Part shown: piece by piece, positions 1-64,000 of the stretch | Position numbering within the stretch: position 1 is the first letter of the stretch | Layout of the letters: each line of letters opens with the position of its first letter | Position numbers and translations under genes: made by a program | Virus record (IMG/VR): IMGVR_UViG_3300036859_000186 | Coordinates: 1 to 64,000 of that record | Source: a virus | Reading direction: 5' to 3' (one strand) | DNA length: 64,000 nt | The notes under the pieces: model-generated | What the model was told of the DNA's origin: nothing | The model's database searches: none | The model's input: the letters and a program-made list of their open reading frames with translations, nothing else

Positions 1-21
1 TTTTTTTTTGGTCTCTAGACG

Positions 22-411
22 CTAGTCTTCACAAATGTGAAAGCTTGAGGGGTCACTCTTAAGGAACTGAGCAAGCTTCTTATCTTCTAGTCGCTCTTTG
101 ACGTATTCTGCACCGTTGATGTTGAAGATGATTGCAGCAGCATGATCTTCGTCGGTATCACCTTGATACCACTGCATCAGATGTCGAAGGGCTGACTCCT
201 TGAACCGCTCCAGCTCTTCTTGGCCATTACCTTTCAGCCAGTTCCGCTTGCCGTATTTGACGGCACCCTTAGTGAGGTGGATAGCATAACGCTTAAACAT
301 AGGGCCGTCGATTGCAAGAGAGTAATCGATCTTCCCCTCCGTCAGGTCTCGTTTCATGCCGGACGCGAATTCCATACGCTTGCCGCTATCCTTGACCTCA
401 AATTCGTTCAT
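22..411 (-). CDS. dATP/dGTP diphosphohydrolase-like protein (DUF5664 family)
   Basis: Family-typical motifs GAVKYGKRNW, SALRHL, DHAAA. Confidence 0.75.
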   Translation of the reverse strand: MNEFEVKDSGKRMEFASGMKRDLTEGKIDYSLAIDGPMFKRYAIHLTKGAVKYGKRNWLKGNGQEELERFKESALRHLMQWYQGDTDEDHAAAIIFNINGAEYVKERLEDKKLAQFLKSDPSSFHICED

Positions 412-419
412 TCTGCCTC

Positions 420-659
420 CTACTTGATGACAACTACCCCATTTCGTTTGCGGGTGACGATGCCCATGCCCTTCACGATGGCACGGGGTTGCCGAGCGGT
501 GTCACCCTTGTAGATAGTCTTGGTTGGAACTTGGCAATCAACCGATCTACATGGGATGCAGCGCCCGTTTGCATGGACAGTCCAGATATCGGGCTGACCC
601 CGCTGCATACCAATGCGATTGAAGTGGTAGAAGAACGACCGAGGCTTAGATGATGACAT
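420..659 (-). CDS. hypothetical phage protein
   Basis: Fits the tightly packed leftward operon; start moved to MSSSKP. Confidence 0.5.
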   Translation of the reverse strand: MSSSKPRSFFYHFNRIGMQRGQPDIWTVHANGRCIPCRSVDCQVPTKTIYKGDTARQPRAIVKGMGIVTRKRNGVVVIK

Positions 660-897
660 CGCTACCGTCCAGTGTCCATTTTTGAGGAAGCGTATACTCA
701 AGAGCTTCCATGTTAACGCGATAGACCTCAAAGTCAGGAATGAGATCCTTTTCTAAGAGGGCCTGTAAAACATCTTCCTCATCAAGGCTGTGATTTTGAT
801 AGACTAAGCATCCATTTATATAGAGGCCAGTCCAGTCGCTATCCTCAGACTTGACAAGAATGATGCGTGCATCTTGCTTATTTGATGCCGCGGGCAC
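646..897 (-). CDS. hypothetical protein
   Basis: Overlapping operon packing. Confidence 0.5.
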   Translation of the reverse strand: MPAASNKQDARIILVKSEDSDWTGLYINGCLVYQNHSLDEEDVLQALLEKDLIPDFEVYRVNMEALEYTLPQKWTLDGSDVII

Positions 898-1300
898 CGA
901 ATCGCTCCGTTACTTTACCGAATTCGGGGTGGCGTGATTCTAGCTTCTCTCGGTTGACCTGAAGGACCTCTTCGGGAGTCAGACCCATCAGCTCAACGGT
1001 CTTGAGCCAGTAATACATCACGTCGCCAAGCTCGGAACACACGCTGTCGCGGTAGTTCTTGGCGTCCTTCGTGTGGAAGAAGAACTTCTTGAACTGGTCG
1101 GCGACTTCACCGCTCTCGCCCGCAAGGCCAAGAACAGCATTCATGAGTTCCTTGTCTGTGGTGTCACAGCGCCCGGCGAAATTCCACGAAACGTTAACCA
1201 CTTCGTCTAAGTGGCGTTTCAGCAGGTTGCTCCCCACTGCGTAGCCATTGCCTGTCCTTTCGTCGTTAGTTGACACTCGGCTCTTCCTCCTCTTGGACAA
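878..1300 (-). CDS. mazG: MazG-like nucleotide pyrophosphohydrolase
   Basis: LGLAGESGEVAD...ELGDVMYY...NREKLESR. Confidence 0.85.
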   Translation of the reverse strand: MSKRRKSRVSTNDERTGNGYAVGSNLLKRHLDEVVNVSWNFAGRCDTTDKELMNAVLGLAGESGEVADQFKKFFFHTKDAKNYRDSVCSELGDVMYYWLKTVELMGLTPEEVLQVNREKLESRHPEFGKVTERFGARGIK

Positions 1301-1496
1301 GTTTACGGACCTTCAGAGATGCAATCTGGATTGCACGGGCAGCGTCGTTGCTGTCCATGAAGGCATACATCATCATTAGGTAGAACTCTTTACCGAACAC
1401 ATCGCCAATCATTTCGATGGTGAGGTCTTGTCCGGCAGCAAGCTGCTCAGATACCGCTTTGAATGCGGCCTTACTCGGATACTTCGTCGTCGCCAT
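1266..1496 (-). CDS. hypothetical protein
   Basis: ATG preceded by GGAGG; operon packing. Confidence 0.5.
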   Translation of the reverse strand: MATTKYPSKAAFKAVSEQLAAGQDLTIEMIGDVFGKEFYLMMMYAFMDSNDAARAIQIASLKVRKLVQEEEEPSVN

Positions 1497-1644
1497 CTAG
1501 GGCCTCCAGCTTAAAGGTGACCCAGTCAAGGTCGGTGAGGGTCAGGTCGCCAGTCTCGTCGTCGATAAAGTAGGCGTCCTGTGGCACAGCATTGATGAGT
1601 TCCTGATAATCACGTTCTGTGATCGTAATGATTGTGTGTTCCAT
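1471..1644 (-). CDS. small acidic hypothetical protein (not in ORF track)
   Basis: AGGAGGAG then ATG GAA CAC; 57 aa MEHTIITITERDYQEL... Confidence 0.5.
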   Translation of the reverse strand: MEHTIITITERDYQELINAVPQDAYFIDDETGDLTLTDLDWVTFKLEALDGDDEVSE

Positions 1645-1652
1645 GTCTCCTC

Positions 1653-2276
1653 CTATAGGATTATGAGTTCTGAGTTTATGAGGGCTTCAGTGACAGAGTA
1701 GACAACCTTCAGGCCCTCACGACCCTCCCGGTTGTATGGTGCATCAAACAGGTAGATGTTGTTGGTCGCGTGGAAGTCCTGATTTCCGTTGAAATGGTTG
1801 TCCACCATCCGAATGGTCTCTAGTTTGTCGTCCACAAAGAACTCGATCCCCAAATCCTTGATGAGGGGAAGCTTGTTCTTGTAATCTGACACCACGAGGA
1901 CCGATGGAAACTCCATTCCATGTGCGTAGAGCCACTCCTCAGTCTGATACTTGACCTTTTTGCCTGTCCGCTGAGTGATGAAGCACACATCGTGCTCCTC
2001 AGACAGCTTGTTCAGCTCAAAGAGGTCGTTCTCAGCGTTTGGAGTGGCTCTCAAGTTGGCCCAGAAGGTCGTAGAGGGGTGGATAACTTCGTCCCAAGCC
2101 CTCTTGACCAGTTCCTGACCGTAGTAGCGCTTGTCCCAGTCCCATTCTTGTGGGAACTTGGGATCTTCGGCCCATCCAGCAGGTAGTTGGTCCCGTCCGG
2201 CGAGTTCTTTGAGAACTCCAGCGTGCCCCCAGGTGAAATCCGCGAGCACGCCGTCGATATCAATTGCTAGCTTAAT
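1653..2276 (-). CDS. HAD-family 5'(3')-deoxyribonucleotidase-like phosphatase, probable ATT start
   Basis: In-frame KLAIDIDGVLAD (HAD motif I) upstream of the listed GTG; ITQR, FFVDD, APYN motifs; AAGGAG 7 nt before ATT at 2276. Confidence 0.8.
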   Translation of the reverse strand: MKLAIDIDGVLADFTWGHAGVLKELAGRDQLPAGWAEDPKFPQEWDWDKRYYGQELVKRAWDEVIHPSTTFWANLRATPNAENDLFELNKLSEEHDVCFITQRTGKKVKYQTEEWLYAHGMEFPSVLVVSDYKNKLPLIKDLGIEFFVDDKLETIRMVDNHFNGNQDFHATNNIYLFDAPYNREGREGLKVVYSVTEALINSELIIL

Positions 2277-2291
2277 GATCGGACTCCTTTC

Positions 2292-2525
2292 CTAGATAGC
2301 ACGATACAAAGTTCTCTTGTGTAAAACATTTGGTGTGGCTTTGTCTAAACGGGCTTCCTCTTTGTCAAGTGCTGCCATTGCAGACTCAAGAGAACCATAA
2401 TCGTTTACATACTCCCAATAATTATTCTTGGCATTAAAACACTGAATAACGAACACAGCAGTTTTGTCAATGCTCTGTTTTCTTATGACCCGATAGCATC
2501 CAGCAATAGTACGATCAACTCCCAT
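2292..2525 (-). CDS. hypothetical protein
   Basis: GAGGAG RBS, ATG. Confidence 0.5.
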   Translation of the reverse strand: MGVDRTIAGCYRVIRKQSIDKTAVFVIQCFNAKNNYWEYVNDYGSLESAMAALDKEEARLDKATPNVLHKRTLYRAI

Positions 2526-2692
2526 ATTGTCTCCTCTTCTCTAATGCAGCAAACCCCATCGTTGTCTAATGAGATAGTTTTCGCTATGTTTGCCTGTCAA
2601 CATGTATTGTGCGGCTGGGCAGAGTTGTTCGTGCTTGAGCTTTTCTTCTTCGGTTGAAAACGATGCCCCACAGATTGCCTGATGTTCACACT

Positions 2693-5488
2693 TTAGTGCA
2701 TCTGACCCCATCTGTAACCTCGTTTGGCCTCAGTGAGAATGTTTAGGCATGGTCCCATGTCATAGGAGGCTGGTAGGGCTAGCTCTGGAATGGGTTTCTC
2801 CATTTCTTCCAGCATAACAGCATCCACGCGGTCTGTCAACTCTTCAGGCACTTCTGTGAACAGCTCATCATGGATGAGGAGTCGCAGATACTGTCCGGCC
2901 TCTTCAAAGCGGTCAAAGTAGAGCCTCAGCATGGCCTCTTTGATGATACCAGCCGCTGTGGACTGTGGCCCGAAAGCAATGACCTTGTTAGCGTCGGGTC
3001 CAGGCTCCTTTTGCCACTCTCCCCCCACTTTCTCCCAATCGTAAACGCGGGAGAATCTGTGAACGTAGCCGAATGGGTTTCGGACGAAGCCGTCCTTGTC
3101 TGCTTGGGCCAGAACATCCTTGTGCCACTGCTTGATGCCGGGGAACAGTTCAAAGTAGACCCCCATAACCCGACCAACAAGGGCCACATTATATGAGATA
3201 CCCGTTTCTAGCAGGATCTTCTCGGCTGCGCCCTTTGGACCCTGCATGAAGTTGGCCCCGTGGACCAAATGTTTATAGAGACTGTTACGATCCTTCTTGA
3301 ACTCGCTTTTAATCTCCCCTAAACGCTTGGCTAGCTTATGATCGTCCCACGAAAGGAGGGGTAGATCGTTCGCACTGATACGCCCATCCAGCTGATGCAG
3401 CGCATATGCAGTATAGAAGCTGTGGACATCCATCTTCGCAAGCCGGATATAATCCTTTAGCCTTGCAAAGTAACCCACCAAGACGGCCTCGATACCCGAG
3501 TAGTCCCTAGCCAGGAATATGTGACCTGGACGAGCCACAATCATGTTACGAATGATTGAGTTACGATCATCTGGCCCTGCAGGACGCGGCAGCTGTTGAA
3601 GGGGTGGATTTTGACATGCCGAACGCAGCGTGCTTGGATTATGGGTAAAAGTTGGCTTGATCACACCATCTTTATCCGTAGTGAGTCCGCCACGTATCCT
3701 CCCATTTTCTGTGATCCCAATGTATTTGCTCAGTAGGCCCTGAACTTGGCGGTGTTCGAGGATGAAAGGATACATGCGGTCCTCAGGATACTTCTTGAGC
3801 AGCCGTAGGATGGCCTTCTCATCGAACGTGATGGTGCCCTTCTTCGCGTCTCGGATGGCTTGGTGCTTGACTGCCTTCTGATACGACTGCATGGCCTTGT
3901 TGGAGATTTTGAACTCCAACGGCTTGGCCCAGAACTCCTTGGTGACCTCAATTTCGAGCTTGTCAGCCCCCAAACATGGGTTCTCGGGCTCGCCAGCCTT
4001 CAGTTTCTTCTTCCCAATCGACTTAAAATGGGCCGCTTTGGGCTCTGGAAGGCCGCAGGAGCGACAACCGGGGACCACAACGACTTGAACCACCTTTTGA
4101 AGGCCGTCCGTCGATTTGGGGGTCTTCTTGTAGACTTTGACCTTCCTCACTTCGTTGGGAAGGACGGCTTCCATGCTCTCTTTGATACCAACTAGCTCAG
4201 CAGCTAGCTTCGTCTCAGCCTCATCACGCATCTGACGGTCGAGGAGGACGCCCTGAGAGCGCATGTAAGCGAAGATTTTGTTAAGTTGGATGACATGCCG
4301 GTCAAAGACGTGCCATAGGTCGTTGTTCTTTAGGTCCTCTCTTATGCCAACGTAATTACGTAGCGCCATGTCGGCGTCTTTTGCGTTGTAAAAGGCTGGC
4401 TCAGAGTCTGCGAGGTGCTTCCACATCGAAGAATTTTGAGCGTAGAAAGGTGTGACGAATCCAAGAGCCTTTGGTAGCGACGTGTTAAGGACGTGCCACG
4501 CCAGCATTCCGTCAATAGAGATACCATTGAAGGGCATTTGTGCACGAACGCGTGGATCGTCGTAGTTTTCGTTGTTCCACCCCAGCTTAGCGACGTTTGA
4601 CGTGAAAAGTCGCTCAATATGGGGGATATATTCAGCAGTCCAGGGAACCGAAACAGTGGATGATGGACGATACGAAAAGGAACATCGGAGGATCGTGTAA
4701 TCGTCATCGGACTCCTTGCTTACGGTTTCCTCATCCTTCCCCTTCTTGAAGGGAGTCTCAATATCGTATGAGAGGACGATTTCCGACTCGTCATGGCCCT
4801 CAATGATGCCTAGGAACGTGTCGACCCACGCTCCGAAGTCCTTAGGTTGGGGATCGAGGGAGTATTCGATCTTCTCGTGCTCGTAACCACGTTCGGCAAT
4901 CTCCACCGCACGCTTTGCGGCGAACTGCAAGACGGGAATCAGGTGATTGTAGCCCCTAATGAGGTATGCCGGATGGTAGGTGGCGACGACCCATGCCTCA
5001 TACTTCTGGGACCACATCGGATAGTTGATGTAGTCGTGCTTGAAGAACGGATCTTTGGGATCTTCGAACCCCATGATCCGCATGAACGCAGTTTTGCCCA
5101 GGGTCAGGATGGTGAAGGTCCGACCGTTGGCTTTGGCGGCCTCGCGGGCGCGTGCGTTATCAGCGTCTAGATTCGGGGCACAGTGCTTAATGCAGACTCG
5201 CTCCCAGGGCATCCCCGACAGCTTGTTGTTCGGAGGGCGGCACTTCAGGACGTTCGAAATGGTGAAGTGCTCCCTTTTGAGGCCCACCCGGTTAAGGGCG
5301 TTGAAGAGATAGTGGCCGGACTTGCCCACGAAGGCCATGCCAGCCTTCTCTTCATTCTCACCAAGGGCCTCCCCAACGATCATGACGCCGTATGAGCCAT
5401 CTCCGTCGGGAAAAGAAAAGCCCACCTTCTGACCGTAGGGCGGTTCAAAAAGTGGGCAACCTTCGCAAGTTTTAGGTTTCGGTATCAT
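2693..5488 (-). CDS. polA: DNA polymerase family A with N-terminal family-4 uracil-DNA glycosylase domain and 3'-5' exonuclease
   Basis: UDG: CEGCPL, VGEALGENE, FVGKSG, CRPPNN, YHPAY; Exo: YDIET, YNAKDAD; Pol: DYSGIE, KHLVHGANF, IHDE. Confidence 0.95.
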   Translation of the reverse strand: MIPKPKTCEGCPLFEPPYGQKVGFSFPDGDGSYGVMIVGEALGENEEKAGMAFVGKSGHYLFNALNRVGLKREHFTISNVLKCRPPNNKLSGMPWERVCIKHCAPNLDADNARAREAAKANGRTFTILTLGKTAFMRIMGFEDPKDPFFKHDYINYPMWSQKYEAWVVATYHPAYLIRGYNHLIPVLQFAAKRAVEIAERGYEHEKIEYSLDPQPKDFGAWVDTFLGIIEGHDESEIVLSYDIETPFKKGKDEETVSKESDDDYTILRCSFSYRPSSTVSVPWTAEYIPHIERLFTSNVAKLGWNNENYDDPRVRAQMPFNGISIDGMLAWHVLNTSLPKALGFVTPFYAQNSSMWKHLADSEPAFYNAKDADMALRNYVGIREDLKNNDLWHVFDRHVIQLNKIFAYMRSQGVLLDRQMRDEAETKLAAELVGIKESMEAVLPNEVRKVKVYKKTPKSTDGLQKVVQVVVVPGCRSCGLPEPKAAHFKSIGKKKLKAGEPENPCLGADKLEIEVTKEFWAKPLEFKISNKAMQSYQKAVKHQAIRDAKKGTITFDEKAILRLLKKYPEDRMYPFILEHRQVQGLLSKYIGITENGRIRGGLTTDKDGVIKPTFTHNPSTLRSACQNPPLQQLPRPAGPDDRNSIIRNMIVARPGHIFLARDYSGIEAVLVGYFARLKDYIRLAKMDVHSFYTAYALHQLDGRISANDLPLLSWDDHKLAKRLGEIKSEFKKDRNSLYKHLVHGANFMQGPKGAAEKILLETGISYNVALVGRVMGVYFELFPGIKQWHKDVLAQADKDGFVRNPFGYVHRFSRVYDWEKVGGEWQKEPGPDANKVIAFGPQSTAAGIIKEAMLRLYFDRFEEAGQYLRLLIHDELFTEVPEELTDRVDAVMLEEMEKPIPELALPASYDMGPCLNILTEAKRGYRWGQMH

Positions 5489-5912
5489 CTGACCTCTTGT
5501 AAGTTTTCCAGTATTCGTGTAGATACGACTTCATATACGCTTTTCTGTTTGGTCGTAAATGTCTCGGGACTGGATTCTGAGGGTGATGAATATAAGCATG
5601 CTTTACCATATCCACGCACTCTAGATTGGCAATTTCATTATTAGTGAAATCACCATCTTTATGATGGATATGGTGTCCTGGAGGAATCGGGCCGTGGATT
5701 CTGATCCAAATCTTTCGGGCCTGTGCTCGACAAGTTCGCCAGTGTGTTGTAGCCTTTAAAGGCTTAGCTAGCCGTATTGCTTCTGATCTAGAGCGACAAT
5801 GTCCCTTACAAATTCTGTGAATTGTAGATTTGCCATAACCAGTTTGAGCAGCAATTTGCCTTGTGCTTAAACCTTGTTCGTATAGCTTTAGAATATCAGG
5901 TTTTGGAATCAT
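5472..5912 (-). CDS. HNH homing endonuclease with N-terminal HTH
   Basis: LSTRQIA HTH; IHHKDGDFTNNEIANL. Confidence 0.85.
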   Translation of the reverse strand: MIPKPDILKLYEQGLSTRQIAAQTGYGKSTIHRICKGHCRSRSEAIRLAKPLKATTHWRTCRAQARKIWIRIHGPIPPGHHIHHKDGDFTNNEIANLECVDMVKHAYIHHPQNPVPRHLRPNRKAYMKSYLHEYWKTYKRSDDTET

Positions 5913-6330
5913 TCGGGAAGTCTATGACGTGGACGTTATCCGGTAGATTGTAGAGGAAAGGTTGAATCTCTTTCCAGGTGCGACCCCCATTCCCACATCC
6001 GGGCCGGGGCATCACATACGTTTTGTCTTGTTCTAGCTGGGCCATGAACTCGCCCACCGAACGCTCTATAAGGTCCAGGTTAGCTCGCTCATACCAGTGA
6101 TGCTTCACCGGAAAGGTGAAAAGTCTCTGCGGGGTGAACTTGTGGACATGGTTTCCATGTCTTAGAATGCGTTCACCAAGCCATGTGGGGAACTTGGGAT
6201 ACATTTTGGCTGCCTCTTTAGCACAGCCACGCCCCATCACGCATTCACCATTCGTTTTGATGGTGCCGTTGGTCGTAATGACCCGCCAATCAGCAGGATA
6301 GGTCCACAGATTCCCCTTAACTTCGATCAT
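5896..6330 (-). CDS. macrodomain (ADP-ribose-binding/hydrolase) protein
   Basis: GNLW, TTNG, MGRGCA, FPVKHHW, PRPGCGNGG. Confidence 0.85.
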   Translation of the reverse strand: MIEVKGNLWTYPADWRVITTNGTIKTNGECVMGRGCAKEAAKMYPKFPTWLGERILRHGNHVHKFTPQRLFTFPVKHHWYERANLDLIERSVGEFMAQLEQDKTYVMPRPGCGNGGRTWKEIQPFLYNLPDNVHVIDFPNDSKT

Positions 6331-6605
6331 TCGAGCCCCCACAGTCGCTTGACCCTCTTAACACATCCCATTGGGATAGTGTGGACGATACCGAAGGTGT
6401 CATCGAAAGTTGGAGATTGTTTCTGCACTAGGACGATGTAGTCGTCGGTCTGTTTGAAGACGTAGCCGACGGAACGGCAGATAGCGATCTTGTATTCCTT
6501 CTCGACCTCTTCGCGGGTCATCCAGCCCTGATTTTGGGTGGTAATGTCTTCCCATTCGACCTCTACTAGACGCTTCAGAGGGAATTTAGCCTTCTCCGGG
6601 TTCAT
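6327..6605 (-). CDS. conserved phage protein (VEWED...SVGY...IP family)
   Basis: Common small phage protein pattern. Confidence 0.55.
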   Translation of the reverse strand: MNPEKAKFPLKRLVEVEWEDITTQNQGWMTREEVEKEYKIAICRSVGYVFKQTDDYIVLVQKQSPTFDDTFGIVHTIPMGCVKRVKRLWGLE

Positions 6606-7096
6606 TCGTTTCTCCAATCCCAGACCGAATACCCACCGGGTATGTCTGGTCCGTAGAGAAGGATTGCACAGTCTTTCGGGTAGGGGTCAGAGGCCCCCAC
6701 AAATGTCGGTCGTCCGTTCAGGAATAGGACATGCGCGACGTTGTGAACATGGTCCCGCCACCAGTTTGAACCAACAGCGGCTGGGACGAGCATGACGACG
6801 TGGGCTGCATTGTTCTCAACCTCAGCCATGGCTTTGAGGGTCCAAGGGGCGATACGGCCGAAGGGTGGGTTACAGTAGGCCCACCCATAGCCAACTGTCC
6901 ATCGCTGAACTAGGCTGTTCAATTGCTCGTCATAGAACATCGGTGCCACGGCGTTCTTGGTGTCCGCTGCTAGGTCTATGGTGAAGTCCTCAATACCCAA
7001 GCGGCGTTTGATTGCCCTGAGGAGTATGGGAGGGGTGCAATAGTCCTGTTTGGACTTACCCGGTTTCTGACGAGGGAAACTTTTAGCCACCAACAA
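6602..7096 (-). CDS. phage DNA N6-adenine methyltransferase (Dam-like)
   Basis: YCTP, IDLAA, CNPPF catalytic motif, LVPA. Confidence 0.85.
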   Translation of the reverse strand: MLVAKSFPRQKPGKSKQDYCTPPILLRAIKRRLGIEDFTIDLAADTKNAVAPMFYDEQLNSLVQRWTVGYGWAYCNPPFGRIAPWTLKAMAEVENNAAHVVMLVPAAVGSNWWRDHVHNVAHVLFLNGRPTFVGASDPYPKDCAILLYGPDIPGGYSVWDWRNE

Positions 7097-7544
7097 TTCC
7101 TCTCTGATTAAGCTGTTTCATGCTGTTATATATCTGTGACTGATCATCATGCTCTTCTACAGATAATCCAACTGATCCAGTTCGTCTTCCATGCTTGTCT
7201 AGGTATGATAACAACAATATAGCTCTATCTCGTTTCAACCTTAAATATGGAAAGATTGGAACTAGAACTTTACGTATTTGTTGACCCCAAACAGTCCAGC
7301 TATAACCTTGCTTGCGGTTAGAAGCATTCATCTTTTTAGCACGTATAGATCCTACACTAAAATACTCTTGCAAATCCTTTAGTAGTTGAAGATCAGTATT
7401 GCTGACATCTAGATATGGACAAAATCTGAACCCTATTTTAGAGGTTTTACTCTTGTGTCTGGTGATAGTAAGACACCCTTCCCCATCAATTATACCTGCA
7501 ACGTATGCATGACATAATTCTTTTTGACGAGGCATCGTTGACAT
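7083..7544 (-). CDS. LAGLIDADG homing endonuclease
   Basis: YVAGIIDGEGC; PYLRLKR. Confidence 0.9.
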   Translation of the reverse strand: MSTMPRQKELCHAYVAGIIDGEGCLTITRHKSKTSKIGFRFCPYLDVSNTDLQLLKDLQEYFSVGSIRAKKMNASNRKQGYSWTVWGQQIRKVLVPIFPYLRLKRDRAILLLSYLDKHGRRTGSVGLSVEEHDDQSQIYNSMKQLNQRGIVGG

Positions 7545-7547
7545 AGC

Positions 7548-7832
7548 TTAGTTCAGTGTGATTTTGGGGTCGTTGGGGTCGCCCACGATTGGGCCGTTCA
7601 TGACCTCTGCACCATGCAGGATCAACACGATGAACTGAGAGACTTCTTGCACCTTCTCTTGAAGCTCTTGCGGGGTGATTTCCGGCTTCATTGAGATTAG
7701 GATCATGGAGATAAGTGCCATCAGCGCATGAGCCATGGGGACCCCATCAAGCACGTCATCGACGCGCATGATGATTTCGCCAATTTCCTTGCCTGTTGCT
7801 GATGTTCTGATAAGTGTTGGTGTATCGCTCAT
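7548..7832 (-). CDS. hypothetical protein
   Basis: Operon packing. Confidence 0.5.
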   Translation of the reverse strand: MSDTPTLIRTSATGKEIGEIIMRVDDVLDGVPMAHALMALISMILISMKPEITPQELQEKVQEVSQFIVLILHGAEVMNGPIVGDPNDPKITLN

Positions 7833-7936
7833 TAGAGCCTTTCCAAAGGGGTTCATATTCGCCCTTAAATAAGGATGCCCGGCATTGCACCGGGCTGAGG
7901 GTTTCTAAACCCTTAAGTCTTTCTTGATGGGGTGTT

Positions 7937-8530
7937 TTATGCCCCGGCTGGAATGTAACGGTCCACTTGAAGATTGGCTCGGAGGCGTAGGGGTTTACCG
8001 TCCTCACCCTTCTCTGTGGGGTCTTCCACCCACGACTGGTATCCACCAATGACGTTGCCGTCCTTGTCACGTCGTGGAGGGAAATTCTTCATGCCTTCGA
8101 CCGTGAAACCAGTGTTCTTGTTATATGCGCGCCAGTCAACGTCTACCTGATAGACTGCGTTGGCTGTGCGCTCAACCGCATCGGCTAGCGACTGTGGGTC
8201 GCCAGTAACCTGAACCCTCATTCCGCAGGCTCGGAGGTAGTCTCCAAGCTGTGAAACGTCAGCACCTGATCGCTTGTAGGTCTTTGCTGAGACTTTAGTG
8301 AATCGGATTTGGAAGCCCTCGTTAGTTGGGCCAACAATCGTGGGGTCAATCTGGGCGGACAGGAAGCCAGCCTTAGTTGCACCAAACGCCGTATCTGGAA
8401 AGGACTCGGGAGCCCGCACCGTATATCGGCCAGCCTCAGGCAGCTGGAACCCCGTCTTCACATCAGCGTAGATTTCGAGGTCCAGCGGTGCCGACGTGTT
8501 CAGTTGTCCGAGACGAGAAATATCAGCCAT
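7937..8530 (-). CDS. putative single-stranded DNA-binding protein (DUF669-like)
   Basis: LPEAGRYTVR pattern; directly downstream of Sak4-like ATPase. Confidence 0.55.
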   Translation of the reverse strand: MADISRLGQLNTSAPLDLEIYADVKTGFQLPEAGRYTVRAPESFPDTAFGATKAGFLSAQIDPTIVGPTNEGFQIRFTKVSAKTYKRSGADVSQLGDYLRACGMRVQVTGDPQSLADAVERTANAVYQVDVDWRAYNKNTGFTVEGMKNFPPRRDKDGNVIGGYQSWVEDPTEKGEDGKPLRLRANLQVDRYIPAGA

Positions 8531-8595
8531 TCATTCACTCCTATTGTTCACGATTTGTAAAGCAAGTGGTTGTCAGCAAGAGAAGCATACCATGC

Positions 8596-9477
8596 TTATC
8601 CTTTGATGTCAAGCCGCTTGCGGATTGCGTCAATGGCCGTCTTCTTGCCTCCCTCCAGGAGGGTAAGTGCCTTGACGATTGATGCAGGTTCTATTTGAAT
8701 TGCTTCGAGTTTAGCTGCATCGAGGGGCAGTCGAATATTGCCTAGACCGGCAGCGTTCCCTGCTCCCACATCTACGTGGTTGCCCATGTAGAGGATATGA
8801 CGCTCAGGCTTGCCCTGCTGGGCAGGTAGAACGTCGATTCTGAAGGTGTAATTAAACCACCGGGGGACCTCAGATGTGAGGGCCTTACCGATGACATCGG
8901 GACCGAGCACCTTACCAGCAGCGGTGGCGTCCTCATCCTTCGAGACTGAGGATGTCCACATGATATAGGATGCATCGAGCTTCTGGGATGCCCAAATCTT
9001 CTCAGTCATGAACCCCTGTGCCACACCGAAGTGTGCCATGTTCGAGCCGCTGACCTTGAGCGTTTCGTTGTCGCCGGATACCTGGAAACTAATGTTTGCG
9101 CCCCCACCGATGTTCACGTTCTGGGCTGCCTTGGCCTTCATGTCTTCCATGAGTTCCTCAGCGAAGGACCGCATCGACTCAAAGGCGAACATGCCAATCT
9201 GACCGTTCTCTCCCTTCACCCACTTGCCTGCACTGTCACGAACGTTGCCCTGGACAGCGTTATTCAAGAAGATCCAAGGAGATGTGGTCCCCAATTGAAT
9301 GGGCTCGATGAGTCCAAGCTCGATATATGGTGTAACTGTGTCGATACCACCCTTATCGGCAGTATAGAGGCGGGTCTTCTTGCCGGTTGTCTTGTAGACG
9401 AACTCGGCCATCTCTCCCACCATTGCTGTCTTACCGCTATTTGTGCGGCCGTAAAGTAGGATGGTCTTCTTAGACAT
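8596..9477 (-). CDS. AAA_24/Sak4-like P-loop ATPase
   Basis: LLYGRTNSGKT Walker A; GPDVIGKALT. Confidence 0.75.
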   Translation of the reverse strand: MSKKTILLYGRTNSGKTAMVGEMAEFVYKTTGKKTRLYTADKGGIDTVTPYIELGLIEPIQLGTTSPWIFLNNAVQGNVRDSAGKWVKGENGQIGMFAFESMRSFAEELMEDMKAKAAQNVNIGGGANISFQVSGDNETLKVSGSNMAHFGVAQGFMTEKIWASQKLDASYIMWTSSVSKDEDATAAGKVLGPDVIGKALTSEVPRWFNYTFRIDVLPAQQGKPERHILYMGNHVDVGAGNAAGLGNIRLPLDAAKLEAIQIEPASIVKALTLLEGGKKTAIDAIRKRLDIKG

Positions 9478-9845
9478 GCTTCCTCATCACTTCGTATGGA
9501 GATCCAGGCTCTTCACCTTCCAGTTGTCCCATGTGGGTTACTTCAATAGCTCCCACACCCTCCATGAAGGATACACCATCGGTAAGTTTGTTGATGAGGG
9601 TGTCGATACTTGGTCCTTTTGCTCCTCGTTCACATTCAATGGCGATAAGGAAGCCGTGGGTTTCAAGCGGCACCTCTTCTCCACTATCTTTACGTTGTAA
9701 CATCCCTTCAAATCCCTTCTTCGTAGGGCTTTCTCCAATGCAACCTCATCTTTGTTAGCACGAACGATGACGGTCTTTTTGGTAGAATGCCAACTCGCTT
9801 TGATTACGTAGTCGTATTCCATCGAGTCCAACGATGATAGCACAC

Positions 9846-10010
9846 CTAATAGGGTCTGTCAAGGCACCAGTCGTAATCTGGAGTCCACTTGTGGGTGTCG
9901 CTCCATTTCTTGGGTTTAGGACCGTAGTGTCGAGTCTTATAGACTTTTGAGCGTCCACACACAGGACACTCAAACACTTCGATCAAGCACCAATATTTAC
10001 GTTTCTTCAT
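9846..10010 (-). CDS. small zinc-ribbon protein
   Basis: CPVCG; overlaps upstream stop. Confidence 0.5.
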   Translation of the reverse strand: MKKRKYWCLIEVFECPVCGRSKVYKTRHYGPKPKKWSDTHKWTPDYDWCLDRPY

Positions 10011-10558
10011 ATGGAGTCCCTTTCGTAGACCGGCGGTGCCCACTCTCCGACACGCGCGGGCAGGCGCGAAATCGCGTCTTCCAAGGTTATCGGAGTGTAA
10101 TTGATCCGTTCGACGGAGACATTGTAATACGGACCGGCCGGTGAAGGCTTTTCGTGAATGTGACCATGCAGGTTGCCCCTAAATCGCCCCAATGAATCGG
10201 GATGAATAGGTGCATGGGTGAGCATGGTATTGTTGAGGACCCGCATACCGTAGATTTCCGAGAATCCGGCTGCAAGATAAAGTCGGGTGCGGAAGATGTC
10301 ATGGTTCCCTCGCACAAGGCGCTTGTGGCCGTGTAGACGCTTGCACAGAGGCAAAGCATTGGCGACCATAGCTACGTCGCCTAGATGGTAGACATGGTCC
10401 TGTGGGCGAACCACAGCGTTCCACCGCTCAATCATGTGCTCGTCCATCTCATGGACATCTTTGAAGCCAGGACGGACGTAGACGCCATGAGAGTTGTGGA
10501 ACTTGAGAATGTTGGCGTGCCCGAAGTGCGTATCGGACACGACCCAAACGGTTGGCAC
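10007..10558 (-). CDS. calcineurin-like metallophosphoesterase
   Basis: SDTHFGH, HLGDV, GNHD, HGHIH. Confidence 0.9.
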   Translation of the reverse strand: MPTVWVVSDTHFGHANILKFHNSHGVYVRPGFKDVHEMDEHMIERWNAVVRPQDHVYHLGDVAMVANALPLCKRLHGHKRLVRGNHDIFRTRLYLAAGFSEIYGMRVLNNTMLTHAPIHPDSLGRFRGNLHGHIHEKPSPAGPYYNVSVERINYTPITLEDAISRLPARVGEWAPPVYERDSI

Positions 10559-10577
10559 GAATTACTCCTAAAAAGTG

Positions 10578-10654
10578 TGGTAGCGGGTGCCGGAATCGAA
10601 CCGACCATACGTGGCTTATGAGACCACCGTGTCCACCATGTTCACCTACCCGCA
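10578..10654 (-). tRNA. tRNA with CAT anticodon (Met/fMet-like or Ile2)
   Basis: Cloverleaf; GTGGT-CTCATAA-GCCAC; TTCGATT T-loop; ACCA end; U1-U72 mismatch. Confidence 0.85.
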
Positions 10655-10658
10655 AAAA

Positions 10659-10753
10659 TGGCACGGATGAAAAGAGCAGCAGGGATGCGGGTTTGAACTG
10701 CGCGGCTTATGAGGCCGTTCAACCATGATAACCCTACAAAACGACCCGTGTCA
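10659..10753 (-). ncRNA. Y-RNA-like ncRNA copy 1 (carries CAU anticodon stem-loop)
   Basis: CACGGGT-CG...GTAGGG-TTATC...CCCTGC...ATCCGTG; apical CGGC-CTCATAA-GCCG. Confidence 0.65.
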
Positions 10754-10757
10754 AAAA

Positions 10758-10834
10758 TGGTGGAATCGACAGGAATTGAACCTGCAACCCCCTGCGTGCA
10801 AGGCAGGCGCTCTACCATGTTGAGCTATCCCCGC
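10758..10834 (-). pseudogene. tRNA-Ala(TGC)-like gene with defective acceptor stem
   Basis: Intact D, anticodon and T arms and ACCA, but 5' acceptor strand lacks about 3 nt. Confidence 0.7.
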
Positions 10835-10838
10835 AAAT

Positions 10839-10914
10839 TGGCCCAATCGGCACGGATTGAACGTGCGACCTCCGGCTCTTCAGACCAGCGCTCTACCAGC
10901 TGAGCTACGATTGG
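10839..10914 (-). tRNA. tRNA-Phe(GAA)
   Basis: CCAATCG/CGATTGG acceptor; CTGAAGA loop; CCA. Confidence 0.9.
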
Positions 10915-10920
10915 AAAGGC

Positions 10921-11004
10921 AACACGGACAAGTTGGGAATGAGGAAGTGGGAGCCATCACGCTTCCCTGTTTGCGATGATAATCCTCACTCATCGGCCCG
11001 TGCT
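10921..11004 (-). ncRNA. Y-RNA-like ncRNA copy 2
   Basis: GCACGGGC-C-GA...GAGTGAGGA-TTATC...TTCCTCATTC...CTT-GTCCGTGT. Confidence 0.7.
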
Positions 11005-11010
11005 TAAAGC

Positions 11011-11136
11011 TTTGCAGTCATCACCACGCGCTACCCATCCCGGAGTCCACTACTATGTAGTAGGTTACTGTTTCGTGCATACCGGGCTTTAAGATCGGGC
11101 CTACAAACCCTCAAGCCTTGTCCGTGTGACTGCAAA
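11011..11136 (-). ncRNA. unknown structured RNA inside tRNA cluster
   Basis: 10-bp perfect closing stem TTTGCAGTCA/TGACTGCAAA; inner CCGG and CTACTA/TAGTAG stems. Confidence 0.45.
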
Positions 11137-11137
11137 T

Positions 11138-11215
11138 TGGGTGCCCCCGGCTAGATTCGAACTAGCACTGAACCGCTTCTGAGGCGGATATCTCTGCCAT
11201 TTGGATTACAGGGGC
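11138..11215 (-). tRNA. tRNA-Leu(CAG) with short variable loop
   Basis: GCCCCTG/CGGGGGC acceptor, A73; CCGC-CTCAGAA-GCGG; TTCGAAT; ends ACCCA. Confidence 0.8.
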
Positions 11216-11257
11216 ATACGTAGGCGTTTGATCGGGTCTTTGTGTGGCATATATAGT

Positions 11258-11332
11258 TGGCTATGGCGGATGGAATCGAACCATCATTACAGGATTCAGA
11301 GTCCTGAGTCCTACCAGTTGAACGACGCCACA
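11258..11332 (-). tRNA. tRNA-Gln(CTG)
   Basis: TGTGGCG/CGCCATA, G73, CCA; CAGGA-CTCTGAA-TCCTG. Confidence 0.92.
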
Positions 11333-11333
11333 A

Positions 11334-11408
11334 TGGAAGGCGGTGCTGGGATCGAACCAGCCTTAGATGTTTTGCAGACACCCGTCTCAACCGACTGACT
11401 CACTGCCC
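11334..11408 (-). tRNA. tRNA-Cys(GCA)
   Basis: GGTGT-CTGCAAA-ACATC; U73; CCA. Confidence 0.88.
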
Positions 11409-11725
11409 GAATTTGAGGCCCACGACGTTACGGTCTGACGAGTAGAAGAGACGTAAACTTCGATGTGCTGTTGAAACTTTTGACCCCACTTCAATGGAAT
11501 CGGGGGCTTGGCTTTGAAAGCTTCAATAAGGCGGTTGGCTGCCGCAAGCGTCTCAACACGCTTACACTGGATGAACATTACCGGGTCAGAGCCCAGCGGG
11601 ACAACTATAAGATCGAAGGGGCCGTGACTTCCTGCAGTGCGAAGGACCTCATAGGCATGATTGCGCCAGAATTTCATTCTAGCATATTCATAAGCCCTGC
11701 CTCTGTTATAGTTCTTATTTGGCAT
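11387..11725 (-). CDS. archaeal-type (Hjc-like) Holliday junction resolvase
   Basis: GRAYE, RTAGSHGPFDLI, IQCK. Confidence 0.8.
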   Translation of the reverse strand: MPNKNYNRGRAYEYARMKFWRNHAYEVLRTAGSHGPFDLIVVPLGSDPVMFIQCKRVETLAAANRLIEAFKAKPPIPLKWGQKFQQHIEVYVSSTRQTVTSWASNSGSESVG

Positions 11726-11740
11726 TTAGAAGTCCTGTCG

Positions 11741-11968
11741 TCATATGACCTCCTGTCCATGCGATTGCTCAGGAGACCACCCACAAAGTAGGCAGTAGGT
11801 GGTGTCTTGGAAGACATGGCTACAACGCACTGCACGTTGTAGTTTCAGGTGCCGTTCATAGGCAGCCCTTGAAGGGAATGCCTCTCGTGGCAGATCTAGG
11901 ATCTTACGTCTAGATCCCGAAGCCGTAGCCTTCTTCTTGTTCTTTGATAGAGCGATCTTTGCGCTCGT
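11741..11968 (-). CDS. small basic Zn-binding protein, possible ACG start
   Basis: CSH...CLLCG; ACG at 11968 preceded by GGAAG. Confidence 0.35.
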   Translation of the reverse strand, partial: TSAKIALSKNKKKATASGSRRKILDLPREAFPSRAAYERHLKLQRAVRCSHVFQDTTYCLLCGWSPEQSHGQEVI

Positions 11969-13157
11969 GGCGTTCGGCTTCCATCGGGTGGTGGCTTTCT
12001 CGCCAGTTGTATCCGAGAGCCAGTGGGTTATCTGAGTTACTGAAGCAGAGCGACCTGTAGGCACAGGGGTTGCCGAACGCCGGGTAGCACTGCTCGAACT
12101 TCTGCGGGAAGTAGGCGTCGAGACCTGCTGCCCGTGTTTCCTTGTCGTCGATTTCATAGGTTCCCTCAATCAGGAACATGCCCATCTGGATTTCTCGTTC
12201 CCGGATGGCGCGCTGATTAAAGAAGGCGTTGACTAGGTCTTCGTTAATGAATATCGGCGCGGTTCTGGGGAATTGCTCGACAAGGGTATTGTCTGGCATA
12301 TTGGCGACCCATTCACGAACTCCACCTTCCATTTCCCATACAGGTGCCCGTTTGAATCCTGGAGCGTAATCGTAGCGCACTTCTCCTGAGATAAAAGGAG
12401 GTTGAGCAGAGCGTGCGTAACCGTAACAGAAAGGACTTGACTGTTTTCCATATGACTCATAGCCTTTGTAGAGGCCCTGAACAATGACTGCGGCTACGGG
12501 CTGGCCGAGCTTCGCTTCGATGGCCTTAATGGAGGAGTGGACCTGCACCGCAGTGTTCCACGAGTTGATCCACTTGTCCTTCTTGGACATAGTGGACTTG
12601 TATTCGATGTAGAAGGCATCCCCGTCTCTGCCTAGCACCAAGTCGGGCTTCGACATGAATCTTATACCGTCATGGTCGTAGGTAAGCTCCTGCTCGATGA
12701 GCAGAATCTCCGGGTATTCCGCGATGAGGGCGGGCCAGACAGCCTTATGGAACCCTCGAACAAGCCCCTCAACAAGAGTAGACTGTTCCTTCGCAAAAAC
12801 GATGGTTTCGAACTCGTCGCCAGTATCACCCGATGTGATTTGATTGGCGATAGAGTCATACATGTGCTTTCGGGCGGCATCAGCGATAGCGTCGATGTCG
12901 ATCCCACCTTCCTTGTGTTGGAAGGCAATGGCTGCAAGGGCATCATGAATGGCAGTGCCCATGTAGAGATAGAAGTCGGTGGATTCTGGCACGACACCGC
13001 GACCACCAAACTCGTAGTTCCAGTAACGCTTGCGTGGACACGACCAGTCCGTAGTAGAGCGGGTTCGGTCATACAGGAGAAGTTCGTGAACCGATGGGGT
13101 GTTCTGCTGTTGAATTATGGCAGCAGGGACAAAATGCGCGTCGTTTTTCTCGGACAT
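11910..13157 (-). CDS. Cas4-like PD-(D/E)XK nuclease
   Basis: CPRK, GTAIH, KPDL, IEYKS, C-terminal Cys cluster. Confidence 0.85.
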   Translation of the reverse strand: MSEKNDAHFVPAAIIQQQNTPSVHELLLYDRTRSTTDWSCPRKRYWNYEFGGRGVVPESTDFYLYMGTAIHDALAAIAFQHKEGGIDIDAIADAARKHMYDSIANQITSGDTGDEFETIVFAKEQSTLVEGLVRGFHKAVWPALIAEYPEILLIEQELTYDHDGIRFMSKPDLVLGRDGDAFYIEYKSTMSKKDKWINSWNTAVQVHSSIKAIEAKLGQPVAAVIVQGLYKGYESYGKQSSPFCYGYARSAQPPFISGEVRYDYAPGFKRAPVWEMEGGVREWVANMPDNTLVEQFPRTAPIFINEDLVNAFFNQRAIREREIQMGMFLIEGTYEIDDKETRAAGLDAYFPQKFEQCYPAFGNPCAYRSLCFSNSDNPLALGYNWRESHHPMEAERHERKDRSIKEQEEGYGFGI

Positions 13158-13320
13158 CTTAAGCGGGCCTCGTAGGCGGTTCCCAGGGAATTGACACGAT
13201 AAACAGTGCAATTGTAACAACGGTAAGGACGATTAGAACCATGAGTTCCTTCTAGGAACCGAAAGGTTCCTTGTAAACGGCCGGTGACGCCCGGTCGTGG
13301 GACGGTTGTTGTGTTGAGGA

Positions 13321-13384
13321 AGCTTAGCACAAACGGCCCAAGAATGTCAAGTCCTTGACATACAGGCGGTTACCATGCTATGAT
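13321..13384. promoter_or_regulatory. back-to-back divergent sigma70-type promoters
   Basis: TGTCAA-GTCC-TTGACA; + strand TTGACA-18-TATGAT, - strand TTGACA-18-TAAGCT, both with TG extension. Confidence 0.7.
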
Positions 13385-13452
13385 CCTGCCCTAACTGCGG
13401 AAACCTCACCCACTAAGGGTGGCTCTTAAGGGTTAGTCTCCCTGGAGGGAGC

Positions 13453-14445
13453 ATGAACCTGTTTGATACGAACGCATCACCAATTCCTCCTCTAGAAAAG
13501 GTTGGAACACCTATCACTGCCCCTATCGAAGAGGGGCCTGTAGACTTAATTCCTGGACTGCTGCCACGAAAGGGCCAGCTCGTTATTGCGGGTGAGACCA
13601 ACGTAGGTAAGTCCCTCGTCGCTCTCGAAATTTGCTCCGCCCTGATTACTGGCGGGCCGCTCTGGGGTGAACTTCAACCGACCGCCCAGGCAAAGAAGAT
13701 CCTCTACATTCTTGGGGAGCACTACAACGAGGTCATTCAGAGATTGTGGCAGTATACTCACCTGCCTATGACGGACCAAGTATATCTCATCGGTCCTGAG
13801 CAGCTCGGATACGACAAGTGGCTGGTCGTCAATGGACGACCGAACCCTACGGGCATAAACAAGCTGACGCGATGGTCTGAGGGCGTTGATTTGGTGGTGT
13901 TTGACCCACTCGCGGCCTTCGTTTCTGGGGTCGATACCGAGAATGACAATATCACAATGCGTCTTGTCCTCGACAGCATGAGCGTCATCACGCAGAGGAC
14001 TGGGGCGAGCTGCCTTATCCTTGCACATCAGGGTAAGCCAATGATGGACAAGTTTGGAGCAGAGCATTCCCGCAAGAGCTACGCTATCAGGGGGGCCAGC
14101 GGTATCGAGGATGCGGCCACGAACATCTTCTATCTCAGCATGGCTGAGAAGGGGTCGTCGCAGGCCGCTCAGGAAACGGCTGACACCAAGATTCTCTCGC
14201 TCAGGTGCCGCAAGTATAAGGGGCTTGCTCCAGAGGAATACAAGCTCTCTCGGGACGAGAACACGTTGGTTCATACGCTCCTCGGCAACCGGCCTCACAC
14301 TGAAGTGCGGGCGATGGAAACGAAGAACAAATCAGGAAGGCTTCAGGCCGCGTTCCCTGAGATGAAGACCTCTGAGATCATCAAGATCTTGGCGGCAATC
14401 AACAACCAGTCAGACAATACAATCAGAAGCTACCTTGCCTCGTAA
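13453..14445 (+). CDS. RepA/AAA_25-type helicase
   Basis: GETNVGKS Walker A; VVFDP Walker B; LAHQGK, RGASG. Confidence 0.8.
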   Translation: MNLFDTNASPIPPLEKVGTPITAPIEEGPVDLIPGLLPRKGQLVIAGETNVGKSLVALEICSALITGGPLWGELQPTAQAKKILYILGEHYNEVIQRLWQYTHLPMTDQVYLIGPEQLGYDKWLVVNGRPNPTGINKLTRWSEGVDLVVFDPLAAFVSGVDTENDNITMRLVLDSMSVITQRTGASCLILAHQGKPMMDKFGAEHSRKSYAIRGASGIEDAATNIFYLSMAEKGSSQAAQETADTKILSLRCRKYKGLAPEEYKLSRDENTLVHTLLGNRPHTEVRAMETKNKSGRLQAAFPEMKTSEIIKILAAINNQSDNTIRSYLAS

Positions 14446-14462
14446 GGCGAGGCAGTAAGAAC

Positions 14463-14494
14463 AAGGCTCCACTCGAAAGGGTGGGGCCTTTTTT
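14463..14494 (+). terminator. intrinsic terminator
   Basis: AAGGCTCCAC...GTGGGGCCTT hairpin followed by T run. Confidence 0.8.
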
Positions 14495-14870
14495 ATTTCA
14501 TAGGGTTTGTCACGTTGATCCACTCGCCTTCGCTGCTACCGACAAATATCGGACCTCCATAAGGCTGGAAGCGTTGGGTGATGAAACAGTAGCGACACCA
14601 ACGTTTCTGTTGTGGGTTAGATTGACTTGTGGTGTAGTGCCAGGTGTGCCAATCAAGGAAACGGCAGGCAAACCAGCGCAAGAAGTCGAACATATAGGAA
14701 ACCTCGTGTATTTCATCGGATGCACTCCGTCCGGGGAGGAGGGGGCGTGTCGGTGGACGCCCCTCCAAGACGAGACCAATAGTGTGCACAGAATAGCAAG
14801 AAAAACTCAAAGTTCCCCTTACTTATAAGGGGATCAAAGATTGAGTTTTTAGTATTTGCAAGATAAGAAC

Positions 14871-14899
14871 TTGCGTAATAGCTCGTTCTATGTTATCTT
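14871..14899 (+). promoter_or_regulatory. promoter for endonuclease VII gene (leaderless)
   Basis: TTGCGT-17-TATCTT with TG; ATG begins 7 nt after the -10. Confidence 0.5.
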
Positions 14900-14905
14900 T
14901 GCAAG

Positions 14906-15316
14906 ATGAGAATAGCAAAGAATCCAGCGTATTTGAAGAACCCTGAAGCCTACAACCGACGGGCCAAGGCTTGGAGGGAGGCTAACAAGGAACGCCACGA
15001 CTTTTTAAAGAAGAGGTGGGCCGTTAACAATGTTGATAAAGTTAAAGCTTATCAAGCAGAGGCTCGATGGAAGCGTCATGGGATCGTTGGAGCAACTATA
15101 GAGGTCTATAGGAAACTCCAAGTAGAACAAAAGGACTGTTGTGCCATCTGCATAAAGCCTCGTGTGGAACGAGCCCGAGCACTAGCTCTCGATCACAACC
15201 ATGAGACAGGCAAGATTCGTGGGCTCCTCTGTCAATCTTGCAACTACCGTATTGGAATTATTGAGCAATTCAGACGAGATAACTTGCTTGACAAGGTGTT
15301 GGACTACATTCAGTAG
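14906..15316 (+). CDS. endonuclease VII-family homing endonuclease
   Basis: CAIC...LDHNHETGKIRGLLCQSCN. Confidence 0.9.
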   Translation: MRIAKNPAYLKNPEAYNRRAKAWREANKERHDFLKKRWAVNNVDKVKAYQAEARWKRHGIVGATIEVYRKLQVEQKDCCAICIKPRVERARALALDHNHETGKIRGLLCQSCNYRIGIIEQFRRDNLLDKVLDYIQ

Positions 15317-15417
15317 GCAGGAGGGAGGGATGGGCAGGCATCCCTCCCCTCTTTGGGAGGTTCCCTAGTCCAGAACCTAGCGGAGAGCGCCTTAGGGCGG
15401 GTTTCTCTAGCTGGTGT

Positions 15418-15759
15418 TCAGGTCCTCAACCAAATCCAACCTAAGCGGTCACGATAGAAGGTTTGGGCACACGCACGCACGAACCTCTGGCAGTCTTCGC
15501 AAGGACGCGCGGTCACAGTGCTCTTCGACTTACGCCTTAGGGCAGCCACATACAAGGTGGCGTTCTTCAGGCGTCTAGGGTTCGCGCGGGAGAATGCGTG
15601 TGCCTCCGCGTGCATGCCTAGGCCATTTGAGCCCATGTGGTTGTGGCCCCAGGCAAAAATACCATGCTTATCTGCAAGCACTGCACCCACTTGAACAGCA
15701 CAAGTTGAGCGGGAAGCAATTGCAATAGCAAGTTCTCGTGGGTCTTCAGGTTTTCGCAT
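15418..15759 (-). CDS. dCMP/cytidine deaminase-like protein
   Basis: QVGAVL, HAE, PCEDC. Confidence 0.85.
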   Translation of the reverse strand: MRKPEDPRELAIAIASRSTCAVQVGAVLADKHGIFAWGHNHMGSNGLGMHAEAHAFSRANPRRLKNATLYVAALRRKSKSTVTARPCEDCQRFVRACAQTFYRDRLGWIWLRT

Positions 15760-16159
15760 GAGTATTCCTAGGTCTTCGTTTGACTCCAGAACGCCCCAAA
15801 GCAAGTATTTCTTTAGCACGTTCTTGCCGTCTATGACTAAGCCAAGGCCACATGTAAGCTATTACAGCTTGGACATACTCAAAGCTGGTTACTCGCCAAG
15901 CCCATTGGGATTTTCTGGTTTTGATTGTTTCGTAGCTATAAATTCGAGGGGGTCGGTAGTAGATATTTCCACAACCAAGGATATGCTGAAGTCTAATGAG
16001 CAAATCTTTGTCAGACAACTGCATACCCAAGCTTACACCCTTGCCTTGGACACTAAACCATCCTTCACCTTCGAATAAGCCAGCGGCCCAAATGACATCC
16101 TCTCTTGAGGAGAAAGGCTTAACAGCATCTAGTATAACTGAGTTCGTGTCTATTTCCAT
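15746..16159 (-). CDS. LAGLIDADG homing endonuclease
   Basis: WAAGLFEGEG. Confidence 0.85.
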   Translation of the reverse strand: MEIDTNSVILDAVKPFSSREDVIWAAGLFEGEGWFSVQGKGVSLGMQLSDKDLLIRLQHILGCGNIYYRPPRIYSYETIKTRKSQWAWRVTSFEYVQAVIAYMWPWLSHRRQERAKEILALGRSGVKRRPRNTHAKT

Positions 16160-16166
16160 AGATCAG

Positions 16167-16195
16167 ACTCTATCATACTAAGATTTAATTGTCAA
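16167..16195 (-). promoter_or_regulatory. promoter for LAGLIDADG gene (near-leaderless)
   Basis: TTGACA-17-TAGAGT with TG; ATG begins 8 nt after the -10. Confidence 0.55.
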
Positions 16196-16209
16196 TGGCC
16201 CCAATTAAA

Positions 16210-16656
16210 CTACCATCGCTCCCACCCAGGTAGCTGAATTTCGGTGTGGCACTTTGGGCACTGGTTCATGGGCCAGCCACCCTTGACTTGATTATCACGG
16301 GTGAATTCGAACTTCATGCCGCAAGGACATTGAACAATGGACAGCTCCATGTTCATTTCCTGAACGAGTTTGATGCACTTCGCGGCCATGGCCTTGTCGT
16401 AGCAGATGACAATAGGCTTTTCCAGGCCCTTGTCGGGGTCAGGTCCTACAAACCACCCTTCCCAGACACCGTAATACATCTGGCTGCCACATGAGCCACA
16501 CATGTGGCGAGTTTGGGGGTCATGGAAGCCGTCATAGTAGCCCTGAGCATCAAGGTAGCAGCTGCGGCCGCAATGCCTACACTCCACGAGATACTTGTCT
16601 CGCTCCTTTTCAATGAAGCGGGTGACTAGGCTGCCTCTTTTCTCTGTCCAAATCAT
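16210..16656 (-). CDS. Cys-rich Zn-binding hypothetical protein
   Basis: Several CxxC pairs. Confidence 0.6.
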   Translation of the reverse strand: MIWTEKRGSLVTRFIEKERDKYLVECRHCGRSCYLDAQGYYDGFHDPQTRHMCGSCGSQMYYGVWEGWFVGPDPDKGLEKPIVICYDKAMAAKCIKLVQEMNMELSIVQCPCGMKFEFTRDNQVKGGWPMNQCPKCHTEIQLPGWERW

Positions 16657-17189
16657 GACTAGCCTCCCAATGCGTCGTTCATCAGGTCCTTCAGGTCCTG
16701 CTCATACTGAGGGTCCATCGTCCTTCTCCGTTCTTATAGGGCGGACTATGCCCTTTAGTCGTATCGGCGGGTCAGACGGTCGAGGTCGTCGATGTCGTAG
16801 CCCGCGTTGCCGGAAGAGACTTCGAGTTCGGTGAGGCGCTCTTCGATCCGCTCCAGCGTGTCCAAGATGTCAGAGAACATCTTCAGGACTTCCGTCTCTT
16901 GAACCGTGGAAGTTGATGATTCCGTCTGACTCGATTGGATCGGGGTCTCGGGGAGGAGCGGGGATGTGTCTTTCAGCTTGTCGGTCATGGATGCGTCTCC
17001 GAATATCTTCTTTCTTGATGAGTGGAACGAGGTGGTAGACAGCCAGGGATGTGACTTCCTGACCTTGTTCTTCGAGGCGTTTCTTAGCACGACGGATCAG
17101 GTCATCGTAGTCAAGCATCATAGGATCGCGCCACTTGCTCTCCTTCTGGCGCTTCTTGTGCTTTCCTTTCTTACCCATTGTCGGCCACC

Positions 17190-17417
17190 TTATCTGAGAA
17201 CTGCGCCTACGACTGTGCCGGTTGCGGCTGCCAGTGCGTAGAGAACGCCCATCTTCCACGACTTGTGGTTGTCGATACGGAATCCCATATTGACCCACCA
17301 CAGACACTGCTGAACGATGGACGCGACGAAAACCAGCTCCAGATGCCCCGTTGCGATAGCCTTAATACCGAGGCCGACGCAAATCTGTTGGCAGAACACC
17401 AGGAATAGCATGAACAT
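17190..17417 (-). CDS. small membrane protein
   Basis: Three hydrophobic segments. Confidence 0.5.
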   Translation of the reverse strand: MFMLFLVFCQQICVGLGIKAIATGHLELVFVASIVQQCLWWVNMGFRIDNHKSWKMGVLYALAAATGTVVGAVLR

Positions 17418-17804
17418 TAACGCTAAGCGATCCTTTCCCTAGATGAGGATGCGTTGCCTATCATTTCCAGGGTGAACCTCAGGGAGAGCTTGCTCAAGCA
17501 GCCGTTGGAGGACATCCCAATCAATCAAGTGGGGCTCAACGGCGATGTTGACCTTACGGGGCTCACGTTCACCCTCGTTAAGGACTGCCGCTCTCACGAT
17601 GAGGGCAACGATTGTTTGTTTCACGGAATGATCTCCATCCTTGCCACTTGTGGCACGGTCATCGTGGCATTACCGCCTCCGGCATATTCGAATACGAGCC
17701 GCTGGACTTGTGTGTTACGCACCCCCTTTACAGCGATGCTAACAATGTCGTAGAACACGTCGATGTGACCGTTCCGGTGAGTGACAAGTATGGTCATGAT
17801 CGTA

Positions 17805-18386
17805 TCACTCCATGATGAAAACGTCAATACGCAGGCCGGACCAGTTGAACTTGACCCGGTGAGCGTATCGGGAATCCTCGGCAGGCTCTGGATAGTCAGG
17901 GATTTTATCCTGAACGATCTCCATACGCCCACGATGATCAGGTGCGTTTCTCCACTCAACGACAGCTTGAGCACCTTCGCCTCCTGCCGCAGCCCACTGC
18001 ACAAACTGGTTACGTCCTATGTGCTGGCGTTCGCCGTTGACAATGATAAACTGTGCAGCGCCTGCCGGTGGAAGAGGAGGGGCTTCGTCGTGGACCAATA
18101 CTCTTGGGTCTCTTTCTTTCTTCTCAGGCCGAGGGGGGCCAATCTCTTCACATGTGCCCCAAGTGTCCTTGAGGAAGGACAACATGCCATCGCAGTCGGT
18201 CTTGAACTTTTGCGACTCGAGAGGAAGGAAGTAGAGATCGAGATCCTTGCCAGACTTTCCGTTGTTGAGGACACCGCCGCCAAGGGCTAGATGGTAGCCG
18301 TAAGACCTCGTATGGGGCTGTATGCCACGAATGAGAGGGAGGGCATCTTCCAGTGTCCAGTAAGGGTCCAGTGAAAGTGTAGACAT
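17805..18386 (-). CDS. Pol-beta-like nucleotidyltransferase-fold protein
   Basis: LGGGVL...KDLDL...RIDVF. Confidence 0.6.
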   Translation of the reverse strand: MSTLSLDPYWTLEDALPLIRGIQPHTRSYGYHLALGGGVLNNGKSGKDLDLYFLPLESQKFKTDCDGMLSFLKDTWGTCEEIGPPRPEKKERDPRVLVHDEAPPLPPAGAAQFIIVNGERQHIGRNQFVQWAAAGGEGAQAVVEWRNAPDHRGRMEIVQDKIPDYPEPAEDSRYAHRVKFNWSGLRIDVFIME

Positions 18387-18962
18387 TTAGACGCCCTCCT
18401 TTGCCGCCATGCGCTCACGAAGCGCACGTTCCTGTTCTCGCCGCTCATCATCCCATACCTTGCGGCAGGGCTCACATAGGGTCCGAATCCATCCCGAGGT
18501 CTCGGAGCCGCTGGTAATGGCGAGGTATCTAACCTTTTGCTTTTCCAGGTCGTAGCCGCTTTGACCGTCCTCCCCACACTCTTCACAGGTGTGGTAGGAA
18601 GCGTTCTCGACGGCTCGAATGATGGCATCCAGCGTCTTTGCGTAGGCTGGGTTGGTGTGCTTGTAGTCGACGTTCCCAACGTAGATGCGGAGGCCACCGA
18701 ACTTCTCTTTGATCTGGAAGATTTCGACGCCATGCAGCGCAGCAAGCTCGATGACTGGCTCGTAGAGCTTGGCCCACCCCTTGGCACACTCGATGCCGAA
18801 CATCTGATAGGAGGTCACGCGACCCTTGGCCTTCTGCTCGTCTGCCCAGGTGGTCTTGGTCAGACGAGGAAGCTTACCAATCCAATTACTTATGATGTTC
18901 ATGGCTTTATCTCTTTCTTGCCAACGAGGGCCAATGTCTGATCCTTCGTAAGTTTGAGGCAC
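18387..18962 (-). CDS. conserved phage protein (QIKEKFGGLR family) with Zn finger
   Basis: QIKEKFGGLRIY; CEECG...TLCEPC. Confidence 0.65.
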   Translation of the reverse strand: MPQTYEGSDIGPRWQERDKAMNIISNWIGKLPRLTKTTWADEQKAKGRVTSYQMFGIECAKGWAKLYEPVIELAALHGVEIFQIKEKFGGLRIYVGNVDYKHTNPAYAKTLDAIIRAVENASYHTCEECGEDGQSGYDLEKQKVRYLAITSGSETSGWIRTLCEPCRKVWDDERREQERALRERMAAKEGV

Positions 18963-19213
18963 GAGTCGGGAGGAATTCTTATACCCAGCCTTCGGGTTAC
19001 AGATTCACTTTTGAGAGTGACGACGGTCTCTCCGCCAGTGTAGATGGTGACGGCTAGAACGAAGGGCGCATTTGTGCTGCGCCACTGTCCCGTCCAGTCG
19101 TCGTATCTCAGTTTCTTTCCAGGAATCTTGGCTGAGCTTTTCCTCGGTATAGGCTCCTTAGCTGCCTTGCGTATTTCGACCCAACCCTTCATCCCGATGG
19201 CATAGTAGTTCAT
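18899..19213 (-). CDS. hypothetical protein
   Basis: AGGAG RBS. Confidence 0.45.
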   Translation of the reverse strand: MNYYAIGMKGWVEIRKAAKEPIPRKSSAKIPGKKLRYDDWTGQWRSTNAPFVLAVTIYTGGETVVTLKSESVTRRLGIRIPPDSCLKLTKDQTLALVGKKEIKP

Positions 19214-19357
19214 GCCGTCTCCTAGCGGACAATCAGCTGTCCAGGTTGTGGCACAACGATCTTTGCAAGGACTAGGCCGATTTCCTTGGCTCGCTTGCAG
19301 ATTCTTGCGTGTTCAACGAGGCCGTCCGCGTCGATGTAGAACTCTTCGCCGCAGCTC

Positions 19358-19711
19358 TTACAGCCACGAATCTTCGTCGCGTTCGCTTGTGATCCCATTG
19401 GCCTTCCCCCACTTGTTAAGAGCCGTCCAGTTGATGGTCCAGATATAAGCTCGGACCCGGTTGCCAGTGTTGGGATTTTTGTTCCATGATGTGAAGATCA
19501 CAGAGCCAAGGTCATTCTTCTCAATGAACTGGCGGAAGTTGTCGCCATACTTAGCGTTGGTTCCTGCTTCCGAAAAGACCGCGTATCGGAAGCGCTGGCC
19601 GTCACCCTCAGATTCCCGTAGGAATTCGAGCATGGCATCCTCGGAGTGGCGTATGCCGGAGAGGTTGTCGATCTCTCTCATCCCGCAGCACTGCATGTCT
19701 TGGAGATACAT
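19358..19711 (-). CDS. hypothetical protein, paralog of 27113-27541 (degenerate GNAT-like)
   Basis: CCGMREI...LGSVI...KNP...W shared with paralog. Confidence 0.6.
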   Translation of the reverse strand: MYLQDMQCCGMREIDNLSGIRHSEDAMLEFLRESEGDGQRFRYAVFSEAGTNAKYGDNFRQFIEKNDLGSVIFTSWNKNPNTGNRVRAYIWTINWTALNKWGKANGITSERDEDSWL

Positions 19712-19714
19712 CGG

Positions 19715-20659
19715 CTACTCCCTTCCCTGCGCCCATTGCCTAATGGCGTTGGCGTAAACGTCCACGCTTCCACCCTCAAGACCAGGAGCCCGGTTGACTT
19801 CCAGAACGATGAGGCTGCCATCGCGCTTTTCGCCGATGTCCACCGCACCGAAATCGAGACCAAGGGCCTCGACGGCTTCGTGGGCCAGATCACGGTGGGC
19901 CTGTCTAGAGGTTTGCCCATCGTAAAGGATGCGCCAACCCCCGTCCCATGACCTGATCCATGCGTGAGCACGTCGAGTCCCATTGGCACCGTCGAGAGAG
20001 AAGCCCTCTCTCAATGCCTTGACGCCAGCCCGGAGGCTGCGTCCCTTGAAGGAGTGAACCCGGACTTCCTGCACGAGGTCTTCCTTCTTTGCGTAGTAGT
20101 CGCCGCCACGGTTGGCGAGCAGGTCGTTCCCACCGACGTGACTGTTGGAGCGGCTGAGCCATTCTCCCACAGGTCGGCCCGGTTGTGCAACCGGAGCCGC
20201 GATTGCCAGGGCTCCAGTCAGTCCGTTCAGCTTGGCGAGGAGGTCGCGGACACCGTCCACGAGTGGTCCTCGACGGGGAAGAGGTCCCGCAGGGAGTGTC
20301 AGATTGACCAGTTCCTCGGCCGCTTCCTGGGCATCGCGCATGATGGCGATTGCAGGATCGACCGCAGCAGCCACCGGAGGAGGCGCTGCTGGGCGCTGGA
20401 GTGAGACCTGAATTGTTGGAACCCCTTCCCGCGCCAAGAGTTCGGCGTCGGAAAACTTGTTGCGGATGGTCGTGCCGTTCAGAACACGCACACCACGGAT
20501 TTCTGGGACCGCTTCACCCCAGGCAATGACCACGTCACCGGCACGGGCCTTGCGTTCGATGGGAACCTCAGTTCCTCGAAAGCGGCGAGCACCCTGTCCA
20601 AGCGCTTCCGCAAGCAGACGAGCCCCCGTAGAGGCGTTCTTTCTGTAAACGTAAATCAC
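19715..20659 (-). CDS. ATP-grasp peptide ligase (RimK-like)
   Basis: NKF...GVPT, EVRVH, LGLDFGAVD, LEVNRAPGL. Confidence 0.85.
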   Translation of the reverse strand: MIYVYRKNASTGARLLAEALGQGARRFRGTEVPIERKARAGDVVIAWGEAVPEIRGVRVLNGTTIRNKFSDAELLAREGVPTIQVSLQRPAAPPPVAAAVDPAIAIMRDAQEAAEELVNLTLPAGPLPRRGPLVDGVRDLLAKLNGLTGALAIAAPVAQPGRPVGEWLSRSNSHVGGNDLLANRGGDYYAKKEDLVQEVRVHSFKGRSLRAGVKALREGFSLDGANGTRRAHAWIRSWDGGWRILYDGQTSRQAHRDLAHEAVEALGLDFGAVDIGEKRDGSLIVLEVNRAPGLEGGSVDVYANAIRQWAQGRE

Positions 20660-20690
20660 GACTATCCTCCCCGGCGCAGAAATCGCGCCG

Positions 20691-21008
20691 CTAATACCCT
20701 TGCCGTTTTCGGTAATTAACCCTCTTCTGCTCACGCTGCTTCCAACCACTGAGCCACTGTGTGTAACGGTAGGGCCACGTCGGAAAGATGAAGCCGAACG
20801 TCACAATTGTCACTGCGTAAGAGACTACGCAGACTATCGCCGCAACCCACGTCAGAACGAGGTCAAAGAACGATATGGGATAGAACGTCACGAACGCCTT
20901 ACCGGGAGACTGGCCATGGATTACGAGGAAGCCAATGAGCCGGAGAAGGAACAAGGCCGCAGCGGCCAAGCCAATTATGACGAGGATAAGAGCCACGATT
21001 CCCCACAT
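20691..21008 (-). CDS. membrane protein
   Basis: Hydrophobic helices; AAGGAG RBS. Confidence 0.5.
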   Translation of the reverse strand: MWGIVALILVIIGLAAAALFLLRLIGFLVIHGQSPGKAFVTFYPISFFDLVLTWVAAIVCVVSYAVTIVTFGFIFPTWPYRYTQWLSGWKQREQKRVNYRKRQGY

Positions 21009-21009
21009 G

Positions 21010-21165
21010 TTAGGCTCCTTTCTTGGCCCCACAGACGGTGCAGACCCAGCCGTTGTCTTTGGCGGCAAGGTTGTGGACCCTCATGCCAGGACCATACTTC
21101 TTGTCCTGGTATTCGTGAACGCAAGTGCAACCTCGCACGGAGGTAGCTTTCTTAGGATCAGCCAT
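21010..21165 (-). CDS. small Zn-binding phage protein
   Basis: CTCVHEYQD...YG...RVHN...CTVCG. Confidence 0.6.
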   Translation of the reverse strand: MADPKKATSVRGCTCVHEYQDKKYGPGMRVHNLAAKDNGWVCTVCGAKKGA

Positions 21166-21482
21166 AGGACTCCTCCTTTGTAGCGGGGCTGCCTTTGTCA
21201 TCTTCCCACTGATCAAGAAACATTTGCACATCAACAGTGATGTTCTTGAGATCGGTCAAAGCCGTGCCACTCACAGGTCGTTTGGCCATTGCTCGTTTAA
21301 TTTGACTCTCGAAACTGTCGAGACACTCGTCCAGAAGTTCAAGGGCTACCTGAAGGTCTGCTTCCAGACTTTCAGTATAAGCGACGTATTGATCGTCGTG
21401 CTCAATGCTCACCTCGACGACCGTCTCACCTTCTTTGGCTGGCGGTTTGTCGGGCTCCGGCACCATGTCGCATAGTCGCATG

Positions 21483-22592
21483 TTAACCCTCATCATCCCC
21501 AATGAGCGGAGCATTATTCCAAGCAATACGCTCATCGGGCTGGAGTGCTTGAGGAGGAGCCGCAGGTTGCGGCATACGACCCTCTTCAAGAATCATCCGA
21601 CGAAGTTGCTCCATTGCCAGGGCATGATCTTCTTGCTGTTGTGCTTGGATTTCACCTCGTCCGATTCCCGCCCATTCCCGGCGGTTCAGCACTGGTCGTG
21701 GATCATCCGGCTCAAGCCGATCTCGCTCAAATGGAGCAGGTTCGGGGAACGGTTGAGGGGGTGCTGGCATATGGAATACCGCTGCACCACCACGTCCTAC
21801 TGCACGACCGGCCCGACCAACCTGTGCAGGTCGTGGGACATCAAAGGGACCATCGAGGTCCAGGCCCAAGCGACGGCCCGCTACGGCTCCACCGAATTGT
21901 GCATCAGGTGGTCGCACCGGCTGAGGAAGCGGTTGCCCGTCCTCGGTGTGCTGACCGCAGTTGACCTTCTTCGAGTGCAGATTCTTGTAGCCTCGACCCA
22001 ACGTGACTGGCGCTTCACAGAAGTCACATGCCACAGCTTGGGGTCGAACACAGTGGTGGCAGTAGAGGATGGTCCGCCCATCATCCCGACCCACAGTGAC
22101 CATTTCACCCTCGTTTAGCTTCCGGGAGCAAACGCCACACTGAGTTTCGGTGAGATTGGAGGCCGCCAACTTGGCCATCTCGTCGGGTCGCAGGAGAACT
22201 TGACGCAACTGACGGATGACCTTCCCAGACAGAGTGTTGGCTGGAAATGGAAGCTGAAGGACCGCAGCGAGTTTGTCGATGAGGTCTCCATCCTCTCCTT
22301 TGTATTCCTGCCCAAGCTGCTCCAGAGCAAGGTTGATCATGGTCTTCCACGAGGTCCGACCCGGATCTTCGTCCGTGCCGTCGTAGAACTGGAGATGACC
22401 CCAGTTGCCGAACTTGAAGACCCCGTCCAACTGTTTGTAAGGGTCCACATAGTCTCGTGAACTGAACCGCCCGTCCTTGTAACTACGCCAGACGTTGGCG
22501 TGGACATCCTCAAAGCGTGCGCCAGCACCGTGCTCCAGGTAGAGCATGGCGATAACAGCTCGCTTCAGGTAGTCGTTGTAAAGCCTGATCAT
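21483..22592 (-). CDS. hypothetical protein with Zn-finger domain and low-complexity tail
   Basis: CGVC, CHHC, CDFC; GGAGG RBS. Confidence 0.6.
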   Translation of the reverse strand: MIRLYNDYLKRAVIAMLYLEHGAGARFEDVHANVWRSYKDGRFSSRDYVDPYKQLDGVFKFGNWGHLQFYDGTDEDPGRTSWKTMINLALEQLGQEYKGEDGDLIDKLAAVLQLPFPANTLSGKVIRQLRQVLLRPDEMAKLAASNLTETQCGVCSRKLNEGEMVTVGRDDGRTILYCHHCVRPQAVACDFCEAPVTLGRGYKNLHSKKVNCGQHTEDGQPLPQPVRPPDAQFGGAVAGRRLGLDLDGPFDVPRPAQVGRAGRAVGRGGAAVFHMPAPPQPFPEPAPFERDRLEPDDPRPVLNRREWAGIGRGEIQAQQQEDHALAMEQLRRMILEEGRMPQPAAPPQALQPDERIAWNNAPLIGDDEG

Positions 22593-22602
22593 TGTTCCTC
22601 CC

Positions 22603-23817
22603 TTACAACCGTCCTTGAAAATGGACCCCACGGACGAAGTCGTTTCGGCGTCGTTCTCGCTCCGACTCACAATCTGGCATTACACCGGATGCGAGCTGTT
22701 GTTCTAATGGAAGGTCCCGGTGCCGTCCTGCGACCCATCGTTGGGCAGAGCGAGCCACGACCCCTGCTGGCGGAGTTCGTCTCTCAGCCATCTCAGGAAT
22801 TTCGGGAATTGATGGATCGGTGGCGGGGGCCGCATCGCCGGTCCAGTGTTTCTGAGCGGCGGCAGAGTTCCCCCCTGCCGCACTTTTGTAATGGGCGGGT
22901 AGAACCCCTAGTGGATCAGGGTTTTGCCGCCCTTCTGCTCCAACTTCGTTTGCATCACGAACAAGGCTTCCAAGTCTTTGTGATACGCCTTCTTCGCCGC
23001 CTTCCACTTCCTCCGACCGATCTTCTTCGCCCGATACAGCCTCGTCGCCTCGGCGAAAGGTTGTCCCAGGCGGGAGGGAACCTCCGGTCCCCTTAGTCCG
23101 TTTCGTGGATTCTTGTGAGGCCCCAGGGCTCCTGGACCCATTCTTGTCCGTTCCAGTGCTGTCTCCCGTTGCCCCCACCGTAGGGCGGTCATCGTCCTTG
23201 CGACCTCCCTGGTTGTTCACATATCCCACGTTCCGGGATACGCCCCGAAACTCCCAGTGCTTGTTGCTGCACCACACCTCCTCACTCATCGACCAGGGTC
23301 CGCCGAACAATTCCAGCTGGCCCTTGGGCGTGAAGACGACGACCTTCTCGTCGATCATTTCGAGGATGCCAAGACCGTAGTGATGGGCGAGCCAGGCCAT
23401 CGTGCGGCTGTCGCTCCACTTCCCGGAGGGAAGCTTGAATCCCACGTTCTTGACGGCGGCTTCAAGGGCAACGTCCTTGTATTTGCCCCAGTGGCCGTTG
23501 TGAAACAGCACCGGATTGGGTCCTTGACCCTCGATGGTTGTGGTCGCGTTCTCGTCCACCACGAACGGGTGGGTGAGGAAGCGAGATGGCCCACCGCAGC
23601 TTGCGATGCGAAAGTGGAGCACGTAAGGCAGCGGAATCTCTTTGGCAAGGTCCTGGATTTCCCCAAGTTCCATGCCCTTCTTCCACTGCACCCAGGGCTC
23701 ACCCTTGGGACCCTCGACACGCCAAGCGGCACCGGCCCCCTCAGCGTTCGTTTCGTAGGCCCTCTCGATCATGCTCTCGGTTGGGCGCTTCTTCTCTGCA
23801 ATGAAAATGACACACAT
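22603..23817 (-). CDS. class II (Ntn) glutamine amidotransferase
   Basis: Met-Cys N-terminus; HFRIAS, HPF, HNG, SDSR. Confidence 0.9.
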   Translation of the reverse strand: MCVIFIAEKKRPTESMIERAYETNAEGAGAAWRVEGPKGEPWVQWKKGMELGEIQDLAKEIPLPYVLHFRIASCGGPSRFLTHPFVVDENATTTIEGQGPNPVLFHNGHWGKYKDVALEAAVKNVGFKLPSGKWSDSRTMAWLAHHYGLGILEMIDEKVVVFTPKGQLELFGGPWSMSEEVWCSNKHWEFRGVSRNVGYVNNQGGRKDDDRPTVGATGDSTGTDKNGSRSPGASQESTKRTKGTGGSLPPGTTFRRGDEAVSGEEDRSEEVEGGEEGVSQRLGSLVRDANEVGAEGRQNPDPLGVLPAHYKSAAGGNSAAAQKHWTGDAAPATDPSIPEIPEMAERRTPPAGVVARSAQRWVAGRHRDLPLEQQLASGVMPDCESERERRRNDFVRGVHFQGRL

Positions 23818-23889
23818 GGTGAATGCTGCCTCCTAGGGGCACAAAGCGCCCCGTTAAAGTGCCAGTTAACGGACTTCTACCCCTTCTTT

Positions 23890-24630
23890 CTAGACGTTGA
23901 CTCTCCGATGAACGATGAGCGGCTCGTCGTCGAGAGCGACACCCCCCACCACTGCACGCTCTCTCCTGGCCGTTGCCACCAGGAAAGCATTCGTGATTCT
24001 CATGATCTCCTGCACCGCTTCCAACCCTTGTTCGGGGGTCTTCATCATTGGCAGGAGTCTGCACTCAGCCGTCGTGTAACGGCCATAGCAGTAGTTGACG
24101 ACCGAATACCGATTGCCCTCACGGTTCTGGTCGAAATCCTTGGCCGCGTTCGTCGCTTGTTCGTCGGCACTGAAGATGTGCTGACAATAGCGGCTCTTCC
24201 CAGCAAGGCGGTCCCAGATGGCGTGGTCTTTGGGAAGACCAACCTTCTTGGCCCATAGCTCCACCTCAGCCAGAATCGTGGCCGGGTAGGTGTTCACCAT
24301 GATGCGCTGGTAGCTCATGGCGTTCTTGAACGATAGATGGACGTGCATGCCGCAGGTCTGGTTCACAGCCTGCGGATAGAACTTCGCCATCCATCCGGGC
24401 AGCTCTTCGGGTGACAGTGGTGGAGACGGCAGCTCTCCTATGTGGACAATGGGATGATCCTGATCGAGAGAATCCCCATGTCCCACATGAACAGAGCCGT
24501 CGTGACCGATGCGTGTTCCTGCAGGGATCTTAGTCCAACCCCCCTCCAGCTCCACGCCAACCTTGTAAACCCGATTGAACCTCACCCGAATGCCGCTCAA
24601 ATCAATCGGCTTTCCGAGTTTCCCTGCCAT
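23890..24630 (-). CDS. putative amidoligase (amidoligase_2 type)
   Basis: GVELEG, HDGSV, GELPS, CGMHVH, RY...N, ECRL. Confidence 0.85.
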   Translation of the reverse strand: MAGKLGKPIDLSGIRVRFNRVYKVGVELEGGWTKIPAGTRIGHDGSVHVGHGDSLDQDHPIVHIGELPSPPLSPEELPGWMAKFYPQAVNQTCGMHVHLSFKNAMSYQRIMVNTYPATILAEVELWAKKVGLPKDHAIWDRLAGKSRYCQHIFSADEQATNAAKDFDQNREGNRYSVVNYCYGRYTTAECRLLPMMKTPEQGLEAVQEIMRITNAFLVATARRERAVVGGVALDDEPLIVHRRVNV

Positions 24631-24755
24631 TGCTTTTCCTCCCCTCCCCCAAAGATGAGGGAAAAATCCACCTCGACCCTCTCAACAAACGACGTTGGCG
24701 ACGCTTTGCGTTCTCTCGCAAGCGTCTCTCCATATCGGCAGAGCGCTTGGTCATG

Positions 24756-25286
24756 TTACGGCATTTCCTGGGTGCTCACGAGGACATACATGTCCACGGG
24801 CTTCAGGAACTCCTGGTAGAGCGCCCTTGAGGCGTCCTCGATCTTCTTTGCGATGGCTTGCACCATCTCAGTGGTGTAGACGCCCTTGACGCTGAAGGTC
24901 ACACCCTCAGCTTCAGAGATGCCCACGAGCCTCAGGAAGCTCATGTTAATGCAGTCGTATTCGTCATGGAACAGCAGCCGATCTCCAGGCTTGTCCAAAC
25001 GATACGCGGAGCCCAGCTTCCGGCCGACGATGTTCGTCAGGCCCCCATCATTCGCCATGTGATAGCAAGCAAGAGGCTTCGCATCCTCCCCAGTCTGGCC
25101 GACCCAGTAGCGAGCCATAGCCCGCACTTCCATGATATCGCCGGTTCCGATGGCCTTCATGAAGGCTTCGACTTTGGGGTGAGCCCAGATATTGATGCTC
25201 AGTCCTTCGTGGTTGCGGCGAATCCGTGTTCTGATGCACTGCTCGCCACGGGCGTTCTTCTCGATCTGGATGATGTTCGGTTCCAC
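24756..25286 (-). CDS. hypothetical protein
   Basis: GGAGG RBS, GTG start. Confidence 0.55.
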   Translation of the reverse strand: MEPNIIQIEKNARGEQCIRTRIRRNHEGLSINIWAHPKVEAFMKAIGTGDIMEVRAMARYWVGQTGEDAKPLACYHMANDGGLTNIVGRKLGSAYRLDKPGDRLLFHDEYDCINMSFLRLVGISEAEGVTFSVKGVYTTEMVQAIAKKIEDASRALYQEFLKPVDMYVLVSTQEMP

Positions 25287-25866
25287 TGCAGTCCTCCCTA
25301 AAAACTGAACGGCTTCGCCTCAACAGGGACGCCGGGGTCTTGAATGACGGGACGGACGACACCATCCTTGCATCGGACAGTGCCATTCTCGTTGAATTTA
25401 TGTTCGCACTGATAGCATCCACCGCACCGCGAGCAGCGATACGGGAAGATCCTATCATCGTGTTCATCGTGCACTTGGCACTTTAAGTTCATGAAGCAAC
25501 CTCGTTCTGGTTTCGAGATCGACTTGCAAGGCTTCCATCATCTGGAGGGACGCACCAAGCCTCTTTGACAGGTCATTGAGACTCTGCCCGGCTCCAGTAG
25601 CGGCACGAACGTTGTCGATGACAATAGACGCCTCTTCAAGCGTGTTCCTTACAGAGTGCCACGGATGAAGGACCATCCGCCGAAGAGTCGCTTTGTTGCG
25701 TCGGTTTATGTCCATGGCGTTTGGATTCCCAGGCACGCTCCATGATTGGCCGTCTCGAAGTAGAGCCCAAAGGCACCCTCGTAAGAGAAGACTCGAATCA
25801 TGAGCTGACCAGTGGGCCGCTTTTTGAAGCGTCCGATCTTCCAGAGGTCAACGATGAGGGGATTTC

Positions 25867-26907
25867 TCATGATCGAGCCACCGTCTTCTGGAGGAAGTTT
25901 TCCCATCCGCACTCGTGGCCCTCGGGCAGCGTCGTCCAATGCTTCATGGGATCATCAGGGAACCATGCTTCGAGTCCGTCGGTATCGATCTTGGCAACGA
26001 ACTTCTGGAACTGCTTCAGTTCGTGACCAGCCGATAGCCCTCGGTCCGTATTTCCTCCGACGTGGGCTTCGAGGAATTGGGAGAACTTCTCGAAGTTTGC
26101 CTTGGCAAGCCCCACGTCATTGAGGTTGATGGCCCGTCGAACCCTTGGGAGCGGCACCATTCCACGGAGAGTCTTCTCCGCTTCCCAGCGCTTCTCGCCC
26201 ATGATGTCGCTCACCAAACGCCCCAACCCCATCACGAAGGACATGAGCGGGTAAGCTCGAAGCCAGGTGTTGGAGAGCGTTCGGTATTCGACGCCGAAGG
26301 GTTGCTCACGGAACTCACCAGCCCGTCCGTAGACGCGCCGACGAGTTCGCATGAGAGGGTGTCGGTCAAACAGCACCGCTGTGTTGCCGATCACGATGTC
26401 ACAGAGCGCAACGAAGCGCTCATAGCCATCCTCCTCGTGAAGGAGTTCGTTGATGTTGCCGAAGTGCAGGTGCCCACCAGCGGACCGCGTTCGATACGTG
26501 AACGGGTTCACACGGACACCAACCTGCCGCTTGTAAATGCTCTTGCTTGGATTGCACCCAAGCATCTTGACCCGATCAGGCATGGCGTCCATGTCCCGTT
26601 TCGGGATGCGAATCACCGGAGTCCAACAGACCGTGAGGTCGGTGTCTTCCAGTTTGTGCTGAAGGCGACGCATGATGTCGGCCATCATATTGCCAATCTC
26701 AGCACGACAGAACGCTGCCTGTGGGTTGATCTCCAGCTGGATGCCGTCTCGGACGATCTTGCCGAGCCCCTTGAGTTTCATCCCTGCTTCTGGAATCAGC
26801 TCGGACGATGGAACGATGTGACCGTTCCGCGCCAAGAACAACTCTGGGTCCGAACCGAACGATGGATCGGAGTTGTTCTCCACCAATTTCGCATACTGCA
26901 AAGCCAC
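25867..26907 (-). CDS. phiEco32-like COOH-NH2 ligase (type 2)
   Basis: GSDPE, DGIQLE, GCNP, RSAGGHLH, RRRVYGRAG, GVEYRTLSN. Confidence 0.9.
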   Translation of the reverse strand: MALQYAKLVENNSDPSFGSDPELFLARNGHIVPSSELIPEAGMKLKGLGKIVRDGIQLEINPQAAFCRAEIGNMMADIMRRLQHKLEDTDLTVCWTPVIRIPKRDMDAMPDRVKMLGCNPSKSIYKRQVGVRVNPFTYRTRSAGGHLHFGNINELLHEEDGYERFVALCDIVIGNTAVLFDRHPLMRTRRRVYGRAGEFREQPFGVEYRTLSNTWLRAYPLMSFVMGLGRLVSDIMGEKRWEAEKTLRGMVPLPRVRRAINLNDVGLAKANFEKFSQFLEAHVGGNTDRGLSAGHELKQFQKFVAKIDTDGLEAWFPDDPMKHWTTLPEGHECGWENFLQKTVARS

Positions 26908-26976
26908 GACTTCCTCCCCGCCGCGAAAATCGCGGCACCAACGCTGCCTTTACTCAGCACTGGCTTGTGTGAAATG

Positions 26977-27041
26977 TGTGGACAAGAGATTGCGAGGGAC
27001 CATTTTTATCGCCAAAGATAACGGTCCCAATTCGGCCCACA
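26977..27041 (-). ncRNA. Y-RNA-like ncRNA copy 3 (minimal form)
   Basis: TGTGGGC-C-GAA-TTGGGACC-GTTATC-TTTGGC-GATAA...GGTCCC...CTT-GTCCACA. Confidence 0.75.
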
Positions 27042-27112
27042 ACGGTTTCTGACACACAAAGGGATTTCAACGGCCCAGTCTAAGGCCCCTTGTAGCTGAC
27101 TCCGCCGACTGA

Positions 27113-27541
27113 CTAGTAACGTTCTGTCGTCTTGCTGACTTTCCCTTCCTTCGTCCACTGCGCGATCAGCTTGTTCAGCTGAGTGTAGTCCGGGTTCCAC
27201 ACCACCACGGTTGAGCTGTGGGGAGGATGCACCGGATTCTTGACGAACTCAGAGCGAATGACCGCTCCGAGCTTGTGCTCGGTGACGAACGCCATGAAGG
27301 CGTCCGCATAGAACTTGTGTTCCCCGAGCCACTTCTTGTAGTTCGTGCCCCAGTCCGTCACGTCGGCGAGACACAAGATGATGCACGGCGACCGCATACC
27401 CTTCTTGAGGGCGGCAGCCAGATACGTCTCAAGACTGTCGGCATGGCACAGCCCGCCGATCTCCTGGACGCCACAGTTCTCGACGTAACCCGTTTGTCCC
27501 ATGGTCAGCGCTCTCCTCGGTGAAAGTGATGGCTCATACAT
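27113..27541 (-). CDS. hypothetical protein, paralog of 19358-19711
   Basis: NCGVQEI...LGAVI...KNP...W; start overlaps Ro60 stop. Confidence 0.6.
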   Translation of the reverse strand: MYEPSLSPRRALTMGQTGYVENCGVQEIGGLCHADSLETYLAAALKKGMRSPCIILCLADVTDWGTNYKKWLGEHKFYADAFMAFVTEHKLGAVIRSEFVKNPVHPPHSSTVVVWNPDYTQLNKLIAQWTKEGKVSKTTERY

Positions 27542-29145
27542 TAGACTCTCTCCGCGATGAAGTCGCTGACGATCTGGGGAGCGGCAGAATCGAATCCAGC
27601 CACGTCCAGCGTGCGACGGTCGTCCGGGTCGGCGATGGTGAAGTTCGTCGAGGTCATACCCATGACCACTTCGCAAGCGGCCGGGACGCCCATCTTCTGG
27701 CGATACTGACGGAGGGCTTGCGACGGATGGATGGCACCGGCGTAGGTCTCGTTGTCGGTGATGATGACGAAGCCATCGACCTCAACGCGGTTTTCCATGG
27801 CCCACAGGACGGGCTGAGCGCAGTCGGTGCGGCCGAAGTTGTTGCGCTGTGCAGCTCGGCACACCTCATCGAGGCGCATCTTGGGGGTGATGCCGAGGTC
27901 CACGAAGCGGTCGCAGAACCCGAACGTGTAGTAGTCCTTCTCGACCTTGGCGGTTGCCATCGCCATAGCAGCAGCACCCTCACAGGCACTCAACGGCATG
28001 TTGGCAATTGCGGCTGTCCGCATCGAGCCAGACACGTCGATGCCGAAGACGATCCGTTTGCCGGTCGGCTTCAGAGACTTGAATGCCAGGTAGAACGCAT
28101 CATCGAGAGCGTCCACAACAGCAGGCACTGGCTTCCACGCACCATCACCCCTGACGCCGTGACCAGACGCGTAGGTCTTGAGGGCGATGAGGATCTCGAT
28201 GGGGTGGACGCGTGCCTTGTTCAGCCATTCCTTGTCACCAAGGACAGCGACAACCTTGCGCGAGGCGTCCGAGAGGGGCGCGAGAAGGCCACACTTGGAG
28301 AGGTTGCCCAGGTTGCGGATCATCGCAGTTGCAGGCATCTTCTCCAAAAGAGCAGCCCACACGTCGGGGTCCTTCAGGAATTCGGTGGGGACCATCTCTC
28401 GCGTGAGGCCGTGATTCTGGATGAGTCGGCAGAGGTCACGGGCTGACTCGGCTGACTTGGCAGCCTCAAAGCCTACGATGACCTGGGGAAGCGTGGGTCC
28501 GTCTGCCTTGTGTCCCTCGATGCCATCAACGCACCATTTGAAGATAGCGTTCCGAGCTTCATCTGAAGTCTTCGGGTGCGCCAATCTGAGGACATCCGCA
28601 TTGGACCAGCCGTCCCTCGACTGATACTTGACGACGTGTTGGGCGAGCTTTTCCGTCGGAAGGTCAAGATACCAGTTCGCCAGGGAACTCCGAAGGCCGC
28701 GCCCCAACCCACGAAATGTCGTGACGAAGGCCATGAAATGAAAGAGGTGCGTGGGGATTCGGCAGACCTTCGGGAGAGCAGCCAGTGCCAGCTTTCGAGT
28801 GGCAGGATCTGCAGCAGACGCTGCAAGAGCCAAGGCGAAAATCGCAGGATCGTTCTTCGGTGCTCGTCCTTCATCGGATACCTCCACGATGGTGCGGACC
28901 ACTCTGGCACCATCCGCTTCGATACACCGGATGGTTCGTGCCGCATTCTCCCTCGTCAGTTTCTGAGGAGACGCGTAGTAGCTCCCACCCTCACTGCCGA
29001 GGATCAGGAACCGCAGGAACGCTGCGAAGTCGTCAAGGGCATAGACGTAGCCCCCGGCGCTGTTCTGAACCTGAGCCTCACCCAGGAGTGGTGAAGTCTG
29101 AGGCTGGGCAACACGCGGCCCAATCGAGCTGAACGGTCTCTTCAT
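27541..29145 (-). CDS. rsr: Ro60/TROVE RNA-binding protein (Rsr ortholog)
   Basis: NSAGG, RFLILGSEGGSYY, KYQSRDGWS..DVLRLAHPK, vWA DVSGSM, TDCAQP, TDNET, SIA-like TIADP. Confidence 0.97.
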   Translation of the reverse strand: MKRPFSSIGPRVAQPQTSPLLGEAQVQNSAGGYVYALDDFAAFLRFLILGSEGGSYYASPQKLTRENAARTIRCIEADGARVVRTIVEVSDEGRAPKNDPAIFALALAASAADPATRKLALAALPKVCRIPTHLFHFMAFVTTFRGLGRGLRSSLANWYLDLPTEKLAQHVVKYQSRDGWSNADVLRLAHPKTSDEARNAIFKWCVDGIEGHKADGPTLPQVIVGFEAAKSAESARDLCRLIQNHGLTREMVPTEFLKDPDVWAALLEKMPATAMIRNLGNLSKCGLLAPLSDASRKVVAVLGDKEWLNKARVHPIEILIALKTYASGHGVRGDGAWKPVPAVVDALDDAFYLAFKSLKPTGKRIVFGIDVSGSMRTAAIANMPLSACEGAAAMAMATAKVEKDYYTFGFCDRFVDLGITPKMRLDEVCRAAQRNNFGRTDCAQPVLWAMENRVEVDGFVIITDNETYAGAIHPSQALRQYRQKMGVPAACEVVMGMTSTNFTIADPDDRRTLDVAGFDSAAPQIVSDFIAERV

Positions 29146-29333
29146 TGCATTGTCTCCCCTCTGTTGTGTTGAACGAGTTTCTGAGCTTGCGTTGCCGCCG
29201 CAATCATGGCCTGATCAGACAGCTCGCGCCACACCCTTGCCCATTGCGACAAGGGAGCCCGAACGTCCTTGGGCATGCCAGCGATGGCATCTTCAACCGC
29301 TCTCTTCAACTCTTGATCGGTCACGGCCCCCTC

Positions 29334-29753
29334 CTAGTCGGTCATGTCCTGGTCTACATCGAGCATCCCAGGCGCATCGCCCAGGATGAGAGTGTTTTGA
29401 TTCGTTCGCACGTCCCCATCGTTGAAGCGGATGAAGAAGTGGTCAGGATTGATTGTGCACCTGTAGTAAGTGAGTTTCGAGCCCTCAATAAGTGGAGGGT
29501 CCACCTTGATTACGTGGTGGCACGTAGGGCATGACAACTTGGCTAGACAGTTTTGCACATGACGGTGCCACGCATCGCCAAAGCGCGTTATCCCCATGGG
29601 CTGCCCAGGAACAATCGTGGGCGCATTGGCTATTGGAGTTATCCTCTGGAGGAAGTCTCTGGCCGGTTCCCGGTATGGAGGGAGGGCCAGCTGAGTAGGG
29701 CGGCGTTCCACCCTCGGCTTCCTCTGTTCCTCCTTGAAGTCGTCCATCTTCAT
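29334..29753 (-). CDS. hypothetical Zn-ribbon protein
   Basis: CPTC...C..N..H; GAGG RBS. Confidence 0.5.
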   Translation of the reverse strand: MKMDDFKEEQRKPRVERRPTQLALPPYREPARDFLQRITPIANAPTIVPGQPMGITRFGDAWHRHVQNCLAKLSCPTCHHVIKVDPPLIEGSKLTYYRCTINPDHFFIRFNDGDVRTNQNTLILGDAPGMLDVDQDMTD

Positions 29754-29961
29754 TTCTACCGCCTCTCCTCATCGACACGCAGTAGCTCTTCCTGTCGCCG
29801 TCGCCGTCTTGCGATGGGCACTAGGTATTGTCGCTCCAGTGACTCCAACGCGTTCCTTAGTTCCAGGGACGCATCTATCGCATCTTCGCGGCCTCCATTT
29901 TCTTGGGCAAGAGCATATTTGACGAAAGCAACAAGGAGTCGTTCTTGGCGCTGGTTCATGG

Positions 29962-30141
29962 TTAGCTCTCCTTTTGGCATGCGCCAACATCCCCATGAGC
30001 TGGTGTCAGGTCGGCCCCACAGTAGGGGCACAGGCCAGCCTCAACACATACTCGGATGTAGCGCTCCAGCTCACGGCGCTGACTTAGACGATCCTCTGCC
30101 TTCAGGAGGATGCGAGTATCGAGTATGGGGCTCTTCAACAT
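29962..30141 (-). CDS. small Zn-finger protein (not in ORF track)
   Basis: GAGGT RBS; MLKSPILD...CPYCG. Confidence 0.5.
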   Translation of the reverse strand: MLKSPILDTRILLKAEDRLSQRRELERYIRVCVEAGLCPYCGADLTPAHGDVGACQKES

Positions 30142-30158
30142 GAGCTACCTCAAAAGTG

Positions 30159-30225
30159 CGTCGGATAAATTTCGTAGGCAGCGGTTTTATCTTAGAAGGA
30201 TAACGCTACCAGAGCGACCCGACAC
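30159..30225 (-). ncRNA. Y-RNA-like ncRNA copy 4 (carries UCU anticodon loop)
   Basis: GTGTCGGGT-CG...GGTAGCG-TTATC-CTTCTAA-GATAA...CGCTGCC...TTT-ATCCGACGC. Confidence 0.7.
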
Positions 30226-30233
30226 GTCAAATT

Positions 30234-30338
30234 TGGTGGAGGCTTGATAGGCATATGGACAGAGCGGAGCGGTGATGAGGAGACACAATGCTCGTCAATC
30301 GTTGCTGCGTAATCTGCCGCCAACCCACAACAGCCCCC
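30234..30338 (-). ncRNA. 105-nt RNA with alanine acceptor stem and CCA end
   Basis: GGGGGCT/AGCCTCC-A-CCA: G3-U70 and A73. Confidence 0.55.
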
Positions 30339-30346
30339 ATAAATAG

Positions 30347-30447
30347 TGGAGCCAAGGACAAGTGTTTGCAGAGGGGTATTCCTGTGCGCTGCCTTTCGGC
30401 CCGCTTCTAGGTGCCAGATAACCCTCATGCGTCGGCCCTAGGCTCCA
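30347..30447 (-). ncRNA. Y-RNA-like ncRNA copy 5
   Basis: GGAGCCTAGGGC-C-GA...GAGGG-TTATC...CCCTC...CTT-GTCCTTGGCTCC; GCC-GAAA-GGC tetraloop. Confidence 0.7.
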
Positions 30448-30593
30448 AGCTTACTTCCTTGATTCTGGATACAGCACGTCGAGAACTTTCTTTTGCTCAC
30501 CCTTCGCAAGGTCGGGGAGCATGGTCAGTAGGAGCCTTTCTAGCTCCTTCACGCGTGCCTCCAGAACTTGAACGTGCTTGAAATAGTCCATGG

Positions 30594-31037
30594 CTATTCA
30601 TCCCTTATGGTCTTGTGCCAGAAGGCAACGGTGTTCTTGGTCCGCTTGTTGAAAAATTCGAACCCCTTCCACCAGCCAAACTTTTCGAGGATGTGAGCCT
30701 CAGCTGGGTTGCCAGTCATGTTGACCGTAGCAGCGAGGCTCGAATATCCGAACTCTCTGGCGATGGCTTCCTTGAAGGGCATCAGTGCTTGAGCAATACC
30801 CTGCTTTTGATGCTTCGTTTCGACCCATGTCTTGGTGCTCACGAGCACACCGCAACAGTTGACCTGCTCGACGAGGGTAAAGCCGCATGCCCGTTCGTTG
30901 TTCAGGAAGCCCGTGAACTCCAACAGGAACGGACTCTTGCGGATGCGGATCTGCACGTCGCCCCACTCGTAGAACTCCTCACTGAGGGTTCTAATAGATG
31001 CAACGGCCTTTGGCACGTCACGAATTGAGAATGGCAT
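30594..31037 (-). CDS. GNAT-family acetyltransferase
   Basis: HQKQGIA acetyl-CoA motif; N...ILEKFGW. Confidence 0.75.
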   Translation of the reverse strand: MPFSIRDVPKAVASIRTLSEEFYEWGDVQIRIRKSPFLLEFTGFLNNERACGFTLVEQVNCCGVLVSTKTWVETKHQKQGIAQALMPFKEAIAREFGYSSLAATVNMTGNPAEAHILEKFGWWKGFEFFNKRTKNTVAFWHKTIRDE

Positions 31038-31176
31038 TAGAGGGTCCTCCGCAATGCTTCGCAGACCATTTCGATCTTGGTCTGGATGTCTTCCAGATCA
31101 GCGATCTGATCTAGGGTGGCGATGCGTTCTTTCAGATCGAGGGTAAATGGAGCGTGGCGCATGGCACCATTGGGGG

Positions 31177-31251
31177 TGGCGGGACGGCGTGGACTCGAAC
31201 CACGAACCTTTCGTTTTGGAGACGAACACTCTGCCATTGAGCTACCGACCC
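31177..31251 (-). tRNA. tRNA-Trp(CCA)
   Basis: TTCGT-CTCCAAA-ACGAA; TTCGAGT; G73, CCA. Confidence 0.9.
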
Positions 31252-32054
31252 CTTTCGCAAAATGCGCGAAGTAAAATTCCCTAGATTTTGCCACCAAGAC
31301 GAACGATTTCGAGTTCGACTTCCTCAGCGGCTTTAGTTATGGCCTTTGCTACACACTGATGGCCATCTTCATCTGCTTTCGTGGCAAGGCGAGCCAAGAC
31401 ATCCCAATAGCCACTATCAGTCACGATCTTATCGAGTTCCACTTTGTGTTGGTGTCGCATGATTCTCTCGACAGTCAGGGCTATTTCTACAAGCACAATT
31501 CTTTGCAGATTGTGTGCCTCTGAGAATCCTCTGACACTCCGCGACGATGGCGTCTTCGGTTGACAACGAGTAGTGCTCCATCTCACAGCCTCCAGTGTAG
31601 ACCACGTAGAAGACCAGAGCGATGAAGACTACCCGATGCCAGTGAATCATCTACTTGACCGATCCCAGCTGAATGAGCGGCGCCGTCGAGGTGAGAAGTG
31701 ACGCGATGAACAATCCTGCCCAGAACTTCGATCTCATGACATGAGCCTCCAGAGGTAACGAAACAAGCGGACGAACCAGAAGCCTGGCGCGGCCACAGCG
31801 AGTATGACACCCGCCAACACAGCGGCATCATTGGGTCGGCTGATCAGGTAGAGCGCTTGGGTGAGCGCCAGTGATGTGAGCAGCACGAGAAGGACTTCAC
31901 GAAGGACCCGAAGGACGGACCAGTATGTCGGCATAGTGTCTCCAAACACGAAAAAGGGAGGTGACATGGATGAGTGGTTGTCCAGGGAACATTTGGAAGG
32001 TAACCCTAGAACGCCGACCCATGTCATCTCCCCAGCGGGGCACAACGGCAACTT

Positions 32055-32819
32055 CTAACGACTTGGCATGAGAATTGGATGACCCTCGTCACCAACCTCC
32101 TTGTAAAGCGCTTCTTTCAGCTGATACATAGCTCGTGCCCACAGCGCTACTGCGTCCGGTGAGGCCGCTTGCAGCACCATTGGGAATTCCCGAGCTGTCT
32201 TCTTGAAGTAGTTCTCTGCCCAACGACGGGCATCCTTCGGCTTGATTCGACAGCCCTCAGGCTTCGTGAGCATTCGAGTCATGTCGTTCAGGTTGTCGGC
32301 CCGGTCTAGAGTCTTAAGTGAGGCCGCGTCCTGATCGTTCGATATCTTCGAGTAGTAGACCACCTTCATGGCCGCTTGAAGGTCTTCGGGCGTCTCGTCC
32401 TTCCAATCCTTCGTGAGGAGCATGACAAGATCGACCGTTCGGTCTGGGAACTTTAACGCAATGAGGTCGTGCTGCATGATATAAGTGTCTTCCACCACAT
32501 CGTGGAGCAATGCTGCTGCCTGTGCTTCCTCATTGAGGCCGATGTCACGAGCCATCTCGAACACCCGAATGGGATGCACGATGTATGGGTCATCGAAGGC
32601 TTTACGCTTCTGTGAGATGTGTGCAGCCGTCGCACACTCCAGCGCTACATTGATGAGCGTATCGCCTTCAGGTTCAGCCACAGGAATCTCCGTATAGGGT
32701 GGTCGCGTCCTAATCAAGTGGTGCTTGCAGACAGGGCAGTCGCCCCAGCTGTAAGTCTCTGAATGGACGGGGTGAGCGATGGGGATTAGGCACCACTCAC
32801 ACCACAATTCATCTGCCAT
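32055..32819 (-). CDS. HD-domain (p)ppGpp hydrolase-like protein (Mesh1/SAH type)
   Basis: AH..Q.RK, PYIVHP, AALLHDVVED, DRADN. Confidence 0.85.
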   Translation of the reverse strand: MADELWCEWCLIPIAHPVHSETYSWGDCPVCKHHLIRTRPPYTEIPVAEPEGDTLINVALECATAAHISQKRKAFDDPYIVHPIRVFEMARDIGLNEEAQAAALLHDVVEDTYIMQHDLIALKFPDRTVDLVMLLTKDWKDETPEDLQAAMKVVYYSKISNDQDAASLKTLDRADNLNDMTRMLTKPEGCRIKPKDARRWAENYFKKTAREFPMVLQAASPDAVALWARAMYQLKEALYKEVGDEGHPILMPSR

Positions 32820-32872
32820 AGCACTAGTTCCTTCGAGGAACAAAAGCTTTTCGTCGAGTGAGCGCCAAGGCA

Positions 32873-33313
32873 TCAGTGCTTGATGTCGTCGCCGCTGATG
32901 TCGATGTCCACCGCTGGCAACACCTCAGCCACATCGCTCTCGACAACCTCACCATCGATCACTGGCTCGGGCTTCTGTCCAGCCTTCGGATCTTTCGGAC
33001 GAGGCCGATTGAAGTAGGTCGTCCAGATGACCTCACGGTCTTCCTTCGAGAACGTCTCGTCACCAGTTGCGGCAAGAGCGAAGGTGATGGCCGATTTACG
33101 GCCCTTTTCCTTGTTGAAGACATCCTGACGAGAGCACACCGCAGTCGCAGAGGTGATGAGGTTCGCCGTGACGAGCTTGCCGTCCTTCTGAACGGTCTCC
33201 CAGATGTCACAGATCGTCGTTCGACGCCCCGGTCGCTTTCCGCGTGGTTTCTCTTGCTGGCGTTCGAATGCCAGAGCAATCGTTCTGTTCTTTGGCAATG
33301 TGACGTGTATCAC
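32873..33313 (-). CDS. conserved phage protein
   Basis: AVCS.QD.FNKEKGR motif. Confidence 0.6.
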   Translation of the reverse strand: MIHVTLPKNRTIALAFERQQEKPRGKRPGRRTTICDIWETVQKDGKLVTANLITSATAVCSRQDVFNKEKGRKSAITFALAATGDETFSKEDREVIWTTYFNRPRPKDPKAGQKPEPVIDGEVVESDVAEVLPAVDIDISGDDIKH

Positions 33314-33361
33314 GGCTGACTCCTCCTGATAGGCGCATTTAACGCCGCGCCCTTAGCGGCT

Positions 33362-33490
33362 TGGTGGGTCGTGGTGGATTCGAACCTGCCCAGATCCCTC
33401 TCCCGTGGACATCTATCGTTACCCCACTACTGTTGCCGAGGAGGCCCCAGCAGTGACGATAGCCCAGCCGTCCCAGCTGGCTGACGACCC
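33362..33490 (-). ncRNA. tRNA-like RNA with anticodon arm replaced by long hairpin
   Basis: GGGTCGT/ACGACCC-A-CCA; D arm; GGTTCGAATCC T loop; extended CTATCG...CGATAG helix. Confidence 0.7.
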
Positions 33491-33494
33491 AAAC

Positions 33495-36400
33495 TTACTC
33501 GCCCTTATGACATAGGGTTGAGATGTATCGGCGTTCCTTCTGATGGTTGTGGGCTGGCCCTTCGCACCATGGACACCACATCCATGCGTTGACGGAGTTC
33601 TGCGACATGGGGCGTAGGACGTGCCAGATGTGACCACAGACAACCCACTTTAGGTATTGCAATGGTAGATACCAATGCAGATACAGAGCGAGTCGCTCTT
33701 GCCACGTCTTCTGACGCTTCCCAATGCAGCCACACTTAGCACAGTGGGGCACAGGGGCGTCGTGGCATTCGTCGGTGACGAGTGGGCCGCCACACTCGCA
33801 GGTTCCGATTCTATCGGTCACGGTCCTTGTCACCTTTCCAACCCCGCTTGAGCTGTTCGAGGTTGTATTTTGCCATGATGTCGTTCAATGCTCGGATGGT
33901 CATGAAAACTGCCAACTCGTTGGGTTCACCATAGTGGAGCTGGTCCCACAGCTTCTGAGACTCATCCTTGAGCAGTTCATGGGCGGGATGCTTCAACAGT
34001 GGCATTGCTTCTCTCCTTATCCCAACGCCAGACACCGTCCTCGTAGATCATGACGGTGATGCAGTCGAACTTGCACTTGTGGATGGTGCCGTTGGCCGGG
34101 GGCTCGTTCTGTGTGCTCATAAAGTCCCCAAGGGACGAGAGGCAACACCTGAAAAGCCCACCTTGAGCAATGCCGTAAGGCACGCGGCTACCCATTACCA
34201 TTCCTCATCGTTGTCGGGAAAGGCTCGGGTCTCCTTGGCATAGCGCTTGCACTTGGTGCAGAAAGCAGGCCAACAGTCCCCAGTCATGCCAAGTAACACA
34301 CGATGGCTCTCACCGTCGTCGCAGGTGCCGCTTTCCAACTCTTCGCTGGTGGTCAGGAGAGCGGGATCAGGAGGCTTCTCATCGTTGTCACAGGCTCCGG
34401 CCTCTATGACTTCGAGGGCCTCACGCATGTCATCGAGGTTCATCACCACATCACCTTTTTACAGCGCCTACATTGTGCGAACGCCTCAGAGAGGAGCACC
34501 GGCCCATGAAAGAGCGGTGGATACCACACCGGATCGTGTCCCCACACATTGCATTGGGTCATGAGGGGCATCAGCTCCCAATAGAGCAAGAGCGCAATGA
34601 ATGTGAGGACAAAGATACCGAGCAGGTCCATTAGCCCTTCCGTCGATTCTGGCGGTTGATGGCACGCTTCGACAAGATGCGGCCACGGTTGTGGCGCTTC
34701 GATGCCTGACGAGCAGCCCAGCCCACACCAGCCTTCTCAGTGCCAATGCGGTTCAGTTCCCGCTTGATTCGTTTCTCTCTTTTCCGCATGTCAGCCCCGG
34801 TCTCGCTGGTGAAGGTCGTCGGTGTATTCGACATCGTCGATCTTGAAGTTCTCCAGCACCTTCGTGAGGGCGATCTTGGCATCGACCAGTTGGGCTTGCG
34901 TCTGTTGAGCGGCCTTAATCTGGTCGTCGATCACGATGATTTGACGGTCGAGGGCCAACTGAGCATCACGAAGCTTGAGAAGGGCACTGTTGTTCATCGT
35001 AAACACGGTAGTCTCCTCCTTGAGAAAAAGGCAGCACTGATCGTCATTGGGGCACAACCTCACCCCATCCCTACAAATGAGGGTGCAGCGCAGCGTCATG
35101 AGAGGTTGAACCTCACCTTGCCGAAGTCCACGACACGGCCGAAGATGCGGCGTCTAGCGAGGGAGCCCATGCTCTCTTCCATAGCTTCGGCACAGTCGCG
35201 CAGCATGATGTATTCCTCAACGGAGACGGGCACAGATATTTGGAGGCCACGGCCGCCGTTGGCCATCTTTTGACGAACGCTCTTAACGTGGCGCTTAGTC
35301 GAGGGTAGGCCACCCAAACGCCGACGAAAGACTTCTAAGAGCATGTCCGGTCTCTGCCTCAGAAAGCCTGTCAAAATCTTCCTCTCCGTCTTCGAGCCTG
35401 AGAGCCTGTTGACGATGGTTGAGAGGCTCTGACCCTTCATCAGATCCTTCGACCTCAAGAGCCCTGAGCTTTCCAAGCTCGCGTTCGAGTTCGAAGTAGT
35501 CGTCGGGGCTGAGTTTGTCTTCTTCGCCATGCCTGAGCACGTCCTCGATGTCTGTGATACGCTGAGTGTATCGGCTAGGCACGGTCGCGTTCCTTGAGCC
35601 GGGGGGCACGAACCTTGTGGATGCGTTCGACAAGGAGCTTGTGGTTGACCTGGGGCTGAAGCTCCTCGCCGCATCGATCGACGAGGATGGCTAGTCCTTC
35701 GGGGCTGACCCTCAACTCCTTGACAATCTCGGTGCCCTTACTGACGAGGGTTTCGCCGTTGGGCAGCAGGTTTCTGTAGGTGACGGGTCGCACAATGGCG
35801 ATCACCTTTCGCATAGGGACGCCGAGCTTTGTCACTTCTTGTGTTACTTCGCAACGGAACATCACGAACTCCTTGTAGCTTCATCTCATGAAGGTGTTGC
35901 TGCTCACTATCATGCAAGAGATATGCACGATTGTGAGGATTTAAGTCTCCTTGCAGTATGAGGGCTGCAGCGTTCTTGTCTCGCACGACCTTTGGAAAGT
36001 GTGACCACATGAGAACCTTATTGGAGTGCTGGGGGTTCAGACTCTCAAACTTTAGGGACCTATCCGCCTACGAACGACTTCCACCATTGTCGAGCGAACC
36101 CAACACACGTGTCCATCGAGTGACAGCTATAATAATGGAATCCCACTCAATTACCATGGTCAGTGAGCTTCGATTCCCAAGGCAAATCCTCTCTACTCCA
36201 GCTCCCCTTGTTATCGCAAATGCTTTACCGCTAAGCTACCAGCCCCATTGCTGGGGCCGGGGTGGGTTCGAACCACCGACCTTTTGCGAACTTGGGCACG
36301 CTTCGTTCAAGAATGATTGCCCGTCCCCCCAACCTTAGCCGTGAATGAGCCATCCAATGACGAGAGATGCCTCTTCAGGGTTCATTTTCCCTTGGGCTCG

Positions 36401-39400
36401 CAACTCTTCGGCGAATTCTTTCTTGATCTCCGACGGTACCTCATCGTAGCGGTGGTCTTTGCCAGTGAGGTTGTCGCGGAGCCACGGCTCGTCAAAGAAA
36501 GCACCCTCATCGCTCAAAATTGAGAAGCGACGATCCTGTTTCACGCTCATGACTGCTCCTTGAACAATTCTCGATATTGCGTGTGCCAGAGACATTCATC
36601 GGGGAACACGTTCAGAATGTGCCGCCCAAGCCTGCGAAGAGCATGCTTCTCACGGTAGCTACCGTGAATGTCAGCATCGCCCAACAGTTGAGCGATAGCA
36701 GCGAGCACTTGCGACACATGCCTCATCGGAGATCCTCGCATCTCGTCGCAGTAGTGATTGGAATACCAGACCAATTCGAGACCAAAGTATTCGTAGATGG
36801 CGAACAACTTATGACAGAAGTCACACTTCACCCAAACGCCACGACGAATCCTCATCGGTTAGTCCTCCGTGATGCTTTCTGCATCTTGGACACGGACTTG
36901 TTTCGCTTCTTGCGTCCACGACGGCAGTGGAGCCTAGATGTTGGAATCACAGGCTGCAGTGACGAGAGGGGATGACCTGTGAGAGCGGCCATCAGCAGAA
37001 AGCTTGTCAGGTTTCGAGCCATCGAGCACCTCAGTCTGAATGGTCTTGCACTTCTTGCAGGTATGGATCGCCCAATACTCAGCCACTGTGTCGGCTAAGT
37101 GCTTGTGTTCCCACTCATGCCCACATTCGGGGCACCTATGTCGAAAGAGCACGGCTACCAATACCACCGATGCACATGACGGCCCACAACGATGTAGACG
37201 TATCCTATACCAATCTCAAAGCCGAATGAGCGGCATGTCTCGTCTTGAACGAAGTGGTCATGATACACCATTGGGTTAGCCCCTGAATTTGGGAGGCATC
37301 TGGACAGTGCCCTTGCCCGCTTTGCAGGCTTGTGGCTTACTCATGAGGAGGCCATGCTCTTGTCGAATGTTGATGACGTAGTTGCGTTGGCACCGGATAG
37401 CGCTGTCGTAGTCACCATGCGCCTTATAGTCCTTGGGGCCGCCCTTATTCGTCGATTTGGCAGCACCCTTGCAAGATTCTGGGGGCACGCCACAATCCCA
37501 TGCTACTTTGCGAGGGCCTTGCCGTTTGCCTGCGAATGCGGCCATTAGACGATATTCCTTCCCCTGACAAACCGCATTCCAACGAGAAACGCGGGTAATA
37601 GGAACCAAGGCCCAAACCAGTAGCAGCCCCAGATCAACCCAATGATGTTCACTACGGGGGTCTTCCAGCCCTTAGGGAATGTAATGACATCGCCCATTAG
37701 CTCGGTTCCTCTTGAGGCGTGACTTCGTTCTTGGCCTCAGTGATGGTCACATCGATGTTGTCGCCCTTACGGACTACAACAAAGGTGACGTTGATAAGAC
37801 CTTTACATAGCTGAACCAACGCGGGTCCAGCGATGTTGAGGTCGAGGCCATCGTCCATACTGATTTGTTCGATCTCAGTGGACAGGTTGATCGTGCGAGG
37901 CATCAGTGGGCCTTTCCCTTTATTGGCGTCTCGGCGAGGAGGACCGCTTCGAGTTCATCTTTGTATTCCGCCGCAACTTCAACGGCGGCATCGACCAATT
38001 CCTTGATGATCTTCCAATCCTTGGCGTCACCACCGTTGACGTTGATGGTAGTGGCAACGGCACGGGCCAACACAATGTGGCGAGGGGAAGCCTCTATCTT
38101 GGCCACACGCTCCTCAAGATCCTTGATGAGGGCCTCAGACACTTCACTAATGGCGCTCATGACTTCTCCTTATCTTCTTTGCACGAATACCAGCACGCTT
38201 TGGCTTTGCCTTCGTGGCGAGTTCTCTTAGCGTAGCCAAGTGCTCATTCGTCACGGCGTAGGACGTAGAGACATCATACATCGGTCTCTTGTCCTCGAAC
38301 TTGAACCTCATGACACCTCCATGTCCCAAACCTTACGTGTGTTTAGCTGCTGCGTGTCTTCACGAACGATGCTGCTATCAGGAGCAGCGTGGCACATGCC
38401 ATGTAAAGCATCGACTACCTCGCAAGGAAGTAATCTCGCGTTTTTGGGTATTGACCCCAGTTAGGGGCTTTTGATGAGTTCTTGGGGTCATGTAGCCATG
38501 CGAGTATGGCCTTGCGACCTTGCTCCAGGGGCTTGGCCATCTGTTTTGCTAACCCCTTGACGAAGATGTCCTCCATCTGCCGAAGGACAGTATCAAGCTC
38601 AGGGGTTGTAGACGATTGATTGGCCATTTCCCTCTCTCAACACCAAAAGGCCCACCCCAACATTATCAGAGGTAGGCCAATCAGTGTGCGCTTGCATGGA
38701 GGTGCGATGCGCTTACAAATGGCAAAAGGCCACGCCCATAGGGGTGGCCTCAAGGCTCTCTCCCAGCACGGAAGGGCTCAACCCCCACCGTAAAGAGCCT
38801 AACAGGATTGCAAGACGGCAGCAACGATCAAAGCAATGACTATGATGGCACGCATAGCCCAAACGCCCCAGTTGGGGTCTCCAGTGTCAAGCAGGATCGG
38901 GGCCATCGCTGTTACGTGCATGGAGTATGTCAGTCTCACCGTCCGCTGATTCCCTTCCACCTTCCAGTGAATGAGGCGAACCGCTTTCAGATGAGACTGG
39001 CACAACCCACCACATCTGACGATCACGCTCAAGGACAATCTCAATGCCCATGAGGAAGTCAAGGATGGCGTTAATCATCAGCTTTCCCCAAAGATGATGA
39101 TAGGGCTTGTGCGTTGGATTCTCCCCAATTGAATCACGGGGTAGTCCCCACGCTCAATCAATTGGAGGAACGCCCTGTCCATCGTCTCCACATCGGTGGT
39201 GTATGAGCGACACTCAAACACCTGCCCTAAGAGCATCTCTTGTGGGCTCTCTGATAGCCAGATGGTGTATGTTTGCTGAGGTGCGAACATTACTCCATAC
39301 TCCATCGTGCTACGCCTACCATGATGCTGATTGCCAAGGTGAGGTAGAGCACTGCAACGCCGATAGACCAAAGGATCTCGCCCACCTTAGCACCTCCCCA

Positions 39401-40038
39401 GTTTGCGAAGCTCGACTGTCTCTGCGCTCAAGTAACGAGCAGTGAGGAGAGCATCATGTGCGTCATTGGTGTAATACGCACGAGCCTCGGTATCCTCAAC
39501 ACTCAAGTCCTTGACTGTGATGCGAAACTCTTGCACCTCAGGCTTCCAGTTTGCCATCATGTATGGCAATTCACGGATTAGCCTTAGGGCCTCCATCTTC
39601 GATAGTGGGCTCATCACTGGCCTCCAGATTGGGGGGCAACCTGAACATGTAACTGAACGCGATCCAACCTATGGAGATTGAAGCACAATGCAGGCAGAGA
39701 TGCAAGTCAAGCCTGAAGTGTGTGTTGTCCTCCATTGCGAAGCGCCTCACCGAAGCCTTCCGATCTCAATCATGTCGAGGGTGTTCTCACTCACTCGTCA
39801 GTAGGGCCAAGTAGCTCTACCTTAACGACCCAAGACCATACAGGCGAAGCGCATTGGGGCTATCACCCATGATTATAGTCCACCACAGCACATTCTCTAA
39901 GTGGGATACTTGCTTACTATCTCCCATATAGTAATCAACCGTATTAGGCTTCGATCCACTACGAACAAGAGAGACATGCCCGATTGTCTCAATCTTATGA
40001 GGGAGCCAAGCTATTAAGGTCATTTGCGAGTGCCCCAT
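33495..40038 (-). other. array of small early hypothetical genes (many Zn-binding; RHH-like protein at 35113-35313)
   Basis: Contiguous short leftward ORFs with RBS and overlapping stop/start codons. Confidence 0.6.
36176..36296 (-). ncRNA. circularly permuted tRNA mimic (YrlA-like Y RNA)
   Basis: Order: anticodon 3' strand, AGGTC, T arm GGTGG-TTCGAAC-CCACC, acceptor stem closed by GCAA, TA, D arm GCTT-AGCGGTA-AAGC, anticodon 5' strand. Confidence 0.85.
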
Positions 40039-40931
40039 CCCTTGGTAGATGGTGATTGTTGACCTGTTACCTTGACATTAGCCCTTCGTCTTGGCTTAGT
40101 GAAGTCAGGTGGCGTAGGTCTAACGTGTATCATGAAGCACTTCTGACACTCGTTAAGCATAACCTTACGGTTACGGATATTGAGTCTTGCCTCTTCCCAT
40201 GTAGTGTAGCTCTCTAAGTCTTTACACTCAACCTTAGGCACATAACGCCTTGTGGGAATGTCAGCTAAGAGCCCCAACTTAATGAGGGGAGACTTAAGCG
40301 TTTGGTCCTTTAAGGGGACGCCAATGGGTTCTCTCTCACTCATACCTAATGCTGTGTGATCAGGTCTAAGTGGGATGATCTGAGTATTGCGTTCCTCAAT
40401 ACGTCTTACACAAGCCCAAGGGCCACGGTTACTACCTGTATAGGGATGTTCTTTGTCGGGTATGTGATTGATCAGAGTGACATGAAAGTGACTAGTATCG
40501 TTGATACAAGCTTTACACAAGTCACCTTGCTTATACTTGGGAACGTATGATATGATCTTCACCACATCACCCGTTAGGGGATCTAGTGTGCCGCTAGGAT
40601 CGTCTATTTCTCTCTTGACGAACCTATCAATCATTGTGACTGGTAGAGAAGTGCTTACTTCTACATTACCGCCACAAACGATACACTTAATGAGTGAATC
40701 ACTAACCTTAGCGATGAGTGTTTCAAGGTCAGCGAAAAGGCTAGAGTCTTTCACTCTAGTGCCTTGATTCTTGATCTGTGGGGCAGTATGAATGACTTCA
40801 CACACTGTAGGATGGGAGTTTAGAACCGTCTTACCCTTAACAGTGTGAGTCTGTAAGGTGCCACACTGAGCACAAGTGAAACGGCCATACCGTTTCTTGC
40901 TGTGCTTAGTGTTACACTCTATACAGTTCAC
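40020..40931 (-). CDS. early hypothetical Cys-rich protein
   Basis: 303 aa, several CxxC; visibly more AT-rich than neighbours. Confidence 0.6.
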   Translation of the reverse strand: MNCIECNTKHSKKRYGRFTCAQCGTLQTHTVKGKTVLNSHPTVCEVIHTAPQIKNQGTRVKDSSLFADLETLIAKVSDSLIKCIVCGGNVEVSTSLPVTMIDRFVKREIDDPSGTLDPLTGDVVKIISYVPKYKQGDLCKACINDTSHFHVTLINHIPDKEHPYTGSNRGPWACVRRIEERNTQIIPLRPDHTALGMSEREPIGVPLKDQTLKSPLIKLGLLADIPTRRYVPKVECKDLESYTTWEEARLNIRNRKVMLNECQKCFMIHVRPTPPDFTKPRRRANVKVTGQQSPSTKGWGTRK

Positions 40932-41080
40932 ATCACACCATAGAGGGTAAGGGTTAATCTTTAGTTCCCTATATGTCCCTACTACTAATGGTATTATATA
41001 GGAAACTGGACACGGCTAGCGCCCGGTTGCCGCTGGCGCTCCGGGCGGTCGGCGCGGGTGGTCTGCTGACCGACCTGCCG

Positions 41081-41109
41081 ATGATGCGCCCGGTTTTGGC
41101 GGTTGTCAA
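41081..41109 (-). promoter_or_regulatory. early leftward sigma70-type promoter
   Basis: TTGACA-17-CATCAT; GGCAGGCTTGACAACCGC repeated near 42000. Confidence 0.55.
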
Positions 41110-41347
41110 GCCTGCCTCGGAGCGGTCGGGCGGTCGGGCTGGAATGGTCGCCAAACCGCTCAGGATGGCCCAGGACGCGCGATCGACCGTCTAGCGCGGT
41201 CAAGCGGCCTGTAGCTGGCCCGGAGTCGAACAACGGGCTTGTGAGCGGTTTTCGCTGGCAGGTCGGCTTGCGGGCTGGAATGCCGCTCTGAGCCGCTAGG
41301 ATGGCTCAGGTTGAACGATAGCAGATTTGGCAGGGTTACGTGGGGCA

Positions 41348-41381
41348 GAAAAGGAAACGGCCTAGGGGTTAGCCTAGGCCG
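41348..41381 (-). terminator. intrinsic terminator
   Basis: CGGCCTAGG/CCTAGGCCG hairpin followed by TTTCCTTTTC. Confidence 0.55.
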
Positions 41382-41407
41382 CTTGCCTTGCCGACGATTG
41401 CGACGTG

Positions 41408-41917
41408 CTACAGGCTGAACAGTCCAGCCCGCGCCGCGACGCCTGTGGGGTTCGACCGTGCCGCCGCTTGTTCGGGTCGCGTCGCTTGCTCCGTGAGCCA
41501 GTCCTGAAACTGATCCGAGAGCTTGTCACGGAACGCTCCATGCACGGCCGCGCCGTCGTCAACGTAGTCGAACATAGCCGTTGGCGGAGCGTTCGGGCCA
41601 GAGTAGCGACCGGGATACGAGACGACGATGCTCTGTGCTCCGCTGACGATGCCTGCCGCCGTCTTCGTGTCCGGCTGTGCAACCAACGTCACGTTGCAGG
41701 AGAATTGCGTGCCGTCGATCTGCCGAAGAATGGCGAAACCGACCTTGCGCCGTCGAACGTTGGTCTTTTCGTCGGTGTAGGTTTGCTGCGCCTTCGGTGG
41801 CAGAGCGAAACGCACGAGTGAGAACGGAAATACGGGCGCTTTCGACTCGCCCTTGTCCGCCGCCTTTGCAGCGTTTGCCGCCGCGTTTACGTTGATGATG
41901 CTATCGCCTTTCGCCAT
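41408..41917 (-). CDS. hypothetical early protein
   Basis: AGGA RBS; own promoter and terminator. Confidence 0.6.
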   Translation of the reverse strand: MAKGDSIINVNAAANAAKAADKGESKAPVFPFSLVRFALPPKAQQTYTDEKTNVRRRKVGFAILRQIDGTQFSCNVTLVAQPDTKTAAGIVSGAQSIVVSYPGRYSGPNAPPTAMFDYVDDGAAVHGAFRDKLSDQFQDWLTEQATRPEQAAARSNPTGVAARAGLFSL

Positions 41918-41978
41918 TGTCCTACCTGCCTGCCGACCAGCTAGCGCCCGGTATGGGCGGAAACGGTCGAACGCTCCG

Positions 41979-42009
41979 AGCCTAGCACGGCACCTAGCGC
42001 GGTTGTCAA
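41979..42009 (-). promoter_or_regulatory. early leftward promoter
   Basis: TTGACA-19-TAGGCT with TG extension. Confidence 0.45.
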
Positions 42010-42633
42010 GCCTGCCCGTTGAAGCGTGCAATACCATGTTAAACGCTACGCCTTGCAATGGCCTAACCCTGCCCTACCTATTGCTACCTAGCAGCGTAGA
42101 CTAGCTATGCTACGTAAGTGTATGCGTATGCTAGGGTTACTGACTAGTTAGCAGTGACGAAGGCGTGACATGACACAGACTGACAGAGCTAGCGCCTATG
42201 GAGCGTAGGCTGACATAGTAGAAGTGTGCAACTAACTGACAGGAGGGGACCCCCTCACACTCTTTGGGACTCCTGCGACTCCGCCGGGGGGTCCATTTAC
42301 CAGAAAAAACTCAAAAAGGGTCAATGTGACTCTAAGTCCTTTACTTTCAGTCACTTAACTCACAACGCATTGCTAAGAGGAGACTGCACAGTCTGGCACA
42401 AAAAACGCAAAATTCCCCCTCTTATATACTAGAACAAACACTGAGTTTTTGGGATTTGCAAGAGAGGAATTTGCGTCGGGGGTCCCATCTAGCCGACCTT
42501 TAAGACCACCCCAAACTGAGCCCAAAATGGCGCATTGCATGGCCCCTGCGAGACTCGCTAGTCTCATGCAACGGCCCCTGGGAGTCACTACGCAATCCCA
42601 AATGGCCCTTTGGAGCCTCTTGTGGTCTTTTCC

Positions 42634-42662
42634 TTGACAACCCCCATATATCGTGTTATAAT
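42634..42662 (+). promoter_or_regulatory. consensus sigma70 promoter for late operon
   Basis: Perfect TTGACA-17-TATAAT with TG extended -10. Confidence 0.85.
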
Positions 42663-42882
42663 CACTCCTACTGGCTGACAATTATCCCTTTCCTGTCACC
42701 TCCCCGCCCCTGAGGCTTCGAGAGAAGCCGATTTTGCCACTGGCTTCCTCCCCTCCCTCCTAAGCCGGGCTCGGCAGGGCAAATTGCGTTAGGGTTGAAT
42801 ATCGGAGCTTACAGCTCCTTCGCGGCGGGAACCCTACATTCTCGGGGGCCAGGTCTAAAGCCTGTGTCCCCGGCCATTTTGA

Positions 42883-42957
42883 GCCACTGTAGTATAACGG
42901 TAGTATCCTTGCCTTCCAAGCAGGTGGGTGCGAGTTCGACTCTCGCCAGCCGCTCCA
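42883..42957 (+). tRNA. tRNA-Gly(TCC), two acceptor mismatches (possibly pseudo)
   Basis: CTTGC-CTTCCAA-GCAGG; TTCGACT; U73-CCA; GCCACTG/CAGCCGC. Confidence 0.75.
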
Positions 42958-43123
42958 TGCCGGGGCGGTGCACACAAACTCTTCCCCGGCCCCAATCTAT
43001 TTAGCAGCGTCCGAAACTACCTTGATTGGTCAACACCAAGCGACGCCTCCGGTGAATCCCGGCCCTGGTTGGTGATCCTAACTCCAGGCTGCTAACTACC
43101 TTTTAATCACGAGCATCTCTCGC

Positions 43124-43876
43124 ATGGCCTTTCCTAAGGCAACTCGCCGATATACTCAATTGGCCCTTGAAGAGGCTCAGAAGCACGAAGATGACACCTC
43201 TCGAAGAACTGGACCTCTTTTGCCAGAACCAACTCCAACGACTCCAAGAAAGTCTAGGGGCGGACCCGATTTCCATAAGCCCGGCTGCGGCTGTATTGCC
43301 TGCCGTGCACGCCGTCGGAAGGCGGAAGCCCTCGCTGGACCAACTAGAAGCGATACCAGCCTTGAGGATTACGCCCAGGCCGTGGTCAACACGCCTGCGG
43401 AAGAAGTTCTAGACGCCGATCTCCCGGTCCACGTCTTCCGAGACAAGACGCCTCGCGCCCGAGTAGCTCAATGGATGGCTATCAAGGCCCAAAACCCCAA
43501 GCTCAACAACCGAGAAATCTCGGAGGAAATGGGGATTGCCTACTCAACTCTTAAATCCATCCTCTCTCGTGCCAACAAAGCGGGCTGGCTGGTCTTCGAT
43601 GACCCCCTCTCTCGGATTGAGCACGAGATTATCCCCCAAGCTCTTGACAACGTCGCCTACTGGCTTGCCAAAAAGGACAAGTCGGTCACGATTGAGACCG
43701 TCAAGAACACCGTCTACCGCCAATATCTCGACTCTAAGGGTATTTCTGAGACGCCTAACAACGTTATTGCCCTGAAAATTGAGATGCCCCCCACTCTGAG
43801 CGGTCCAGTAAACTCCCTTCCCATCATTACCGGCCAAATCGTCGGTAAACCACGCCTTCCTGAGGGTGAGAGCTAG
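43124..43876 (+). CDS. putative terminase small subunit (HTH)
   Basis: NREISEEMGIAYSTL HTH; upstream of TerL. Confidence 0.55.
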   Translation: MAFPKATRRYTQLALEEAQKHEDDTSRRTGPLLPEPTPTTPRKSRGGPDFHKPGCGCIACRARRRKAEALAGPTRSDTSLEDYAQAVVNTPAEEVLDADLPVHVFRDKTPRARVAQWMAIKAQNPKLNNREISEEMGIAYSTLKSILSRANKAGWLVFDDPLSRIEHEIIPQALDNVAYWLAKKDKSVTIETVKNTVYRQYLDSKGISETPNNVIALKIEMPPTLSGPVNSLPIITGQIVGKPRLPEGES

Positions 43877-43915
43877 AAATCAGCTCATTAAATTCGGCAA
43901 GAAAGCGAATTTTTT

Positions 43916-44086
43916 ATGCCATGGAAATCTAGAGCCCAAGCGGCCTTCATGCACATTCACCATCCTGAGATTGCTGAACATTTTGACGAGGAAACTCGCA
44001 AAGCTGGCAAGAAAAAGCTTCCCTACAAGGTCGGAAAGCGCGCCGTGGATGGTCTAAAATCGGCTCACAAGCGTAAAAAGGACTAA
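43916..44086 (+). CDS. small basic phage protein (MPWKSRAQ...; not in ORF track)
   Basis: MP(F/W)KS.AQ..FM pattern, 56 aa. Confidence 0.6.
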   Translation: MPWKSRAQAAFMHIHHPEIAEHFDEETRKAGKKKLPYKVGKRAVDGLKSAHKRKKD

Positions 44087-44099
44087 ACGACGAGTTTCT

Positions 44100-45557
44100 A
44101 TGGCTAAGTGGACCCCAATAACTGCTGAGCCATTCTTCTATCAGCCAGACCAGCAGGCATTCCTTGCTGGAATGAAGAAACGCTGGTGCAAAACCTGCAA
44201 AGAGCCCTACCAAACAGTCCCGCCAATCGTAGCATGCCCAAAATGTCTACTTAAGGGCTCCCGAATGTTTGACCGGATGACAATCATCGCCGGACGACGT
44301 TGGGGCAAGTCCAAAGTAGGCTCCGTAGCGGGAGTTGAAGAGGCTACAGTTCCAGGAACCATCGGATGGGCCTGTGCTCCTACCAATCAGAAGCTCCACC
44401 GCTACGTAATTCCTGCCTTCGAAGAACTGATCCCAGAAAATTGGGTCAAAAGCTGGTCAGCTGAGTTCAATGATCTCCGACTCATCAACAATTCCTTAAT
44501 TCACTTCCAGACACTCGAAGATCCCGACCAGGGACGAGGGCAGGGACTGGATTGGCTATGGATTGATGAGGTCTGCGAGCTTACTCGTAAGCACTGGGAC
44601 ATTATCCGACCCTCTCTAGCTGGTGATACGGTCGCTTTCTTCACAACCTCTCCCCGTTCTTACGACTGGGTCTATGAGGAACTCTACAAACCCGCTGAAG
44701 ATGGTCTTCCAGGCTACTGGGCCTGCCACGCCCGAACCGCAGACTCTGCAAACCCTCGAATCAACGCCGAATTCCTGGCGAGAGAGCGTGAGCAGATGTC
44801 TGAGACGATGTATCGGCAGGAATATGAAGCCGACTTCGTTCACTTTACTGGATCGGTGTATGGGGATGCCCTCTCTGGTCAGATTCTGCGAACAGATGCA
44901 GAAATCAAGCGGCTCATTCCTGAATGGCCCGAGGTGGCCGGGTGGCGACAGGTTATCGTCGGAATCGACACCGGAGCAGACCACCCTTTCGGCGCAGTCA
45001 AGCTCGTCAACACCGAATCCGGCCTCGTTGTCATCGGAGACTACCTCGAACGGCACCGCACGTTCATGACGCACTGCTCTGACCTCCACAGACTTGCTGC
45101 AAGCACCTCCACACGGTGGGCATGCAACAAAAATGAGCGTCAGGGTATGCTAGAACTCTCTCAGCACAACATTACATGCTGGCCCGCCAACAACGACGTT
45201 GTTGCTGGCACAGAACGAGTCAAATCGTGGCTGGAACACAAGCAGCTCTTCTTTTACGAGCCAATGTGTCGTCGGACCATCCAACAGATGATGGCCTACC
45301 GCTGGGCCGAGAACACATCACCCAAAACTGACGAAAAGCGCACGGAAAAGGTCTTCAAGAAGGATGACGAACTTCCAGACTGCCTCCGCTACGCCCTCAT
45401 GACCTGGCCACAGCTTCCAGGCCCTCGTCTCGTTGCGAAACCCCAACGAGACATCACAAACCTTCCACCAGAAATGCGTAGCGCCATCGAAAGGATGCGC
45501 CGCATCGACGCGGAACCAGAACCGGCCAAAGATACCACTGGCGACTTCTGGAAATAG
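44100..45557 (+). CDS. terL: terminase large subunit
   Basis: AGRRWGKS, WIDE, TTSP, GIDTG, DELPDCLRY. Confidence 0.95.
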   Translation: MAKWTPITAEPFFYQPDQQAFLAGMKKRWCKTCKEPYQTVPPIVACPKCLLKGSRMFDRMTIIAGRRWGKSKVGSVAGVEEATVPGTIGWACAPTNQKLHRYVIPAFEELIPENWVKSWSAEFNDLRLINNSLIHFQTLEDPDQGRGQGLDWLWIDEVCELTRKHWDIIRPSLAGDTVAFFTTSPRSYDWVYEELYKPAEDGLPGYWACHARTADSANPRINAEFLAREREQMSETMYRQEYEADFVHFTGSVYGDALSGQILRTDAEIKRLIPEWPEVAGWRQVIVGIDTGADHPFGAVKLVNTESGLVVIGDYLERHRTFMTHCSDLHRLAASTSTRWACNKNERQGMLELSQHNITCWPANNDVVAGTERVKSWLEHKQLFFYEPMCRRTIQQMMAYRWAENTSPKTDEKRTEKVFKKDDELPDCLRYALMTWPQLPGPRLVAKPQRDITNLPPEMRSAIERMRRIDAEPEPAKDTTGDFWK

Positions 45558-45565
45558 CTACTATT

Positions 45566-46006
45566 ATGTATAGAAAGTTAGCTGGAGAAAAACTTGTTGC
45601 TTACCGTGCTTATCAGCGTGAGTGGATGAAAAAGTATAGGCAAAATCCATTGATCGCTAAACGTGGTTCTCAGCAAGCTCGTGAATGGCAGCTTAAAAAT
45701 CCAATTAGATTTGCATTTAGTTCATATAGTAGACGAGCTAAAAGAAAGCAATATGAATTCGAGTTTACTATTAAAGAATTTGAGCAAATGCTAAAAGCAT
45801 CTTGTTATTATTGTGGAGCAATACCACCTCCCTTTAATGGCATTGATCGTATTGACAGCTCTATAGGCTATACCAAACTAAATTCTGTTACTGCATGTCA
45901 GACTTGTAATTTAGCAAAAAATGATTTGTCAATAAGAGAATTCACAAGTTGGATTGAAAGAGTATCCAATCACATGCTTGGAGGCGCAAATGGCGTCTTA
46001 TGTTAA
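45566..46006 (+). CDS. HNH-type homing endonuclease
   Basis: CYYCG...GIDRIDSSIGY...CQTCN; AT-rich. Confidence 0.85.
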   Translation: MYRKLAGEKLVAYRAYQREWMKKYRQNPLIAKRGSQQAREWQLKNPIRFAFSSYSRRAKRKQYEFEFTIKEFEQMLKASCYYCGAIPPPFNGIDRIDSSIGYTKLNSVTACQTCNLAKNDLSIREFTSWIERVSNHMLGGANGVLC

Positions 46007-46421
46007 GATACTTGATTTCGTGGAGCAACTAGGTCTTGCTAAGCACAATTGCAACACCGATACGTTCAAGGTCATGCTCACAAACGTGGCCCCAGTTGCC
46101 ACGAACACGGTGAAGGCCGACCTAACCGAAATCTCTGCCGGTTCCGGCTATACAGCCGGTGGAGAGGACGCCCAGAACACCTATGCTGAGGCTGCCGGCA
46201 CAGCAACCTGCACCTGCACCAAGATTGTTTGGACCGCTACGGGTGGGTCAATCGGACCTTTCCGTTACTTCACGATTTACAACGACACGCAGACCTCCCC
46301 AGCCGATCCACTTATCGCTTTCTGGGACTATGCCTCCTCGGTCACTCTACTAGATGGCGAAACTTTCACAATCAAATTCAACAATGGCGCAGTCACAGGA
46401 ACTCTCTTCACCATCGCCTAA
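45990..46421 (+). CDS. virion structural protein
   Basis: GYTAGG, GPFRY, FWDY motifs; GGAGG RBS. Confidence 0.7.
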   Translation: MASYVKILDFVEQLGLAKHNCNTDTFKVMLTNVAPVATNTVKADLTEISAGSGYTAGGEDAQNTYAEAAGTATCTCTKIVWTATGGSIGPFRYFTIYNDTQTSPADPLIAFWDYASSVTLLDGETFTIKFNNGAVTGTLFTIA

Positions 46422-46422
46422 C

Positions 46423-46590
46423 ACGGCCCCTAACAAGTGCTGTGCTGAATCACTTGCGGGTGAACGAGCAGTCATGTATACCCATCGTGGTGATCTCTCA
46501 ATTACCACATGTATCGAGTGTGGTCGTAAGCACTACGAGCTAACCCTAGATCCTGGGCGGTTCGGCATCAAATTCTTTGGTCCTAACTAA
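46423..46590 (+). CDS. small Zn-binding protein, possible ACG start
   Basis: CC...CIECGRKH; TAAC-ACG junction. Confidence 0.5.
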   Translation, partial: TAPNKCCAESLAGERAVMYTHRGDLSITTCIECGRKHYELTLDPGRFGIKFFGPN

Positions 46591-46599
46591 GCTGCGCAA

Positions 46600-47736
46600 A
46601 TGGCCAATTTCAACTTCAGAACATTCACACACTCTGGCCGACTAGAGCGCTGGCTCGGACCCAACCATGTTGAGTCCATGAGCACGTCGATGAAGGACTG
46701 GTATGGTCCTCCTATTGCTGTCTCTGGCGTCCCAGGAAACGTGTGGGCAATGAAGGGCGGTGACTTCACTGGCCCTTGCAATTGGGGTCAGTTTGCTAAC
46801 ATCAAGGACTACACGACCCAACACATTAAGCGTATCCTTAGGAATGTAGCAAAGCGTCAGCTCTCCACAACCAATGCCGGCTTTGCCTCCCTTTCCGACA
46901 TCATCTCTGAAGCTACAGTTGGTGGGAAGGCTCGCTTTTTCCATTACCATAAAAATGGTGTGACTGGCGCAGTGAACGTAACTAGCTCTCTTTGGGGACT
47001 AGGAACTATGCCCACAGCTGGTGCAAATGCTGCCGCGGCACCCGGTGGAGAAGCTCCAGTCGATTCCACAGTTGGAGCTTATGCATTTACTAATCCAACG
47101 GGTGGTGACACACAACATATCATAAACCTAGCAATGGGTGGATCTGTTGCTGCTAACAATCTTCTTCTATACGATCGAATCTTCCAAGTTGATAAGACCA
47201 TGAACTCCAGTGCCACCGAGTCGGTAACAGGAGTTCCCACTCGCTATCAATCCTCTACTTCGACCGATGCCAACTATGCTGGAGGCAATTTCTTTTTCCC
47301 AGAAGTCGGTGGCACTGCTCTAGCTAATACTGCTCATAACTGGACAGTGTGCCAATACCGCAACCAGGCCGGCACGGATGCTCAAACTGCACCCTCAGCA
47401 ACAGGAGTGAACTCAGCCATTGCACGCCGTATTGATCTCAGTGCGGCGGGTGCATGGTTCATGCCACTGGCTTCAGGTGACACGGGCGCAATGGACCTGG
47501 CACAAATCCAATGTTCAGCTCTTGTGGCCACAGGTGTCATCAACTTCGTTATAGGTCACCCGATCGCGTGGTGCCCTTGCCCAGTTGCCAACATCATCAA
47601 TATCAATGACAATATCATGACTGCCTTCAATCTAGTCAGGGTATTTGATGATGCTGCTCTCGCCTGGTTAGAGGTTAATAAGCCTGCTACAACTGCTACG
47701 ACCTACACGGGAACTATTACAACGGTAAGCGGCTAG
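46600..47736 (+). CDS. putative virion protein, paralog A
   Basis: High similarity to next gene. Confidence 0.7.
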   Translation: MANFNFRTFTHSGRLERWLGPNHVESMSTSMKDWYGPPIAVSGVPGNVWAMKGGDFTGPCNWGQFANIKDYTTQHIKRILRNVAKRQLSTTNAGFASLSDIISEATVGGKARFFHYHKNGVTGAVNVTSSLWGLGTMPTAGANAAAAPGGEAPVDSTVGAYAFTNPTGGDTQHIINLAMGGSVAANNLLLYDRIFQVDKTMNSSATESVTGVPTRYQSSTSTDANYAGGNFFFPEVGGTALANTAHNWTVCQYRNQAGTDAQTAPSATGVNSAIARRIDLSAAGAWFMPLASGDTGAMDLAQIQCSALVATGVINFVIGHPIAWCPCPVANIININDNIMTAFNLVRVFDDAALAWLEVNKPATTATTYTGTITTVSG

Positions 47737-47751
47737 AGACTTTTCCCTAAA

Positions 47752-48870
47752 ATGTATATCCTTAACCAACGTAGCACGCATTCCTCCAGGCTAGAGAGGT
47801 GGTTAGGTCCAGAACAGGTAACTAAGCTATCTCTTAGCATGCATGGATGGTATGGTCCACCCATCGCTTTAGCTAGTGTTCCTGGTTCAGTGTGGGCTAC
47901 TGGCGATGGCGACTTTGTGGGGCCTATTACTGCGGGTCGTCTCGCCCATGCTTACGATTACCTTCGTGATCGTGTGCGAGCCCGCATCCGCCACATTGGT
48001 CGCAGCCAGATGACCAAACTTGGTTCTGGTTTTGTTGACCTAGCAGATGTCACATCCTCACTACATACAACTCAATATCTAAATTTCTACAAGGATGTCA
48101 CCACAAACGGACTTATTACAGCTTCCTATTGGGGGCTTGGTGGTGTGCCATCTGCTGGTGCCAACGCTGCAGCAGCTCCTGGCGGCGAAGCTCCTACCCG
48201 TGCCACTACAGGTGCCCTAGGTCAATACAATCCGCCGGCAAGCAATACACAGCATTTTTCTCGTGCCAATACCTTCACTGACGGACAGGCTTCATCCTAT
48301 CTTCTATATGATAGATTGTTCCAAGTGAACAAGACTATGAACTCTACCACTGCAGAATCAGTAACTGGAGTCCCTACTCGCTATCAGTCCTCAACCTCCA
48401 CTGACATGGACTATGCGGCAGGAAACTTTTGTTTCCCTGAAGTTGGTGGCACCGCTCTTGCAGCCACAGCTCACAACTGGACAGTTTGCCAATATCGTAA
48501 TCAAACAGGAACAGATGCTCAATCATTCCCATCAGTAGCCGGACGATCAGCCGCACAGGCTCGAACTATCGATCTCCCGACTTCTTCATGGTTCATGCCA
48601 CTATCCTCAGCTGATACTGGCGTAATAGACTTAGCACAAATACAGTGTGATGCTTTGGTGGCCACAGGCGTCATTAATTTCGTCATTGGCCATCCAATTG
48701 CATGGTTCACTAATCCAATCATCAATAACGTCTTCCAGTCCGACGGCATTCTAACTGCCTTCAATATGGTTAGAATATTTGATGATGCTGCCCTCACCAT
48801 ACTGGACATCTACAGAACAAATTCGACAGCATCCACAGTAACTGGAAATATTGAAACCATCTGGGGTTAA
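47752..48870 (+). CDS. putative virion protein, paralog B
   Basis: Shares RLERWLGP, ESVTGVPTRYQSSTST etc. with previous gene. Confidence 0.7.
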   Translation: MYILNQRSTHSSRLERWLGPEQVTKLSLSMHGWYGPPIALASVPGSVWATGDGDFVGPITAGRLAHAYDYLRDRVRARIRHIGRSQMTKLGSGFVDLADVTSSLHTTQYLNFYKDVTTNGLITASYWGLGGVPSAGANAAAAPGGEAPTRATTGALGQYNPPASNTQHFSRANTFTDGQASSYLLYDRLFQVNKTMNSTTAESVTGVPTRYQSSTSTDMDYAAGNFCFPEVGGTALAATAHNWTVCQYRNQTGTDAQSFPSVAGRSAAQARTIDLPTSSWFMPLSSADTGVIDLAQIQCDALVATGVINFVIGHPIAWFTNPIINNVFQSDGILTAFNMVRIFDDAALTILDIYRTNSTASTVTGNIETIWG

Positions 48871-48872
48871 GA

Positions 48873-49391
48873 TTGGCCACCTACAATTCCTCAATTCCCA
48901 GGGGGACACTGATAGGTTCCTTAGCTTGGGCACCTACTAGCACTTCCCACAATCCTAATCCGCCCATCACTATTGAGGGAACGGGCCTTGTCAATTACGA
49001 GCTGAATCTAGAGCCGGGCACCTACACGCTCACAGGTGCCGATCTCACACTACTCCGAACTTACATTCTTAACCTGGAACCAGGTGTCTATACACTAACA
49101 GGCTTCTTTGTTTCGAACGCCAAGGATTATGAGCTAAACCTGGAACCAGGTGTCTACACCCTTACTGGCTCAGATACAACCCCATCAGTAGGTCGGTTCC
49201 TCAATCTTGAGCCTGGCACCTACACACTCACTGGCTTCTTCGTTGACAATACACCTTCAATCACCTCTCTAGCTGTGCGCGATGGCCACATGCAGCGAGC
49301 CTACGTAGCAGGAGAAATCCTCCAGTCTACACAAGTCATGGACGAGCTGCTTTCAGCCTTTGTTAGTGACGAAATTCTAGAGGAAATCTAA
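48873..49391 (+). CDS. repeat-containing virion protein
   Basis: Four LNLEPG(T/V)YTLTG repeats; TTG start. Confidence 0.65.
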   Translation: MATYNSSIPRGTLIGSLAWAPTSTSHNPNPPITIEGTGLVNYELNLEPGTYTLTGADLTLLRTYILNLEPGVYTLTGFFVSNAKDYELNLEPGVYTLTGSDTTPSVGRFLNLEPGTYTLTGFFVDNTPSITSLAVRDGHMQRAYVAGEILQSTQVMDELLSAFVSDEILEEI

Positions 49392-49807
49392 TGGCATCTC
49401 CTATCAAAGATTTTGGTCCGAATGATGCTATCCCAGAAGGATCAGATCGCCGCTACAAGTGCAAGTTCTTCGAGGCAGCTGACGGCGAGCCCCAAATCGA
49501 TGACTCGGCCATCCTCACCATCACTGCTACCCTTCGAGACATCTCACCACAGGGCTCGAACAACATCATTAATAGCCGTCTCGATCAGAGCGTTCTGAAC
49601 ACGAATGGAGGCACCCTCGCCACCGACGGCACCTTTGCCCTGTTCCTCACAGGCAATACAGACAACGTCTGTATGACCCCACAAGAATCAGGCAAACTGG
49701 AACTGCACAAACTAACTATCAAGGTGACCTACACAAAGTCTGGTGGTGGCACGGGTTACCTGAATCATGAAATTCGCTTCTACGTTATGAATCTGGGAGA
49801 TGTCTAA
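49391..49807 (+). CDS. hypothetical virion protein
   Basis: TAATG coupling. Confidence 0.6.
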   Translation: MASPIKDFGPNDAIPEGSDRRYKCKFFEAADGEPQIDDSAILTITATLRDISPQGSNNIINSRLDQSVLNTNGGTLATDGTFALFLTGNTDNVCMTPQESGKLELHKLTIKVTYTKSGGGTGYLNHEIRFYVMNLGDV

Positions 49808-50160
49808 TGGCAGTAACCTCTACACGCCGAGAAGAAATCACCTTCGACGGGGACGTTGTTGGTGCCGAGATCCTGGAAGCAGCCGATAACCTGGTATCGC
49901 CAGGCTCCATCGAAATCAAAACACTCGCCTCAGGCTTCACCTCAATCTCGGTCCCCACGGGTGGCTCAACCGTCACCGCCTGCACAATTGTCCCGCCAGC
50001 AGGCAACTCCACCTCCATCACTCTTAAGGGTGTCACAGGGGACACAGGAATCCGTATCCACAATACGGACCCAACAACCATCGCAATCCATTCCTCGGTC
50101 ACTGCCATCGGCATCACTACAGGTGCTATCATCACTGGCGTTCGTTTCTTCTGGTCCTAA
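49807..50160 (+). CDS. hypothetical virion protein
   Basis: TAATG coupling; beta-rich. Confidence 0.6.
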   Translation: MAVTSTRREEITFDGDVVGAEILEAADNLVSPGSIEIKTLASGFTSISVPTGGSTVTACTIVPPAGNSTSITLKGVTGDTGIRIHNTDPTTIAIHSSVTAIGITTGAIITGVRFFWS

Positions 50161-50174
50161 GGAGCTTCCATCGT

Positions 50175-50513
50175 ATGTGGCTTTCGTCTCGTCTCGTTGA
50201 AATCTTCGGCATCTCTAAAGAATCGTTTGACGACCTCCGTCAAGAACTAGCCACCACCAAGGCTGAGCGAGACTCCTACAAAGAGGAACTCTCTCGCACG
50301 ACCATCATGGCTGACTGGCTCCGTATGCAAATCAACCAGCTCCAGATTGAGCGCACTCAGCTCCTGGACAAGGCATATGGCATCAAGACCCCAATCCCCG
50401 AGATAGCTCGGGCCAGACACGCCATCGCCCCCCACCTGGATGAATTCTCATTCGAGGACGTAGGCGATGAAATGGCTAAAAAGCTGGGTCTACCAACTTA
50501 CCACACCTCTTAA
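50175..50513 (+). CDS. coiled-coil hypothetical protein
   Basis: AAGGAG RBS. Confidence 0.6.
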   Translation: MWLSSRLVEIFGISKESFDDLRQELATTKAERDSYKEELSRTTIMADWLRMQINQLQIERTQLLDKAYGIKTPIPEIARARHAIAPHLDEFSFEDVGDEMAKKLGLPTYHTS

Positions 50514-50520
50514 GTAGCTA

Positions 50521-52815
50521 ATGGCTGACACACTTCTAGGCTCGACTAATCTGGCCCCCGCACCTCCCGCAGAGCAACAGCCTGCAGGTCCAGGACAGCC
50601 ACCAGCACAGCAGCCCATCTACGACGACGCCCGCATCCTGGAGCTATTCGACACCCTCAAGCGTGAGTCAATGGACTACCGTTGGGTGTTCGAGAAGGAA
50701 TGGCTTCGAGATCAGAACTACGTTGGCAACCGACAGTGGATCACATATCACCCATCACGGCGTGAGTGGATCGACAAGCGGCTCCACAAGTGGATTCCCC
50801 GCCCTGTCACCAACAAGATGGCCGAAATCGTGCAGTCCATCCGCACGAACTTTGGAGCCATCAACCTAACTGTCAAGGTCCGTCCAGTCGGTAACACTCC
50901 CGTCTCGCAGGCAGCAGCTGAGATTGCGGACCAGATGTCTCCCATGATCCATGAGGAGCACGACATGAACCAGGTTATGCGTGAGGCCGACTATTGGCTC
51001 ATCACCGCCGGTTCAGTCGTCCTTCAAACGTCCTGGGACCGAGACATCCGTTCTAACCGACTTTTCGTTGCATCCGAACAATGCTTGACCTGTGGGACCG
51101 TCAATACACCCAAGGTCATTCAACAATCTGGTAACATCTGCCCAACCTGCGGCGGCCAGCAGTTTCAAGCTGCTACCGACCAAGCAACTGGGCAACCCGT
51201 AGGCGAGTGGCTCGCATTCGGTAAAGGCAAGACAACCGCCCTCTCTCCTTTCGAGTGGGCCGTTCCTGTCAACATTACTCGATTCGACGAACTCCCCTAC
51301 CTAATCCGTATCCGCTGGCGTGACAAGCACTGGTTCGAGGCTAATGCCCCCGACCTCGTCCCCAAGATCACTTGGGAGAAGTCGCCCTCGGATCGGTCGA
51401 TGCAAATCTACAAGTCCCTAGCCACCTCCAACGATATTGGGGGCGTGCCAAACTTCATGGGCGTCGGCTCATCTGGTGGCCAGTCCGTCGATGGCATCAC
51501 TGAATACGAACTGTGGCTCAAACCCACTCCAGAGTTCCCACAAGGACTCGTCTGCCGCATTATCGGTGACAATCAGCCCATTGTGCTCCACATGCCCGAG
51601 GAAGGGCTCCCTGGACCGTTCCCCTACAAGGACATCCAACAGAAGCCAATCTTCCCCTTCACCTTCGCTCAATACGAGCACGTTGGAGGCCGTCTCTACG
51701 GTCGGTCCGCCATCAGTCCCCTCATTCAGAAGCAAGACCAGCTGAACCAGCTCGATTCTCTCATCCAGCTGATCGTTCAGCGTATGGCCAACCCCATCTG
51801 GGTCGTTCCAGAGGGGGCAGGCATCGACACCTTCTCAGGTGAGCCTGGCTTCGTCATGAAGTGGAACCCGCTAGCCGCTGGAGGAACCGCCAAGCCAGAA
51901 CGTATCGCAGGCTCAGAAGTCCCAACCTCCCTCCAACTCCTCCGTGCCCAAATTCTCAAGGACATCGAGGAACTTTCGGGAGCATTCGACATCATCAAGG
52001 GTCAAAAGCCCAGCGGTGTCGAAGCCTTCTCAGCTCTTCAGCTCCTTGTCGAGCGTTCCCAATCTCGTTTCACTTCGGTCTTCCAATCCCGTGGTGAGAT
52101 GTATCGGAAGTGGTTCGCAATCGCTATCGAGCTAGAGCGTCAGTTTGGTCCAGAACAGCGTGTCATGACCGTCGTGGGTCCCAACCGGGGCTTCACGTTC
52201 CAACAATTCCAGAACGCCCAACTACAGGGCGATATCACGATTGCGCTGGAAGACGGCTCAAACATGCCCAAAACCGCTCTGGGCAAGCGAGCTGCCATCG
52301 AACAAGCTAATCAACTTCGTCTCCTAGACCCCTCAGATCCCGACCAGCGTTACGCCCTTCTCAACACGTTCGGCCTCTCGGACCTCGTGCCAACCCTTGA
52401 TTATCATGTCCAGGCCGCACTCAAGGTCCAGGACGACTTCGAACGTTGGGCCGTCAATCCAATGGGACCACCTCCCCTGGTGTTCAAGCCTTGGTTTGAT
52501 CCGATGGTTCACTGGGTCGAGCACATTAAATGGCTCAACACAGACCGTATGCGTGACATGCTAGCACAGAATCCGATGCTAGAGCCTATCGTCATTCAGC
52601 ATCTGCAACAGCTACAGTTCATTATGAACCCACCAGTCCAGGTAGGACCCGACGGGCAGCCCATTCAACAGGGTCCCGGCGGCCAACCTGGAGGCCCTCC
52701 TCAACCAGGAGGCGGTGGGCGAGCAATGGCAAATTCGAACCAGAACGCAGGAGCCCCTAACAGCTCCCAGCCTTCTGGGAACAAGCAGTTTGGTCCTAAC
52801 GTTGGACCTGCGTAA
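50521..52815 (+). CDS. portal protein
   Basis: 764 aa; position; GRLYGRS...QDQLN...NPIW; Pro/Gln-rich tail. Confidence 0.85.
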   Translation: MADTLLGSTNLAPAPPAEQQPAGPGQPPAQQPIYDDARILELFDTLKRESMDYRWVFEKEWLRDQNYVGNRQWITYHPSRREWIDKRLHKWIPRPVTNKMAEIVQSIRTNFGAINLTVKVRPVGNTPVSQAAAEIADQMSPMIHEEHDMNQVMREADYWLITAGSVVLQTSWDRDIRSNRLFVASEQCLTCGTVNTPKVIQQSGNICPTCGGQQFQAATDQATGQPVGEWLAFGKGKTTALSPFEWAVPVNITRFDELPYLIRIRWRDKHWFEANAPDLVPKITWEKSPSDRSMQIYKSLATSNDIGGVPNFMGVGSSGGQSVDGITEYELWLKPTPEFPQGLVCRIIGDNQPIVLHMPEEGLPGPFPYKDIQQKPIFPFTFAQYEHVGGRLYGRSAISPLIQKQDQLNQLDSLIQLIVQRMANPIWVVPEGAGIDTFSGEPGFVMKWNPLAAGGTAKPERIAGSEVPTSLQLLRAQILKDIEELSGAFDIIKGQKPSGVEAFSALQLLVERSQSRFTSVFQSRGEMYRKWFAIAIELERQFGPEQRVMTVVGPNRGFTFQQFQNAQLQGDITIALEDGSNMPKTALGKRAAIEQANQLRLLDPSDPDQRYALLNTFGLSDLVPTLDYHVQAALKVQDDFERWAVNPMGPPPLVFKPWFDPMVHWVEHIKWLNTDRMRDMLAQNPMLEPIVIQHLQQLQFIMNPPVQVGPDGQPIQQGPGGQPGGPPQPGGGGRAMANSNQNAGAPNSSQPSGNKQFGPNVGPA

Positions 52816-52906
52816 GGGGCAGCGCTAATTGCCCCATACTGCTCCCCTCCGTTCTGGGGAGCCTTCCAAACGCGGACCTCACCCGCGACACCAAAGGTAA
52901 GGAAGC

Positions 52907-53770
52907 ATGTCTGACGTAAACGTGACCGATAACAACCCGCAGGGTGGAGCACCTGCGACACCAACTCCCGCTCCATCAACACCAGCGTTCGTTCCCACTC
53001 ATCTTGAGATGGGGACGGCGGTGGCACCCGCTGTTCCAGCCGCCCCAGCGATACCACAGGTAGCCACGCCCGCACCCGCGACAGATGGTGATAGAAGCAA
53101 CTGGGTTCCGCCACACCGAATCCGAGAGACCCGAGAAGCTGCAATCAGGGAGGCTACCACGCAGTTCCAACAGCGTGAGGCCGCTCTTCAAGCGCAGGTT
53201 CAAGCGGTTCAGCAACAGCTTCAGGCACTAGTAGGTGTGCGACAGCCAAGCCAGCAAGTCGCTGAGCAGGAAGCCATCAAACAGCAGTTCGCCTCTCTAT
53301 ATCCAGGACTAGCTACCCTGGAGCAGAAGCACAAAGAACTACTGGGCATCCTGGAGCGAGCTGGAGACTTCGAGCAGAGCACGAGCCATTATTGGCAGAA
53401 CTACGGTCGCCAGTCAATGGACAAGCTCTTTTCACTAGCTTCAACAGCTAATGGGGGAAGCCCTGTTACGCCCGAGGCTAAGGAACAGCTCCATGCCGCT
53501 TTCAGTGGTTGGGTTCAAGCGAGCCCAGAACGCGTTGAGCGTTATACCAATGACCCCACAATCGTGGATGACTTCTGGAAGGCTTTCACTGCCTCCTTTA
53601 TCGACCCCGCACGTCGGGCCGCAGTCACAGCACCAGCCGCACGGCTAGGCGCTCCAGTCCCACAGGACACACCAGGAGTAGCCCCAGCCCAGCGACCAGC
53701 GCCAAAGGCTGGCGACCTCGATGAGATGGTTGCTAGAGCGTGGATTAACTACCAACAGGGGGTAAAGTAG
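52907..53770 (+). CDS. capsid scaffolding protein
   Basis: Between portal and MCP; WVPPHR followed by coiled coil. Confidence 0.7.
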   Translation: MSDVNVTDNNPQGGAPATPTPAPSTPAFVPTHLEMGTAVAPAVPAAPAIPQVATPAPATDGDRSNWVPPHRIRETREAAIREATTQFQQREAALQAQVQAVQQQLQALVGVRQPSQQVAEQEAIKQQFASLYPGLATLEQKHKELLGILERAGDFEQSTSHYWQNYGRQSMDKLFSLASTANGGSPVTPEAKEQLHAAFSGWVQASPERVERYTNDPTIVDDFWKAFTASFIDPARRAAVTAPAARLGAPVPQDTPGVAPAQRPAPKAGDLDEMVARAWINYQQGVK

Positions 53771-53821
53771 GCGCATAAACCGCGCCGTAAAGACCCCTTT
53801 CTATCTCATAGGTAAATACCA

Positions 53822-55123
53822 ATGGGTCTAGATCGTCAGGCACTCGATGCTGCGCTAAAAGATGTCCTAGAGGACGGCGTTGCAGAGGGTGTCAATAACA
53901 AAAACCCACTACGGGACCTAATCAAGACTGAGAAGGTTCCGTTCCGTGGTCGTGAGATTGTGCGTGTCACGCACACCACGCGTAACGTCTCGCCAATGTT
54001 CGTTGGTGAAGACTCAGCATTCGCGGATGCTGGACAGCAGGGCTACTCACGGATGAGCGTTGATCAGCGTAAGCTGATGGCGCGTATTCGTATGACCTGG
54101 GAAGTCATGGTGGACTCGACCTCTTCAGAGGGCGCGTTCGTCTCCGCACGTAAGTCAGAGATGCAATACCTCATCGACGACCTGGCTCGTCGAGACGAGT
54201 TTGCTCTAAACTCTGACGGTCGTGGTGTGCTCGCCCTTGTGGACGAGGCACCTTCAGGAACCACACTAGATGTGGACGCCCCTGCAGGAATCACCAACGA
54301 CAACTTTGGTAACCGCTTCATCTCGGCCGGGATGTTCATCGGCGCAGTCGATCCTACCTCAGGAACACTACGCACGACCATCCACAAGGTGTCAAGCGTT
54401 ACCAATGCCGGTAACCAGATCGAAGTCGATTCATCCACTCACACTGGCTGGGCTGATAACGATTTCATCGTGCAGGTTGCGAACTCAGCAGTCACTGATG
54501 TTCTCGACAGCTCATATGAGCACGCATGGTGGGGCCTGATGGCCCTGGTTGACGATGGCACGTATCGTGCATCCTACTTCGGTCTCGACCGAACACAAGT
54601 GCCCGCCTACTCGGCCTACGTTACGGCATCAACCGGCGCAATCTCGACCGACCTCATTCAGCGAGTGTCGGACGTGGTTGACCAGAAGCTCGGCGGAAAG
54701 ATTGGCATTATCCTGTGCCATCACTCAACACGCCGACTAGTCATCCAGCTAACGGATGGCGACCGTCGATACACTCAGGGAAACCTGATGCGTCCCGACC
54801 CAGCCACGGTGGCATTCAAGCAGGGCGACATCCCCTTCGGTGATGTTCCTGTGCGAGCCCTCCGTGACTTCCCTCTCGACGTGATGATGTTCCTCGACCT
54901 GCAGAACGCAGGATTCAAGGAATACGTCTCAGAGAGCGGCAAGTGGGCTGACGAAGACGGTTCAGTCCTAGCACGTATTGGCACGGGCACATCAGCTCGT
55001 GACAGCTACGAGGCATGGTATCGTATGCGTAAGCAGTATTTCCTGGAGTATCCTGCATACTGTGCCAGACTTGATGGAATTACGGGACAAAGTCTCGTGG
55101 TCCAAAGAGCAGCAGGTAGCTAA
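53822..55123 (+). CDS. major capsid protein
   Basis: 433 aa; position; DGRGVLA, YFGLDR, ARLDGI. Confidence 0.85.
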   Translation: MGLDRQALDAALKDVLEDGVAEGVNNKNPLRDLIKTEKVPFRGREIVRVTHTTRNVSPMFVGEDSAFADAGQQGYSRMSVDQRKLMARIRMTWEVMVDSTSSEGAFVSARKSEMQYLIDDLARRDEFALNSDGRGVLALVDEAPSGTTLDVDAPAGITNDNFGNRFISAGMFIGAVDPTSGTLRTTIHKVSSVTNAGNQIEVDSSTHTGWADNDFIVQVANSAVTDVLDSSYEHAWWGLMALVDDGTYRASYFGLDRTQVPAYSAYVTASTGAISTDLIQRVSDVVDQKLGGKIGIILCHHSTRRLVIQLTDGDRRYTQGNLMRPDPATVAFKQGDIPFGDVPVRALRDFPLDVMMFLDLQNAGFKEYVSESGKWADEDGSVLARIGTGTSARDSYEAWYRMRKQYFLEYPAYCARLDGITGQSLVVQRAAGS

Positions 55124-55129
55124 AGCTAA

Positions 55130-55582
55130 ATGGCTACTCCTACTCATTGTCCTCGTGGCCATGAGTATGATGAAAAGAACACGTATTGGCAGGGAAGAGC
55201 AAACGGCCATAAAACAGCCTGTTGCCGAACCTGCCAGCGTGCTCGCCTAAAAGCTAAAAAGGGTTACCACACAGCCTATATGAGAGAGTGGCGTGCATCG
55301 AATGGTGGACGCCACCGACTCACTTGGACAGAGCTACGAAAACGAAAGAAGGCGTGGCTTGAAGAATACAAGTCCCTCAACGGATGTAATAGGTGTGATG
55401 AGAACCATCCAGCTTGTCTAGACTTTCATCATAGGAATCCAGAGGATAAAACGTTCAATCTTTCGGAAGCAATTGCTCGTGCATCATTGGCACGAATTCA
55501 GGTGGAAGTCGCCAAATGCGACATCCTCTGCTCAAACTGTCATAGAAAGCTCCACTATGAGGAGCGAAAGGAAACTCACTAA
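55130..55582 (+). CDS. HNH homing endonuclease
   Basis: THCPRGH, CNRC, LDFHHR, LCSNCHR. Confidence 0.85.
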   Translation: MATPTHCPRGHEYDEKNTYWQGRANGHKTACCRTCQRARLKAKKGYHTAYMREWRASNGGRHRLTWTELRKRKKAWLEEYKSLNGCNRCDENHPACLDFHHRNPEDKTFNLSEAIARASLARIQVEVAKCDILCSNCHRKLHYEERKETH

Positions 55583-55613
55583 TGCGTCTATCGGTAACAG
55601 ATCGCTTGATAGT

Positions 55614-55718
55614 ATGAAAGAAGAGATCGCTAAATGCGATATTCTTTGTTCTAATTGTCATCGTAAACTACATTACGAAGAAAGACAACGGGTAGCTATA
55701 TCAGATACGTTAAGTTAG
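55614..55718 (+). pseudogene. duplicated HNH C-terminal remnant
   Basis: Second AKCDILCSNCHRKLHYEER with diverged codons. Confidence 0.7.
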
Positions 55719-56089
55719 TCAATAGGTCGTCCCGTGTTCTCAAGGGCGTATGGGACGGTCGTCACTACGACCTCCTACCAGGAGAGACATACTCCTTCCC
55801 GCAACAAATTGCGGAGAAGTTCAAGGAGCAGAACCCAGTGATGGGCTCTGAAGATCCTTACACATTACAAAAGCAATATCTAATCGGCATTGTGGAACTC
55901 GGCGATGACATAACGCCCATCGAGCAATCCAATGCTATTGAGCTTCAGGATCGCTCCAAGCTCAACGACGGCCGAACCTACGAAGTGGTCAAGGGCACCG
56001 GCCTTTACCGCCCAGCAACTGACAGAGCCGAACCTCTCCCATCGGGAGCAGGCGGACCAGTGTCTAGCGCCTTCGTAAACCCCAAGTAA
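55688..56089 (+). CDS. late-operon hypothetical protein, probable ACG start
   Basis: Frame open from 55667 with GSYIRYVKLVNRSS..WDG..Y.L.PG and no ATG/GTG/TTG before 55838. Confidence 0.55.
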   Translation, partial: TGSYIRYVKLVNRSSRVLKGVWDGRHYDLLPGETYSFPQQIAEKFKEQNPVMGSEDPYTLQKQYLIGIVELGDDITPIEQSNAIELQDRSKLNDGRTYEVVKGTGLYRPATDRAEPLPSGAGGPVSSAFVNPK

Positions 56090-56094
56090 CGTCG

Positions 56095-56631
56095 ATGAAC
56101 AACTACATCCCAGATCAGAATCGCTTCAAGCTGACGGGACCACCTTCCTGGTGGCTCCGGCATCTCTGGGAGTTCGATAGCAGCCTGGTGGTTATTCCTA
56201 GCCGCCAGGACTGCGTTTACCGTCTGGCTCAGCGACGCCAGCCCGACCTTCGTGCCAACATCACCAACGATGCGCTCTGGAACATGAGCGACACGCAGAT
56301 GCTGGCTTCCTACAGCCTCATCCCCGTTACTACCATCATCGCCACTGCTAACTGGTCCAACCCACTCATGTGGGAAGACCTTCGTCAGCGTGCCCCATGG
56401 CGTAACGGCGGAGCTGATGCAGTCATCAAGCACATCGAAGGTAACGAACGTAAGAAAGAACTTGACATCGCTGCCAAGAACGACGCTTACAACGACTACC
56501 TTGCAAAGGATGCTTGGCGTTATTACGAAATGAAACAGGGCCTTCGTTCAAACGTCTACTCACCAAAGACACCTGACCGACGCCCCAAGATAGCTAGTAA
56601 GGCTCCCCTTATCCAGGTTGCTACAAGATAG
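56095..56631 (+). CDS. hypothetical protein
   Basis: Operon packing. Confidence 0.65.
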   Translation: MNNYIPDQNRFKLTGPPSWWLRHLWEFDSSLVVIPSRQDCVYRLAQRRQPDLRANITNDALWNMSDTQMLASYSLIPVTTIIATANWSNPLMWEDLRQRAPWRNGGADAVIKHIEGNERKKELDIAAKNDAYNDYLAKDAWRYYEMKQGLRSNVYSPKTPDRRPKIASKAPLIQVATR

Positions 56632-56720
56632 GCGCACCCCGTGCCTAGGCGATCCGATACCCGCCTTTAGAGTATCGGCCGTTGCTCATCCGAGAAGAAT
56701 GAGCGTGCTAAGGAAACAAC

Positions 56721-57191
56721 ATGGCAGTATCACTAGAGTCCGCAGGACGAGTGCGGCAGAAGGCCCGAGAAATCACCCTGGCCCCAGGCGTGTTCTATGC
56801 TCTCAAGGCTTTCTTCCTCAATCATGCGGCAAACAAGGGAAACCTGGACCTCCAGTTTATCCCCTACACGGAAGTGCAGGCGGACGTAGCCGGTGGAACG
56901 GTTCTCCTAACAGGCGCGGCACGTCTCTATTTCGCTTATGCGAAAAAGGAGAACTCAGCAACCGATAATATCACGTTCTTCTACGATGATGCTACGGACG
57001 ACACGACAGACGCCAATGCACGTATTGGTCTCTCAGTGCTCGAAGCTAACGAGTCGTGCTGGGTCTCGTATCCAAACGGTATGCCTCTTGCAACCGGAAT
57101 CGTTGTCACGCAGTATACTAGCGCCTCTGGCCTAGGTAAGGCTGACGGTTCAAACGGTGCAAACGGCTTCGTCATTGTAGGCGCAGCATAA
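56721..57191 (+). CDS. virion protein (capsid decoration-like)
   Basis: AAGGA RBS; late operon. Confidence 0.6.
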   Translation: MAVSLESAGRVRQKAREITLAPGVFYALKAFFLNHAANKGNLDLQFIPYTEVQADVAGGTVLLTGAARLYFAYAKKENSATDNITFFYDDATDDTTDANARIGLSVLEANESCWVSYPNGMPLATGIVVTQYTSASGLGKADGSNGANGFVIVGAA

Positions 57192-57305
57192 GCAGCATAA
57201 GACGCTGCTTAAGAAGACCTAGCTCAGTAGGTGCTCTATACCTCTAGCCGAGGTGGTGTGTGTAGCTGAGCCTACGCACATCGACTAAGGCAAGGAACCC
57301 ACAAC

Positions 57306-57854
57306 ATGCCTTCACGTAATATTCGGCGTAACGCCACGGTCCAAGGACCAGTTACGCCACAGGTCGCCCCAATCTACGTCGATTCGGACGACAACAAGCT
57401 CAAGATCATCCCAGCAGGCTCCGGCACCACCGAGGAAGTCATTCCTTACGCGTCGAGCCCAGCCCTAACTGAGGCTGTAACCGCAACCAACGTCATCACA
57501 GCTGCAGAGTCGGGCAGCACCTTCTTTCTGGCAGCTGCAGGGGGTTTTGTCTCCACTTTGCCAGCTCCAGCTAATGGTCTACAGTTTAGCTTCATTGTGT
57601 CTACAGCCCCATCAGGAGGTTCTTACACAATTGTCACTGCGGGTGGAACTGATCTTATCCACGGTGCTGTAGCTTCAGCGGCTGATGCAGGTGGCTCTGT
57701 GGACTCTACTGCAGGGACAGCAGCAGACACGATTACTTTTGTGGATGGTCAGGCCCTTAAGGGTGATCGTGTAGATGTCGTTTCTGATGGCACGTCATGG
57801 TATGCAACCGGAACGTGCTCAGACGAAGATGCAGTCACATTCACACAGACGTAA
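57306..57854 (+). CDS. virion protein
   Basis: TLPA...GLQF...GD...SDGTSW motif. Confidence 0.65.
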   Translation: MPSRNIRRNATVQGPVTPQVAPIYVDSDDNKLKIIPAGSGTTEEVIPYASSPALTEAVTATNVITAAESGSTFFLAAAGGFVSTLPAPANGLQFSFIVSTAPSGGSYTIVTAGGTDLIHGAVASAADAGGSVDSTAGTAADTITFVDGQALKGDRVDVVSDGTSWYATGTCSDEDAVTFTQT

Positions 57855-57870
57855 ACCTAAAGGAGAATGA

Positions 57871-58143
57871 ATGGCATATAACAGCGCTAATATGATTCCG
57901 CAGATCCACGCAGGAGGAGACGACTCTCCGTTTATTTGGGATTACTCTACTTCCGACCCCATAGCCACAGTAGAAGGTTCTACGTATTTTGATTCTGCGT
58001 TTAACTTTCTGCGTAGAGGAGATTTGGTTAGAGTGACTGCGGACGACGGTAAAGGCATGTATTTTGTCTCTAGTGCCAGTCCTGTTTTTGAGGATACCGC
58101 CTTAATCAAGATTGCTGTTGTTACTAGCTTTCCTTCCCTGTAG
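57871..58143 (+). CDS. small virion protein
   Basis: Y.TSD...YF...L..GD pattern. Confidence 0.6.
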   Translation: MAYNSANMIPQIHAGGDDSPFIWDYSTSDPIATVEGSTYFDSAFNFLRRGDLVRVTADDGKGMYFVSSASPVFEDTALIKIAVVTSFPSL

Positions 58144-58184
58144 TTTGAGTGGGGGCTTCGGCCCCCTCTCTCCAGAACCCAAAC

Positions 58185-58619
58185 ATGGCAAATCACATTA
58201 ATCAGCCCGTTCCATCTCCACTTCCGGCGAGCTTCACAGCGGCAGGTAACACCAATATTAACGGTGTTATCTTCCCGTCAGCTTCAAGAGCGGCTGCCAC
58301 TTACGACTCGGATGTCATGTATAATCCGGGAGCAAAGGGCGTCCGCCTCTTCATCGCCATCTCAGACCCAGGTGCTGCAGGAACCGTTACCGTATCCATA
58401 CAGGTAAAAGACCCGGTCACGGACGCCTTCGTCACTATCACCGGAGCAACCAGCACCGCACTCGCGGCAGCTGCTACCACAACGCTCACGGTCTTTCCTG
58501 GCATCACCGTCTCAGCCAACGTCGACCTCTCCAATCATGTAGGACCAGAATGGCGAGTTCGTGCAGTCGTCGCAGCCAACGCCGTTGTATTCTCAATTGG
58601 CGCTGACTACCTGCTCTAA
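58185..58619 (+). CDS. virion protein
   Basis: Beta-rich; late operon. Confidence 0.6.
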   Translation: MANHINQPVPSPLPASFTAAGNTNINGVIFPSASRAAATYDSDVMYNPGAKGVRLFIAISDPGAAGTVTVSIQVKDPVTDAFVTITGATSTALAAAATTTLTVFPGITVSANVDLSNHVGPEWRVRAVVAANAVVFSIGADYLL

Positions 58620-58720
58620 AGTTCCCTACGTGAACTCATGCGCATCATCGACAAGGGGGCTCCTCTCCTCTTCGACGGAGAGGAACTTACCATCGTAGCT
58701 CCATTTCCAATTAGGCGATC

Positions 58721-58993
58721 ATGGCTTACACGAGTGGCCGCATCTTTGCGGGCCAGAAAACGGGCATCACGGGAACGGCTGGCCAGCTGGATACAGCGAC
58801 TACGAACATTCGTGAAGTCATTGTTCAGTCAGACGTAGCCAACACCACAAACCTTCTAATCGGTGACGTGACTGGCCAGTTCATTGCCCTAACGCCCGGC
58901 CAAGCTATCACGATTCCCATCATTTCGATGCGCCTAATCTATGTCAAGATGGCCTCCTTAACGGGAACCGCCAACTGGATTGCCAGGGATTAA
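58721..58993 (+). CDS. small virion protein
   Basis: Beta-rich; late operon. Confidence 0.55.
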   Translation: MAYTSGRIFAGQKTGITGTAGQLDTATTNIREVIVQSDVANTTNLLIGDVTGQFIALTPGQAITIPIISMRLIYVKMASLTGTANWIARD

Positions 58994-58995
58994 AG

Positions 58996-60021
58996 ATGCC
59001 TGATCTTTTTCTCTCACTTGGAAGTGATAATGATTCAGCTGCGGTATGGGGAAACATTACTGGGACCCTAACGAACCAGACTGATCTACAAGCATCACTC
59101 ACGGCTGCCGCAACCACTGCGGTTTGGGGCAGCATTTCTGGGACGCTCTCTGCTCAAACGGATCTCCAAACTGCCCTCAACGCCAAGATTACAGCCTTTG
59201 CTGATCCGAACGCTGACCGAATCGTATTCTGGGACGACTCAGCTGGAGCCTTTGCAGCCTTAGCTCCCGACTCTACTCTCACGGTCTCAGGAACCACTCT
59301 CTCAGTAACTGGCCCAACCGAAGCCACCACTACCTCAACTGGCACCCAGGACAATTTCTCCTTTTCGAACGCTTCCGTCCTCCGCTGCAACAACGCCTCC
59401 CTCCTCACGATTCGTGGGCTGGTCGCAGGCGTGACCGGACAAATCCTGCATATCGTTTCTGTGGGGGCTGGTAACGTCGAACTCGCTCATCAGAATAGCA
59501 ACTCAACTGATGTCAATCGCCTAGTTAACCAGGCAACCTCAGCCAACACTCCACTGTTTGCGGGTAATGGCACAGCAACCTATGTCTACGATGGCACCAC
59601 CCAACGGTGGCGACTCATAGCTCACGATCAAGGTGGGTGGATCACTCCTACCTTCTCAGCCGGCGACTACACAGCCAATGGCTCTATGACCTGGACAGTA
59701 GAGTCGGGTGATGTCACAACTATGGCATACTGGTTAAAGCATAAGACCCTTTTCCTTAACTTCCGTGTTCTGACTACCTCCATCGGTGGCACACTCAACA
59801 CACAGCTTCTCCGTGTCATCCCAGGTGGCTTCACGAATGTTAACTCCATCTTGACACCTATCTCCATTCAGAGCAATGGAGTTGCTGCAGTTGGACTAGT
59901 TGTTATTGCAGCTGCAGCCACGAACCTAAGCTTCCGAACTACTCAGGATGGTGCGACTAACTGGACTGCATCGACTAACAACGCCTCAGTGAATGGCTGC
60001 ATCACACTAGAAGTTTCCTAA
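58996..60021 (+). CDS. tail fibre-like protein
   Basis: Two WG.I.GTL..QTDLQ.AL repeats; ADRIVFWDDSAG. Confidence 0.7.
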   Translation: MPDLFLSLGSDNDSAAVWGNITGTLTNQTDLQASLTAAATTAVWGSISGTLSAQTDLQTALNAKITAFADPNADRIVFWDDSAGAFAALAPDSTLTVSGTTLSVTGPTEATTTSTGTQDNFSFSNASVLRCNNASLLTIRGLVAGVTGQILHIVSVGAGNVELAHQNSNSTDVNRLVNQATSANTPLFAGNGTATYVYDGTTQRWRLIAHDQGGWITPTFSAGDYTANGSMTWTVESGDVTTMAYWLKHKTLFLNFRVLTTSIGGTLNTQLLRVIPGGFTNVNSILTPISIQSNGVAAVGLVVIAAAATNLSFRTTQDGATNWTASTNNASVNGCITLEVS

Positions 60022-60023
60022 AC

Positions 60024-60731
60024 ATGGCCACACAAATCTCCGCCATTGAAACCCTCGCTCGCCAGCGCCTTGTTGAGGCCACGCCCAATTTCTGGTCCTC
60101 CCAGGAAATCGTGGACATCATCGCTGCAGGAATCCGGGACCTGTGGCGCGACATCGCCGATCTTAAGCAGGAACACTTCCTAACCATCGACGACACGGTT
60201 ACATTAGCGGCCAACGACGACGAGCTGACCAGCCTTCCCACGGATATCCACAAAATCTATCTCATCGAGCCACTTGACATCTCAATAAATGGCTCGAATC
60301 GGGGACTGGTCTTCCGGCCCATGGACTACAACCATACTACCTTCCAGGCGGCTCGCTCCCAGACCGCTGTAGATCCATCCAACACCATCATTTATTACTC
60401 GATCATTGGGCAAGGCGCACCGACCAGCAGCGGACCATCGATCAAAATCGCACCGCAAGTCACTGCAGCAGTCGATATCTCACTGAGCTATGTCCCCACT
60501 CTAGGATCGTTTACAGCAGCAGACGAAGTTCCCATCCCAGGTGAAGCGGATAACGCCCTCGTTGCCTGGACCGTCGCTTTCGCACGGGCGAAGGAACGGG
60601 AAGATCGCTCTCCTGACGCCAATTGGCTCGCCATCTATGCGACAGAGAAGGAGCATCTCCTTCAATCACTAGGACTCCGGCAATATCAGGAGCCCTCTTT
60701 CGCAGAGGCCGTCTTCGAGGACCTCTGGTAG
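60024..60731 (+). CDS. head-tail adaptor / tail tubular A-like protein
   Basis: ARQRL.E...FWS..EI; LPTD; position. Confidence 0.65.
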   Translation: MATQISAIETLARQRLVEATPNFWSSQEIVDIIAAGIRDLWRDIADLKQEHFLTIDDTVTLAANDDELTSLPTDIHKIYLIEPLDISINGSNRGLVFRPMDYNHTTFQAARSQTAVDPSNTIIYYSIIGQGAPTSSGPSIKIAPQVTAAVDISLSYVPTLGSFTAADEVPIPGEADNALVAWTVAFARAKEREDRSPDANWLAIYATEKEHLLQSLGLRQYQEPSFAEAVFEDLW

Positions 60732-60751
60732 GACCTCCTAAGGAGGTTACC

Positions 60752-61030
60752 ATGCTAGAGCTAGAATCAGATAAGAGTTCAGAGTTCACGGCTACAGACC
60801 CAATCATGGTGGAAACCTTGGTTGTCGCTGCCGCACGAGCCATCCATGACCACAGCATTCCTGACGTGACTACGCCATCCGAAGTGCTATCGGCTACCTT
60901 CACTCTTTTAGATCGAACGCTCCGAGCAATCTCGCGTATGCAGCTCCCAGAGGAGCGCATGCACAATGCCAAACAAGTTGAACTTGCTCTACAAGCTATG
61001 ATTATAGAGCACGGAAAAGTTCCAAACTAG
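60752..61030 (+). CDS. hypothetical protein
   Basis: AAGGAGG RBS. Confidence 0.6.
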   Translation: MLELESDKSSEFTATDPIMVETLVVAAARAIHDHSIPDVTTPSEVLSATFTLLDRTLRAISRMQLPEERMHNAKQVELALQAMIIEHGKVPN

Positions 61031-61064
61031 ACCTAAAAATTAGGTCATCAATACACCATCTTTT

Positions 61065-61295
61065 ATGTCTCAGAGCCTGGCCGTTTACAATCTTGGCCAA
61101 AATGGTGTTGATCTAGTGAATAGCCCTATTCAGGTTTCTGATGGGGCTCTTCTCCAATGCCAGAACGGTCAAATCTTTCCCAACGATGCCGACCTTGCCA
61201 TCCGCAAGCGCGATGGCATCGTCAAAATCAACCAGTCGCAAGCTCCTGGCACCATTCTCGCAATCGCTAACATTCCTCTCGCGGACCCTTCCTAA
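61065..61295 (+). CDS. 76-aa tail-associated protein, paralog of N-terminus of next gene
   Basis: L.VY.LGQ.GV....SPIQV.DG.LLQ.QN...KRDG..KIN.SQAPG.IL. Confidence 0.7.
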   Translation: MSQSLAVYNLGQNGVDLVNSPIQVSDGALLQCQNGQIFPNDADLAIRKRDGIVKINQSQAPGTILAIANIPLADPS

Positions 61296-61296
61296 C

Positions 61297-62505
61297 ATGG
61301 GCGCCAAGCTCGACGTGTATTCTCTAGGGCAGGTGGGAGTCAATCGCACTCGCTCACCTATCCAAGTCAAGGATGGTGAACTCCTCCAGTCCCAGAACGC
61401 CACCGTCCGCCCTGTTCGAGCCCAACTCGCCCTCACCAAGCGTGACGGCATGGCCAAAATCAACTCCTCACAGGCCCCAGGCTCAATTCTTTCCATCACT
61501 AACCTGCCCTTTGTCGACCCGGGCTCTGGGGCAGCTGAATTCGCCTTCTACATTGCAACAAATACCAACCCACTGTTCGGTTGGATGTATACTGAGGACG
61601 GCACAACCTTCCAGGAAATTACGACTGGCGAAGATGTCCAAAATGCCAACGCTAATGGCAAAGTCAATCAATCACTTGGCCCCGACGACCTACTTTATTT
61701 CATTAGCCTCAATACTGACACAGTCTGGTCATGGGATGGCACAACACCAACTGAACTAGCCGGTGCTCCTGCTGAAGTTGTAACCTATATCCATTACGAC
61801 TCTGTTGATGACCGGCTCTATGCTGGTGCAGAAGCCGGAGCTTCGGACAAGGTCTTCTACTGGGACGGCGCGTCCTGGACCATCGTTGACGACACGGGGC
61901 TGGCTGCTGGTTTCAACGGCAACCTTGCTACAGCGAACGGTGATCTCTTTGGCATGAACGCTACTGGAGGAGATGTTTACATCTTCGACGGTGTCTCATC
62001 ATGGTCCATCGACCTAGATGTGTCAGTCACGGTCACTGCCAACGCGGTCCGCACCGACTTCTGCCGCGCCCTAAACACTACCGATCTTATGTGGTTTGGT
62101 AACGACGACGTTACCAACCAGCTTCTAGTGTGGAAGCGCAACAGCTCAGGTGTCTGGTCAGACGTGACCCCAGCCGGTTACGGCGACAGTATTGTCAACA
62201 ATGGCTTTGCAATCGATGGAACCATATATATCTCCATCTTCAATCTCGGCACTTCAGACATGTTCGTCCTTTCCTACGACGGCACATCCTGGACTGAACT
62301 TGCCGATGTTGTGGCCAATATCGATGCCGGGGCCTTCGACGTAAATTATCTTTACGTGTGGGATGACAAACTCTACGTTACCATGGGCTCGAACACTCAA
62401 GGTGGCACAAATACTGTTGGGTTCACTGAGCTATCAGCAATCTCTTGGTCGCTCATTCCCGCTTGTGACGGCTACTTCTTCTCCGAAGGGCCACTGATAC
62501 CCTAA
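61297..62505 (+). CDS. tail protein with beta-propeller-like repeats
   Basis: Repeated WDG/YDG..W motifs. Confidence 0.7.
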   Translation: MGAKLDVYSLGQVGVNRTRSPIQVKDGELLQSQNATVRPVRAQLALTKRDGMAKINSSQAPGSILSITNLPFVDPGSGAAEFAFYIATNTNPLFGWMYTEDGTTFQEITTGEDVQNANANGKVNQSLGPDDLLYFISLNTDTVWSWDGTTPTELAGAPAEVVTYIHYDSVDDRLYAGAEAGASDKVFYWDGASWTIVDDTGLAAGFNGNLATANGDLFGMNATGGDVYIFDGVSSWSIDLDVSVTVTANAVRTDFCRALNTTDLMWFGNDDVTNQLLVWKRNSSGVWSDVTPAGYGDSIVNNGFAIDGTIYISIFNLGTSDMFVLSYDGTSWTELADVVANIDAGAFDVNYLYVWDDKLYVTMGSNTQGGTNTVGFTELSAISWSLIPACDGYFFSEGPLIP

Positions 62506-64000
62506 TGGCATTCTATCTAGCACACGCAGGCACCACACTTCAGAAGGTCTCCGTCGAAGGAGACTTAGTGGCTATCACACTCCCATCTGGAGTTACGATG
62601 GTTGATACTCGGCCAGCACGGTTTGCCGTTCTGGCCAATAGTGTCGTGGTAGTGAATGCCCCTAGCGTCAACATTGTCATCAATCCTGCCGACCTCACCA
62701 CCCGTCGCCTCTCGATTGCCGGTCCCACAACCGGCCTGACAGCGGTCTCGGGTGGAGCTGGAACGCTTTCGGGTGATTATCGGTGGGCATATACCTTCGC
62801 TATCCTCGATGGTAGTGGGGATATTCTCACTGAATCGCCCATGTCGGCGACCTTTGGCCCTCTCACACTCAACGACAACGATGCTGACCTGGCCTCCATT
62901 GACACCTCAGGAACTGCTGGCGTTAATGCTCGAATCATCTACCGCACAACTAACGGCGGGACAGCCTTCTTCGAAGTCGATAGAATCGAAGACAACGTCA
63001 CCACAACCTTCACCGACAACATCTCAGACTACGACCTAGCCCTCCTAGCCAGTGCTGAACCCAAGGGCAACCCCCCTGGCGTAGACGGCACAAACCGCTT
63101 CCGACTCATCACGACCTGGAAGGACCGGCTCTGGGCCGCAGAAGCTAACGACCCGGACAATGTTTGGATCTCGGGTAACCGGGAAATCTACTCGTGGTCG
63201 GAGCAGCGCAAGTTCACGGTCAAATCGGCTGGCGAGGATTCCTACGGTGTCACTGCCTTCATGGCACGCCGTGATGAACTCGTCATCGCCAAGCGCCGGA
63301 AGCTCTGGAAAGTCATCGGCAACTCTCCCTCGGATTTCGAGCAAATCCTGATCGCTGACGGCATTGGAGCGGTCTCACAAGACGCTGCTATTGTCATTCG
63401 CGATACCTGCTACTTCCTAGGCGAGGACGGCTTCTACGAATACGGCAATGAAGGCGTTAAGCGCCTCAGCCGTGAGAAGGTTCAGCCCTGGTTCACCACG
63501 GAGGAATTCTTCAATCGCGCCAAGTTCGACATTGCCTTTGCCAAATATAACGCACTTTATGACAAAATCGAGATCCACCTTGCCGCTCCAGAATCTGAGG
63601 ACATTGACCGATGGGTCGAGTTCGACCTCAAACAAAATGAGTGGTTCGGACCCCATCTCACGAACGCTTTCACGCCTACCTGTGGTGGAGCAATGGACAA
63701 TGAGGATGGGTTCTCTACTCCAGTCATGGGTGCCTCCAATGGTTTCATTTATCGACAGAACCAATCCGATTGCACTGACGCCGGGACGCCTATTCCAATG
63801 GACATCATTACCAAGTTCCATAACGGAAATGCGCCCGACATCGAACATTACTGGGGTGAACTAGCTCTCCTCACCAAACCTGAGGAAGATGGCACCCTCG
63901 AAGTCATCCCAACTGTGGGTGACCTCGACGCCATCGCCCAGTCATCAATCGATGTGGATCTGACAGAAGACCGGCACCGTCTTCGTCGCCTTGGAGTAGG
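62505..64000 (+). CDS. tail nozzle / tubular protein B-like (runs off window)
   Basis: Open frame from ATG 62505 (MAFYLAHAG...) to window end; IYRT, WKDRLW, FLGEDGFY. Confidence 0.7.
   Translation, partial: MAFYLAHAGTTLQKVSVEGDLVAITLPSGVTMVDTRPARFAVLANSVVVVNAPSVNIVINPADLTTRRLSIAGPTTGLTAVSGGAGTLSGDYRWAYTFAILDGSGDILTESPMSATFGPLTLNDNDADLASIDTSGTAGVNARIIYRTTNGGTAFFEVDRIEDNVTTTFTDNISDYDLALLASAEPKGNPPGVDGTNRFRLITTWKDRLWAAEANDPDNVWISGNREIYSWSEQRKFTVKSAGEDSYGVTAFMARRDELVIAKRRKLWKVIGNSPSDFEQILIADGIGAVSQDAAIVIRDTCYFLGEDGFYEYGNEGVKRLSREKVQPWFTTEEFFNRAKFDIAFAKYNALYDKIEIHLAAPESEDIDRWVEFDLKQNEWFGPHLTNAFTPTCGGAMDNEDGFSTPVMGASNGFIYRQNQSDCTDAGTPIPMDIITKFHNGNAPDIEHYWGELALLTKPEEDGTLEVIPTVGDLDAIAQSSIDVDLTEDRHRLRRLGV

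What the first reader, a model, noticed from the sequence alone, without database searches (positions are those of the whole stretch)
30234..30338. 105-nt RNA with an alanine-identity acceptor stem but no T arm or anticodon
Seen: 5' GGGGGCT pairs with AGCCTCC, followed by A-CCA, giving G1-C72, G2-C71, G3-U70 and A73. The interior forms a rod (TGTGGG/TCCATA, GGCGG/CCGCT) with no TTCG loop. It sits between two Y-like RNAs. Known: G3-U70 with A73 is sufficient for AlaRS to charge minihelices, and tmRNA has such ends. Inference: an aminoacylatable non-decoding RNA, either an Ala donor for the nearby ligase/GNAT enzymes or a decoy for acceptor-end toxins.
Basis: partly seen in the sequence, partly recalled or inferred. 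Interest (0 to 1): 0.72.

Follow-up and report, generated by a model that had tools for sequence, protein, structure and literature searches.

The report
Alanine-type acceptor-stem RNA in phage Ro60 locus
A soil phage that carries the RNA-surveillance protein Ro60 and six partner "Y RNAs" also encodes a 105-base hairpin whose end copies the alanine-accepting end of a tRNA without any other tRNA part; it is probably a stripped-down relative of phage RNAs that imitate tRNA or the ribosome-rescue RNA tmRNA, but neither its expression nor its charging has been tested.

Summary
On the minus strand, 30338->30234 reads GGGGGCU ... AGCCUCC-A-CCA. That gives G1-C72, G2-C71, G3.U70, A73 and an encoded CCA, around an irregular rod. 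There is no D arm, anticodon arm or T arm.

It fills the gap between two Y RNAs that an independent covariance model confirms. Such a stem arises in 0.07% of shuffles of that 309-nt gap.

It matches no Rfam family. It scores -0.3 bits on my Y-RNA model, where the six true Y RNAs score 21-46 bits.

A related phage (L005) has, at the same place and behind the same leader (ATTTAT|GGGG), an 85-nt RNA of the tag-less mini-tmRNA type known from mycobacteriophage DS6A. It has the same alanine end, two compensatory acceptor pairs and a shared interior block.

Alanine-type ends are also common among Ro60-linked tRNA-shaped Y RNAs: 15-18 of 37, against 4 tRNA-Ala among 242 ordinary CCA-encoding tRNA genes.

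Best reading: a real small RNA, cut out like a tRNA and probably charged by AlaRS, acting off the ribosome. No link to the GNAT or the ligases was found.

I class it as a new variant of a known kind. The scan has already noted tag-less mini-tmRNAs on other phage DNA, and it noted this same stretch twice.

The parts
30234..30338 (-). The 105-nt candidate RNA: a 7-bp acceptor-type stem, an irregular rod, and a 3' ACCA
   Evidence: Sequence read. MFE -37.4 kcal/mol, a rod. No Rfam or ARAGORN match.
30332..30338 (-). 5' acceptor strand GGGGGCU (G3 at 30336)
   Evidence: Pairs 7 of 7 with 30238-30244. Pair probabilities 0.94-1.0 in context.
30238..30244 (-). 3' acceptor strand AGCCUCC (U70 at 30240)
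   Evidence: Pairs 5:68 and 6:67 differ from L005 on both sides and still pair.
30234..30237 (-). Discriminator A73 and encoded CCA
   Evidence: Seven of the window's eight tRNA genes also encode CCA, and their trailers (CCAATTTG) resemble this one.
30294..30317 (-). Interior block GCAGAUUACGCAGCAA... shared with the L005 element
   Evidence: Local alignment score 26 against 15.1 +/- 2.9 in shuffles; 11 of 2000 shuffles reach it.
30339..30348 (-). Leader CACUAUUUAU, with U at -1 before G1
   Evidence: Nearly the same leader (CCACATTTAT) precedes the L005 element. The combined pattern of leader, GGGG and TCCACCA is very rare in IMG/VR (3 hits).
30351..30443 (-). Upstream Y RNA; its outer stem GGAGCC/GGCUCC is followed by ACUA
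   Evidence: Model R1: 26 bits, E=0.001.
30158..30225 (-). Downstream Y RNA
   Evidence: Model R1: 43.1 bits, E=1.5e-7. nhmmer finds relatives in L045, L005 and L028.
27541..29145 (-). Ro60/TROVE gene (context)
   Evidence: Pfam TROVE 4e-40 and vWA_Ro60 1.6e-60.

Best explanation
This is a real small non-coding RNA gene. It belongs to the phage's set of tRNA mimics that surrounds Ro60 and its Y RNAs. It is the most reduced form seen so far of the alanine-acceptor RNAs found in such loci. Those include tag-less mini-tmRNAs of the DS6A type and tRNA-shaped Y RNAs. This one keeps only the acceptor helix with the alanine identity set and the encoded CCA, set on an irregular rod.

Proposed mechanism. 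(1) It is transcribed with its neighbours on the minus strand (inferred). (2) RNase P cuts before G1, after the U-rich leader, and the 3' end is trimmed back to the encoded CCA as for the phage's own tRNAs (inferred from the flanks). (3) Host AlaRS, which reads G3.U70 and A73 in the acceptor helix and needs no anticodon, charges it with alanine (inferred from established identity rules). (4) It has no anticodon and no tRNA elbow, so it cannot decode. It therefore acts off the ribosome, either as a stable, end-protected RNA or as a competitor for factors that handle tRNA or tmRNA 3' ends (speculative).

Alanine identity would be the obvious choice, because it is one of the few identities that an RNA without an anticodon can carry.
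For: The identity set and encoded CCA are present, and the stem is stable in context. Chance in this gap is 7e-4. The element fills the space between two model-confirmed Y RNAs on the gene strand. Its flanks resemble those of the phage's tRNA genes. In L005 (Ro60 58% identical, shared ligase cluster) the order is Y RNA, leader ATTTAT, then an 85-nt GGGGCGU..ACGCUCC-ACCA RNA with a canonical T arm. That RNA fits the Rfam tmRNA model end to end at 31.2 bits, E=1.9e-10, below the gathering score. Between the two elements, pairs 1-4 and A73 are unchanged and pairs 5:68 and 6:67 are compensatory; an interior block is also shared (p about 0.005). Of 54 alanine-type stems in 244 Ro60 loci, 20 lie within 400 nt of a Y-RNA 5' motif, where only 6.4% of the sequence lies. 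Of 37 tRNA-order Y RNAs, 15 carry the full alanine set, with at least 7 different stems that covary at pairs 4-7. Only 4 of 242 ordinary CCA-encoding tRNA genes are tRNA-Ala. Literature: M. smegmatis YrlA is cut by RNase P and gains CCA in vivo (PMC4201824). The DS6A TLD-only tmRNA is a known phage RNA (PMC4131195, PMC11915505).
Against: There is no expression evidence of any kind. Only one distant homologue exists, and nhmmer does not detect it, so covariation rests on two sequences. The fold is not significantly more stable than shuffles (z = -1.7). There is no T arm, which the tRNA-type RNase P substrates and every other alanine-acceptor element found here possess. The homology to L005 rests on position, the leader, the stem and a 24-nt block. 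No close relative of this phage could be fetched.
Confidence: 0.45

Rival explanations
1. Processing spacer or decaying relic. The stem and CCA survive only because they give RNase P and the 3'-end enzymes a place to cut, freeing the two flanking Y RNAs. Alternatively, the element is a mini-tmRNA-type gene that lost its T arm and is on the way out. In either case the excised piece has no function and alanine plays no part.
For: The T arm present in the L005, DS6A, L263 and L052 elements is missing here. The fold is only weakly better than chance. In this phage, Y RNAs and tRNAs alternate within one cluster at 10578-11408, so tRNA processing probably shapes Y RNA ends.
Against: Elsewhere Y RNAs abut each other without any tRNA-like spacer, for example L045 7593-7819, so a spacer is not needed. 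All seven pairs, G3.U70, A73 and CCA are intact while the rest has diverged beyond recognition, which is not what neutral decay predicts.
Confidence: 0.2
2. A divergent Y RNA. The interior GUUGUGGGUUGG ... CUCUGUCCAUA forms a Ro60-binding bulged helix, and the acceptor-like stem merely closes and protects the ends.
For: The words GGGYYG and UGUCC lie in the right order and resemble the Y RNA at 26975-27043 (GUUGUGGGCCGA / CUCUUGUCCACA). The neighbouring Y RNA at 30351-30443 has the same layout: an outer stem GGAGCC/GGCUCC, then ACUA.
Against: The Y-RNA model gives -0.3 bits, against 21-46 bits for the six true Y RNAs. The CGAA and GUUAUC motifs are absent. The Y-type pairing is 7.8 kcal/mol worse than the best fold and has about zero probability in the ensemble. 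The interior has no significant similarity to five of the window's six Y RNAs; the sixth (10660-10752) scores as high as the L005 block, reached by 23 of 500 shuffles.
Confidence: 0.12
3. A chance hairpin in an untranslated spacer, or part of the 78-codon frame 30192-30428 (minus strand), so that no discrete RNA exists.
For: The loose motif is as common as in shuffles over whole loci. An open frame does span the element.
Against: Chance within this gap is 7e-4. The open frame runs through two model-confirmed Y RNAs and has no Pfam match. A positional homologue exists in L005.
Confidence: 0.08
4. An alanyl-RNA donor. The charged RNA hands alanine to the neighbouring GNAT or to the ligase cluster, as aminoacyl-tRNA does for Fem-type transferases.
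For: Only that a GNAT lies 256 nt upstream and a ligase cluster lies downstream of Ro60.
Against: The GNAT is a 147-aa single domain with weak generic hits and no Fem, L/F-transferase or NCBIfam match. It has no counterpart near the L005 homologue. The ligases belong to ATP-dependent families.
Confidence: 0.04

Closest known systems
TLD-only (tag-less, CDS-less) tmRNA of mycobacteriophage DS6A; similar forms occur in jakobid mitochondria and some plastids (PMC4131195, PMC11915505)
   Same: A phage-encoded small RNA with no anticodon and no tag frame, carrying G1-C72, G2-C71, G3.U70 and A73 (DS6A read). The element at the homologous place in L005 is of this type.
   Different: DS6A, L005 and L263 keep a canonical T arm and the GGAC/D-loop analogue that dock SmpB. 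The window's RNA has neither and gets no tmRNA model score. It is longer (105 nt against about 80-85) and rod-shaped. DS6A does not encode CCA.
YrlA and other bacterial or phage Y RNAs, including M. smegmatis YrlA, which is cut by RNase P and receives CCA (PMC4201824); phage phiLo Yrl1/Yrl2 (PMC12135203)
   Same: Lies in a Ro60 locus among Y RNAs and imitates part of a tRNA. The M. smegmatis case shows that a Ro60-linked RNA can acquire a tRNA-type CCA end.
   Different: It has no Ro60-binding motif (CGAA / GGGYCG-N10-GUUAYC) and no T or D arm. My Y model scores it at -0.3 bits and Rfam YrlA gives no hit.
tRNA-order Y RNAs with a free NCCA end, found here in phage contigs and bacterial MAGs; I found no description of them
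   Same: Next to Ro60. About half carry the same alanine identity set plus encoded CCA. L215:5728-5902(-) has the identical acceptor stem and the 5' start GGGGGCUGUnGUG.
   Different: They keep a T arm, mostly a D arm, and a permuted Y module. Rfam scores them as tRNA at 37-45 bits. Interior similarity to the candidate is not significant.
Synthetic tRNA-Ala minihelices and microhelices charged by AlaRS (PMC9976931 and the work it cites)
   Same: An acceptor helix with G3.U70 and A73 and a free CCA, without an anticodon.
   Different: Those are laboratory constructs of 4-12 bp. This is a natural gene with an imperfect rod of about 30 bp.
Precursor of 4.5S (SRP) RNA as a hairpin substrate of RNase P
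   Same: A rod of about 110 nt that starts GGGGGCU and has a C-rich 3' tail, showing that RNase P can cut a rod without a T arm.
   Different: There is no SRP domain IV motif and no Rfam SRP hit, so it is not an SRP RNA.

Membership tests
tRNA (RF00005) | Cloverleaf with D arm, anticodon arm and T arm | tested here: not met
   ARAGORN finds nothing. Rfam finds nothing at E<=10, even when only 126 nt are searched.
tRNA-Ala acceptor identity | G1-C72, G2-C71, G3.U70, A73 and a 3' CCA | tested here: met
   Read directly. Feature list from PMC9976931.
AlaRS substrate | Is charged with alanine in a way that depends on G3.U70 | not testable with these tools
   Needs an in vitro charging assay or an acid-gel northern.
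tmRNA / TLD-only tmRNA | T arm with a GUUCRAnyC loop next to the 3' acceptor strand | tested here: not met
   The 17 nt before the 3' acceptor strand form 2 of 5 stem pairs and contain no TTCRA. Alignment with DS6A, L005 and L263 shows the same.
tmRNA / TLD-only tmRNA | Match to the tmRNA covariance model | tested here: not met
   No hit at E<=10. L005 gives 31.2 bits and L102 gives 29.2 bits.
tmRNA / TLD-only tmRNA | Alanine-type acceptor end | tested here: met
tmRNA / TLD-only tmRNA | Descent from a TLD-type gene | tested here: inconclusive
   Same position, leader and stem, plus a 24-nt block shared with L005. nhmmer sees no similarity.
Phage/bacterial small Y RNA | GGGYCG-N10-GUUAYC ... 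YUURYCC with a covarying outer stem (includes the CGAA motif) | tested here: not met
   Model R1 gives -0.3 bits against 21-46 bits for the six Y RNAs. GUUAUC and CGAA are absent.
Phage/bacterial small Y RNA | Binds Ro60 | not testable with these tools
   Needs a gel-shift assay. The predicted fold does not present the Y helix.
RNase P substrate | Cleaved 5' of G1 | not testable with these tools
   Only the flanks can be read: U at -1 and an NCCA tail.
Phage attP copy of a host tmRNA or tRNA 3' end | An integrase in the genome, with only the 3' part of the gene copied | tested here: not met
   No PF00589 match in the complete 76-kb genome with terminal repeats. A matching 5' strand is present.

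The most novel reading that the evidence does not exclude
This is a natural alanine-accepting RNA made of an acceptor helix on a rod, with no T arm, no elbow and no anticodon. That would make it the first minihelix-type AlaRS substrate encoded by a genome. It would work within the phage Ro60/Y RNA system: the alanyl-CCA end would shield it from 3' exonucleases such as PNPase, or would let it compete for factors that act on tRNA or tmRNA 3' ends. More broadly, alanylation would be a general, undescribed property of Ro60-linked tRNA-shaped Y RNAs.
Probability: 0.2. Interest if true: 0.8.

Novelty: new variant of a known kind. Interest (0 to 1): 0.55.

Why it matters
Besides tRNA, tmRNA is the best-known cellular RNA that gets aminoacylated, and phage mini-tmRNAs are barely studied. 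If this RNA is charged, nature would be using the bare acceptor-helix code that so far has been shown only with synthetic minihelices. It would also tie aminoacylation to the Ro60/Y RNA system. Chen et al. 2014 raised that possibility for M. smegmatis YrlA, and it was never followed up. About half of the tRNA-shaped Y RNAs found next to Ro60 in several bacterial phyla and in phages carry the alanine identity set. That makes the question testable with one AlaRS assay on a few RNAs.

Tried and rejected
- The closest Ro60 relatives (63-59% identity, Logan and ENA contigs) could therefore not be fetched, and covariation in close kin could not be tested.
- **Direct searches for relatives.** A Ro60 single-protein scan and an exact 22-mer scan of IMG/VR found nothing.
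- **Pattern scans of IMG/VR.** One pattern combined GGGG with the shared interior block. A second combined the leader, GGGG and TCCACCA. A third combined TCCACCA with a following Y motif. Together they returned only L005, one further TLD-like RNA (L263), three true tRNA-Ala genes and chance hits. None was another rod without a T arm.
- **nhmmer.** Searching 244 loci with the candidate found only the candidate itself.
- **Rfam at the most permissive setting.** Only chance C/D-box hits appeared, on the opposite strand.
- **Sequencing runs.** No RNA holder is listed; the single holder is the probable source DNA sample.
- **attP reading.** No integrase was found.
- **Phage CCA-adding enzyme.** No PF01743 match.
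- **SRP/4.5S reading.** It was prompted by the 5' start GGGGGCU; no model hit supports it.
- **Tag reading frame.** The frame starting GCA GAU UAC GCA GCA (A-D-Y-A-A) runs to the 3' end without a stop. I take this as coincidence.
- **GNAT.** Pfam and NCBIfam gave nothing specific. A PHROGs call failed on a coordinate slip and was not repeated.
- **Other neighbouring frames.** No Pfam hits.
- **First enrichment test.** A test that required the T arm to sit directly against a 7-nt strand gave only 3 of 38 against 4 of 242 (p=0.055). It had missed the 8-bp-stem family that searches found later.
- **Similarity to L215.** Interior similarity between the candidate and the L215 element is not significant.

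Full report
**Setting.** The window is 64 kb of a complete 76,344-bp IMG/VR phage record with direct terminal repeats. Its only sequencing-run holder is a soil metagenome. Around the finding, all genes lie on the minus strand:
- Ro60/TROVE at 27541-29145
- a COOH-NH2 ligase at 25867-26907
- a small GNAT at 30594-31037
- an HD/SpoT-like hydrolase at 32055-32873
- tRNA-Trp at 31177-31251

**The observation.** Read on the minus strand, 30338->30234 begins GGGGGCU and ends AGCCUCC-ACCA. This gives G1-C72, G2-C71, G3.U70, G4-C69, G5-C68, C6-G67 and U7-A66, then A73 and an encoded CCA.
- With 60-nt flanks, the seven pairs have probabilities of 0.94-1.0.
- The rest folds into an irregular rod at -37.4 kcal/mol. 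This is only modestly better than shuffles (z = -1.7; 12 of 200 shuffles fold as well).
- The favoured register pairs GUGGGU/GCCUAU and GGCAGA/UCUGUC.
- There is no T loop, D arm or anticodon arm. ARAGORN, Rfam at gathering score, Rfam at E<=10 on 4 kb, and Rfam on 126 nt alone all give nothing on this strand.

**Is it more than chance?** Across about 1.2 Mb of Ro60 loci, the loose motif (GGG../..UCC-NCCA, 7 pairs, span up to 400 nt) is as frequent as in shuffles: 72 against 70.7. The stem alone therefore proves nothing. Within the 309-nt intergenic stretch 30142-30450, on the gene strand, the strict motif appears in 71 of 100,000 dinucleotide shuffles. The element also fits the gap between two other RNAs almost exactly.

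**The neighbours are Y RNAs.** I built a covariance model (R1) from 61 small Y RNAs taken only from other Ro60 loci. Its outer stem shows abundant compensatory change. With filters off, it finds six Y RNAs in the window, all on the minus strand:

| Coordinates | E-value |
|---|---|
| 31963-32025 | 4e-8 |
| 30158-30225 | 1.5e-7 |
| 26975-27043 | 3.5e-6 |
| 10921-11004 | 4e-5 |
| 30351-30443 | 1e-3 |
| 10660-10752 | 0.011 |

Two of them flank the candidate. The 78-codon frame 30192-30428 runs through both and has no Pfam match, so I set it aside.

**The candidate is not itself a Y RNA.** Its interior holds the words GUUGUGGGUUGG and CUCUGUCCAUA, which recall the Ro60-binding helix of the Y RNA at 26975-27043. 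Three results argue against membership:
- R1 scores it at -0.3 bits, against 21-46 bits for the true Y RNAs.
- The CGAA and GUUAUC motifs are missing.
- The Y-type pairing costs 7.8 kcal/mol and has about zero weight in the ensemble.

**A positional homologue.** No close relative of this phage is in IMG/VR. Profile-based scans gave 244 Ro60 loci from viral, metagenome and genome collections. L005 has a Ro60 58% identical and shares the downstream ligase cluster. Upstream of its Ro60 the order is:
- a Y RNA,
- the spacer CCACATTTAT (the window has CCACTATTTAT),
- an 85-nt RNA, GGGGCGU ... ACGCUCC-ACCA, with a canonical T arm.

Rfam aligns this RNA end to end with the tmRNA model, with the middle deleted. 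The score is 31.2 bits, E=1.9e-10, below the gathering score of 47. This is the architecture of the 'TLD only' tmRNA of mycobacteriophage DS6A (PMC4131195, PMC11915505), whose sequence I read.

Comparing the window and L005:
- Pairs 1-4 and A73 are identical.
- Pairs 5:68 and 6:67 are changed on both sides and still pair.
- A 24-nt interior block (GCAGAUU.CGC.GCAA...) is shared, with an alignment score reached by 11 of 2000 shuffles.
- nhmmer does not detect the similarity.
- In the alignment, the window's RNA has unrelated sequence where the others have the T arm.

I read the two as homologues, and the window's copy as a version without a T arm. This rests on two sequences only.

**Alanine ends recur around Ro60.**
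- A first scan required a T arm directly against a 7-nt strand. It found alanine-type non-canonical elements in L005, L052 and L102, a weak enrichment (3 of 38 against 4 of 242, p=0.055).
- A scan without that restriction showed much more. Of 54 unique strict alanine-type stems, 20 lie within 400 nt of a Y-RNA 5' motif on the same strand, where only 6.4% of the sequence lies.
- Most of these belong to a family of 115-175-nt RNAs next to Ro60 in phage contigs and in MAGs of Armatimonadota, Chloroflexota, Myxococcota and others. Their layout is: acceptor stem, usually a D arm, a Y module in permuted order closed by a loop, a T arm, the acceptor 3' strand, and NCCA.
- Of 37 such RNAs, 15 carry the full alanine set, and 3 more have UCC-A-CCCA. 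There are at least seven different stems that covary at pairs 4-7.
- Rfam scores them as tRNA with a large insert, or as sub-threshold tmRNA.
- One of them, L215:5728-5902(-), has exactly the candidate's acceptor stem and 5' start. Its interior is not significantly similar to the candidate's.

The alanine-type end of the candidate is therefore not an oddity of one gap. It is a recurring trait of tRNA mimics in Ro60 loci.

**Flanks.** Seven of the window's eight tRNA genes encode CCA. Two have the trailer CCAATTTG, and the candidate has CCAAATTTG. Position -1 is U. The phage's own tRNA-Ala(UGC), at 10758-10831, was found by Rfam but missed by ARAGORN. It sits between a tRNA and a Y RNA in a mixed cluster of tRNAs and Y RNAs.

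**Mechanism.** What is shown:
- the sequence features,
- the stability of the stem,
- the placement,
- the homologue,
- the enrichment of alanine-type ends.

What is inferred from established knowledge:
- RNase P cleavage before G1 and 3' trimming to the encoded CCA. M. smegmatis YrlA is a precedent for a Ro60-linked RNA that is cut by RNase P and ends in CCA (PMC4201824).
- Charging by AlaRS, which relies on G3.U70 and A73 and not on an anticodon (PMC9976931).

What is speculative is the role of the charged end. It might protect the RNA against 3' exonucleases, an idea Chen et al. raised, or it might compete for factors that act on tRNA or tmRNA ends. For DS6A-type RNAs, inhibition of tmRNA, perhaps by titrating SmpB, has been reported (PMC4131195). 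That probably does not apply here, because the elbow that SmpB binds is missing.

The GNAT gives only weak generic hits and has no counterpart near the L005 element. The ligases are ATP-dependent types. An attP reading fails because the genome has no integrase.

**Verdict.** The feature is real and is probably an RNA gene. It is a new variant, without a T arm, of the phage alanine-acceptor tRNA/tmRNA mimics, set in a Ro60/Y RNA cluster. Expression, mature ends, charging and function are all untested, and only one distant homologue supports conservation. Earlier notes of this scan describe tag-less mini-tmRNAs and a Ro60-linked tRNA-shaped RNA on other phage DNA, and this same stretch was noted twice. 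I treated those notes as leads and checked the relevant points myself.

Noticed in passing
L186:3421-3547, L217:3479-3603, L221:3023-3147, L240:3597-3724, L247:1184-1309, L194:3095-3222, L230:3002-3133, L239:3194-3324, L101:972-1102, L133:3582-3718, L102:4748-4870, L159:8926-9067, L215:5728-5902(-): A widespread family of 'tRNA-order' Y RNAs lies next to Ro60 in phages and in several bacterial phyla. The layout is acceptor stem, D arm, a permuted Y module closed by a loop, T arm and NCCA. About half carry the full alanine identity set, with covarying stems. Rfam calls them tRNA with a big insert, or weak tmRNA. I found no description of them.
   Followed up: partly
L199:1311-1425 and L208:3291-3405: 115-nt versions of the same family. 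They lack the D arm but keep the alanine-type 8-bp acceptor, the Y module, the T arm and ACCA.
   Followed up: no
window 10758-10831 (-): A tRNA-Ala(UGC) with encoded CCA. Rfam finds it at 48.8 bits; ARAGORN misses it. It has an A6/G67 mismatch in the acceptor stem and sits in a mixed cluster of tRNAs and two Y RNAs (10578-11408).
   Followed up: partly
window 33362-33490 (-): A tRNA-like RNA with acceptor stem GGGUCGU/ACGACCC (G3-C70, not alanine type), ACCA and a UUCGAAU T loop. Its anticodon arm is replaced by a hairpin of about 60 nt whose base reads UGGGC ... UGUCCA.
   Followed up: partly
window 36210-36291 (-): A free-standing permuted tRNA-like domain: T arm, a closed acceptor hairpin and a D arm. 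It resembles the tRNA module of YrlA without a Ro60-binding stem.
   Followed up: no
window 30351-30447 (-): The upstream Y RNA is enclosed by an outer stem GGAGCC/GGCUCC followed by ACUA. This is two transitions away from an alanine-type acceptor with CCA. GGCUCCACUA is also the 3' end of the DS6A TLD-only gene.
   Followed up: no
L045:6000-7950: About a dozen Y RNAs in tandem within 2 kb upstream of Ro60. Some have T arms and give YrlA hits. A tRNA-Ser is among them, preceded at 6634-6686 by a 53-nt alanine-type mini element.
   Followed up: partly
L263:4520-4616: A 97-nt alanine-type RNA with a T arm and no anticodon arm, directly after a tRNA and behind the same TTTAT leader, on a small phage contig.
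   Followed up: no
window 30158-30225 (-), 26975-27043 (-); L045:6326-6393; L028:4931-4986: The apical hairpin UUAUC-loop-GAUAA of several Y RNAs has a 7-nt loop shaped like an anticodon loop (CUUCUAA, CUUAAGA, CUUCAAA), and the middle triplet varies.
   Followed up: no
L085:1690-1760, L086:1655-1745, L087:4235-4300, L088:1-270, L005:6698-6774: In the clade nearest to this phage, many Y RNAs read GAGCCG ... UUGCUC or UUGUUC instead of GGGCCG ... UUGUCC. This is a compensatory change in the Ro60-binding helix.
   Followed up: no
window 32055-32873 (-): An HD/SpoT-like hydrolase domain (HD_4 1.9e-10; TIGR00691 hydrolase part 7.7e-18). Small alarmone hydrolases are known to reverse pyrophosphorylation of tRNA CCA ends by toxSAS enzymes (my own knowledge). 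This could connect to RNAs that display CCA ends.
   Followed up: no

What the first reader, a model, noticed from the sequence alone, without database searches (positions are those of the whole stretch)
33362..33490. tRNA body whose anticodon loop is replaced by a ~55-nt hairpin
Seen: perfect 7-bp acceptor stem with ACCA, D arm, T loop GGTTCGAATCC and a long variable region. The anticodon stem continues into CTATCG-TCACTGCTG...CAGTAGTG...CGATAG. The apical CCTCCTCG could also pair with the variable-region CGGGAGAGG. In one register a TAG triplet sits at the anticodon position, buried in the helix. The insert is too short for a group I intron. Inference: A73 plus a long variable arm suggests Leu ancestry. 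Bacterial LeuRS largely ignores the anticodon, so this RNA could be charged but non-decoding and nuclease-resistant.
Basis: partly seen in the sequence, partly recalled or inferred. Interest (0 to 1): 0.7.

Follow-up and report, generated by a model that had tools for sequence, protein, structure and literature searches.

The report
Anticodon-less tRNA-Lys mimic in Ro60 phage
A soil phage that carries its own Ro60 protein and a set of Y RNAs also encodes a 129-base RNA that keeps the top half of a lysine tRNA (acceptor stem, T loop, CCA end) but has a long hairpin where the anticodon should be, so it is most likely a non-decoding tRNA look-alike; no relative could be found to show whether it is conserved.

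Summary
The described sequence is real. It lies on the minus strand at 33362-33490 and fills an intergenic gap. It has a perfect 7-bp acceptor stem plus ACCA, the T loop GGUUCGAAUCC, and a 15-bp bulged hairpin in place of the anticodon loop. Default ARAGORN and Rfam tRNA, tmRNA and YrlA models do not call it. The T stem has two mismatches, and U8 and A14 are absent.

Its ancestry is tRNA-Lys, not Leu. The acceptor is 7/7 identical to E. coli tRNA-Lys, and the T arm plus 3' end is 26/28 identical.

The complete 76-kb phage encodes Ro60/Rsr 4.2 kb away. It also carries six Y-like RNAs, a YrlA-like permuted tRNA and tRNAs.

In other Rsr phages I found dozens of tRNA-shaped RNAs with a Y-RNA module in the anticodon arm. 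This scan had noted such RNAs before on other DNA. This element lacks their Ro-binding handle and scores only 16 bits on their model.

No orthologue exists in the two accessible relatives that share the flanking gene, so covariation could not be tested. No RNA data exist.

Best reading: a processed, non-decoding tRNA-Lys mimic that belongs to the phage's Ro60/tRNA-mimic RNA set. A decaying tRNA gene remains a serious rival.

The parts
33484..33490 (-). acceptor stem, 5' strand GGGUCGU (RNA nt 1-7); U at -1; begins 4 nt after the stop codon of ORF 33495-33833
   Evidence: pair probability 0.87-1.0; identical to E. coli tRNA-Lys 5' end
33464..33480 (-). D-region hairpin CCAGCUG-GGA-CGGCUGG (nt 11-27). 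An alternative 3-bp D stem GCC/GGC with loop AGCUGGGAC is possible. Contains a CAGC-CAGC duplication relative to tRNA-Lys.
   Evidence: (7-bp form P 0.89-0.98, 3-bp form P 0.02)
33413..33462 (-). long hairpin replacing the anticodon stem-loop (nt 29-78): lower stem CUAUCG(U)/(A)CGAUAG, 3'-side bulge GGGUA, upper stem CACUGCUG/CAGUAGUG
   Evidence: no second copy in the genome
33433..33447 (-). apical 15-nt loop GGGCCUCCUCGGCAA (nt 44-58) with a GCC/GGC mini-stem; CCUCCU is anti-Shine-Dalgarno-like
33387..33412 (-). expanded variable region (nt 79-104), predicted hairpin UGUCCA-CGGGAGAGGGAUC-UGGGCA; 18 nt longer than the V loop of tRNA-Lys
33373..33389 (-). T arm (nt 102-118): GCAGG-UUCGAAU-CCACC; the stem has C.C and A.A mismatches; alternative pairing GGU/ACC
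   Evidence: no bacterial tRNA carries this 3' strand
33362..33372 (-). acceptor 3' strand ACGACCC, discriminator A, encoded CCA (nt 119-129)
27541..29145 (-). context: phage Ro60/Rsr gene (TROVE + Ro60 vWA domains), 4.2 kb downstream on the same strand
   Evidence: (E 4e-40 and 2e-60)
36197..36300 (-). context: YrlA-like circularly permuted tRNA domain
   Evidence: Rfam RF02553 34.8 bits, E 2e-7, below the gathering score
31956..32032 (-). context: nearest of six stand-alone Y-like RNAs (GGGYCG...GUUAYC...YUYRUCC). The others are at 10659-10753, 10921-11004, 26977-27041, 30159-30225 and 30347-30447.

Best explanation
**What it is.** The element is a phage gene for a non-decoding tRNA mimic derived from a tRNA-Lys(UUU)-type gene.
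- It keeps the 'top half' that tRNA-processing enzymes read: a 7-bp acceptor stem, U at -1, the T loop, and A73-CCA.
- The anticodon stem-loop has been replaced by a 15-bp bulged hairpin.
- The D and variable regions have been rebuilt into stable helices.

**How it is made (inferred).** It is transcribed inside a polycistronic message with its flanking genes. No promoter or terminator motif lies next to it. It is cut out by host RNase P and 3' trimming, like the tRNAs and Y-like RNAs interleaved elsewhere in this genome. It then accumulates as a roughly 129-nt RNA ending in ACCA.

**What it does (inferred from context only).** It works as one of the phage's tRNA-part mimics that accompany its Ro60/Rsr protein. 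It would present a tRNA-Lys acceptor/T-arm surface, plus a displayed hairpin, to a host or phage tRNA-binding factor. It takes no part in translation. My odds are roughly: Ro60-linked partner or decoy 0.3; another trans-acting role 0.2.
For: **The element itself.**
- The tRNA top half is real and beyond chance.
- Its acceptor is 7/7 and its T arm plus 3' end 26/28 identical to tRNA-Lys, while the D region is only about 50% identical. That is uneven conservation.
- All inserted or rebuilt segments form perfect helices: 7, 7+8 and 6 bp, with z -2.64.
- It exactly fills a 181-nt intergenic gap on the coding strand. It starts 4 nt after a stop codon, and a Shine-Dalgarno sequence and GTG follow it.
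- The same fold is predicted with flanks included.

**The genome.**
- It encodes Ro60/Rsr, a YrlA-like RNA and six Y-like RNAs interleaved with tRNAs.

**Other Rsr phages.**
- In 160 other Rsr loci, tRNA bodies carrying foreign modules in the anticodon arm are common next to rsr. They show strong covariation in acceptor, D and T stems.
- Several of them display a tRNA-Lys anticodon loop.
Against: - No orthologue and no covariation: the two relatives with the flanking gene lack it. nhmmer, BLAST and pattern scans found nothing.
- No RNA data are available.
- The T stem is broken by two mismatches that no bacterial tRNA shows. U8 and A14 are missing. The predicted fold is not a cloverleaf. Recognition by tRNA enzymes is therefore not assured.
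- It lacks the Ro-binding handle: GGNCCG / CUUGYCC is absent, and it has GUAAC where the family has the conserved UUAYC. It scores 16.3 bits (E 0.32) on the chimera model, below ordinary tRNAs. Rfam YrlA does not match it.
- It lies 4.2 kb from rsr, not beside it.
Confidence: 0.5

Rival explanations
1. A decaying phage tRNA-Lys gene. An insertion destroyed the anticodon loop, after which the T stem, D arm and V loop drifted. The RNA, if made, has no function.
For: - Two adjacent substitutions break the T stem, and U8 and A14 are lost.
- It is not called by ARAGORN or Rfam.
- No homologue exists anywhere searched.
- The phage has no other tRNA-Lys.
Against: - Decay should not leave the acceptor 7/7 paired with CCA intact.
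- Nor should it turn every altered segment into a perfect helix.
- The hairpin is not a repeated mobile palindrome.
- Dense phage genomes rarely keep 129 nt of junk that fits a gap exactly.
Confidence: 0.2
2. A divergent member of the tRNA-Y RNA chimera class that still binds the phage Rsr. Binding would use the remnant GGGCC in the apical loop and the Y-like upper stem CACUGCUG/CAGUAGUGGG-GUAAC.
For: - The architecture is the same as the chimeras: tRNA body, anticodon stem, inner stem, and a bulge where GUUAUC sits.
- The inner strand GUAG..GGG-GUAAC resembles the family consensus GUAGGG-UUAUC.
- Chen et al. 2014 (PMC4201824) report that Ro60 mainly contacts the 5' strand, and that only that strand is recognisable in some YrlA RNAs.
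Against: - The invariant CG after GGNC, the first U of UUAYC, and the whole CUUGYCC strand are missing.
- The chimera model gives 16.3 bits, all of it from tRNA features.
Confidence: 0.15
3. A cis-acting processing signal ('tRNA punctuation'). The tRNA-like top half only serves to have RNase P cut the polycistronic mRNA between ORF 33495-33833 and ORF 32873-33313.
For: - It sits 4 nt after one ORF and 48 nt before the next.
- No promoter or terminator motif lies nearby.
- RNase P needs little more than an acceptor/T-arm minihelix with RCCA (established knowledge).
Against: It does not explain the elaborate 15-bp hairpin and the two further helices. Ordinary tRNAs and Y-like RNAs do this job elsewhere in the genome.
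Confidence: 0.1
4. A decoding tRNA with an intron: tRNA-Leu(UAG), as ARAGORN reads it at a relaxed threshold. The hairpin would be spliced out.
For: ARAGORN -ps90 gives tRNA-Leu(tag) with a 44-nt intron.
Against: - It is found only below the default threshold.
- The intron position is 30/31, not 37/38.
- The spliced loop UAUAGAU has A at position 33.
- 44 nt cannot self-splice.
- The phage has no RtcB, and no splicing endonuclease is known in bacteria.
- The tRNA body is Lys-like, not Leu-like.
Confidence: 0.03
5. An attP-type remnant: a copy of the 3' end of a host tRNA-Lys gene, used for or left by site-specific integration.
For: The 3' 28 nt are 26/28 identical to a bacterial tRNA-Lys.
Against: - The complete genome has no tyrosine integrase and has direct terminal repeats.
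- The matching 5' acceptor strand is also present.
- No bacterial genome among 185,579 species carries the exact 3' sequence.
Confidence: 0.02

Closest known systems
YrlA, the tRNA-like bacterial and phage Y RNA (Rfam RF02553; Chen et al. 2014, PMC4201824)
   Same: It is a non-decoding RNA built from tRNA parts (acceptor-like stem, T loop). It is encoded in a genome that has Ro60/Rsr. M. smegmatis YrlA is even cut by RNase P and receives CCA.
   Different: - YrlA is circularly permuted: its ends lie in the Ro-binding stem and its acceptor is closed by a loop. Here the ends are at the acceptor and the distal arm is closed.
- There is no GNCGAAN0-1G handle.
- RF02553 does not match it, although it does match 36197-36300 in the same genome.
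tRNA-shaped RNAs with a Y-RNA module in the anticodon arm, found here beside rsr in other phages and metagenome contigs (model R1). I found no description of them in the papers searched; this scan noted them earlier on other DNA.
   Same: They have a tRNA body with open acceptor ends, sometimes with encoded CCA. A foreign stem occupies the anticodon arm, with a 3'-side bulge between the inner stem and the anticodon stem.
   Different: - Members have canonical U8, A14, D and T arms and the invariant CUUGYCC / GGNCCG / GUUAYC handle.
- They sit within a few hundred bases of rsr.
- This element has none of these features and scores 16 bits against their 55-113.
tRNA-Lys(UUU) of Proteobacteria (E. 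coli lysT family)
   Same: The acceptor stem GGGUCGU/ACGACCC, A73, CCA, the T loop and the 5' T-stem strand are identical.
   Different: There is no anticodon loop. The element has +4 nt in the D region and +18 nt in the V region, and the T-stem 3' strand is CCACC instead of CCUGC.
tRNA-like domain of tmRNA
   Same: Acceptor stem, T loop and CCA are present, the anticodon arm is replaced by a long helix, and the D arm is irregular.
   Different: There is no G3.U70, no tag reading frame and no pseudoknots. It is 129 nt long. ARAGORN finds no tmRNA at its default settings.
Engineered 'tRNA scaffold' for expressing recombinant RNAs (Ponchon and Dardel 2007; from my own knowledge, not read here)
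   Same: A hairpin of interest is grafted into the anticodon arm of a tRNA, so that the cell processes and stabilises it.
   Different: That is a laboratory design with an intact tRNA body. Here the body itself is also remodelled.

Membership tests
tRNA (Rfam RF00005 / ARAGORN) | Detected by the covariance model or ARAGORN at standard thresholds | tested here: not met
   No call. No tRNA hit even at E<=10 in a 1-kb search. It is detected only with ARAGORN intron mode at -ps90.
tRNA (Rfam RF00005 / ARAGORN) | 7-nt anticodon loop on a 5-bp stem | tested here: not met
   The stem continues into a 15-bp hairpin with a 15-nt apical loop.
tRNA (Rfam RF00005 / ARAGORN) | 7-bp acceptor stem, discriminator, CCA, T loop UUCRANY | tested here: met
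   GGGUCGU/ACGACCC, A, CCA; UUCGAAU.
tRNA (Rfam RF00005 / ARAGORN) | 5-bp T stem, U8, A14, regular D arm | tested here: not met
   GCAGG/CCACC has 2 mismatches. Position 8 is C. There is no A14. A 7-bp hairpin is favoured in the D region.
YrlA (RF02553) | Match to the Rfam covariance model | tested here: not met
   A whole-genome search at E<=10 hits 36197-36300 (34.8 bits) and not this element.
YrlA (RF02553) | GNCGAAN0-1G Ro-binding motif and permuted order V-T-AS-D (PMC4201824) | tested here: not met
   The order is that of a normal tRNA. The nearest string is AACGAUAG, with 2 mismatches.
YrlA (RF02553) | Bound by Rsr | not testable with these tools
   Needs immunoprecipitation or a gel shift.
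   16.3 bits (E 0.32 over 1.39 Mb) against 55-113 bits for members and 20-50 for plain tRNAs.
GUUAYC | tested here: not met
   Only GGGCC(U) and GUAAC are present. There is no CUUGYCC strand.
tmRNA | G3.U70 alanine identity, tag ORF, detection by ARAGORN or Rfam | tested here: not met
   It has G3-C70. There is no tmRNA call at default settings. The relaxed-mode call spans the upstream ORF and is not credible.
tRNA with group I intron | Intron of about 200 nt or more with a group I core in the anticodon loop | tested here: not met
   The insert is about 44-49 nt. No Rfam intron match at E<=10.

The most novel reading that the evidence does not exclude
The element is a working, so far undescribed kind of Ro60-system RNA. 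It would be a CCA-ended mimic of the tRNA-Lys acceptor/T-arm half whose anticodon arm is a Y-RNA-like upper stem without the Ro handle.

Together with the phage's stand-alone Y-like RNAs and its YrlA-like RNA, it would show that this phage lineage has split the 'handle' and the 'tRNA mimic' of Y RNAs into separate molecules. The mimic would titrate or recruit a factor that reads tRNA-Lys, for instance a host tRNA-Lys-directed defence nuclease or a tRNA-processing enzyme.
Probability: 0.15. Interest if true: 0.7.

Novelty: new variant of a known kind. Interest (0 to 1): 0.5.

Why it matters
Phage-encoded Ro60 with Y RNAs is barely studied, and what the tRNA-like part of bacterial Y RNAs does is an open question (PMC4201824, discussion).

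This genome offers an unusual natural dissection:
- handle-only Y-like RNAs;
- a YrlA-like permuted tRNA;
- this acceptor-open, anticodon-less tRNA-Lys mimic without a handle.

If the RNA is made and stable, it gives a direct way to ask which factor reads the tRNA-like surface independently of Ro60 binding. tRNA-Lys is the known target of several phage-defence nucleases (PrrC, PARIS; from my own knowledge). Several Ro60-partner RNAs in other phages display a tRNA-Lys anticodon loop.

On its own, a single-copy element with no relatives and no expression data remains only a lead.

Tried and rejected
**Searches for relatives, all blank**
- megablast and blastn against 50,697 phage records.
- Exact 3'-end pattern and a 'long tRNA-Lys' pattern in IMG/VR.
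- nhmmer and blastn-short against 160 fetched Rsr loci.
- The search for related loci with the HD protein, with Rsr as a single sequence, and with the alignment of flanking protein P0001. The last returned only the L006 contig again.

The closest Rsr relatives (P0005-P0011, 59-63% identity, Logan/ENA) could therefore not be inspected.
- No RNA holder is listed. The only run holding the stretch is one soil-metagenome DNA run, probably the source.

**Ideas tested and dropped**
- GTDB scan for the 3' 25-mer gave nothing. The 20-mer gave one chance hit in coding DNA with no tRNA.
- Repeat or mobile-palindrome idea: there is no second copy of the hairpin in the genome.
- Loop-loop kissing is not significant against composition-preserving shuffles.
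- tmRNA reading: only at -ps80, and implausible.
- attP reading: no integrase.
- RNA-repair context: no RtcB and no CCA-adding enzyme in the phage.
- Pfam and PHROGs give nothing for the flanking small ORFs.
- 'Acceptor stem + NCCA' alone is common by chance (153 sites in the genome) and is not evidence.
- CsrA-type GGA motifs and a 19-codon ORF inside the element were considered by eye and dropped as within chance.

**Papers not held:** the Ro60 review (Annu Rev Microbiol 2020) and Burroughs and Aravind 2016.

Full report
**Observation**

The feature is on the minus strand of 33362-33490. As RNA it reads GGGUCGU-CAG-CCAGCUGGGACGGCUGG-G-CUAUCGUCACUGCUG-GGGCCUCCUCGGCAA-CAGUAGUGGGGUAACGAUAG-A-UGUCCACGGGAGAGGGAUCUGGGCA-GGUUCGAAUCCACC-ACGACCC-ACCA.

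- a perfect 7-bp acceptor stem followed by ACCA;
- the T loop;
- a two-tier hairpin in place of the anticodon loop;
- complementarity between the apical loop and the variable region.

RNAfold gives -58.3 kcal/mol, z = -2.64 against dinucleotide shuffles. Pair probabilities are near 1 for the acceptor stem, the long hairpin and a 7-bp hairpin in the D region.

A descriptor made of T loop, at least 3 of 5 T-stem pairs, a 7/7 acceptor and NCCA finds three sites in the real 76-kb genome: two ordinary tRNAs and this element. It finds 0.053 per simulated genome. The tRNA-like top half is therefore not chance.

The element begins 4 nt after the stop codon of ORF 33495-33833. It ends 48 nt before the GTG of ORF 32873-33313, which has its own AGGAGG. 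No promoter-like or terminator-like site lies on its strand.

**What it is not**

- Default ARAGORN and Rfam at gathering scores call seven and eight tRNAs in the window but not this element. Even at E<=10 in a 1-kb search, no tRNA, tmRNA, intron or Y RNA family matches.
- ARAGORN reports 'tRNA-Leu(tag) with a 44-nt intron' only at 90% of its threshold. The intron is at position 30/31, and the spliced loop has A at position 33.
- The T stem GCAGG/CCACC has C.C and A.A mismatches. Position 8 is C, and there is no A14.
- The cloverleaf costs 12 kcal/mol more than the minimum-energy fold. In that fold the 5' T-stem strand pairs into a variable-region hairpin.
- The apical-loop/variable-loop duplex (-11.9 kcal/mol) is reached by 14% of composition-preserving shuffles.
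- It is not a repeated palindromic insertion.
- It is not an attP. The genome is complete, has direct terminal repeats and has no tyrosine integrase.

**Ancestry**

BLAST against all complete E. coli genomes places nt 102-129 on tRNA-Lys at 26/28 identity. An alignment with the annotated gene shows the following:
- the 5' acceptor strand is identical (7/7);
- the D region is about half identical, with a CAGC duplication;
- the anticodon loop is replaced;
- the variable loop is enlarged by 18 nt.

The two differences in the 3' part (CCUGC to CCACC) are exactly what breaks the T stem. No tRNA in 185,579 bacterial and archaeal species carries that strand next to this acceptor.

**Context**

The window is part of a 76,344-bp IMG/VR phage genome from soil. 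It has a distantly T5-like terminase and a family A polymerase.

On the same strand it encodes:
- a Ro60/Rsr orthologue, 4.2 kb downstream (TROVE and Ro60-vWA domains);
- a SpoT-type HD protein and a GNAT;
- a YrlA-like permuted tRNA domain at 36197-36300 (RF02553, 34.8 bits, E 2e-7);
- six stand-alone Y-like hairpins interleaved with tRNAs.

The Y-like hairpins share GGGYCG...GUUAYC...YUYRUCC. I first saw them in earlier notes of this scan, then checked them by extraction and alignment with six more copies from two related contigs.

**Relatives**

Through an alignment of Rsr homologues I fetched 160 Rsr-encoding loci. A descriptor scan and then a covariance model (R1) showed dozens of 98-160-nt tRNA-shaped RNAs directly beside rsr. 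They have normal acceptor, D and T arms and a Y-RNA module in the anticodon arm...CUUGYCC-loop-GGNCCGA-stem-GUUAUC....
- 16 of 19 modelled pairs show compensatory changes.
- In 27 of 44 strong members the module sits between nt 28 and 29 of an otherwise intact 5-bp anticodon stem. That stem carries a canonical 7-nt loop, four times the tRNA-Lys loop CUUUUAA.
- These look like YrlA with the ends moved to the acceptor.
- I found no description of them in the papers searched. The scan had already noted such RNAs in other phages.

**Is the element one of them?**

Its layout is the same: tRNA body, anticodon stem, inner stem, and a 3'-side bulge where GUUAUC sits. Its inner strand CAGUAGUGGG-GUAAC also recalls the family consensus GUAGGG-UUAUC.

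Against that:
- it lacks the CG after GGNC, the first U of UUAYC and the entire CUUGYCC strand;
- R1 gives it 16.3 bits (E 0.32 over 1.39 Mb), less than plain tRNAs, and the alignment shows the score comes from tRNA features only.

Membership is therefore not shown.

The only accessible relatives that share the flanking gene P0001 are L006 and L086, at 33-38% identity. They have stand-alone Y-like RNAs and tRNAs around that gene but no orthologue of the element. No covariation test was possible, and no RNA run holds the sequence.

**Reading**

*Shown:* it is a tRNA-Lys-derived, strongly structured, single-copy element without an anticodon loop. It lies in an intergenic gap of a phage that carries Ro60, Y-like RNAs and a YrlA-like RNA.

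*Inferred:*
- It is released by RNase P and 3' trimming. U at -1, the 7-bp acceptor and RCCA fit what is established for RNase P substrates, and M. smegmatis YrlA behaves so (PMC4201824).
- It acts as a non-decoding tRNA mimic.
- A link to Ro60, or a decoy role towards a tRNA-Lys-reading factor, rests on context only.

Uneven conservation (top half kept, rest rebuilt into perfect helices) argues against simple decay. Still, the broken T stem and the lack of any relative keep the pseudogene reading alive at about 0.2.

**Verdict**

The element is a new variant of the known kind 'tRNA-like non-coding RNA of Ro60 systems', of moderate interest until relatives or transcripts are available.

Noticed in passing
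L063:11802-12190, L035:9443-9704, L004:9421-9829, L002:1663-2020, L037:7925-8248, L042:11727-12063, L110:207-676, L119:1343-1714, L106:8002-8676 and others: There are dozens of 98-160-nt tRNA-shaped RNAs directly beside rsr in phage and metagenome contigs, often in tandem with 3-10-nt spacers. They have normal acceptor, D and T arms (16 of 19 modelled pairs covary) and a Y-RNA handle (CUUGYCC-loop-GGNCCGA...GUUAUC) in the anticodon arm. That is YrlA with open acceptor ends and a closed Ro helix. I did not find them in the papers searched.
   Followed up: partly
e.g. L012:9734-9856, L010:3507-3632, L035:9574-9704, L002:1663-1791, L110:207-330: In 27 of 44 strong members the Y module is inserted between nt 28 and 29 of an otherwise intact 5-bp anticodon stem, right after GUUAY. 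The stem carries a canonical 7-nt anticodon loop: CUUUUAA (Lys) four times, plus CUCAUAA, CUUGUAA, AUGCAAA, CUUCUAA and others. The 'V' hairpin of YrlA may thus be a retained anticodon stem-loop (my script chose the D and V lengths that maximise pairing, so some of the 27 may be false).
   Followed up: partly
L006:9406-9500 and L086:4136-4230: A 95-nt tRNA with anticodon UAU, a long class II-type variable arm, A73 and encoded CCA is conserved at 95% identity between two relatives. It has compensatory changes in the variable-arm and T stems. It lies between the P0001 homologue and rsr. A long arm is odd for an Ile-type anticodon.
   Followed up: partly
window 30234-30338 (-): A 105-nt rod-shaped RNA with a 7-bp acceptor-like stem GGGGGCU/AGCCUCC (G3.U70), A73 and CCA but no D or T arm, lying between two Y-like RNAs. 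A similar G3.U70 + ACCA RNA of 146 nt with a T arm is at L055:1469-1614 (-).
   Followed up: no
window 36140-36330 (-): A YrlA-like RNA: stem, V loop AGGUC, T arm, a 9-bp acceptor-like stem closed by GCAA, D arm, stem. Rfam RF02553 gives 34.8 bits (E 2e-7, below the gathering score of 69). A GAACGAAG motif lies upstream, and an outer CCCAAG/CUUGGG pairing is possible.
   Followed up: partly
window 10761-10831 (-): Rfam calls a tRNA (48.8 bits) that ARAGORN does not report. It lies inside the array tRNA-Met, Y-like, this tRNA, tRNA-Phe, Y-like, tRNA-Leu, tRNA-Gln, tRNA-Cys.
   Followed up: no
L041:17038-17175 and L041:16224-16360: These are further tRNA-like RNAs in an Rsr phage with a 7-bp acceptor and a good T arm. 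The D arm is replaced by a plain hairpin and the middle is long and branched, without the usual handle. They are the closest structural analogues of the element that I saw.
   Followed up: no
window 2693-5488 (-), 19715-26907 (-), 32055-32873 (-): Three protein features: a uracil-DNA-glycosylase domain fused to a family A DNA polymerase (931 aa); a phiEco32-type COOH-NH2 ligase / ATP-grasp cluster downstream of rsr, shared with L003, L085 and L087; and a SpoT-type HD_4 protein with N-terminal CxxC pairs.
   Followed up: no
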